From the sequence record SRR22947727_3957: 33,014 bases of DNA. The stretch is one strand, 5' to 3'. This document shows, piece after piece, positions 1 through 33,014 of the stretch. Position 1 is the first letter of the stretch. Every line of letters begins with the position of its first letter. The notes beneath the pieces were generated by a model. That model searched no databases and was not told where the DNA came from. It worked only from the letters and a program-made list of their open reading frames with translations. A program made the translations under genes and the position numbers.

Positions 1-171
1 GACAAACATGTATCCTGGGAAAAGAGGTTTAAGATCACTCACAAAGCGGGAGGCTTTTCTACGGGTGATTTTCTGCATGGGTAAAAACGTTTCAAACCCT
101 TGCCGTTGCAAGTTGCGCTCCGCCAGGCGATGGCTGTTTGGCTTGAACTGTATCAAATACCACTGATTCAT
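1..171 (-). CDS. rfaH: RfaH-like NusG-paralogue transcription antiterminator, N-terminal part (3' end outside window)
   Basis: Not in ORF track. Manual reverse-strand translation from ATG at 171 gives MNQWYLIQFKPNSHRLAERNLQRQGFETFLPMQKITRRKASRFVSDLKPLFPGYMFV. It has the WYL..., L.RQ and PLFPxYxFV hallmarks of RfaH/UpxY NGN domains. AGGTG lies upstream. Confidence 0.88.
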   Translation of the reverse strand, partial: MNQWYLIQFKPNSHRLAERNLQRQGFETFLPMQKITRRKASRFVSDLKPLFPGYMFV

Positions 172-479
172 TTTGACACCTATCGGACTAAACGCTCACT
201 ATTGAACCAACGTAACAGATTTGAAACATCCTGCAAACCTATCAATTGCCGTGCTGGAATTCCTTACCTTGGTCTAAACTGACAGTGATCCACGGCCAAA
301 AATATGCTATAAATTATTGAAATAACACACTTTGTTTACCCCCCCGTAACCCTGCCGGGAGGAGCATATTTCGTCTCAACCTGATATTTTCTGATTGTAG
401 TCAGAGAAATTTTGGACTATCCATCAATCTTGAACAGTCATGAACATTCTTGACCTACATTGTTGGAATCTCACACCTG

Positions 480-516
480 AGCCTGCGTGCAACGCAAGGC
501 TTGGTGCGGTAGCCGT
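480..516 (+). promoter_or_regulatory. ops/JUMPstart-like element: hairpin followed by GCGGTAGC
   Basis: AGCC-TGCGT-gca-ACGCA-a-GGCT hairpin (480-501), then GCGGTAGC (506-513), identical to the core of the enterobacterial ops GGCGGTAGCGTG. Lies in the leader of the long operon, next to the divergent rfaH-like gene. Confidence 0.6.
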
Positions 517-530
517 TCTGAGACGTCATT

Positions 531-911
531 TTGGCTAGTAGGCGCGAAGAGCAGCAGGCGGAAATCCGTTTGAGGGTGATGCGTTTGATATCACAAAACC
601 CTGAAATGTCCACACGGCAGGTTGCGGATGAAGTTGGGATTTCAAACGGGTCCGCCTATTACGTTCTCACCGCGCTTGTTGAAAAGGGCTTTGTGAAGCT
701 TGGGAATTTTAAGAAAAATCCGCGCAAGGGTCAGTATGCCCATTTGCTGACGCCGAAAGGGATCCGAGAGAAGTCCTTGCTGACCCACAGCTTCATTGAG
801 CGAAAGCACGAAGAGTTTGAGGCTTTGAAGGCAGAAATCAAAGCCCTTGAAGAGGAGGCCGGCCTCGCAGGAGAGGCGATCCCCTCGCCGCGAAGAGACA
901 AATCCACATGA
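531..911 (+). CDS. EPS-associated MarR family transcriptional regulator
   Basis: wHTH (STRQVADEVGISNGSAYYVLTALVEKGFVK) plus NFKKNPRKGQYAHLLTPKGIREK and a C-terminal coiled coil, typical of the EPS-associated MarR family. TTG start. Confidence 0.9.
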   Translation: MASRREEQQAEIRLRVMRLISQNPEMSTRQVADEVGISNGSAYYVLTALVEKGFVKLGNFKKNPRKGQYAHLLTPKGIREKSLLTHSFIERKHEEFEALKAEIKALEEEAGLAGEAIPSPRRDKST

Positions 912-2287
912 CTGAACTTAGCTGCTTCAAAGCCTACGACATTCGCGGTGAAATTGGCGTCAATATTGATGAGGGCGTCGCCTACCGCGTGGGTCGCGCC
1001 GTGGCCCAACACTTGGGCGCCACATCTGTTGTGATCGGATTTGATGCGCGCGAAACCAGCCCAGCCTTCGCGGCCGCCGCGTCACAAGGCGTGCGCGATG
1101 CTGGTTCGGATGTAATTAACATTGGGATGGCTGGCACGGAGGAGATGTATTGGGCGGTGACTGAATTTGGCGCCTGCGCCGGCATTGAAGTGACCGCGTC
1201 ACATAATCCGATCCATTATAACGGCATGAAGATTGTCAAATCCCAGTCTCAGCCCCTTGAGGATTTGGGCGACTTTCAAGCCATCAAGGCGGTTGCAAGC
1301 TCCCAGGCGTGGTCTGGTGTGACTTGCGTTGGTCTAGAGCTTGAGCGCTCAGAGGCTGCGCGGAAGGCTTACGTGGGGCGCGTGTTAAGTTTTGTTAACC
1401 TCCCTGCCCTGCGGCCGCTCAAAATTGTTGTCAATTCGGGCAATGGTGCCGCGGGCCCGAGCTTTGATGCCATTGCGGCACGCCTGCAGGACAGCGGCGC
1501 ACCGCTTGAGTTTGTGCGCGTGCATCACGCACCCGATGCGGCATTCCCAAATGGCATCCCCAATCCACTTTTACCAGAAAATCATTCTGCTACAGCTGAC
1601 GTCGTCAAGGCCGAGAAGGCCGACTTTGGCGTGGCATTTGACGGCGATTTTGATCGTTGCTTCTTTTTCGATGAGAAAGGTCAATTTGTTCCCGGCGAAT
1701 ATGTCGTAGGGCTCCTAGCATCCATTTTCTTACAGAAAGACGTGGGCGCGAAGATTGTTCATGACCCCAGAGTGGTCTGGAATACGCAAGACATTGTCGT
1801 GCAAAAAGCCGGCGTCGCGGTGCAATCCAAAACGGGCCACGCCTTTATCAAGCAGACAATGCGCTCCCATGAGGCGGTCTACGGCGGCGAGATGTCGGCG
1901 CACCATTATTTTCGCGACTTTGCATACTGCGACAGCGGCATGATCCCGTGGCTTTTGATTGCGGAACTTGTGTCACACTCTGAACGCTCACTTGGAGATT
2001 GGGTGAAAGATCGATTTGCGGCTTTCCCTAGCTCAGGTGAAATGAATTTCAAAGTCGCTGACGCGGGCAAGACTATTGAGAACGTTTTGTCAGCCCACCG
2101 CGCGGCCGCGCTTTCAATAGATCAGACCGACGGCGTGAGCCTGGCATTTGACGATTGGCGCTTCAACCTGCGGCGCTCGAACACGGAGCCGCTCGTGCGG
2201 TTGAATGTTGAGGGCAAGGGCAATGCGGACGCGCTTGCGGCACATGTGAGCGCGATTGCGGATTTGCTTGGCGGGACGCGTGCTTAA
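908..2287 (+). CDS. manB: Phosphomannomutase (ManB/CpsG)
   Basis: FKAYDIRG, TASHNP phosphoserine motif, FDGDFDR metal loop, GGEMSAHHYF, RRSNTEP. Confidence 0.95.
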   Translation: MTELSCFKAYDIRGEIGVNIDEGVAYRVGRAVAQHLGATSVVIGFDARETSPAFAAAASQGVRDAGSDVINIGMAGTEEMYWAVTEFGACAGIEVTASHNPIHYNGMKIVKSQSQPLEDLGDFQAIKAVASSQAWSGVTCVGLELERSEAARKAYVGRVLSFVNLPALRPLKIVVNSGNGAAGPSFDAIAARLQDSGAPLEFVRVHHAPDAAFPNGIPNPLLPENHSATADVVKAEKADFGVAFDGDFDRCFFFDEKGQFVPGEYVVGLLASIFLQKDVGAKIVHDPRVVWNTQDIVVQKAGVAVQSKTGHAFIKQTMRSHEAVYGGEMSAHHYFRDFAYCDSGMIPWLLIAELVSHSERSLGDWVKDRFAAFPSSGEMNFKVADAGKTIENVLSAHRAAALSIDQTDGVSLAFDDWRFNLRRSNTEPLVRLNVEGKGNADALAAHVSAIADLLGGTRA

Positions 2288-2289
2288 GT

Positions 2290-2331
2290 CTGCCGGTAAT
2301 GGAAGATTACGGGCAGGTAACGTCCGGTTAC
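2290..2331. promoter_or_regulatory. Hairpin / tandem GTAAY-N5-RTTAC palindromes after manB
   Basis: CTGCCGGTAAT-ggaag-ATTACGGGCAG (10/11 paired, 2290-2316), then GTAAC-gtccg-GTTAC (2317-2331). No U-tract. Confidence 0.4.
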
Positions 2332-2378
2332 GAATTCAGTGAGCAAGGCACCTTCAGTAACCCTGTGTCAGGATTAAT

Positions 2379-3035
2379 ATGAACCGAAAGAATATATTAG
2401 CCCACCGTGGATGTTGGGACGAAAATATTCCGCAGAACAGCTTTGAAGCCCTTAAAAAGGCTTTAGCTGCAGGATTTGGAATCGAAACCGATTTTCGTGA
2501 TTGCAACGGAGTTATCGTTGTTTCACACGACCCACCGGAAGGAGACGTTCTCGAAGCAAGAGCCTTGTTTGAGCTTTATACCAAACTCGGCGCTAATGGC
2601 CGTATTGGTCTCAATATTAAATCAGATGGGCTACAAAAACCATTACTGACATTGCTTTTTGACAACGCCCTACCCCTAGAAACCTGCTATGCTTTTGATA
2701 TGTCCGTACCCGACGCTCGTGGTTACATTGCGCATGACTTCCCTACATACACTAGGCTGAGTGAATACGAAACAGAACCACCTTTCTTAAGTTTCTGTAA
2801 TGGGGTCTGGGTAGATAATTTTACAGGGAATTTCGCCCAGGTAGCCGAAGCCAAAAAAATATTATCCAACGGCTGCCGGGCTTGTATAGTATCGCCTGAA
2901 TTACACGGCCGTGATCATCTCGCACTATGGAACGAGATCAAATCTGCTGGCTTACATACAAATTCACTTTTTGAACTTTGCACTGACTTCCCGCAGGCAG
3001 CTCATAATTTTTTCGACTTAACAAAAGATGATTGA
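2379..3035 (+). CDS. Glycerophosphodiester phosphodiesterase (GDPD)-like protein
   Basis: ILAHRG, QNS, GIETDFRD, VVSHD, LNIK, C-terminal CTDFP motifs. Confidence 0.8.
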   Translation: MNRKNILAHRGCWDENIPQNSFEALKKALAAGFGIETDFRDCNGVIVVSHDPPEGDVLEARALFELYTKLGANGRIGLNIKSDGLQKPLLTLLFDNALPLETCYAFDMSVPDARGYIAHDFPTYTRLSEYETEPPFLSFCNGVWVDNFTGNFAQVAEAKKILSNGCRACIVSPELHGRDHLALWNEIKSAGLHTNSLFELCTDFPQAAHNFFDLTKDD

Positions 3036-3038
3036 AAA

Positions 3039-3671
3039 ATGATTAAAGCAGTACTTTTTGACATGGATGGAGTATTGATCGATGCTAAAGATTGGCATTA
3101 CGAGGCTCTCAACCGGGCATTGAGGCATTTCGGTTTCGCGATAAGCCGCGAAAGTCACTTGTCGACGTTTGACGGGCTGCCCACGCGCGCAAAATTACAG
3201 ATGCTCACCAAGGCCCGAGGCCTGCCTGAGCAATTACACGAATTCATTAACAGCTTGAAGCAATCCTACACTTTGGAAATAACTCAACAGCAGTGTAAAC
3301 CGTCGTTCAATCACCAATTTGCATTGTCCCGGTTGAAATCAGAGGGCTACAAAATTGCTGTTTGCTCAAACTCAGTACGCCAGTCTGTCGAGACAATGAT
3401 GGAGTTATCTGCGCTTAGTCCGTACCTTGATCTCTTGATATCAAACGAGGACGTATCCAGAGGCAAGCCTGACCCCGAGATGTATGTTAAAGCTATGTCA
3501 ACCTTAGACGTGAAGCCCGAAGAGTGCTTGATTCTTGAAGACAACGATCACGGCATCCAAGCAGCGATTGCAAGTGGAGGACATCTACTCAAGATTGGCG
3601 TACCTGACGATGTGACCTATCGGGCCATCAAGGCCCGCATCACCGAAGCGTCTGTAGCGTCCGTAGTATAA
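3039..3671 (+). CDS. HAD family phosphatase (beta-PGM-like subfamily IA)
   Basis: FDMDGVLID (motif I), CSNS (II), KPDPEMY (III), LEDNDHG (IV). Confidence 0.9.
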   Translation: MIKAVLFDMDGVLIDAKDWHYEALNRALRHFGFAISRESHLSTFDGLPTRAKLQMLTKARGLPEQLHEFINSLKQSYTLEITQQQCKPSFNHQFALSRLKSEGYKIAVCSNSVRQSVETMMELSALSPYLDLLISNEDVSRGKPDPEMYVKAMSTLDVKPEECLILEDNDHGIQAAIASGGHLLKIGVPDDVTYRAIKARITEASVASVV

Positions 3672-3689
3672 CCTAGAGGCCTCAAACTC

Positions 3690-5204
3690 ATGCAAGTTCT
3701 GATCCCAATAACTTCCCGGTCCTCGTTCTTTCCTAAAGAGGAGTATTTTTTTCCTAAACCACTGATCGAAGTGGCGGGCCGCCCAATGATCGAACTGGTA
3801 ATCACGCAATTAAAAAAGCAACTAAAAGATCCACAATTTACTTTTGTAATTGATCGCGAAGACGCCCGCGCATTTTCCATAGACCGCATTTGCAGACTGG
3901 CTGGCGGTGCGGGAACTAATGTAATCGAGCGCATGGGTGAAACTTCTGGCGCACTTTGTTCTTGTCTCTTAGCGATCGACGCTCTTGACTTGAACGCGCC
4001 GCTACTGGTCTCTAACGGAGATCAAATTATTACCGCAGAGCTTGGCGCACATATCCAACATTTTGAAACAGCCGAAGTAGATGCAGGCGTGGTTACTTTT
4101 AATTCAATCCACCCCCGTTGGTCTTATGTAGTGGAGACTGGGAACAGCCGCGTGGCCCAAACTTTTGAGAAACAAGTAGTTTCGCGACATGCAATTGCTG
4201 GGCTATATTACTTCCGTGAGGCTAGGCAATTTCTTGATGCCGCACAAAAGACGATCCTCAACGACGTAAACATTAATGGATCCTTCTTCATCTCGTCGGC
4301 GATTAACCAGTGCATCCTGAATGGAGGCGAAGTAATGCACACTAAAATCGACGAGCAACAATTCCATAGTTTTTATTCGCCCTCTCGAATCTACGAATTT
4401 GACCGCAGCGCATTGGGCGCCAAGCTACGCGCTGGCCCAAAAACTACTAAAGATGTAAATGTAATAATACCAGCCGCCGGAGAAGGTAGCCGTTTTGCAA
4501 AAGCCGGCTGGAAAAAGCCCAAGCCGTTTATTGACGTGGCAGGCCGCCCGATGTTGGATCATGTTATCGAAAATGTAGTCCCTGATGGAGCGAGCGTTAC
4601 TCTATTGCTGCGTGATGCTCATATGGAAAAGCACCCCACAATTGTGCAGGCTTTTGATACAGCTGGCGCCAATATTATTCCGGTAGATAAGCTGACTGAG
4701 GGGACTGCATGCACCGTCCTGCTAGCAAGGAAGGTTTTTGATAATGACAGCCCGATGATGGTAGCAAACTCTGATCAAATAGTGGATTTTGACGTAACAG
4801 ATTACATAACGGACTGTATCAATCGCAATCTCGATGGATCAATCCTTGTATTCCGTGATCCATCAATGGATCCAAAATGGTCGTTTGCTAAACTTGATGA
4901 CGAGGGCCTTGTGACCGAAGTGGCTGAGAAAGACCCAATTTCGGACTTAGCCACTGTGGGTATCTACCTGTTCACAAGTGGGCGAAATTTCGTATCAGCT
5001 ACAGCAGATATGGTCGCAGCAAACGAACGAGTAAACGGGGAGTTCTACACCTGTCCGGTGTATAACTACATGATTGCGAATGGCGCTCGTATAGGGGTCT
5101 ATGAAGTAGCAACGGACGCGATGTCTGGTCTCGGAACACCCGATGATTTGAGCGGGTTCCTCGAATCCCGCGGCTCTCCCCCCTCTCAAGACCTGCCGGA
5201 CTGA
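3690..5204 (+). CDS. Tandem two-domain BcbE-like nucleotidyltransferase/GT-A protein
   Basis: Two internal repeats: PKPLIEVAGRPMI...NGDQI...PRWSY...EK...AIAGLYYF and IIPAAGEGSRF...PKPFIDVAGRPML...NSDQI...PKWSF...EK...ATVGIYLF...NGEFY...LGTPDDL. Confidence 0.85.
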   Translation: MQVLIPITSRSSFFPKEEYFFPKPLIEVAGRPMIELVITQLKKQLKDPQFTFVIDREDARAFSIDRICRLAGGAGTNVIERMGETSGALCSCLLAIDALDLNAPLLVSNGDQIITAELGAHIQHFETAEVDAGVVTFNSIHPRWSYVVETGNSRVAQTFEKQVVSRHAIAGLYYFREARQFLDAAQKTILNDVNINGSFFISSAINQCILNGGEVMHTKIDEQQFHSFYSPSRIYEFDRSALGAKLRAGPKTTKDVNVIIPAAGEGSRFAKAGWKKPKPFIDVAGRPMLDHVIENVVPDGASVTLLLRDAHMEKHPTIVQAFDTAGANIIPVDKLTEGTACTVLLARKVFDNDSPMMVANSDQIVDFDVTDYITDCINRNLDGSILVFRDPSMDPKWSFAKLDDEGLVTEVAEKDPISDLATVGIYLFTSGRNFVSATADMVAANERVNGEFYTCPVYNYMIANGARIGVYEVATDAMSGLGTPDDLSGFLESRGSPPSQDLPD

Positions 5205-5209
5205 TTGGT

Positions 5210-5911
5210 ATGCGTGTAATTGTCCCTCTTGCTGGCCCAGATTTTATCCTGGACTGCGGTAAGCTTAAAGCTGAGCTTAACCTTGACGGAGAACCGCTTT
5301 TGCGGCGAGTTCTAACTTCAAGGCCGTGGGCGAAGAGTTTGGCTTCACGTAATTATTCGTTTGTTTTCTTTGACGCTCCGGCGACACGCGCCTTTGCAGC
5401 CGATGCAATTTTAGATTGGTATCCAGATGCTACGGTGACTTTTATTTCATCCTATACGCGCGGCGCTGCTTTATCGGCAATGGCTGGCATGGCGACAGGG
5501 GAGGATGTAGATGTCCATATCATCGTGGACCTAGCAGATATTTTGTACGAGAGCGAGCTCGACCCTGCTCTCGTATTTGACAACAACTCAAATTGCGGGA
5601 GCATCGCACTAACCTTTCAGGCGGACAATCCAGCTTATAGTTATATCAGCCTGGATTCTTCTGGTTTTTTTGACAAGGCTGTTGAGAAGCAAGTGATCTC
5701 GAATAACGCTTCTGCAGGAACTTACATTTTTCGAGATATGGCGACATATATAAGAGCACTTGCATATGGTTTGGACAATAAAGCTAGCCAAACGTATCGT
5801 GATCTTTTCTTTGTTTGCCCGCTCTTTAACGGAGTGAAGGCTCAGGGCAAGAGCGTAATACTCGAACCCGTTACTAACGTTTTTGATATGAAAGTGGCGA
5901 AAGACCAATGA
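5210..5911 (+). CDS. Divergent BcbE-like nucleotidyltransferase-fold protein
   Basis: VIVPLAG, TRGAA, DLADI, PAYSY, AVEKQVISNNASAGTYIF and FFVCPLFN parallel the domains of the upstream gene. Confidence 0.75.
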   Translation: MRVIVPLAGPDFILDCGKLKAELNLDGEPLLRRVLTSRPWAKSLASRNYSFVFFDAPATRAFAADAILDWYPDATVTFISSYTRGAALSAMAGMATGEDVDVHIIVDLADILYESELDPALVFDNNSNCGSIALTFQADNPAYSYISLDSSGFFDKAVEKQVISNNASAGTYIFRDMATYIRALAYGLDNKASQTYRDLFFVCPLFNGVKAQGKSVILEPVTNVFDMKVAKDQ

Positions 5912-6246
5912 CTGATATTAGGGAACTTACGGAGGGCTATGTGGCTGCTTTTAACGCACGCGACCTTAAACGGGTGGCAAGATATCTGTCAGAGGAATTT
6001 GAACTCACAGATCCTGAAGTCACTGCACTGACTCCCAAAAAAAACGTACTTAACTACATACGGGACCTATTTCGTACACACAACTCTCTGAATTTCGTTG
6101 CGAATATGATTTTCGCTGACGGCGACGTATCCGTGATACACTTCACCCTCGTCCTGGACAAGCTAGTGCTTGATGGCGTTGACGTCATCACATGGCAAGA
6201 TGGGCAAATGACCAATATGAAAGCTTACTCAACACCGCGCAGGTGA
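5908..6246 (+). CDS. SnoaL/NTF2-like protein
   Basis: YVAAFNARDL...ELTDP...GVDVITWQDGQM pattern. ATGA overlap with the upstream gene. Confidence 0.8.
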   Translation: MTDIRELTEGYVAAFNARDLKRVARYLSEEFELTDPEVTALTPKKNVLNYIRDLFRTHNSLNFVANMIFADGDVSVIHFTLVLDKLVLDGVDVITWQDGQMTNMKAYSTPRR

Positions 6247-6440
6247 GCCCATCCAAAATGAGGCATTGTCAAGGCCATCAAGATGAAGGTCCATTCTCTT
6301 GTGACCGATCATACCCATCAAATAATCTACAAATATGCAGTGTAAACAAAAACTCCGCAGCTCACTGAAGTTAGCTATTCTCATGAGCCGTTGGACAGAC
6401 ATCTAATGAAATCAAGTAACGACATTTTGGGAATTTATAG

Positions 6441-7607
6441 ATGAAAATTGTTGTAGTAGGTTTGGGATACGTTGGCCTGTCAAACGCGGTTCTGTTAGCT
6501 CAGCACAGTAAAGTGATCGGAGTTGATATTTCACAAGAACGCGTTGATGCGATCAATGCAAAAGAAAGTCCGATCATCGATCCCGAAATCTCAGCATATC
6601 TATCCCAAAAAAATTTAGATCTCTCCGCAAGTACAGACTTGAGAGCTTCAATTTTAGATGCGGACTATGTCATTATATCCACACCCACCAACTTTGATGA
6701 GAAAACAAATTTCTTCGATACATCATCGGTCGAGGCCGTGATTAGAAAAGTAACAGCACTTGCTCCGCTAGCGATCGTTGTTGTGAAATCTACGATACCA
6801 GTTGGATTTATTGATGATGCTAGAAAGCGTTATCAAACTGACGCGCTGTTCTTTTCCCCAGAATTTTTACGCGAAGGTAGAGCGTTATACGATAATTTAT
6901 ATCCTAGCCGTATCATCGTGGGCGATAGGTCCCAAGCTGCGAAAGAATTCGCGACGCTGTTCCAGCAAGCCGCAATAAAGAAAGACGTTGATATTTTATT
7001 TGTTGGAACACGTGAAGCAGAAGCTATTAAATTGTTCTCTAACACATATCTTGCGATGCGCGTTGCCTTCTTTAACGAATTGGATAGTTATGCACTTGAA
7101 AGTGAGATGAATTGTCGTGAAATTATTGACGGCATCTGTCTGGATCCGCGAATTGGTACCCATTACAATAACCCCTCATTTGGCTACGGTGGCTATTGTT
7201 TGCCAAAAGACACAAAACAACTTTTGGTGAATTACCAGAAAATTCCTCAGCGTATGATCAGTGCTATTGTCGAATCCAATTCAACTCGTAAAGATTTTCT
7301 TGCAAATATCATACTATCGAAAAAGCCTAATGTGGTTGGGGTGTACAGACTTTCCATGAAAGCAGCGTCTGATAATTTTCGGCAGTCTTCCATTCTAGGC
7401 ATTATAAGGCGGTTATCAGAACAAAACGTAAAGATCATAATATATGAACCAAATTACAGCGAGAAAAAATTCATGGACGCTGATATTATAAACGACATTA
7501 ACATCTTTAAAAATGAATCAGAATTAATAATCGCTAATCGCATGACTGACCAGCTTCATAATGTAGACAAAAAAGTCTTTACACGGGATCTTTTTGGTTG
7601 CGATTGA
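6441..7607 (+). CDS. ugd: UDP-glucose 6-dehydrogenase family
   Basis: GLGYVG Rossmann motif, KSTIPVG, PEFLREG, KLFSNTYLA, GYGGYCLPKD catalytic Cys, DNFRQS. Confidence 0.93.
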   Translation: MKIVVVGLGYVGLSNAVLLAQHSKVIGVDISQERVDAINAKESPIIDPEISAYLSQKNLDLSASTDLRASILDADYVIISTPTNFDEKTNFFDTSSVEAVIRKVTALAPLAIVVVKSTIPVGFIDDARKRYQTDALFFSPEFLREGRALYDNLYPSRIIVGDRSQAAKEFATLFQQAAIKKDVDILFVGTREAEAIKLFSNTYLAMRVAFFNELDSYALESEMNCREIIDGICLDPRIGTHYNNPSFGYGGYCLPKDTKQLLVNYQKIPQRMISAIVESNSTRKDFLANIILSKKPNVVGVYRLSMKAASDNFRQSSILGIIRRLSEQNVKIIIYEPNYSEKKFMDADIINDINIFKNESELIIANRMTDQLHNVDKKVFTRDLFGCD

Positions 7608-7674
7608 TGATCAGATGCATAACACGCAAGCTGAATAAGTAACATCCATATTCTTTCGAATCTCAAACCTGCGG

Positions 7675-8376
7675 ATGATCCCTAGACCGATATCACTGGA
7701 CCGCGAAATTTCGAAACTTATTCACGAGCACAAAATTAGACTTCAGGAGAAAGCTACCGAGATGAATGATGATGTTTATTGGAATGATTTTTATAAAATA
7801 AAACCTGCTTTGGATATCCCTACACAATTTGCTGCATTCACAGCCAATGAGATGGCGAGCGAATGCCAAATTATCGAACTGGGGTGTGGAAACGGCCGAG
7901 ATGCATTATTTTTTGGAAGACACGGATTTAATGTATATGGCATAGACTCATCAAATGAGGCGATAAAGTCGTGTAGGGAGAAAGCACAGTCTGGAGAAAC
8001 ATTTGAAGTCTTCGACATCGAGGATAAAGAGTTATGGGCTGAAATTCAACGACGAGTCCGCAAATCAGAGACAGTAATATATTCTAGGTTCTTTTTTCAT
8101 GCACTTGAGGATGAACAACAGGTTACTCTGCTTAAAAATTTATCGACCCTACAAAAAAAGACTCAGATCTTTTTAGAATTTCGAACTAATAAAGATGCGG
8201 ACCGGCAAAAGGTTACCGCCACCCACTTTCGTAATTTTACTGATTTGCACAAGTTCGAACAATTCTTGCAAAAATTCCGTTTTAATATTTTAGACAAATG
8301 GGAAGGACTTGGATACGCAAAATACCAAACTGATGATGCCCATGTTGCAAGGTATATACTTGAGGTAAATTTGTGA
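7675..8376 (+). CDS. Class I SAM-dependent methyltransferase (start may be ATG 7762)
   Basis: YWNDFY, IIELGCGNGRDA, VYGIDSS, YSRFFFHA. Confidence 0.85.
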   Translation: MIPRPISLDREISKLIHEHKIRLQEKATEMNDDVYWNDFYKIKPALDIPTQFAAFTANEMASECQIIELGCGNGRDALFFGRHGFNVYGIDSSNEAIKSCREKAQSGETFEVFDIEDKELWAEIQRRVRKSETVIYSRFFFHALEDEQQVTLLKNLSTLQKKTQIFLEFRTNKDADRQKVTATHFRNFTDLHKFEQFLQKFRFNILDKWEGLGYAKYQTDDAHVARYILEVNL

Positions 8377-9191
8377 AAATCGCTTACTGCCTTCATGGGC
8401 TTCTCGGCTTCACTGACAGTAAAGGCAGTGATTTGGACAACCAAACTAGTGATCAGATTATTGATCCGAGAATTAGTTATGACTCATTTTGTGAAAATCT
8501 TCGCCAAGATCATGAAGTGGATATCTTCGCTCATAGTTGGTCGCATCAGCACAAAAATTTAATCAGTGAATTATATAAACCGAAAGAGTTAGTCACTGAA
8601 GAGCAAATCGATTTCTCAACGCACAGCAACTTTGAACCCTTAGTACAACAGAACAGCTTGATAAAAAAGTTGCGCCTAAATCTTAAAAAACTTACAGATC
8701 AGAAGAGTTACAAGAAAATTCGTAAAAAAAATCAGAACACTGCATTTAGATCGTTCAGTCGATGGTACAGCGCTAAAGAGTCCCTAAGTTTATGCCAACA
8801 GCATGCTACAACGCAAGGTATCAACTATGATATCGTATTTTTATCGCGGTTCGATATTGAATTTTTTACCGAATTCGATTTTAATCAATATGATTCTTCT
8901 TTTTTATGGGCATCACACTGGAATAACTATCCAACTAACAAATATGGTCAAGAAGCAGATTACACAAACCAGCATACCGATACTGGGCTAATGGATCTTT
9001 GGTTTTTTTCAAAACCTGAAAATATGTTTCGGATAATTGATCTTTATAAAGATGTACATCAATACCCACGTTCACCACACAGCGCCATATTACGGCATCT
9101 ACAGTTGAACCGGATTCCTATTAATTACACAAAATATCGGTGGCATGATTATGATTTGATACGGCGGCATCAGCTGGGATCTTTCAAATGA
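8373..9191 (+). CDS. Uncharacterised glycan-locus protein, putative GT-A-like transferase
   Basis: MKIAYCLHG...DIFAHSW...SRWYS...YDIVFLSRFD...D.WFF, a pattern recalled from uncharacterised capsule-locus proteins. GTGA overlap with the upstream gene. Confidence 0.55.
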   Translation: MKIAYCLHGLLGFTDSKGSDLDNQTSDQIIDPRISYDSFCENLRQDHEVDIFAHSWSHQHKNLISELYKPKELVTEEQIDFSTHSNFEPLVQQNSLIKKLRLNLKKLTDQKSYKKIRKKNQNTAFRSFSRWYSAKESLSLCQQHATTQGINYDIVFLSRFDIEFFTEFDFNQYDSSFLWASHWNNYPTNKYGQEADYTNQHTDTGLMDLWFFSKPENMFRIIDLYKDVHQYPRSPHSAILRHLQLNRIPINYTKYRWHDYDLIRRHQLGSFK

Positions 9192-9299
9192 GAAGAGCTA
9201 CTAAAGTTGCTAAACAGTCTGGTCAAATCCAACCAACTTTCCTCTTAAATAAGTTTCACTCGATTCCCTTGAACTCGCAGTCAATGATCAATTAAATAG

Positions 9300-11081
9300 A
9301 TGTTAAAAATAATAGTATCTTTCCGCAATTTCATCCATATCCTCGGTAACCGAGTGTACCTAATGCTTTTCTTTGCGACTTTGGCTGCAGTAATGGAAAG
9401 TATTGGACTTATGGTATTCATCCCCATATTTGAGCTCCTCAATGAAGGTGCCACTCGTGACTTATCTATCCAAATTCTCCACTATCATTTTCAAGTAAGC
9501 TTATTACAACTTTTCATGGTAGTTGCATCACTCTTTATGTTTAAGGGTGTTTTTACATATTTTGCGCTTTCGTATATTGCCAAACTTAAGGGAGAGTATC
9601 TTTATCTTCTCAAAGGAGACTTAGTAACCAGTATTTCCAAAATGACATATGAAGGATATCTTGATACGTCCTCTGGAACTTTAGTTAATTTGATAAATGA
9701 GCAATGTAATAAGTCTATCTTAGCATTAGGTTTTTCATTAGATTTCGTCGCGCGATTTACAACGATCATTGTTTACTTAGTAGCATCAATCTATCTATCT
9801 ACGAGTACTACTTTTATTGTATGCATCAGTGGATTTTTTATATTTATGCTATTCAGATCTCTAAATCAAAAAGTACATAGAATCTCTGCTGCAGCTGCCC
9901 AAAAAAACAGTGAAACTGCTGTCATAACAGTTGAGGCGATACAATCGTTTAAATATTTATTAGCCACAAATCAAGTCGCCTTAATTTTCTCCAGAATGAT
10001 GCGGCGATTTTCATTACTCGGCCACTATCAAACTAAGCTTGGCCAGGCTTCTAGTATTGCGCAATCTGCCAAAGAACCACTAGCCGCATTGTTACTTATT
10101 ACTCTCATCGGAGCACAAACTATTTTCATGGGTGTGGGGGTATCAGAAATACTCGTAACATTAGCGCTATTTTATAAAATGATAAATAGTCTATTGGGTT
10201 TGCAGGTCATATTACAAAACGCGCTATCCAACATTACAAGTCAAGAGCTAGTTGTCGATGAACTAGAAAACCTAAAAAATAATCATCAACGAAATACAGT
10301 GGGAAAAAGTACAAATACCGCAGTTAAATTTAAAGACAATCTATTATTATCCAATGTATTTTATCGAATCAAGCCAGATACGTTACCTTTACTCCACGAC
10401 ATTAATTTAGAGATTAATAAGAATGACATAATCGGTATAATAGGAGAGTCTGGGTCTGGTAAGACAACATTAGTAAACATCCTAGCAGGAATTATAGAGC
10501 CAACTGGGGGCTTGATAGAGATTGATGGGAAACCAATTGCTAATGATTATTACGAACCTTGGGGTGATTGCATTGGTTATGTATCTCAAGAGTCAACACT
10601 TTTTGAAGGTACAATACTTCAAAATATCACAATGGATTTCGATGACGAATCCTCAGAACTACCCTCTGTCAAGCTTGAGGCAGTGTACGAGGCGGCTGAG
10701 CTGGCATCAGTAAACGATTTTATATTATCGTTGAAGGAAGGATATCTTACTCAGGTGGGTGAACGCGGGCTTAATCTGTCTGGAGGTCAAAGGCAACGTA
10801 TTTTGATCGCTAGGGAGTTGTTTAGACAGCCTAAATTGCTGATTTTAGATGAAGCTACCAGCGCTTTGGACTATGCAGTTGAAAGTGAAATTAGAAAATC
10901 AATTTTTGGACTACGAGGTAAAGTAACTATTGTAATAATTGCTCATGATTATTCTATGATTGAAGACGCAGACAAAATTATCGTTCTAAAATCTGGTAAA
11001 ATAGTCGAACAGGGAAACAGTTCCGATCTAATGCAGAACTCATCTACAGAGTTACATCGATTGATGAGCAACGCTAGCTAA
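9300..11081 (+). CDS. ABC transporter, fused TMD-NBD (PglK/Wzk/MsbA-like glycolipid flippase)
   Basis: N-terminal TM helices; GESGSGKT, LSGGQRQR, LILDEATSALD, IAH. Confidence 0.9.
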   Translation: MLKIIVSFRNFIHILGNRVYLMLFFATLAAVMESIGLMVFIPIFELLNEGATRDLSIQILHYHFQVSLLQLFMVVASLFMFKGVFTYFALSYIAKLKGEYLYLLKGDLVTSISKMTYEGYLDTSSGTLVNLINEQCNKSILALGFSLDFVARFTTIIVYLVASIYLSTSTTFIVCISGFFIFMLFRSLNQKVHRISAAAAQKNSETAVITVEAIQSFKYLLATNQVALIFSRMMRRFSLLGHYQTKLGQASSIAQSAKEPLAALLLITLIGAQTIFMGVGVSEILVTLALFYKMINSLLGLQVILQNALSNITSQELVVDELENLKNNHQRNTVGKSTNTAVKFKDNLLLSNVFYRIKPDTLPLLHDINLEINKNDIIGIIGESGSGKTTLVNILAGIIEPTGGLIEIDGKPIANDYYEPWGDCIGYVSQESTLFEGTILQNITMDFDDESSELPSVKLEAVYEAAELASVNDFILSLKEGYLTQVGERGLNLSGGQRQRILIARELFRQPKLLILDEATSALDYAVESEIRKSIFGLRGKVTIVIIAHDYSMIEDADKIIVLKSGKIVEQGNSSDLMQNSSTELHRLMSNAS

Positions 11082-11127
11082 ATTATTCAAATTCGTCAGA
11101 AATGACGTCAAATAAAAGGTTCAGAGT

Positions 11128-11790
11128 ATGCCAAAAATACGCAAATATGACGTGGATCGTGCTTCCCTATCATTAGCAAACTCGGCAAATCTGCGATTTG
11201 TCAGCTCAAACTTTGCCCAATTCGAATGGTTTATATTTTTTGGTACCTTACTTGGAGTCATAAGAGAGGGGCAGTTGATAAAAGGCGATGACGATATTGA
11301 TATTTACGTCGCAAAGCAACACCGAGATGAAGTATCAAAGCTTTTGGTAGATTTGGGGTGTACTATCACCGATGATAGATGCCCATATTTTCTTCAAGTT
11401 ACACGAGAAGAGAATGACAACCTTGGCTTCATTGATATTTACTTTTATGACGTCAATGCTGTGAGGCTCGAGGAGAGGTATAACTTCACAGGTAACTGGG
11501 CACGTCCAGAATATGCTCTACACATACCGCTTGAACTAATTTTTCCGCTGCAAACAACAAGCGTCGAAAATGTAGATGTTTTTATACCAAATTGGCCACG
11601 TGCTTGTTTGGAATATTTATACGGACGACATTGGAAAATTCCACTTGCAAAAAAACTCCAGTACAAAGTGGATATCGTCGATAATGTGCCAGCTCTCCGT
11701 CCAACGACTAATAAAGAAAAATTTCAATTCATTTATAAGAAGAGATTTAGACCATTTCTGAAAAAACTTATCAATAGAATGCAGTCATGA
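11128..11790 (+). CDS. LicD family phosphotransferase
   Basis: FGTLLGVIREG...DDDIDI, IDIY, IFPL, LEYLYG..WKIP. Confidence 0.88.
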   Translation: MPKIRKYDVDRASLSLANSANLRFVSSNFAQFEWFIFFGTLLGVIREGQLIKGDDDIDIYVAKQHRDEVSKLLVDLGCTITDDRCPYFLQVTREENDNLGFIDIYFYDVNAVRLEERYNFTGNWARPEYALHIPLELIFPLQTTSVENVDVFIPNWPRACLEYLYGRHWKIPLAKKLQYKVDIVDNVPALRPTTNKEKFQFIYKKRFRPFLKKLINRMQS

Positions 11791-12761
11791 AAGTTTCTGT
11801 TGCGATGGCCACATATAATGGAATGCAATACGTTTCAGATCAACTGCTATCCATCATAGGACAAACGCGGCAGCCTGATGAGATTATCATAGTTGATGAT
11901 GCGTCTACTGATGGCACGGTGAGGGTACTTTCTGATTTATGCAAACAGACTCAAATTGACATCAAGTTGCTTGTTAACAGTACTAATTCGGGGGTGTGCA
12001 CAACATTTAGCCGTGCACTTAGTCAATGTTCAGGTGATATTATATTCTTATCTGATCAGGACGATTTCTGGTATCCGATGAAAATTCAAAAAATGCTTGA
12101 TGTTATGACATTAGATCAATCTTTAGGTTGTTGTATATGTGATGTCGACTTGTCAGACGAATGCCTCCGGCCACTAGGTTTGACGATGAACGAAAGCGTT
12201 TTAAAACGCGGACGTCGATTGGACGATCGTGTGATGGGTGCTGCAGCATGCTTTAGATCAAGTCTTATAAACTTGGCCACGCCGATACCTCAGCATGTAC
12301 ACTCTCACGATAAATGGCTAGTGACGATTGCAAACCATCTTGACTGCAAAAAATTACTTCATGTTTCATATCAACGATATCGGTTACATGAAAAAAACGT
12401 TGTTGGAAACGCAAGAAATCTAACAGCAAAATCGCGAGTATCCACCGCAATCAAGCGTAGCAAGCGTCTACTGAATAGATCAGCAAGGGGTATAGATCTT
12501 CGCCAAGACCTCGCAATGTTGTCGGCAGTTTCACATCTGTTTACAATTAAATCATTTGAAAATGATAACGAGCTTCTAAAAGGAATTAAGAAAGCGCTTC
12601 CAGTAGTTGGAAAACAACTCGGCCTACTTGAAGCAAGGGTCTCATTGCAGAACCTTTCATTATTGGCGCGCACTCATAGTATATTAAAACTCAAGATATT
12701 AAATAGTGCTGACTATTCGTGGTCGAAAATGCTGCAAGATATTGTAAGTGGAGGGAATTAA
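11787..12761 (+). CDS. Glycosyltransferase family 2
   Basis: VSVAMATYNG, VDDASTDGT, LSDQDDFW, HDKW, YRLH..NVVG. Confidence 0.92.
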   Translation: MKVSVAMATYNGMQYVSDQLLSIIGQTRQPDEIIIVDDASTDGTVRVLSDLCKQTQIDIKLLVNSTNSGVCTTFSRALSQCSGDIIFLSDQDDFWYPMKIQKMLDVMTLDQSLGCCICDVDLSDECLRPLGLTMNESVLKRGRRLDDRVMGAAACFRSSLINLATPIPQHVHSHDKWLVTIANHLDCKKLLHVSYQRYRLHEKNVVGNARNLTAKSRVSTAIKRSKRLLNRSARGIDLRQDLAMLSAVSHLFTIKSFENDNELLKGIKKALPVVGKQLGLLEARVSLQNLSLLARTHSILKLKILNSADYSWSKMLQDIVSGGN

Positions 12762-14279
12762 ATGTTATACGAGCATAACGTAAGGATTAGCCCGCTTCAC
12801 CTCGAAAGCGTAGCTACTGGACATGATCCTCTGTACTATTATATAAATCACCAATCTCAAACAATAGTGTATTCAGATGAAGTTGCAAAACTTATCGAGC
12901 ATTTCCAGCAACAAAGTTCACTTAAAGTTTCAAAAGATAGTTTATCTTTCTTACTGCAGTCAGGCCTCATTCCAACCCCAAATACCATTTATACAGACAT
13001 TTTTGTTCTTGGGATTGGTGACAGTATATATGCGGAATATATCGATCACAATGTGGCTCTGACTCATCACCATCGCTTTCCTTATGAAAAGAATAAACGT
13101 GGAAACCTAAAGGCAACAGAACAAGTTATTGAGGATGTATTTAGAGAAATTGCTGCTTTCACTAAAAGCAGAGTTGATCGAGAAAAACCTACGTTTATGT
13201 TTCACAGTGCTGGCAAAGATAGTAACTCGATTGCATATTCTTTATTCCATCATGCACCTGAAATACGACCGACTCTCGTCACATTACGCTCCGATTTAGT
13301 AAAAGATGAGACGCATATCAGTCGTAAAGTTGCCAATGACCTCAATTATAAACATATCGTGGTTGATGAAAATGTGCGAGCACTAGATAGCTATCGCTCT
13401 AGACGGTTACAGGATTTCTTCAGAGACATGGTGTTTCCTAATTGTGACGCAGTTTTATTATCTTACGTTGATATTTTAGAAGACATACCTGAAATACGTG
13501 GTGCAAACATTATCGACGGCATGGGAAATGATATCTACATCGGACACATTTCAGGTTTTAAAGAGCTAATTGGACAGGCAATATCATTTTTATTGCAGCC
13601 TGTTATCCCAGTTTTAAGACAAGTCGTATTACCTGAAAGCCCAGTACGAGCGTTCACGCGAACCCGTGCCGAATGGGTTGGGATGTATGGATTCTCAGAC
13701 CAGGACGCTCAAGATTTACTCGGTCACGAAAAAAACGTCTATAATTACTGGAAGAAACATTCTAAATGGAATGTTAATTATATTGATTTCAGAGCGAACA
13801 TTCGTGGATGCCAGCTGGACCAGGATGTTTTTGTTGGAAAGGTCCGAGCCTTTTCGCATGCAAGTAATGCAAAAGCTGTATTTCCCTGGATGTCCGAAAA
13901 AGTGACAGCATCTATAATGAAAATCAAACCATTCTATTTATATGACAGGCTACGAAGAAAAAATAAGTTAATTTTACGTACTTTCCTTAGAAAGCATCTC
14001 AATCTTGATAGCGAGGCAATAGGCAAGGTTCCATTTTCATTTAATACCCCTAAGTTTGTAGATAATAATCTTGCAAAGATACGAGATGAAATTGTATTAT
14101 GTCCACTATGGAAACAAGATAACACCCAAAAGGTTCTAGACCGTCTAATAAATAGCTTTTCAAGACAAAACCGAAGAAGTAGACGTGCCAAGCAACTGAT
14201 TTTTCGATTGTATCTGATAACTATGTGGTTAAATTATAGCAAATATTCACCCCACAGGATCAGCAAAAATGAAAAATAG
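12762..14279 (+). CDS. Asparagine-synthetase-like adenylating amide ligase lacking N-terminal Cys
   Basis: DPLYY, PNTIY, PP-loop variant HSAGKDS, IIDGMGND, FPW, KLILR, K.PF. The N-terminus MLYE lacks Cys2. Confidence 0.7.
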   Translation: MLYEHNVRISPLHLESVATGHDPLYYYINHQSQTIVYSDEVAKLIEHFQQQSSLKVSKDSLSFLLQSGLIPTPNTIYTDIFVLGIGDSIYAEYIDHNVALTHHHRFPYEKNKRGNLKATEQVIEDVFREIAAFTKSRVDREKPTFMFHSAGKDSNSIAYSLFHHAPEIRPTLVTLRSDLVKDETHISRKVANDLNYKHIVVDENVRALDSYRSRRLQDFFRDMVFPNCDAVLLSYVDILEDIPEIRGANIIDGMGNDIYIGHISGFKELIGQAISFLLQPVIPVLRQVVLPESPVRAFTRTRAEWVGMYGFSDQDAQDLLGHEKNVYNYWKKHSKWNVNYIDFRANIRGCQLDQDVFVGKVRAFSHASNAKAVFPWMSEKVTASIMKIKPFYLYDRLRRKNKLILRTFLRKHLNLDSEAIGKVPFSFNTPKFVDNNLAKIRDEIVLCPLWKQDNTQKVLDRLINSFSRQNRRSRRAKQLIFRLYLITMWLNYSKYSPHRISKNEK

Positions 14280-15126
14280 CACCGGATGCTTATTTGTTGC
14301 CTTTGGAGAAGCGCATCTTGTGCTTAGTCTTGTAGCGATCCGCTCTCTTAAAGAAAAAAATAGTGACTTATCTGTCCAATTGATAACAAACATAGACATA
14401 AAATTGGACAGTTTTGATTTTTGGGATAGTGATCGTGATTTTTTAACCAATTTAATTATGGACACAGATAAAAATAGACTGATCAAAACCAATTTGATAG
14501 AATATACCGTATTTGAGAAAACACTGTTTATTGATTCAGATGCTTTGATCAACGGAAATATTGGCAAAATTTTTGAGTTTTCTGAAAAATTTGATTTAGG
14601 TATTAAACTTAATTGGCGCCCGCAAACTATTGCAGAAAAGTCTTATTACGAAATTTCTAATAGTTTAAGCGTTGGAGATTTTTCTCATTGGAATAGTGGC
14701 GTGTTGCTCTTTAATAAAAATGACTCAATAAGGTCATTTTTTACAAAATGGCAGGAAAACTTTATTGAGATGGACTCACCATTTGACCAACCAAGTCTAG
14801 CTAAAACGCTATACTACATGCCAGAATTGAAATTTATTTCATTAGATGAGCGTTGGAACTCATCAGGACCAGTATTAAATAGGAAAAAGTGGTCACAATG
14901 GGTGAAAATTTTTCACTATACTAATATGATTACACCTCAAGTATTCAGTGAAATAAAAAAAATAGAACCTGATTTACATTTACAAAACATCAAAACGGAT
15001 AAGGCAGTTAGCCTCTTGAAAGCACGAATTGAGCGCCGCCGTAAAAGACTTGGTTTGTTTAGAAATGTTCTTATTTCTTCTTTGTTACGACTCAATAGCC
15101 TAAACAACAAAAAATTAATTTCCTAG
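14269..15126 (+). CDS. GT-A fold glycosyltransferase (GT8-like)
   Basis: FEKTLFIDSD, WNSGVLLF, DQPSL, ERWN, IFHY. Confidence 0.8.
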   Translation: MKNSTGCLFVAFGEAHLVLSLVAIRSLKEKNSDLSVQLITNIDIKLDSFDFWDSDRDFLTNLIMDTDKNRLIKTNLIEYTVFEKTLFIDSDALINGNIGKIFEFSEKFDLGIKLNWRPQTIAEKSYYEISNSLSVGDFSHWNSGVLLFNKNDSIRSFFTKWQENFIEMDSPFDQPSLAKTLYYMPELKFISLDERWNSSGPVLNRKKWSQWVKIFHYTNMITPQVFSEIKKIEPDLHLQNIKTDKAVSLLKARIERRRKRLGLFRNVLISSLLRLNSLNNKKLIS

Positions 15127-15134
15127 TTAACGAT

Positions 15135-15812
15135 ATGTTTATAGAATTTTTCGGGTTCCCCGCGTCAGGAAAATCAAGTGCTGCAGAGCTTCTCACAATG
15201 GAAGTCGGAAATCTGCAACAGACAGCATTTTTGTATTCTCATGGTAAATGTATTTCCGCAAACGATAATTTACAATCTGCCAAAAGTTCAGTCGCAATTA
15301 ACAATCAGCATCGCTCCGAAGTCTTTGCGAAACTTAATTTATTTTTAATCATTTTTTCAAAAATAATACTTGGCCCTGTTGATCCTTTTAATAAAATGCG
15401 GTTCATTAAGCGATTAATCATTTTATTTTTGGCGTTAGGAAAATCGAGGAACAAAATTATAATTTGTGATGAGGGTTTTTTGCAACTTTATATTTCGGCA
15501 CAGATGCCACCAAAAAAATCTCTGGATTTAGATTCTATTAAGGTAGATTTTGACGCAATATTTAAATTAGTTTCGCATATTGTGGTTGTAGGTTGCAAAG
15601 AGGATGTTATCAAAAAAAGACTAAGTGAGCGCGTTCTGGATCACAGTAGGTCGAAGACGTGGGGCGCCGAACTCACTAGCATTTGTTTGCGTGAATACGA
15701 ACGGACGATAACACGCATCACACAGACCTATACGCATCAGGCTACTTACATTGAGGAGGAGAAGACTCTTACCTGCGATATGATCAGAAACATACTGTCA
15801 AAACGGAAATGA
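15135..15812 (+). CDS. P-loop NTPase / nucleoside-monophosphate-kinase-like protein
   Basis: FIEFFGFPASGKSS Walker A, IIICDEG, lid-like KRLSER. Confidence 0.7.
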   Translation: MFIEFFGFPASGKSSAAELLTMEVGNLQQTAFLYSHGKCISANDNLQSAKSSVAINNQHRSEVFAKLNLFLIIFSKIILGPVDPFNKMRFIKRLIILFLALGKSRNKIIICDEGFLQLYISAQMPPKKSLDLDSIKVDFDAIFKLVSHIVVVGCKEDVIKKRLSERVLDHSRSKTWGAELTSICLREYERTITRITQTYTHQATYIEEEKTLTCDMIRNILSKRK

Positions 15813-16948
15813 AAATTACTTTCGTATCTCACAGCAGCAGTCTGCTCGGTGCCTCCAGAAGTATTTTGCCGATCATTGGTGAATGCAAAAGGCAGGGCAT
15901 GACGGTAGAGGTTTTATCTCATGGACGGGGCCCGTTTGTTTTAAAAATAGCGAACTTGGGACTGAATACGCGAATATTATTGGAGAAAAGATCAAAAATT
16001 TCGTGGCTGCGAAACATATTAAGGTTTCTATTTATTCTACCAAATTTTGCATTAATACTTTGGCAGTTATCAATATCTCGGCCAGATTTGTTGTACGTAA
16101 ACACAATTGATAAAGCGCTACCAGTACTGTCGGCAAGACTACTCCGAATACCATGTGTTGTGCATGTGAGGGAGGGTGATGACTATATTCATTCAAAAAA
16201 TTTATTTCGTAAAATGTTGTCCAAGATCATTTTTGATTCCGCACACCATTTTATATGTGTTTCTCAAGAAACGACGCGGAGCGTTAAAAAGGTTCTTTCT
16301 CGCAAAAAAAACTCAAGTAAATGTATTTGCGTTTATAACGGGATCAGCTTGGATCATAATGCAATGGATGATTTTAGAGTTCAACGTTATGAAGATATTG
16401 ATGCAGTACGAATTGGTTTCGTAGGTGGCGGATCTCACAGGAAAAGGTTAGATATTTTTTTAGAGGGGCTAGCGCTCGCTCAAAAACGCGATAAAACCAT
16501 ACACGGCATTGTCGTGGGCCCTACCGCGAAGGAGTTTGATGATGCCCTCAAATCGATTGATGAAAATTGTCAAGAAGACCTAAATGTCCAACATTTTGAC
16601 TTTCAAGAAAATATACACGGCATCATGTCGAGCCTTGACATCTTGTGCCTCACTTCCGATGTCGAAGCATTTGGAAGAGTAATAATAGAGGCAGCGCTAT
16701 TCAATGTGCCAGTCATCGCAAGTGATGTGTCAGGACCGTCAGAGATCATATTAAATAATGTGTCAGGGTTACTTTTTAGTCGAGGTAACGCTTCCGACCT
16801 GGCCAAACAGATGATAACATTATCGGAACATCCTGAATTGCGTAGAGAATTTAGGCAAGCTATGAAAACAAGGGCCGTAATGTTGTTCTCAGAAGAAAAG
16901 TACGTTGCACAATGTATAAATGAAATACAGATTTATGGATCAGTCTAA
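15809..16948 (+). CDS. Glycosyltransferase family 4
   Basis: LGASRS, YVNT, HVRE, VYNG, EAFGRVIIEA (EX7E), PVIASDVSG. Confidence 0.92.
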   Translation: MKITFVSHSSSLLGASRSILPIIGECKRQGMTVEVLSHGRGPFVLKIANLGLNTRILLEKRSKISWLRNILRFLFILPNFALILWQLSISRPDLLYVNTIDKALPVLSARLLRIPCVVHVREGDDYIHSKNLFRKMLSKIIFDSAHHFICVSQETTRSVKKVLSRKKNSSKCICVYNGISLDHNAMDDFRVQRYEDIDAVRIGFVGGGSHRKRLDIFLEGLALAQKRDKTIHGIVVGPTAKEFDDALKSIDENCQEDLNVQHFDFQENIHGIMSSLDILCLTSDVEAFGRVIIEAALFNVPVIASDVSGPSEIILNNVSGLLFSRGNASDLAKQMITLSEHPELRREFRQAMKTRAVMLFSEEKYVAQCINEIQIYGSV

Positions 16949-18113
16949 ACCTCGCAATCTGTCTGAGACTAAAATTGTAATACCCTTGAAAGCATTGCTT
17001 CCTTGTATCTCTTATTGGGATCTCCTAGTTATGAATGTTTTACAACTAGAAAATCTTTATATTGGAACAGCAGCGGTCTCTATTCTGGGATTTTGGGGAT
17101 TTTTGAAAAATGGCTTCATATTGCGATCGAATGTTATTTTAGCTGTATCACTATTAATTACGCCATCAATAGCTGGGTATATGTATTATGGCACTAGCTT
17201 CCAGGCTATATTTAGTTTGTTTATAGCCATAGGAATAGCATTTTATGTGAATTACTTTATTACCTATAAAGTACTTGTATATGTTATTTACTTGATCTCC
17301 AATACAGCATCACTGCTTTCAATAATGTTGGTTGTTCTCTATCCAATATTAGAGGAGGAGGGCAGACTCTTTTTAGTAAATAACGAACCCTCGCATATTG
17401 CAATAGCACTCATTGGACCATTATTTTACTTGGCTTATAACAGGCATTTTGTCCGTATGCTTCCGATAGTAATCGCAATTTTGATGACGCAGTCGTTATC
17501 TGTATTCTTAGCTGGATTTATTTTTATTCTATTTTTTGAAGATCCTAGGAAAAATAATATAATAAAAAGAAATCTTAAAAAGGCTATTTTCTTGTTGGTA
17601 ATTTTTTATTTGGCAACAGTGATCCCAGCTGTAGCTTGGAGGCTGTATAGCTTCAGTACACTCTGGCTTAGCTTTTCGTTTAGTAATATCAACGGTACTT
17701 TTTTTTCGTTCTTATCGCACGCTATGACTTACCCAATATTAATCGGACCAAACTATACAATAGGCTTGGGGTTTTTTAATTATCAAGAATTCTTACACCA
17801 ACCTGAAATACTGGAATTTTATTCAAAAAACCCCGTATTTCAAAACCGTTTAACTAATGAGTACGGCGGTCATTCTATGCTTTTACGGACAGTAAACGAA
17901 TTGAGTATTTTTGTAATCCCCCTGCTTTATAATATCGGTTTTAGGTTGGTGAAAATATTCAAAAACAAAGATTTTGCAATCTTTTCGTTTTTGACAGTGC
18001 TGATTTTGTCACGTTGCTTGAAGTTAGCTGGATATTTTGATTTTGGGTTTTTATTTTTCGTGCTTGCTGTCTTCGTGGTTCAGATGAAGGCGACTCCAAA
18101 GAATAGCCGCTAG
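16920..18113 (+). CDS. Polytopic membrane protein, Wzy polymerase / O-antigen ligase-like
   Basis: Many hydrophobic segments, R...NEPSH motif, and a larger loop ending GLG...HSMLLRTVNE. AT-rich and located among GT genes. Confidence 0.65.
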   Translation: MKYRFMDQSKPRNLSETKIVIPLKALLPCISYWDLLVMNVLQLENLYIGTAAVSILGFWGFLKNGFILRSNVILAVSLLITPSIAGYMYYGTSFQAIFSLFIAIGIAFYVNYFITYKVLVYVIYLISNTASLLSIMLVVLYPILEEEGRLFLVNNEPSHIAIALIGPLFYLAYNRHFVRMLPIVIAILMTQSLSVFLAGFIFILFFEDPRKNNIIKRNLKKAIFLLVIFYLATVIPAVAWRLYSFSTLWLSFSFSNINGTFFSFLSHAMTYPILIGPNYTIGLGFFNYQEFLHQPEILEFYSKNPVFQNRLTNEYGGHSMLLRTVNELSIFVIPLLYNIGFRLVKIFKNKDFAIFSFLTVLILSRCLKLAGYFDFGFLFFVLAVFVVQMKATPKNSR

Positions 18114-18179
18114 TAATGACCTACAGATGCATGATATATAAATTGAAAACCAGATTTTTTAATCGAACTATGAAAAAAG

Positions 18180-19010
18180 GTGAATGAAATGCGGTTGGAA
18201 GACGTTATAAGCAAAGAATGGCTTGACACAAACAAATTGCGGAACGCGTACGTTCACGATAATCCATTTCCCAGTATTATAATGGAGAATTTTCTGAAGC
18301 CCGAGCTGTTGAAGAAAGTTGTGGCAGAGTTTCCTGATCTATCTAAGCTTGGTGAGAACGAAGTGATTAGGTTTAATAATTCAAGAGAGATCAAATTTGC
18401 TGGTAGGGGGATGCGTGTTCTGTCCCCGGCAGCTTTAGATTTGAATGGCTATCTGCAGTCGGATTTATTCTTGGGTTGGTTGAATGCTGTTACTGGGATC
18501 GAAGAGCCCCTCATAGCGGATCCTTATCTAGCAGGGGGTGGGTATCACGAAATTAAGCGCGGTGGGCTCCTTAAAATACATGCTGATTTCAACAAACATC
18601 CGAAGCTGGATTTAGATAGACGACTTAATCTAATAATTTATTTAAATGAAGATTGGGACCCAAGTTGGGGTGGAGGATTGCAGCTGTTCGACGAAAATAT
18701 GGATGCACCCGTAAAAACAGTTGTGCCCAACTTTAACACAGCAATATTGTTTTCTACGACGTCTTTTACTTTTCACGGTCATCCGGATCCTATCACATGT
18801 CCAGAAAATCGTTCTAGGCGGTCTTTGGCTTACTACTATTTTTCTACTGGGCGTCCTGACTCTGAGACGTCTGCCGAAAAACACAGTACTTTGTTTAAGG
18901 AGCGCTTAGGAGAGTCATTTAACACTAGTCTGAACTGGAAATCTTTAATAAAGGATTTTATTCCACCAGTGTTGATCAAGTGTGTGAGAAGTTTTTCTCG
19001 TAAGTTCTGA
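18180..19010 (+). CDS. 2OG-Fe(II) oxygenase family protein
   Basis: PFP..IMENFL, GGGYH, HAD (HxD), LNLIIYLN..W...WGG.LQL, HGHP, RRSLAYYY. Confidence 0.9.
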   Translation: MNEMRLEDVISKEWLDTNKLRNAYVHDNPFPSIIMENFLKPELLKKVVAEFPDLSKLGENEVIRFNNSREIKFAGRGMRVLSPAALDLNGYLQSDLFLGWLNAVTGIEEPLIADPYLAGGGYHEIKRGGLLKIHADFNKHPKLDLDRRLNLIIYLNEDWDPSWGGGLQLFDENMDAPVKTVVPNFNTAILFSTTSFTFHGHPDPITCPENRSRRSLAYYYFSTGRPDSETSAEKHSTLFKERLGESFNTSLNWKSLIKDFIPPVLIKCVRSFSRKF

Positions 19011-19096
19011 TATATTTTTAGGCACAGAAAAGTATTGCATTAACTACTTTAGTAAAACTGCATCCACATATTCAATAAGAGGAACTTGAGTCAGTT

Positions 19097-19654
19097 ATGA
19101 TCTTATCGCATGAAGCTAAACAGCCGCTTTTAGTGTGTCCTGAGCGTTATGTGGACATGCGAGGTTTTTTTAGTGAAGCCTATAGCCGCCATCGCTACGA
19201 AGAGCTGGGTATTTCTTCCGAGTTTGTTCAAGACAATCATTCACTTTCACGGGATGTCGGAACGTTACGTGGTTTGCATTTTCAGGCGCCGCCAGCGGCA
19301 CAAGGTAAGCTGGTTCGCTGCGGTCGTGGAGCGATTTTTGACGTCGCTGTAGATATAAGGCGCGGTAGCCCGACCTATGGAAAGTGGGAGGGCTTTGAGC
19401 TGTCAGCCGAGAACGGGCACCAGCTCTATGTCCCGGTGGGGTTTGCGCATGGTTTTGTAACGCTAGAGGCCGATAGCGAGATCGTCTACAAGTGCACTGA
19501 CTACTATGCTCCGGAAACAGAAGGTGCCGTACTGTGGAGTAGCTGCGGTATTGACTGGCCTCTGTCTGGTGATCCGATCTTGAGTCATAAGGACCAAGAA
19601 GCTTCTCTTCTGGCTGATTTTGATAGTCCGTTTGTTTACGGTCAAAACTCATGA
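19097..19654 (+). CDS. rfbC: dTDP-4-dehydrorhamnose 3,5-epimerase
   Basis: [52 protein letters not shown]. Confidence 0.95.
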
Positions 19655-20694
19655 AAATACTAATTACTGGCGGTGCCGGCTTTATTGGTTCTGCTGTGGT
19701 CCGCTTAGCAATTGCTCGTGGGCACTCTGTAGTGAATGTGGACGCTCTTACTTATGCAGCGTGTTTGGCCAATATAGCAGATGTAGCAGAGCACCCCTGC
19801 TATGTGTTTGAACAGGCCGACATTCGAGACCGCGCGTCACTAGATGAGATTTTTGTCAAACACACTCCCGATAAGGTAATGCATTTGGCAGCTGAGTCTC
19901 ACGTAGATAGGTCTATCGATGGACCTGCAGACTTTATCGAGACCAACGTTAACGGAACCCTCAACATGCTGGAGGCCTCTCGTCACTATTGGCAATCAAA
20001 AGGAAGGCCTGTGGACTTTCGTTTCCATCACATAAGCACAGATGAGGTGTTTGGATCGCTTGGCGCCACCGGATTGTTTACCGAGGACACCCCCTACGAT
20101 CCGCGCAGCCCCTACTCTGCCTCTAAGGCTAGCTCTGATCATCTAGTGCGCGCTTGGCACGAAACTTATGGGCTGCCAGTTGTGTTAACAAACTGCTCAA
20201 ACAATTACGGCCCGTACCATTTTCCAGAAAAGCTGGTGCCAGTGGTCATCTTAAATGCGTTAGCTGGCAAGACGCTGCCCATTTATGGCGACGGCGGCAA
20301 TATCCGCGACTGGCTCTTTGTCGAAGACCACGCCGATGCGCTTTTGCTGGTCTTAGAGAATGGTTCTGTAGGGCGCAGCTATAACATTGGCGGAGAAAAC
20401 GAGCGGACTAATCTGGAGCTTGTTAAAATGCTTTGCAGCATTCTAGACCGACTAAGCCCACGCGCAAAGGGAAGTTATTCTGAGCTGATCGCCTTCGTTA
20501 CCGATAGGCCGGGCCATGATGCCCGCTATGCGATTGATCCAAGTCGTATACGCGATGAGTTAGACTGGCGCCCCTCAGTGACCGTTGAAGAAGGCTTGGA
20601 GCAAACTGTTCAGTGGTATTTGGATAATGAAGACTGGTGGCAGCCTTTGCTTCAACGATCAGACGTTGGGAAACGTCTAGGAACATCTTCATGA
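19651..20694 (+). CDS. rfbB: dTDP-glucose 4,6-dehydratase
   Basis: [46 protein letters not shown]. Confidence 0.97.
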
Positions 20695-21539
20695 TCCTCG
20701 TCTTTGGTAAAACTGGGCAGGTCGCGCGAGAACTGCAGCAACTTGGGACCGTTATGGCAGTGGGCCGTGAAGAGGCGAACCTTAGCGACCCACAGGCCTG
20801 TGCGGACGCCATCAGGCATCATTCACCCGATGCGGTAATCAATGCTGCAGCGTATACTGCTGTCGATCAGGCAGAGGATGAGGAAGCAATTGCTACCGTC
20901 ATAAATGGGGATGCTCCCACGGCAATGGCGAGAGCTTGTGCCGAACTTGGTATTCCTTTTGTGCACATCTCAACCGATTACGTGTTCAAAGGTACGGGTC
21001 AGGCCTCATGGAAGCCGCAGGATCAAACTGCCCCGCAGAATGCTTACGGTCGTAGTAAGTTAGCCGGCGAAACAGGTATTGCTGATTGTGGTGGGACCTA
21101 CGCGATCTTGCGAACGTCTTGGGTCGTCTCAGCCCATGGGGCGAACTTTATCAAAACGATGCTACGCCTCTCTGAAACACGCGGCGCGTTAAACATTGTT
21201 GGTGATCAAATTGGCGGGCCAACACCCGCGCGGGATATTGCTTTGACATGTTTGCAAATTGCAGAGCAGTTAATCCAAGAACCGTCAAAATCGGGCATCT
21301 ATCATTTTAGTGGGACCCCCGACGTGTCATGGGCAGATTTTGCAGATGCGATTTTTGAGCAAGCAGGAAAATCTGTGGCCATCATACCCATTCCAACAAC
21401 AGACTACCCCACACCAGCACAACGTCCGCTTAACTCACGTATGGATTGCAAAACAACCGAGCGAGCCTTTGGCATTGAACGTCCTGATTGGGTGGCTGGG
21501 CTAAAAACGATATTGGAAAATTTAGAGGCGAGCACATGA
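20691..21539 (+). CDS. rfbD: dTDP-4-dehydrorhamnose reductase
   Basis: Start moved to ATG 20691 (ATGA overlap with rfbB). [41 protein letters not shown]. Confidence 0.95.
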
Positions 21540-22339
21540 CACAACGCAAAGGCATTATTCTGGCGGGTGGGTCAGGTACACGGCTCTACCCCCTTACAAT
21601 AGCTGTCTCCAAACAGCTCTTACCCATTTATGACAAACCAATGGTGTATTATCCGCTCACTGTCTTAATGCTTGCAGGGATCAAGGATATTTTGGTCATT
21701 ACTACGCCACAAGATCAGGATCAGTTCCAACGCCTTCTTGGAGACGGCAGCCAGTGGGGCATTCATCTGGAATACAAAATACAACCTTCCCCCGATGGGT
21801 TGGCGCAAGCGTTTATTTTGGCCGAAGATTTTCTTGATGGCGCACCCTCTGCAATGGTGCTGGGTGACAACATCTTCTTTGGCCATGGGTTGCCTGAAAT
21901 TTTAGCTGCTGCAAATGAACAAACGTCAGGGGCTACCGTCTTCGGTTATCACGTCTCAGATCCTGAACGGTACGGTGTCGTCGCTTTTGATGTAGACGGT
22001 AAAGTACAAAGTATTGTCGAGAAACCCAAAGTGCCCCCCTCTAACTATGCTGTAACAGGGTTGTACTTTGTGGACGGGTCAGCCCCACAACGCGCCAAAC
22101 AGGTTAAGCCGTCTTCACGCGGCGAATTAGAGATCACATCGCTATTGGAAAGCTATCTCAATGATGGCTGCCTTAATGTCGAGAAAATGGGGAGAGGCTA
22201 TGCATGGCTAGATACAGGCACACATGCCTCACTCCTCGACGCTTCAAACTTTGTGCGGACACTGACAGAGAGGCAAGGCCTGCAAGTTGGTTCGCCTGAT
22301 GAAGTCGCCTATCATATGAAATGTGATCAAAAAAGCTAG
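21536..22339 (+). CDS. rfbA: Glucose-1-phosphate thymidylyltransferase (C-terminus shortened)
   Basis: Start moved to ATG 21536 (ATGA overlap). [47 protein letters not shown]. 267 aa. Confidence 0.93.
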
Positions 22340-22414
22340 TCAACCTCTAGCTCAAGGCGTCAGTAAAACATTTTAAATTGTTAGTAAGCAATATCTTCGG
22401 GGGAAATAACGTTA

Positions 22415-23110
22415 ATGCGTATCGTATTGTCTATTGTTAGCCATCAACAACAAACTCTTGTCCAAAATTTATTGGATTCGATAGATAGATACGCCAGTTG
22501 CAGCACACACGAACTAATAATTGTTATCACGGAAAATACGTCCGTTTATAATGATGTCAAATCCAAAAAATTTGATGTTAAATTAACACAGAACATAAGG
22601 CAAAAAGGCTTTGGCAGCAATCACAACGCGGCTTTTGAAAAATTTGAATGTGATTACTTCTTTGTAATAAATCCAGATATTGTTTTTACAAAAGATATAG
22701 ATTTTGGATTCTTAATCCAATCTTTTGAAGAAAAAATGATCGACATAGCAAGTCCTAAAATACTAAACTCATCTGGTCAAGTTGAAGACTATAAACGCGC
22801 AGATTTAACTATTTATAACTTAATAAAGCGAAAGCTGCTGAAGAATCACAAAGAGGAATTTCAATGGTTTGCTGGAATGTTTTTAATGATAAGGTCATGT
22901 AGCTTTAAAAGGCTATGTGGTTTTGATACAAACTATTTTATGTATGTTGAAGATTGTGATTTGTGCATGCGAGCCAGGAAAGCAGGGATGATATTAGGAG
23001 ATTTGGAAAATTTTTCTGTAATTCATAATGCACAACGCGTCTCAAGAAGACGCGTTGATCACTTTACATGGCATATAAAAAGCCTAATGAGATATATAAT
23101 ATGCAAATAA
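22415..23110 (+). CDS. Glycosyltransferase family 2 (rhamnosyltransferase-like)
   Basis: GFGSNHN, INPD, AGMF, GFD..YFMYVED.DLC.R. Directly follows the rml genes. Confidence 0.88.
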   Translation: MRIVLSIVSHQQQTLVQNLLDSIDRYASCSTHELIIVITENTSVYNDVKSKKFDVKLTQNIRQKGFGSNHNAAFEKFECDYFFVINPDIVFTKDIDFGFLIQSFEEKMIDIASPKILNSSGQVEDYKRADLTIYNLIKRKLLKNHKEEFQWFAGMFLMIRSCSFKRLCGFDTNYFMYVEDCDLCMRARKAGMILGDLENFSVIHNAQRVSRRRVDHFTWHIKSLMRYIICK

Positions 23111-23188
23111 GTTATTCTATCATTTGTAGAATCGACATAATCAAAATGTCTATGATGTAGAGGTAACGATTTAGGATGACATTGATAC

Positions 23189-23506
23189 GTGTCGCGCTTA
23201 GCCGATTTGAAGTTGCAAATAGCAGAAGCACTTGGATTAGATGCAAGTGATATTTCAACTGTGGAGACCGCATACGAAGGTATATCGATATTCTCCCTGG
23301 ACGCTTCTAAAGTGACAACCCTCAAATCAATTCGAAACATCTCTGTTCAATTAATTGATCAACCTACGGCTTTGGCGCTGTTAGAGCCAATTGACACTAA
23401 CACTAATTCCTCGTTTAAATGCCTAAGTAACGTAGATGCTGTCGAGCAATATCGATACTTCAATCAAATTTTGTATATGCAAAAAGAAACGGGAGCCAAA
23501 AGATGA
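23189..23506 (+). CDS. Hypothetical protein with degenerate acyl/peptidyl-carrier-like pattern
   Basis: IAEALG...E.I.IFS36LD is in register with ACP IGEQLG...EDLGADS36LD, followed by LIDQPTALAL. ATGA overlap with sxtJ-like gene. Weak GTG start. Confidence 0.35.
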   Translation: MSRLADLKLQIAEALGLDASDISTVETAYEGISIFSLDASKVTTLKSIRNISVQLIDQPTALALLEPIDTNTNSSFKCLSNVDAVEQYRYFNQILYMQKETGAKR

Positions 23507-23901
23507 AATTATCAGAAATTGAACTTCCTTCCAATCAAAAGTTTGGATTTTTCTTTACGTTCGTTTTTGCATTGGCAGCAGCATATTTTTACCACTCAAC
23601 CAATGTAACTTGGACTTATCTATTTACTGCAGCAGCACTGGCATTTCTGCTTATCACGCTGATAAAGAGCGACGCACTTCTACCTCTTAATAAGCTATGG
23701 ATGTGTTTTGGACTCCTACTTGGCATGATAGTAAGTCCAATCGTGCTTGGGATTGTTTTCTTTGGACTCTTTACACCCATTGGGATGATTATGCGCCTTA
23801 GTGGACGCGACGAGTTACGATTAAAGCTTATGCAGAAATCAAGTCACTGGATTTCGCGCGAAGAACCAATCAAATCTGACTCATTCAATAACCAGTTTTA
23901 A
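23503..23901 (+). CDS. SxtJ family membrane protein
   Basis: PSNQKFG, PLNKLWM.FG.LLG.IVSPI.LG.VFF.LFTPIG..MRL.GRD.LRLK...SHWI.R, C-terminal NQF. Confidence 0.88.
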   Translation: MKLSEIELPSNQKFGFFFTFVFALAAAYFYHSTNVTWTYLFTAAALAFLLITLIKSDALLPLNKLWMCFGLLLGMIVSPIVLGIVFFGLFTPIGMIMRLSGRDELRLKLMQKSSHWISREEPIKSDSFNNQF

Positions 23902-23915
23902 TAAAGGTTAAGCAA

Positions 23916-24065
23916 TTGGAATTTTTAAAAGAACTTTGGGCATTCTTACGTGTACGTAAAAAGCTATGGCTTGCGCCAATCATTATCGTCATGTTAATTC
24001 TTGGAGGCTTGTTGATCCTTGCGCAAGGTTCTGTAGTTGCCCCTTTCATTTACACACTCTTTTAG
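23916..24065 (+). CDS. DUF5989 / SxtK-like 49-aa single-TM micro-protein
   Basis: Not in ORF track. TTG start after AAAGG; translates to MEFLKELWAFLRVRKKLWLAPIIIVMLILGGLLILAQGSVVAPFIYTLF*. Fills the gap between sxtJ-like and the carbamoyltransferase. Confidence 0.9.
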   Translation: MEFLKELWAFLRVRKKLWLAPIIIVMLILGGLLILAQGSVVAPFIYTLF

Positions 24066-24074
24066 GGGCATCGC

Positions 24075-25913
24075 ATGTATATCTTAGGTATTTCTGCCTT
24101 TTATCACGACAGCGCGGCATGCTTGCTAAATGATGGTGAGATTATTGCTGCAGCGCAAGAAGAACGCTTTACCCGTAAGAAACATGATGCTGGCTTCCCT
24201 CGTCATGCAATTCTTTACTGCTTAAAAGAGGCTGGCATAGCAGCAAAGGATATCGACAATGTAGTGTTTTACGAAAAGCCCTTTGTTAAGTTTGAGCGAC
24301 TAATCGAAACATACCTAGCGTTTGCACCTAAGGGATTTACAAGCTTCGCTAAAGCGATGCCAGTATGGATAAAAGACAAACTATTTCAAAAATCGGCACT
24401 TATCAAAGAGTTGAAGTCAACGCTTGATGAGAGTGTTGATTGGCATGAGCGCTTGTTGTTCTCTGAGCATCACTTATCACACGCAGCAAGTGCATATTAT
24501 CCGTCTCCCTTTGATAGTGCTGCTGTGCTAACGCTAGATGGTGTAGGAGAGTGGACAACAACATCGCTGGCTATAGGTAGAGGTAGCGATTTACAAGTTG
24601 TAAAGGAAATACACTTTCCGCATTCACTTGGCTTACTCTACTCCGCGTTCACATATTACACGGGGTTTAAGGTCAACTCTGGTGAATACAAAGTGATGGG
24701 TTTAGCTCCATATGGAGAGCCACGCTACGCAGAATTAATACGAGAAAAACTCGTCACAGTTTCTGACGATGGTAGCTTCCAGCTGGATATGAGTTACTTT
24801 AATTATGCAACTGGCTTAACGATGACAAACAAGAAGTTTGATTCATTGTTTGGCGGGCCACCACGCACGTCTGAGACGGAACTTACACAGCGAGAAATGG
24901 ATTTAGCTGCCTCGGTTCAAAAAGTGACTGAGGATATTGTTCTTGAGTTAGCCAGAGGGATTGCCAAAGAAACTGGTGAACGTAACTTATGCCTTGCTGG
25001 CGGTGTAGCGCTTAACTGTGTAGCAAATGGAGTTTTGTTACGTGAAAAAATCTTTGACAATATTTGGATTCAACCAGCGGCGGGCGATGCTGGTGGTGCA
25101 TTGGGTGCTGCTCTATCAACTTGGTATCTTCATCACAATAAAGAACGTGTTACTGCAACTGGGCGTGATGCGATGAAGGGCGCTTACCTGGGCCCAGAGT
25201 TCACAGCCAACGAAATTGAAACTGAACTCGCGGCTTGTGGTGCAAACTTCACAAAGCTTCCTGAAGCTGAAATGATTGAAGAAGTAGCTTCCGCCTTAGC
25301 TGATGAAAAAGCAGTTGGATGGATGCAAGGGCGGATGGAGTTTGGGCCACGTGCACTTGGAGGACGCAGTATCATTGCTGATCCTCGCTCACCAGTCATG
25401 CAAAAACAACTTAACCTTAAAGTTAAATATAGAGAGAGTTTTCGTCCATTCGCTCCTAGCGTGTTAAGAGAAGATGTAAGTGATTGGTTTGAGCATAAAA
25501 TAGATAGTCCATATATGCTTCTCGTAGCAGACGTTCAAAATGACAAACGTCGGGCAATGACCGAAGAAGAAGAGGCGCTATTTGGCATTGATAAACTAAA
25601 TGTACCACGTTCTTCTGTTCCAGCAATTACGCACGTTGACTATTCTGCTCGTATCCAGACAGTACATGCGGATACAAACCCTAAGTACCATGCAGTAATC
25701 TCGAAATTTAAAGAGAAAACGGGCTGTCCGCTTGTTGTGAACACATCATTTAACGTTCGTGGCGAACCTATTATTTGCACACCAACAGACGCATTTAAAT
25801 GCTTCATGGGTACGGAGATGGATGTGTTAGCAGTTGGCAATTGCGTACTTTACAAAGAACAGCAAGACGAAGCCCTTAAAGAAAATTATGAAGAACGTTA
25901 TGAGCTGGATTAG
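24075..25913 (+). CDS. O-carbamoyltransferase, NodU/CmcH/SxtI family
   Basis: GISAFYHDSAA, EERFTRKKH, EHHLSHAASA, DGVGE, EYKVMGLAPYG, AGGVALNC, EFGPRALGGRS, RESFRPFAP, HVDYSARIQTV, NTSFN. Confidence 0.96.
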   Translation: MYILGISAFYHDSAACLLNDGEIIAAAQEERFTRKKHDAGFPRHAILYCLKEAGIAAKDIDNVVFYEKPFVKFERLIETYLAFAPKGFTSFAKAMPVWIKDKLFQKSALIKELKSTLDESVDWHERLLFSEHHLSHAASAYYPSPFDSAAVLTLDGVGEWTTTSLAIGRGSDLQVVKEIHFPHSLGLLYSAFTYYTGFKVNSGEYKVMGLAPYGEPRYAELIREKLVTVSDDGSFQLDMSYFNYATGLTMTNKKFDSLFGGPPRTSETELTQREMDLAASVQKVTEDIVLELARGIAKETGERNLCLAGGVALNCVANGVLLREKIFDNIWIQPAAGDAGGALGAALSTWYLHHNKERVTATGRDAMKGAYLGPEFTANEIETELAACGANFTKLPEAEMIEEVASALADEKAVGWMQGRMEFGPRALGGRSIIADPRSPVMQKQLNLKVKYRESFRPFAPSVLREDVSDWFEHKIDSPYMLLVADVQNDKRRAMTEEEEALFGIDKLNVPRSSVPAITHVDYSARIQTVHADTNPKYHAVISKFKEKTGCPLVVNTSFNVRGEPIICTPTDAFKCFMGTEMDVLAVGNCVLYKEQQDEALKENYEERYELD

Positions 25914-26991
25914 AGTATTTTCGATAAATTTAGTGGTTTTTTTATCTTTAGTAGTAGCGGCAGAAATAGCAATTAGATCTGCATGGACGGTTAGTCTCTG
26001 TTTACGTGATGTTTGTGAATTTTCAAGGTTAAAAAAGTTAGCGATCTATGACGATCAATTAGTTGATCATAACATTTCAATTACCCAGTATGATACAGAT
26101 TTGGGGTACAAGCCCACTCCGAACTTTCAAAAAGTACTAAACTTTGGTGGTTGGGATAACAAAATTGTCACAATTACAAGTAAAGGGTATAGAGCAAACG
26201 GAAATGTTGTTTCTTCAACAAAACTGTTGACTGAAAAAAAAATTCTCGCCATTGGCGACTCTTTTACCTTTGGTGACCAAGTGAGTGATTATGAAACTTG
26301 GCCCGCATGTTTAGAACGGAGCATTGAGAGACCGACGATCAATGCCGGTGTATTTGGCTATGGTGCAGCACAAGCAGTGAAGAGAGCGCAAATTATTCAA
26401 GCAGATGAAAGTTTCGATACAATTATTTTTAGTATTTTGGTGAGAGACGATTTTCATCGTGACATGTTTAGCTTTAGGTATGGTCTACCACGACCGGCAG
26501 TTATATCTGTGAAAAATGATGTGCAATACGCAAACGTGCCTCCCAAACATGCAACTGGATCAAAATGGAACCCTAATAAGCCGCTCAATGCACTCTCTTT
26601 TCTCAGGATCAATTCAATGCTTGGAAAAAAAATCATTGATGCTTTAGGTATAGATGTGTCTGGGATGCGGCGGAATGAGATTCATGTAGATGCGACTTCA
26701 ATTGAAAAGGTTATTAATTTTACGCTGACAGAATTTAGTCGTTTAAAAGCGCCGAATAAAATAATAGTATTGCAGTATTCTGAAAAAGATATGCCAAAAT
26801 TATCAAAAGAAGTCGCAAGTATAAAAAAGCAAGTTATCTCTCTCGCGTCTCAATTTGGCTTCACTATCGTTGATACTTTCGACAAAGTAAAATCTGAGCA
26901 TATGCTCGAGAGTCCTGAAGTATGGAATGGACACCATACAGCTCACGGTAACGAATTAGTTTGTAGAGAAATTTTGAAAAAACTTAACTAG
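25900..26991 (+). CDS. Membrane-anchored SGNH/GDSL-fold protein
   Basis: Probable start ATG 25900 (25888 also possible). N-terminal TM INLVVFLSLVVAAEIAIR; GDSFTFG, NAGVFGYG, C-terminal NGHHTAHGN. Confidence 0.85.
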   Translation: MSWIRVFSINLVVFLSLVVAAEIAIRSAWTVSLCLRDVCEFSRLKKLAIYDDQLVDHNISITQYDTDLGYKPTPNFQKVLNFGGWDNKIVTITSKGYRANGNVVSSTKLLTEKKILAIGDSFTFGDQVSDYETWPACLERSIERPTINAGVFGYGAAQAVKRAQIIQADESFDTIIFSILVRDDFHRDMFSFRYGLPRPAVISVKNDVQYANVPPKHATGSKWNPNKPLNALSFLRINSMLGKKIIDALGIDVSGMRRNEIHVDATSIEKVINFTLTEFSRLKAPNKIIVLQYSEKDMPKLSKEVASIKKQVISLASQFGFTIVDTFDKVKSEHMLESPEVWNGHHTAHGNELVCREILKKLN

Positions 26992-26994
26992 TAG

Positions 26995-27408
26995 TTGTTG
27001 ATGTCTGCGTTATCCAGGCCTCAAAATACCTATCATTACTCTAACTCAAAACCGGATATAGCTGAACTGGCGGCCGCGTACGCATTTGAGCTTGCGAAAA
27101 ACCACCCATTCAATGACGCAAATAAACGCACTGCACTAATCGCGATGCGCTTGTTTATGAAGTTAAACGGATACGATTTATCAGCCCCGCCTGAGGAGAA
27201 ATACCGTATGATTATTCAAGTCGCGGCAAGTGATGTCAGCGAGGTAGAACTCGCACAACGGATCCGAGCAAACCTGACGAAGTTACAATGGCGCACGTCT
27301 TTTAACTCATCACCGATACACTTCGTCGTGGGACCCGATATTGATCAGGATGATGTCACGGTCCTGGATCATCAATTCAAGTGTGATGCGATAGCTCATG
27401 TTAATTGA
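26995..27408 (+). pseudogene. doc: 5'-truncated Doc (death-on-curing) toxin fragment
   Basis: Begins abruptly at LLMSALSRPQ, which is internal in Doc proteins, straight after two stop codons. Has HPFNDANKRTA. No RBS. The reading frame runs on into the convergent toxin gene. Confidence 0.75.
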
Positions 27409-27588
27409 GACCGAGCTCAAGCCTGTAAGACTGCCTGACAGCTTATGCAGCCGTAGTGACGGATGATGGATGTCTAGCTCCATCAACTGAAGTGTTTTGA
27501 GATACTGATCTTTTAGAGTGGGGTGCTTTTTGATCCATTTGGCAGCTTTCTTGTTGTAGCTGTCTGTGAAGACCAGCCGATAGCTCAT
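27310..27588 (-). CDS. Type II TA toxin, RelE/YafQ superfamily mRNA interferase
   Basis: 92 aa, basic; HPSLRLHKLSG, SINMSYRI, IGSHDEVY. 4-nt overlap with the antitoxin. Confidence 0.88.
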   Translation of the reverse strand: MSYRLVFTDSYNKKAAKWIKKHPTLKDQYLKTLQLMELDIHHPSLRLHKLSGSLTGLSSVSINMSYRITLELMIQDRDIILINIGSHDEVYR

Positions 27589-27842
27589 TCCATCGCCTCG
27601 ATGCGCCTCACGTGAGCTGCAGGACTCTCAGTGACAAACCGGCCCTCAGCCAGGTCTTTACGTGTCTCATGAATAGCAGCCTCTAGCTCACATGTGCGCA
27701 GGTGAGAGTACTGCTCAAAGCTCATCACAACGTATTTGTCTTTGCCGCGCACGGAGACGATTGCTTCTGTATTCTCAGCCAAGGCCTGCTCTATGGCTGT
27801 GACGCCTCGGGTCTTTAGTTCATTTGCTGGTATACTTGGCAT
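27585..27842 (-). CDS. Type II TA antitoxin, Phd/YefM family
   Basis: IPANELKTRG...AIVSVRGKDKYVVMSFEQY, acidic C-terminus, upstream of the toxin. Confidence 0.88.
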   Translation of the reverse strand: MPSIPANELKTRGVTAIEQALAENTEAIVSVRGKDKYVVMSFEQYSHLRTCELEAAIHETRKDLAEGRFVTESPAAHVRRIEAME

Positions 27843-27863
27843 AGCACGACCTCAACAATACTC

Positions 27864-27892
27864 TAGATAGTACTTGTTAACATACTAATCTA
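27864..27892. promoter_or_regulatory. Putative TA autoregulatory operator
   Basis: Imperfect palindrome TAGATAGTActTGTTAACATACTaATCTA centred on TGTTAACA, 22-50 bp upstream of the antitoxin start. Confidence 0.55.
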
Positions 27893-28040
27893 AGCCAAGC
27901 AATCTTGTCGTGCGATCTGACAAACGGCGTGAGGGCTTTTTGATAAAATAGCCAGCCGAACATAAATCACACCTAACACTCTGCAATCAAGCAGTTTTTG
28001 AAAACTTATCTACAAGCTTGCTAAGCAAACACTGTGTTGG

Positions 28041-28081
28041 CAACAGTACTGTTTGCCCATTTTGCTCAAACAGTACTGTTG
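28041..28081. repeat. Perfect 15-bp inverted repeat whose arms each contain the palindrome AACAGTACTGTT
   Basis: CAACAGTACTGTTTG (28041-28055), 11 bp spacer, CAAACAGTACTGTTG (28067-28081). Confidence 0.9.
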
Positions 28082-28569
28082 GGCCATTTACAAATAAATG
28101 CCATGTTAACATGCAGTGTTTGAGTGCACACCAATAGCGCGAGTAGCGGTTATTTGAATTAAATTTCCAATCGTAATGACGGGAAAATATTTGCTGGAAA
28201 ACAGCGTATTTATTTGCGTTCTAAGTTTGGCAGGGGCATGATTGTCGTGTTGAACACGTTGATCGCCTAGTCCGTGTGTCACAGTTTAGCGCACTTTATA
28301 ACACACCACAGAAAAATATTTATAAGTCGTTGTTAAGTAATATATAATTATGATGTTCTTCCATCATAATCCGCGTGTTTAGAATCACGCTACTTCTGAT
28401 AAACGTTAATAAATTCAGCTGTTTAGTGCAAATAATAAATTAACAAATTTCTAAGTACATCTAGTGTTAAATTTTATAGTCAACTTTAACTTAATCCTTG
28501 TGTTGTAAGACTCCGTGTATTTTACGCGCTGTACTTGATTGTCATAAGCGCACTTGTGGTGTTCAAAAC

Positions 28570-28600
28570 ACAACTCTTGCTTTGGTACTGCACGAGTTGT
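28570..28600. repeat. Stem-loop in AT-rich spacer
   Basis: ACAACTCTTGC-N9-GCACGAGTTGT, 10/11 paired. Confidence 0.55.
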
Positions 28601-28872
28601 TGCACACTTACATACACACTACTCAAAATACAAGAATAATCATTTAATAACATTAATTTAAAATGCTACATTCCATTGCAAATCCGTTTACACTGATATC
28701 GTTAATGTAATTTAATAAAATTGGTTTACTATATTAGGAGATTATCGTCGTCTGCCTGTCGTGTATTTTGGGCGTTTTGCAACGCAAATCAAGACTGGCA
28801 TCTTGAATTGAACTTTCCACCTAGTAATCGTACGTATCGCGCATCAGATGAAACTTACACGTTGAGATAAAT

Positions 28873-29694
28873 ATGAAAAAAATTCGTAAGGCAGTGTTTC
28901 CCGTAGCTGGATTTGGCACACGGTTTTTGCCCGCTACTAAGGCGATGCCAAAGGAACTTCTGCCCATCGTGGACAAGCCTCTGATCCATTATGCCGTCGA
29001 CGAGGCTATTGCGGCAGGGATTGACACACTGATTTTCATTACAGGCCGTAATAAGCGCGCAATCGAAGATCATTTCGACAATAACCAGGAGTTGGAAATG
29101 GCACTCCGCACAAAAGGCAAAGTTGAACAGGCTGATATGGTTAAAAACATTCTACCCGCTGGCGTTGAGTGCATTTTTGTCCGCCAGGCGGAGCAGCTCG
29201 GGCTTGGTCACGCTGTGCTCTGCGCAGAGCGTGTTGTTGGTGGTGATCCCTTCGCGGTCTTGCTCGCAGATGATTTTATTACCAGTGACGGTAGTGGAGT
29301 GACGGCAGACCTCATCAGTGCCTATGAGGCCACTGGTAGGACCCAGCTTAGCGTCATGGAAGTCAATGGTCCTGAAATTTCTAAGTATGGGGTTGTGGTG
29401 CCAAATAGGACACCTGGCTCCGTCGCAGGGTTGATCGAAAAACCAGAGGCAGACAAGGCACCATCAAATTTAGCTAGCATCGGTCGCTATGTTCTGACAC
29501 CTGATATTTTTGAAATCCTACGCAACCAACAAGCTGGCGCCGGTGGAGAGATCCAACTCGCAGATGCTATAAATACGCAGGCGGCCAATAATGCTGTTGA
29601 GGCGGTAAAGTTAAAGGGGAGTCGCTTTGATTGTGGCAGTGTGGAGGGATATTTGGACGCGATCATGCACGTAGCCGAGCGAAGAAAACGCTGA
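28873..29694 (+). CDS. galU: UTP--glucose-1-phosphate uridylyltransferase
   Basis: KAVFPVAGFGTRFLPATKAMPKELLP, IEDHFD, GLGHAV, EKP, GAGGEIQLADA, RFDCGS. Confidence 0.96.
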   Translation: MKKIRKAVFPVAGFGTRFLPATKAMPKELLPIVDKPLIHYAVDEAIAAGIDTLIFITGRNKRAIEDHFDNNQELEMALRTKGKVEQADMVKNILPAGVECIFVRQAEQLGLGHAVLCAERVVGGDPFAVLLADDFITSDGSGVTADLISAYEATGRTQLSVMEVNGPEISKYGVVVPNRTPGSVAGLIEKPEADKAPSNLASIGRYVLTPDIFEILRNQQAGAGGEIQLADAINTQAANNAVEAVKLKGSRFDCGSVEGYLDAIMHVAERRKR

Positions 29695-29733
29695 CCTGCA
29701 TACAAAAAAAATTAGTAGCGAAAATACATTTGC

Positions 29734-30633
29734 TTATTTCCAAATATTGTGTCGTGAAAACCGCAAGTACCTCGAGACAGTACTTGGATCGGACCACCCT
29801 CCCGCGCGCATAATCGCCGCCATGTCATAACCCTTGATCAATAAGTCTTGAGCCGCTCCCACTCTCAGGGAGTGCCCAGAAACTTCCAAGTCGCTCGGCC
29901 TATCGCACCCCTTCACTTTGATTACACCACGTTTGATGATGTCGTTAACGTTTCGGTCGCAGATTGAGCGGTCTATGAAGCGTCCATGGTTTATCGCGCA
30001 GAAGAGTGGCTCGATTTCTTTTGGCTTTAGTTGGAGCCAACGCCTGACTAACTTGGCACTCCTGTCAGATCCAAAGACGAGCCGGCCCCTCCCGTACTGG
30101 TCAGTTTTACTTTTTCTGATGAGACCCGTTAGTGCACCGTCTGTAGTGAACTTTAGGTCTCCATTTTTTATCGCTACGAGTTCAGAGCGGCGCGCCAGGA
30201 AGTCATAGCCAAGCGAGAGCAGGGCCCTGTTACGTGTGCCCGCGAGAGTGTCTGGCTGCGCGTCAATCATTCTAATGAGGATGTCATGGTTGATGCCAGC
30301 CGCCTGCCGCTGTTCCAAACACTTAGTCCGCTTCAGGCGGCGTATGGCAATGTAGACTTCCTCGCTGTGCGTATGGTCCTCAAATCCCAATAGCTTGTTT
30401 AATCTGCGCAGCGCCGAGATCCGCCTGCGGATAGAACTGTAACTGTAGTCCAGCTGCAGACTTTCTATGAAATAGCATAGCGTTTCAGACGTGAGTGGGA
30501 ATGGTTGGACTTTTCTTTGATTGCACCAATCGACAAATGATCGTGTGTCAGCATAATATGAACGAAGTGTGTTAGGCGCATAAGCTCCTTCAAGCTTTTG
30601 GAGGCATTTGTCTAATTTCATTAATTGTTCCAT
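29734..30633 (-). CDS. Cre-like tyrosine recombinase
   Basis: YAPNTLRSY SAM-like N-domain; catalytic set R (ARRSE), K (KSKTDQ), HSLR, W (AGGW), Y (VSRY). Start could be 30621. Confidence 0.92.
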   Translation of the reverse strand: MEQLMKLDKCLQKLEGAYAPNTLRSYYADTRSFVDWCNQRKVQPFPLTSETLCYFIESLQLDYSYSSIRRRISALRRLNKLLGFEDHTHSEEVYIAIRRLKRTKCLEQRQAAGINHDILIRMIDAQPDTLAGTRNRALLSLGYDFLARRSELVAIKNGDLKFTTDGALTGLIRKSKTDQYGRGRLVFGSDRSAKLVRRWLQLKPKEIEPLFCAINHGRFIDRSICDRNVNDIIKRGVIKVKGCDRPSDLEVSGHSLRVGAAQDLLIKGYDMAAIMRAGGWSDPSTVSRYLRFSRHNIWK

Positions 30634-30652
30634 TTGTCACATTTAGTGACAA
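30634..30652. promoter_or_regulatory. Putative XRE operator between divergent recombinase and xre starts
   Basis: TTGTCAC-attta-GTGACAA perfect 7-bp inverted repeat. Confidence 0.6.
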
Positions 30653-30670
30653 TTATTGAGGAAGTCAATA

Positions 30671-30910
30671 GTGACTAGTGAGCAAATCAAAATGGCTCGT
30701 GCTGCCCTCGGTTGGAGTATAGACCAACTTGCAGATAGAACTGATGTCAGTTCGCGAACAATAAAAAGGATTGAAGCCCAGGTTGGCTTACCAATTGCAA
30801 CTGAAGCAAATCTACGGCTTATTCGAGAAACTCTCGAAGCTGCGGGCATAGAATTCATCGGCGAGCCAGGTGAAGGCCACGGCGTGCGACTGTGGACTGA
30901 ACAGAATTGA
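30671..30910 (+). CDS. XRE family HTH transcriptional regulator
   Basis: Start moved to GTG 30671 (GAGGAAG 6 nt upstream). EQIKMARAALGWS...LA...VSSRTIKRIE...LEAAGIEFI...GVRL. Confidence 0.9.
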   Translation: MTSEQIKMARAALGWSIDQLADRTDVSSRTIKRIEAQVGLPIATEANLRLIRETLEAAGIEFIGEPGEGHGVRLWTEQN

Positions 30911-31005
30911 TCCCTACAGGCGTCTAATTAAAATCTACATACGGTACTCATAAGTGGGGTTCATCCCACATATTGTGATGTGGTAAGCTTTGCCCAATTT
31001 TAACA

Positions 31006-31662
31006 ATGACGGGCAGTGGCATGACACAGGCATTAAACCCCCAGGCAGTGGGCGAACTTTCACCTTTAGCACTTAATCACCTCCTCCCGGAGCGCCAGGC
31101 ACTTATTGGCGAATTCAGCCCGGCCTATGAGGCATTCTGTGAGGCGACCATCGCCGACCTCGACCCCCGAACGAATTACGAATACACCCAGGCGCTGCAG
31201 CTGGTGGATCTTAACTGGGCCATTCTGCAGGCGAAGGCCTCCGCGGACGTTGAACTATCAACGGGGACGGAGACCACCGTGAGATCTATGCTGGGCAAAG
31301 CCCTCGAGCGGGAGGGCGAGAGGGAATATGAGCGGGGCCTGAGGGTCTTCGTGGAGGGCGGTGGCGACGAGGATGACTTCGAGGACCCCGTTGACTGGGA
31401 CGCAATTGAGCTCCGCGTGGACAGGATTACGGAGGGGCTCAAGTCCGATGATTATTCCGAGCGCGCGCAGTGCGCTGCGGAGATAATCTCGGTCGGCATT
31501 GACCCCCGGCTCATCTTGAGTGCGCAGCTGCTGGGCAACGCCAGCTACAAGCGCCACTCTGAAAAATTGCCAGACCTGGAGAAGCGTGTCCGCCTGCTGT
31601 CCGCCGAGTACCGCGAGGTCCAGAGGTCGCGGCCCATAAACGTAATTCCGGCTTCGGAGTGA
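31006..31662 (+). CDS. Hypothetical protein (mobile-island type)
   Basis: 218-aa GC-rich ORF; LIGE...YEAF...LDPRTNYE...LVDLNW segment; ends 7 bp before the next ORF. Confidence 0.7.
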   Translation: MTGSGMTQALNPQAVGELSPLALNHLLPERQALIGEFSPAYEAFCEATIADLDPRTNYEYTQALQLVDLNWAILQAKASADVELSTGTETTVRSMLGKALEREGEREYERGLRVFVEGGGDEDDFEDPVDWDAIELRVDRITEGLKSDDYSERAQCAAEIISVGIDPRLILSAQLLGNASYKRHSEKLPDLEKRVRLLSAEYREVQRSRPINVIPASE

Positions 31663-31669
31663 CAGCGCC

Positions 31670-32233
31670 GTGACCCGGCGCGCCACGGGACCCGTGACTG
31701 CTGCGGGCAAGGCCATTTCCGCGCAAAACGCCCGCAGGCATGGACTGAGCGCTGAGCCCGCCGCAGATCTTGTCAGGGCCTGGTTCAATGTGGTCCTGGA
31801 CAATCCGAGGGACACATACGACGAACCGGACGCGGACACCCCGCGGCGGGAGGCAGCGCTGCGACTGGCCATTGCCGAGGCGCGCTACCACCGGGCCCTG
31901 GACAAATTACAGACCCACGCCCAAGAGCAAAATTCCGCGCAGGTGCGGGCGGGCGAGTTTCGGGGCATAATGCGCCAAGAAATTGCCAGCTTGGTGGACG
32001 AGGGCCGGGACGGCAGGCCCAATTTAGCGGCCCTAGATTACGCCAGTTCCGCCCTGCGGCGCATGGAGAGCCTGTCGCGGGACGTTGAGCGCGAGCGGCG
32101 CCTGTATCGCAGGTACCTGGGTGAGGCACGGGCGCAGCGCAGGAAGGCGCTGAGGGCCTGGTGTGCGTTCAATAGTGGCGGAAACAAAAATTCCCGAAAC
32201 GAACTCAAGTCACACGAGTGGGTGGGGACGTGA
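31670..32233 (+). CDS. Hypothetical protein with TGPxTxxGKxxSxxNAxxHGL motif
   Basis: TGPVTAAGKAISAQNARRHGL, a motif recalled from uncharacterised island/prophage proteins; Arg-rich C-terminus. Confidence 0.75.
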   Translation: MTRRATGPVTAAGKAISAQNARRHGLSAEPAADLVRAWFNVVLDNPRDTYDEPDADTPRREAALRLAIAEARYHRALDKLQTHAQEQNSAQVRAGEFRGIMRQEIASLVDEGRDGRPNLAALDYASSALRRMESLSRDVERERRLYRRYLGEARAQRRKALRAWCAFNSGGNKNSRNELKSHEWVGT

Positions 32234-32250
32234 ACCCACCGCTGTAAAGT

Positions 32251-32589
32251 CTACCGCCCGCGAATGCGGCGATACAACAGGCCCCCGGCAATCCCGAGGA
32301 GCACGCCAATCATGTCAGCGGCCCAGTCGTTGACGTCTGCGCTGCGATTAAATGTCGGCTGTATCACTTCAATGGCGCCGCCGAACGCACTCGCGCCAAT
32401 GAAGACCGGCAGCAGGCCAAAGCGGCCCGTGCGGGCCAGGGGGAAGGCGAGTGCGGCGAAGGCAATGAAGTGGACAATTTTGTCGCTGCCCGCCGGCGCT
32501 GGCGGCGGCTGGTCCAGGGGCCAGAGCATCGCGACGGTGAGCGCAAGGAGGACGATGAGTGTCAGGGGAATGTCGAGGTACTTGCGCAT
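32251..32589 (-). CDS. VanZ family membrane protein
   Basis: DKIVHFIAFAAL, IEVIQP..NRSA...DW.AD..G; hydrophobic. Confidence 0.88.
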   Translation of the reverse strand: MRKYLDIPLTLIVLLALTVAMLWPLDQPPPAPAGSDKIVHFIAFAALAFPLARTGRFGLLPVFIGASAFGGAIEVIQPTFNRSADVNDWAADMIGVLLGIAGGLLYRRIRGR

Positions 32590-32758
32590 GGCGCGGGTGT
32601 ACTGTCCCCATACTGCGATGGCAAGCGTCGGCTAATTTGGGGCGCTCAGCATTTGAATGGAAATGCTTCCCAGACCAGGGGCTTGTGGGTTCCAGTAAGG
32701 GCCAGGGTTCCGGCAGGTGATTTTCAGACACTTGCATTTGATTTTCCCAATCAATTGC

Positions 32759-32781
32759 GTTATCACATTTGTTATACATTT
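32759..32781 (+). promoter_or_regulatory. Tandem direct repeat upstream of the AbrB-type antitoxin (possible operator)
   Basis: GTTATCACATTT followed by GTTATACATTT. Confidence 0.4.
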
Positions 32782-32803
32782 CTGTAAGATTGGATGAAAC
32801 TCG

Positions 32804-33014
32804 ATGACTGCACTCACAATCAAATCTGTTGGTAATTCCGCTGGCGTTCTATTGCCGAAAGAAATTTTGACCAAACTCCGGGTCGATAAAGGGGACGTCT
32901 TGCATGTTATTGAAACTGAGAACGGCATTGAGCTTACTCCGTACGACCCTGAATTTGAAGCTCAGATGGCGGTTGCGGAAGACATCATGCGCGAAGATCG
33001 TGACATCTTGCGAA
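32804..33014 (+). CDS. AbrB/MazE family antitoxin, Doc-partner type (3' end outside window)
   Basis: Not in ORF track. Translates to MTALTIKSVGNSAGVLLPKEILTKLRVDKGDVLHVIETENGIELTPYDPEFEAQMAVAEDIMREDRDILR; GNS.GV.LPK motif plus YDPEF..QM. Confidence 0.9.
   Translation, partial: MTALTIKSVGNSAGVLLPKEILTKLRVDKGDVLHVIETENGIELTPYDPEFEAQMAVAEDIMREDRDILR

Follow-up and report, generated by a model that had tools for sequence, protein, structure and literature searches.

How could a carbamoyl group supplied inside the cell reach a glycan that is exported from it? The question is raised by four plus-strand genes at 23503–26991 of a window, meaning here the whole stretch of 33,014 nucleotides that was analysed (sequence record SRR22947727_3957), which encode an SxtJ-like protein, a 49-residue DUF5989 microprotein, a NodU/CmcH-type carbamoyltransferase (CT), and an N-anchored SGNH protein (Table 1). 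The genes are separated by 14 nt (SxtJ to DUF5989) and 9 nt (DUF5989 to CT), and the SGNH gene, for which ATG 25900 and TTG 25834 are alternative starts, begins within the end of the CT gene, sharing 14 or 26 nt with it. The loci holding this cassette are glycan loci, and a 2OG oxygenase is encoded at 18180–19010, 5 kb off, within the sugar part of the locus. A first-pass annotation had read the four genes as an MBOAT-free relay in which the C-terminal tyrosine of the microprotein carries carbamoyl to the SGNH protein; its gene set, tight packing, and 49-residue ORF were confirmed by the ORF list, Pfam, and a coordinate check, and the RVRKK sequence, single hydrophobic stretch, FIYTLF end, and Tyr codon position that it had described for the microprotein were likewise correct. 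The answer favored here, tentatively and at slightly short of an even chance, is that a DltX-like tyrosine shuttle hands the carbamoyl group to the SGNH enzyme.

Table 1. Features of the four-gene cassette in window coordinates.
Feature	Position	Strand	Basis or remark
SxtJ-like small membrane protein, 132 aa	23503..23901	+	Pfam PF19588, 40.1 bits, cut-off 24.4
DUF5989/SxtK microprotein, 49 aa, TTG start	23916..24065	+	Pfam PF19451, residues 1-49/49
Terminal hexapeptide FIYTLF, then stop codon	24045..24062	+	Tyr46 codon TAC at 24051-24053
NodU/CmcH/TobZ-type O-carbamoyltransferase, 612 aa	24075..25913	+	Pfam PF02543 + PF16861
N-anchored SGNH/GDSL-fold protein, 367 aa from ATG 25888	25888..26991	+	AlphaFold2 + VIA
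GDS serine codon, S125 counted from ATG 25888, presumed nucleophile	26260..26262	+	
His349-His350, block V, GHHT replacing usual DxxH	26932..26937	+	

The microprotein matches DUF5989 over its full length (E 1.4e-26; 92.7 bits vs. a cut-off of 27), follows a Shine-Dalgarno-like AAAGG box by ∼10 nt, and ends at a TAG stop codon (24063–24065). It consists of a basic amphipathic N-terminus (RVRKK), one transmembrane helix, and a 13-residue tail without charge, with ∼4.5 conserved Lys/Arg ahead of the helix and 0 in the tail. The family comprises 4960 relatives at E ≤ 0.001 (identity at least 90% among the 120 matches listed) and 3086 cluster representatives at the same threshold, and identity ranges from 57 to 100% across phyla. 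The ORF is under strong purifying selection: between the window and L003 copies, 37 nucleotides differ, 27 codons are altered silently, and 3 residues change. The motif [FLA][ILV]Y[TAS][LIV]F stands directly before the stop codon in 87/87 genomic DUF5989 copies; 8 of 22,936 background ORFs in the same loci end in F.Y..F (6 MBOAT C-termini and 2 unexplained), and the frequency of the motif in DUF5989 is far above chance. Conservation of the tyrosine and terminal phenylalanine, on which the first-pass reading depended, is high in 353 unique, unfiltered family rows (Tyr 0.99, F44 0.97, and F49 0.97); almost every residue of DUF5989 is conserved, and the Tyr is not alone in this. The Tyr and terminal Phe persist in divergent paralogues (AIYSIF, FLYALF, LIYTVF, and FIYAIF). 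The suggested comparison of tails also held, as the hexapeptide agrees with MBOAT tails of the same genomes and with FXYXXF, the published acyl-shuttle motif of DltX and PatA, in which the motif Tyr is acylated and of which the NgPatA tail FIYANF is an example (PMC12148441). No sequence homology of DUF5989 to DltX or MBOAT tails was detected outside the hexapeptide, no literature link between DUF5989 or SxtK and an acyl-tyrosine shuttle was found, and the motif by itself is weak evidence, since a GPCR NPxxY segment is just as good a match to the tail.

The window contains no MBOAT, as had been claimed for it: none of the larger ORFs matched the family in Pfam scans, and an MBOAT HMM gave no match at E ≤ 1 among all six-frame ORFs of at least 30 aa. 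MBOAT genes are also mostly absent elsewhere, with 74/80 loci free of them and 6/80 containing one, and 17/40 genomes lack any MBOAT, 14 of which keep an SGNH gene beside the trio. Where trio-bearing genomes do encode MBOATs, 19 of the 30 ORFs picked end in F[IL]Y[FY]xF, and there are four intact examples of an MBOAT with this tail. In L059, a DUF5989 paralogue heads an operon of three SGNH genes and an MBOAT, without a CT, and this MBOAT already ends in its own FIYFDF. Such an operon would suit an account in which the SGNH protein requires DUF5989 as a subunit or activator that also bridges it to SxtJ and CT; the tail would plug or shape the SGNH active site and never be carbamoylated, and carbamoyl would cross on the substrate or a lipid carrier, with SxtJ, similar in size to small flippases of the GtrA/ArnE type, assisting the flipping. 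DUF5989–SGNH pairs independent of a CT (L143, L146, L075, L023, and a second copy in L077) point the same way, and the near-total conservation of the peptide fits several binding partners. However, enzymes for a lipid carrier are not a recurrent feature of the loci, and a rare soluble SGNH–CT fusion of 1099 aa ends in ...GDSVYVMF, as does its single relative in a second genome, with the Tyr-x-x-Phe end placed on a long acidic linker that resembles a swinging arm more than a structural plug. The tail also belongs to the exact motif class that is acylated in DltX and PatA (PMC12148441), and the non-covalent account is judged improbable.

The SGNH assignment leans on structure prediction, as the window protein scores 23.3 bits against Lipase_GDSL_2, a weak match under the cut-off of 32.9 (Pfam; ORF 25834/25888–26991). 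Its AlphaFold2 model (pLDDT 93; N-terminal helix 7–39) has a clear predicted SGNH fold, with VIA Z scores of 21.5 for CgnD (239 residues aligned), 18.3 for the next entry, 15–18 for GDSL esterases, and 14.7 for PatB. Among 81 aligned sequences (A4), S125, G123, and N152 are invariant and H349, H350, C38, C43, C141, and C359 almost so, and the four nearly invariant cysteines would fit a periplasmic SGNH domain. In 54 cassette-side SGNH sequences (A1), the GDS Ser is invariant and H349 nearly so; of these 54, all 38 proteins bearing a G[DN]S block have a hydrophobic segment 72–162 residues before it. CgnD belongs to the crocagin pathway, which joins a 21-aa precursor, CgnA, with a C-terminal core peptide, the esterase-like CgnD, and the carbamoyltransferase CgnI (PMC10070186). 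By analogy, the Tyr tail could itself be the end substrate, with the CgnD-like SGNH protein carbamoylating it, trimming it, or both, and the top structural match and the make-up of the crocagin cluster both speak for this. It is nevertheless a very remote prospect: DUF5989 is a membrane protein at 57–100% identity across phyla, unlike natural-product precursor peptides, the loci are glycan loci, and CgnB/E and CgnC-type enzymes are absent from the window, where the 2OG oxygenase is 5 kb away. The same match also counts against the shuttle, as published work presents CgnD as a slow leader peptidase and not as a transferase (PMC10070186).

The donor side of the cassette is far more uniform than the SGNH proteins. 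The window CT matches Carbam_trans_N (E 5e-111) and Carbam_trans_C (E 1e-73) in Pfam, contains GPRALGGRS, lacks a signal peptide or transmembrane helix, and reaches 163.6 bits with the NodU equivalog, for which the cut-off is 1000. Across 75 loci from several phyla the CT is 54–91% identical, and it belongs to a tight branch travelling with SxtJ and DUF5989; a CT lies within 3 kb of DUF5989 in 75/80 loci and SxtJ in 73/80. Identity to the window copy is 57–87% for CT (A5) and 61–88% for DUF5989 (A3) vs. 12–24% for cassette-side SGNH proteins (A1), which suggests a slowly evolving donor trio and a fast-evolving last enzyme. Among 64 informative loci, with at least 1.5 kb of sequence on each flank, 38 have an SGNH gene no more than 400 bp from the cassette, encoded on the same strand in 32; in the remaining 26, the gene lies within 3 kb in 6, farther off in 5, and nowhere in 15. 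SGNH matches number 45 in 228 kb beside the cassette vs. 10 in 539 kb at distances of at least 4 kb, a ∼10-fold local enrichment. Pfam bears out the cassette-side SGNH proteins, assigning Lipase_GDSL_2 to 40/54 and ALGX to 16/54. In the reverse direction, the regions up to 5 kb from a DUF5989 gene account for 0.24% of the sequence in the 40 genomes and contain 20 of the 69 genome-wide SGNH-profile matches; the profile also found 9 MBOAT-adjacent genes. The proposed SGNH co-occurrence is therefore strong both ways, yet 15/64 loci lack an SGNH gene, and no recurrent substitute partner was found in the flanks of these 15 loci and L065 (74 proteins, 116 Pfam families).

In those 15 loci, the trio stands alone amid unrelated housekeeping genes, which favors a simpler explanation by tethering: SxtJ and DUF5989 would anchor or regulate CT at the inner membrane face, CT would carbamoylate a lipid-linked sugar or other membrane-proximal acceptor directly, and the SGNH protein would act separately in de-O-acylation, decarbamoylation, or O-acetyl handling. 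NodU/TobZ-type enzymes work directly on their acceptors, the basic SxtJ C-tail and the amphipathic basic DUF5989 N-terminus would be cytoplasmic by the positive-inside rule, and the classical literature proposal for SxtL is a decarbamoylase. CT–SxtJ pairs without DUF5989 are further support, seen in 7/28 CT loci of another phylum and in viral contigs (L115 and L117–L119), where the CT accompanies a 50-aa mini-SxtJ. Tethering leaves unaccounted for the invariant, uncharged, shuttle-type tail (87/87) that a mere anchor would expose outside the cytoplasm, the DUF5989–SGNH pairs without CT, the ∼10-fold enrichment of N-anchored SGNH genes, and a CT that stays constant (54–91%) where glycans must differ while SGNH alone diverges, and it is considered a serious but rather unlikely alternative. 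Soluble SGNH proteins directly beside or fused to a CT, without a microprotein or membrane part (L153, L162, and L147), imply that the SGNH link may be to CT and not to the peptide.

For SxtJ, the predicted helices span 11–31, 35–54, and 56–99, followed by a conserved basic C-tail with the end NQF (AlphaFold2 pLDDT 87). In an alignment of 39 sequences (A6), the conserved residues include R12, G15, N63, W66, G70, P79, P92, D103, W116, and F132; His, Ser, or Cys are not among them, and no conserved catalytic-type residue was found. The mere three helices and the lack of such residues count against SxtJ as the conduit. The relay proposed in the first-pass annotation is partly supported, with the tail motif, SGNH linkage, and MBOAT scarcity on its side; in its strict form, it is weakened by the loci without SGNH (15/64) or with an MBOAT (6/80), the CT–SxtJ pairs without DUF5989, the soluble SGNH–CT pairs and fusion, and the composition of SxtJ.

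In the favored tyrosine shuttle, DUF5989/SxtK would act like DltX, as a single-pass protein whose N-terminus is cytoplasmic and whose tail is exposed on the outer side of the membrane, and the invariant C-terminal Tyr would carry a group covalently to the N-anchored periplasmic SGNH transferase. The group would be carbamoyl, derived from carbamoyl phosphate and ATP via the cytoplasmic CT, which the basic SxtJ C-tail would keep at the membrane. SxtJ, DUF5989, and CT would form a generic donor module, and acceptor specificity would lie with the SGNH protein as the last enzyme, its Ser125 taking the carbamoyl and passing it to a hydroxyl of the exported glycan of the locus. The DUF5989–SGNH pairs without a CT, the GDSVYVMF end of the soluble fusion, and the distribution of charged and hydrophobic segments in DUF5989 and the SGNH proteins also speak for this reading. 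The membrane step is conjecture: the hydrophobic 10-residue tail past a G-S turn may dip into an SxtJ-lined cavity, like DltX into DltB. Carbamoyl-serine enzymes usually turn over slowly, as seen with carbamate inhibitors, which counts against the Ser125 step. In the published saxitoxin pathway, the carbamoyl nitrogen is the site of a sulfotransferase. The sulfate donor of that enzyme is cytoplasmic, which would sit awkwardly with carbamoylation outside the cytoplasm and counts against the shuttle. If the shuttle is correct, it would be a previously undescribed route for carbamoylating exported sugars.

Several known systems resemble parts of the cassette. Its CT shares the two-domain Carbam_trans_N and Carbam_trans_C architecture of TobZ, NodU, CmcH, and GdmN, which differ in acting alone and on soluble acceptors. 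The crocagin cluster likewise combines a carbamoyltransferase with a small Tyr-containing peptide, and among solved structures its CgnD comes closest to the SGNH protein, but crocagin formation is a soluble natural-product pathway, among whose described parts there is no membrane microprotein or SxtJ. The likeness to DltX–DltB–DltD lies in a ∼50-aa single-helix microprotein with an FXYXXF tail, here probably extracytoplasmic, encoded beside an N-anchored SGNH-type transferase. Unlike the Dlt system, the cassette has a Gram-negative host and lacks both an MBOAT and a donor system of the DltA/DltC type, and sequence homology between the two is not detectable; its donor is a soluble ATP- and carbamoyl-phosphate-dependent CT, the three-helix SxtJ is an additional membrane partner, and motif positions 4–5 are T-[LIV] in DUF5989 but polar in DltX. 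PatA/PatB and AlgI/AlgJ/AlgX share the C-terminal motif class and an SGNH partner, presumably periplasmic in the cassette too, where ALGX is found in 16/54 SGNH proteins; in PatA/AlgI-type proteins, however, the tail is part of the MBOAT polypeptide and acetyl-CoA serves as donor, whereas the cassette tail is on a free microprotein. The cyanobacterial saxitoxin cluster has the Pfam families SxtJ and DUF5989 in common with the window, a likeness by family and gene size: its sxtI, sxtJ, sxtK, and sxtL measure 1839, 405, 165, and 1281 nt vs. 1839, 399, 150, and 1104–1158 nt in the window, and the published sxtI motif GPRALGRS is close to GPRALGGRS. There, sxtJ and sxtK adjoin sxtI and are listed as "unknown," SxtL is a GDSL protein and putative decarbamoylase, and sxtJ, K, and L are grouped again in the suomilide gene cluster. 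The saxitoxin product is a small alkaloid, in contrast to the glycan of the window locus, and the shuttle, if true, would give a job to two long-unexplained genes of that cluster, sxtJ and sxtK.

The four genes of the cassette are close-packed on the + strand in the order SxtJ-like, DUF5989 microprotein, NodU/CmcH-type carbamoyltransferase (CT) and SGNH protein (J-K-I-SGNH), and by these family assignments the window holds the adjoining CT, SxtJ, DUF5989 and GDSL/SGNH genes of an sxtIJKL-type module. The TTG start of the 49-aa ORF is preceded by an AAAGG box ~10 nt upstream, and the Tyr codon of its tail (TAC, 24051-24053) is followed within the same motif by the terminal Phe codon and, directly after it, the stop. 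The CT falls below the cut-off of the NodU equivalog NCBIfam NF041651 (163.6 vs 1000 bits) and is, as judged from its sequence, a relative of NodU, not NodU itself. The first-pass annotation had described a 49-aa ORF ending in FIYTLF, packed tightly with SxtJ-like, carbamoyltransferase and SGNH genes inside a glycan locus of an MBOAT-free window, and this description was borne out by the full-length PF19451 match, the position of the TAC codon and the stop, the gene coordinates, Pfam and the SGNH model; neither Pfam nor an MBOAT HMM applied to all six-frame ORFs detected an MBOAT in the window.

Genes of the carbamoyltransferase cassette and the evidence for their assignment
Feature	Coordinates	Strand	Evidence
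SxtJ-like, 132 aa	23503-23901	+	Pfam PF19588, 40.1 bits vs cut-off 24.4, residues 13-106
DUF5989 ORF, 49 aa, TTG start	23916-24065	+	PF19451, 92.7 bits vs cut-off 27, residues 1-49/49
CT, 612 aa	24075-25913	+	Carbam_trans_N 371.8 bits and Carbam_trans_C 246.7 bits
SGNH-type protein	25888-26991	+	start overlaps CT stop by 14-26 nt

The cassette lies in a glycan island with a GC content of 33-44% (window 7000-19000 and 22000-27000) vs 47-62% in the flanks, which carries rmlA-D, several glycosyltransferase genes, LicD, an ABC exporter, UDP-glucose dehydrogenase, galU and a polytopic Wzy-like protein that matches no Pfam family, and which has toxin-antitoxin-like genes and an integrase gene (29737-30633, -) close to its end. 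In locus L001, the closest genomic relative, the stretch shared with the window is limited to 23503-25239 (88% nucleotide identity); the trio of SxtJ, DUF5989 and CT therefore stands in differing surroundings even in close relatives. Upstream, a 105-aa ORF (23189-23506, +), the stop codon of which overlaps with the start of SxtJ (ATGA), gave no Pfam or NCBIfam match and no relative in the 80 related loci by tblastn. Directly 3' of the SGNH gene, 26995-27842 holds a Fic/Doc-like ORF (+) and two overlapping small - ORFs with weak YafQ-toxin and Phd-antitoxin matches, both under the Pfam cut-offs. Elsewhere in the island, a 505-aa protein without a Pfam match (12762-14279, +) carries an SAGKDS stretch, which we take to be reminiscent of PP-loop/asparagine-synthase-type ATPases.

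Relatives of the microprotein number 4960 at E ≤ 0.001 in one database search, where all of the 120 matches listed are at least 90% identical, and 3086 at E ≤ 0.001 among 50%-identity cluster representatives, where the best 150 of the 3086 are all at least 57% identical; these searches cover best matches, and the far tail of the family lies outside their view. Nucleotide comparison of the ORF with 12 loci showed mostly silent change; for example, against related locus L003, 37 nt differ, 27 codons change silently and 3 residues are altered. Across 353 unique unfiltered rows, W18, P21, K15, K16, P43 and Y46 are the most conserved positions (each 0.98-1.00), with F44 and F49 at 0.97. Among 268 database proteins, 225 end in F.Y..F and most of the remaining 43 have the motif followed by an odd extension that looks like read-through or a mis-call; genuine tail variants are rare (Leu at position 1, and FICALF, FIYTIY and FIYPI once each). 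Forms of 100-207 aa among the cluster representatives, considered as natural DUF5989 fusions, were rejected as read-throughs or as wrongly called extensions of the N-terminus. The stop is directly preceded by [FLA][ILV]Y[TAS][LIV]F in all 87 genomic DUF5989 ORFs, and an F.Y..F end occurs in 8 of 22,936 other ORFs (≥30 aa) in the same loci, six of the eight being MBOAT C-termini. MBOATs elsewhere in the same genomes carry a F[IL]Y[FY]xF tail in 19 of 30 picked ORFs, the other 11 probably being wrong-strand picks, and the motif therefore marks MBOATs and DUF5989 in these genomes. The likening of the peptide to known shuttles in the first-pass annotation thus held on both counts, as the Tyr and the terminal Phe are kept almost throughout the family and the tails fall in the same motif class as those of DltX, PatA and the same-genome MBOATs. 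About 4.5 conserved Lys/Arg precede the DUF5989 helix and none follows it, so the tail should face the periplasm. At the level of sequence, these comparative checks support a DltX-like role for DUF5989, and the reading preferred here, a covalent carbamoyl-tyrosine relay from DUF5989 to the SGNH enzyme, may well be right, with a likelihood falling a little short of even.

A one-genome-per-species scan gave 507 confirmed stretches, and the best 80 of these 507 loci were kept, mainly from Proteobacteria with some from Nitrospira and Acidobacteriota; the cassette is spread over Alpha-, Beta-, Gamma- and Deltaproteobacteria, Nitrospira and Acidobacteriota, and its culturable carriers include Azorhizobium oxalatiphilum CCM 7897, Peristeroidobacter soli JW-3, Marinimicrococcus flavescens and Magnetospirillum sp. 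UT-4. Within 3 kb of DUF5989, SxtJ is found in 73/80 loci, CT in 75/80 and both in 71/80, in the order J-K-I or I-J-K, and 3 of the 9 loci missing SxtJ and/or CT are cut by a contig end. An HMM built on the window SGNH family and iterated on the loci matched in 53/80 loci, and Pfam, applied to the nearest match per locus and the window (n = 54), recognized Lipase_GDSL_2 in 40/54, Lipase_GDSL in 22/54 and ALGX in 16/54, with an invariant GDS serine in the alignment of cassette-side SGNH proteins. Positions were counted in the 64 loci whose two flanks each reach 1.5 kb or more; here an SGNH gene starts within 400 bp of the cassette on the same strand in 32 and on the opposite strand in 6, and lies within 3 kb in 6 further loci and more distantly in 5; one of the adjoining cases (L019) is ambiguous, with an MBOAT following the SGNH gene. 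The density of SGNH matches is ~10-fold higher beside the cassette (45 per 228 kb) than at ≥4 kb (10 per 539 kb). In the reverse test, the SGNH profile gave 69 matches in 40 genomes (197.5 Mb). Of these matches, 20 fall in the 5-kb zones around DUF5989 genes, which make up 0.24% of the sequence; 9 have an MBOAT at most 5 kb away, 4 have both kinds of gene nearby, and 44 have neither.

The co-occurrence with SGNH genes and without an MBOAT that the first-pass annotation had proposed as a check was borne out with exceptions: an SGNH gene adjoins the cassette in 38/64 loci and the MBOAT HMM found no MBOAT in 74/80, but the SGNH HMM found no SGNH gene in 15/64 and the MBOAT HMM was positive in 6/80 (L019, L051, L056, L059, L068 and L075). 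Each of these six MBOATs adjoins an SGNH gene, and the intact ones carry a FIYF[DQ]F tail of their own; a screen by transmembrane count and Pfam gave an MBOAT in 2/80 loci, an undercount compared with the HMM. An MBOAT match is missing genome-wide in 17 of the 40 genomes, the assemblies of which may be incomplete, and an SGNH gene stands beside the trio in 14 of these 17.

The window SGNH protein scores 23.3 bits against Lipase_GDSL_2, under the Pfam cut-off of 32.9. Its AlphaFold2 model (pLDDT 93) has an SGNH fold, with VIA Z scores of 15-18 to GDSL esterases, 14.7 to PatB and 14.4 to the OatA C-domain (also in the Foldseek listing), and 21.5 to CgnD (PDB 8a2n), the closest solved structure. 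In the SGNH alignments, S125 (the block I GDS serine) is invariant and H349 (block V) nearly so, and blocks III and V are atypical in the window protein, in which GxND is missing and GHHT replaces DxxH; by modelled fold, GDS serine and block V histidine the protein belongs to the SGNH/GDSL superfamily. The model places an N-terminal helix at residues 7-39, and C38, C43, C141 and C359 are nearly invariant, a combination that fits an SGNH domain in an oxidising compartment. A hydrophobic segment lies 72-162 residues N-terminal of the G[DN]S block in 38/38 SGNH proteins with a recognisable block (54 examined). Another explanation is that DUF5989 serves as a non-covalent subunit of the SGNH protein, which we consider improbable. 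The crocagin cluster encodes a 21-aa precursor, the esterase-like CgnD and the carbamoyltransferase CgnI, and CgnD is described as a slow peptidase that is not labelled by PMSF (PMC10070186, in excerpt). This cluster resembles the cassette in that CgnD is the structure nearest to the window SGNH protein and is encoded together with a carbamoyltransferase and with a short precursor that contains Tyr; the likeness of CgnD raises the question of whether CgnD-like proteins might have a carbamoyl-related role. To read the DUF5989 peptide itself as a substrate is very improbable.

The SxtJ model (AlphaFold2 type) consists of helices 11-31, 35-54 and 56-99 and an unstructured basic tail, and the conserved tail reads GKDxLRL...SYW...NQF. 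The charge count favours an N-out/C-in orientation, with some uncertainty, which would place the conserved tail beside the CT. Plain tethering of the CT to the membrane is an alternative, though rather unlikely, account of the cassette. The alignment of SxtJ shows no conserved residue of catalytic type, and the weakest link of the carbamoyl-tyrosine relay is the crossing of the membrane, in which a cytoplasmic CT would charge a periplasmic tail.

Parts of the cassette also occur separately. DUF5989-SGNH pairs without CT are found in loci L143, L146 (tail AIYSIF), L075 and L023 and in a second copy in L077, and CT-SxtJ pairs without DUF5989 in 7/28 CT loci of another phylum, sampled with flanks of only 1.5 kb. 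These separate pairs suggest two modules, in which SxtJ docks the CT and DUF5989 travels with the SGNH protein. Viral contigs L115 and L117-L119 carry a 50-aa 'mini-SxtJ' (last helix and basic tail) 5' of CT, with DUF5989 absent, and viral contig L116 (5788-7046) has, 3' of its CT (50% identical), a 61-aa membrane ORF with an SxtJ-like SYW motif and a KYTLW end, followed by an SGNH gene. Soluble micropeptides of PFIY type, looked for in 28 viral contigs with CT genes, were not found in any of them. More than one DUF5989 copy is present in 8/40 genomes. The whole of locus L077 (5.5-18.5 kb) holds a single trio surrounded by nine SGNH-HMM matches and two DUF5989 copies, so that the putative transferases form a large paralogous expansion. 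In L059, a divergent 43-aa DUF5989 paralogue ending in FLYALF (9118-9246, -) heads an SGNHx3-MBOAT operon, the MBOAT of which has its own FIYFDF tail; the database record of the paralogue has a precomputed PF19451 match, and its search in the protein database matched itself alone. Pathways of this MBOAT-SGNH type are said, in the excerpted published text, to be without a DltX-like microprotein. Identity to the window proteins is 57-87% for CT, 61-88% for DUF5989 (in an alignment pre-filtered for the tail motif), 25-73% for SxtJ and 12-24% for the neighbouring SGNH proteins, and this pattern of constant CT and variable SGNH would fit a CT that acts on an unchanging acceptor, the peptide, and an SGNH protein whose final acceptor varies.

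Soluble forms combine CT and SGNH in other ways. In genome G008 (contig C33), a 1099-aa ORF (L147:1126-4422, -) joins SGNH (18-357), CT (377-970) and a ~130-residue tail that ends in ...EEEVGDSVYVMF, with terminal SVYVMF; its SGNH domain has no hydrophobic segment, and neither DUF5989 nor SxtJ was found near it in G008. The 301 genomes of the same phylum contain one more copy (L152, 94% identical, same tail), so the fusion represents a single lineage. Its Tyr-x-x-Phe end on a long acidic linker, a post hoc observation, looks like a fused shuttle arm. Loci L153 and L162 have a soluble SGNH gene directly 5' of CT, with SxtJ and DUF5989 absent and no obvious Tyr peptide. What looked like a CT-SGNH fusion in L014 was an alternative-frame artefact. 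Since some loci lack SGNH, some CT-SxtJ pairs lack the peptide and CT-SGNH pairs exist in soluble form, the four parts do not form an obligate unit. A broader proposal, somewhat doubtful at present, is a general MBOAT-independent relay in which the CT would charge only the Tyr of SxtK/DUF5989 (or the fused Tyr tail in soluble versions), never the final acceptor, and the variable SGNH protein (SxtL, CgnD-like or that of the window) would be the terminal carbamoyltransferase. If this is true, SxtL would be the last biosynthetic enzyme and not a 'decarbamoylase', and DUF5989 paralogues would serve the N-anchored SGNH transferases of Gram-negative bacteria as general shuttles, MBOAT operons included.

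In the excerpts of the saxitoxin literature, SxtJ and SxtK have been listed as 'unknown' since the cluster was described, or SxtI is said to act 'in conjunction' with both, and SxtL is a GDSL protein proposed to decarbamoylate. No mention of DUF5989 was found in the literature searched, and the searches, including those on carbamoylated polysaccharides, gave no link between a carbamoyltransferase and a tyrosine shuttle. A relay would give SxtJ and SxtK their first testable function and put the assigned role of SxtL in question. As the cassette is widespread, surface-glycan carbamoylation may be much commoner than structural work suggests, which would affect how marine and soil bacteria are recognized by phages and hosts.

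The acyl-tyrosine shuttle of DltX and PatA has been worked out recently, and is described with MBOATs and acyl-CoA or carrier-protein donors (PMC12148441, in excerpt). DltX carries D-Ala on the invariant Tyr of a C-terminal FXYXXF 'acyl shuttle' motif and passes it on to DltD, an SGNH protein that receives it on a Ser; in PatA-type MBOATs this motif forms the C-terminal end of the MBOAT itself (FIYANF in N. gonorrhoeae), and acetyl-Tyr peptides have been offered to PatB in vitro (PMC12148441, in excerpt). The window peptide is likewise single-pass, of ~50 aa, with an FXYXXF-type end (FIYTLF) at the stop, whereas no homology to DltX is detectable beyond these six tail residues. A Pfam scan at E ≤ 0.01 returned DUF5989 alone, a PDB sequence search with the peptide gave no matches, and a PDB profile search gave nothing but chance matches at the NPxxY region of 5-HT2A receptors; no DltX chain was matched in either PDB search, and the PDB set may itself contain none. 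With homology undetectable outside the hexapeptide and a chance receptor match at NPxxY, the tail motif alone is insufficient for the argument. The Dlt system comprises DltA, DltB, DltC and DltD, with the MBOAT DltB as the loader, whereas the partners here are SxtJ and a carbamoyltransferase, and the catalytic-His MBOAT of MBOAT-SGNH acyltransferase systems is missing from the window. An FXYXXF-tailed microprotein working with a carbamoyltransferase and without an MBOAT would widen the shuttle principle, adding a new donor chemistry and a new kind of loading machinery.
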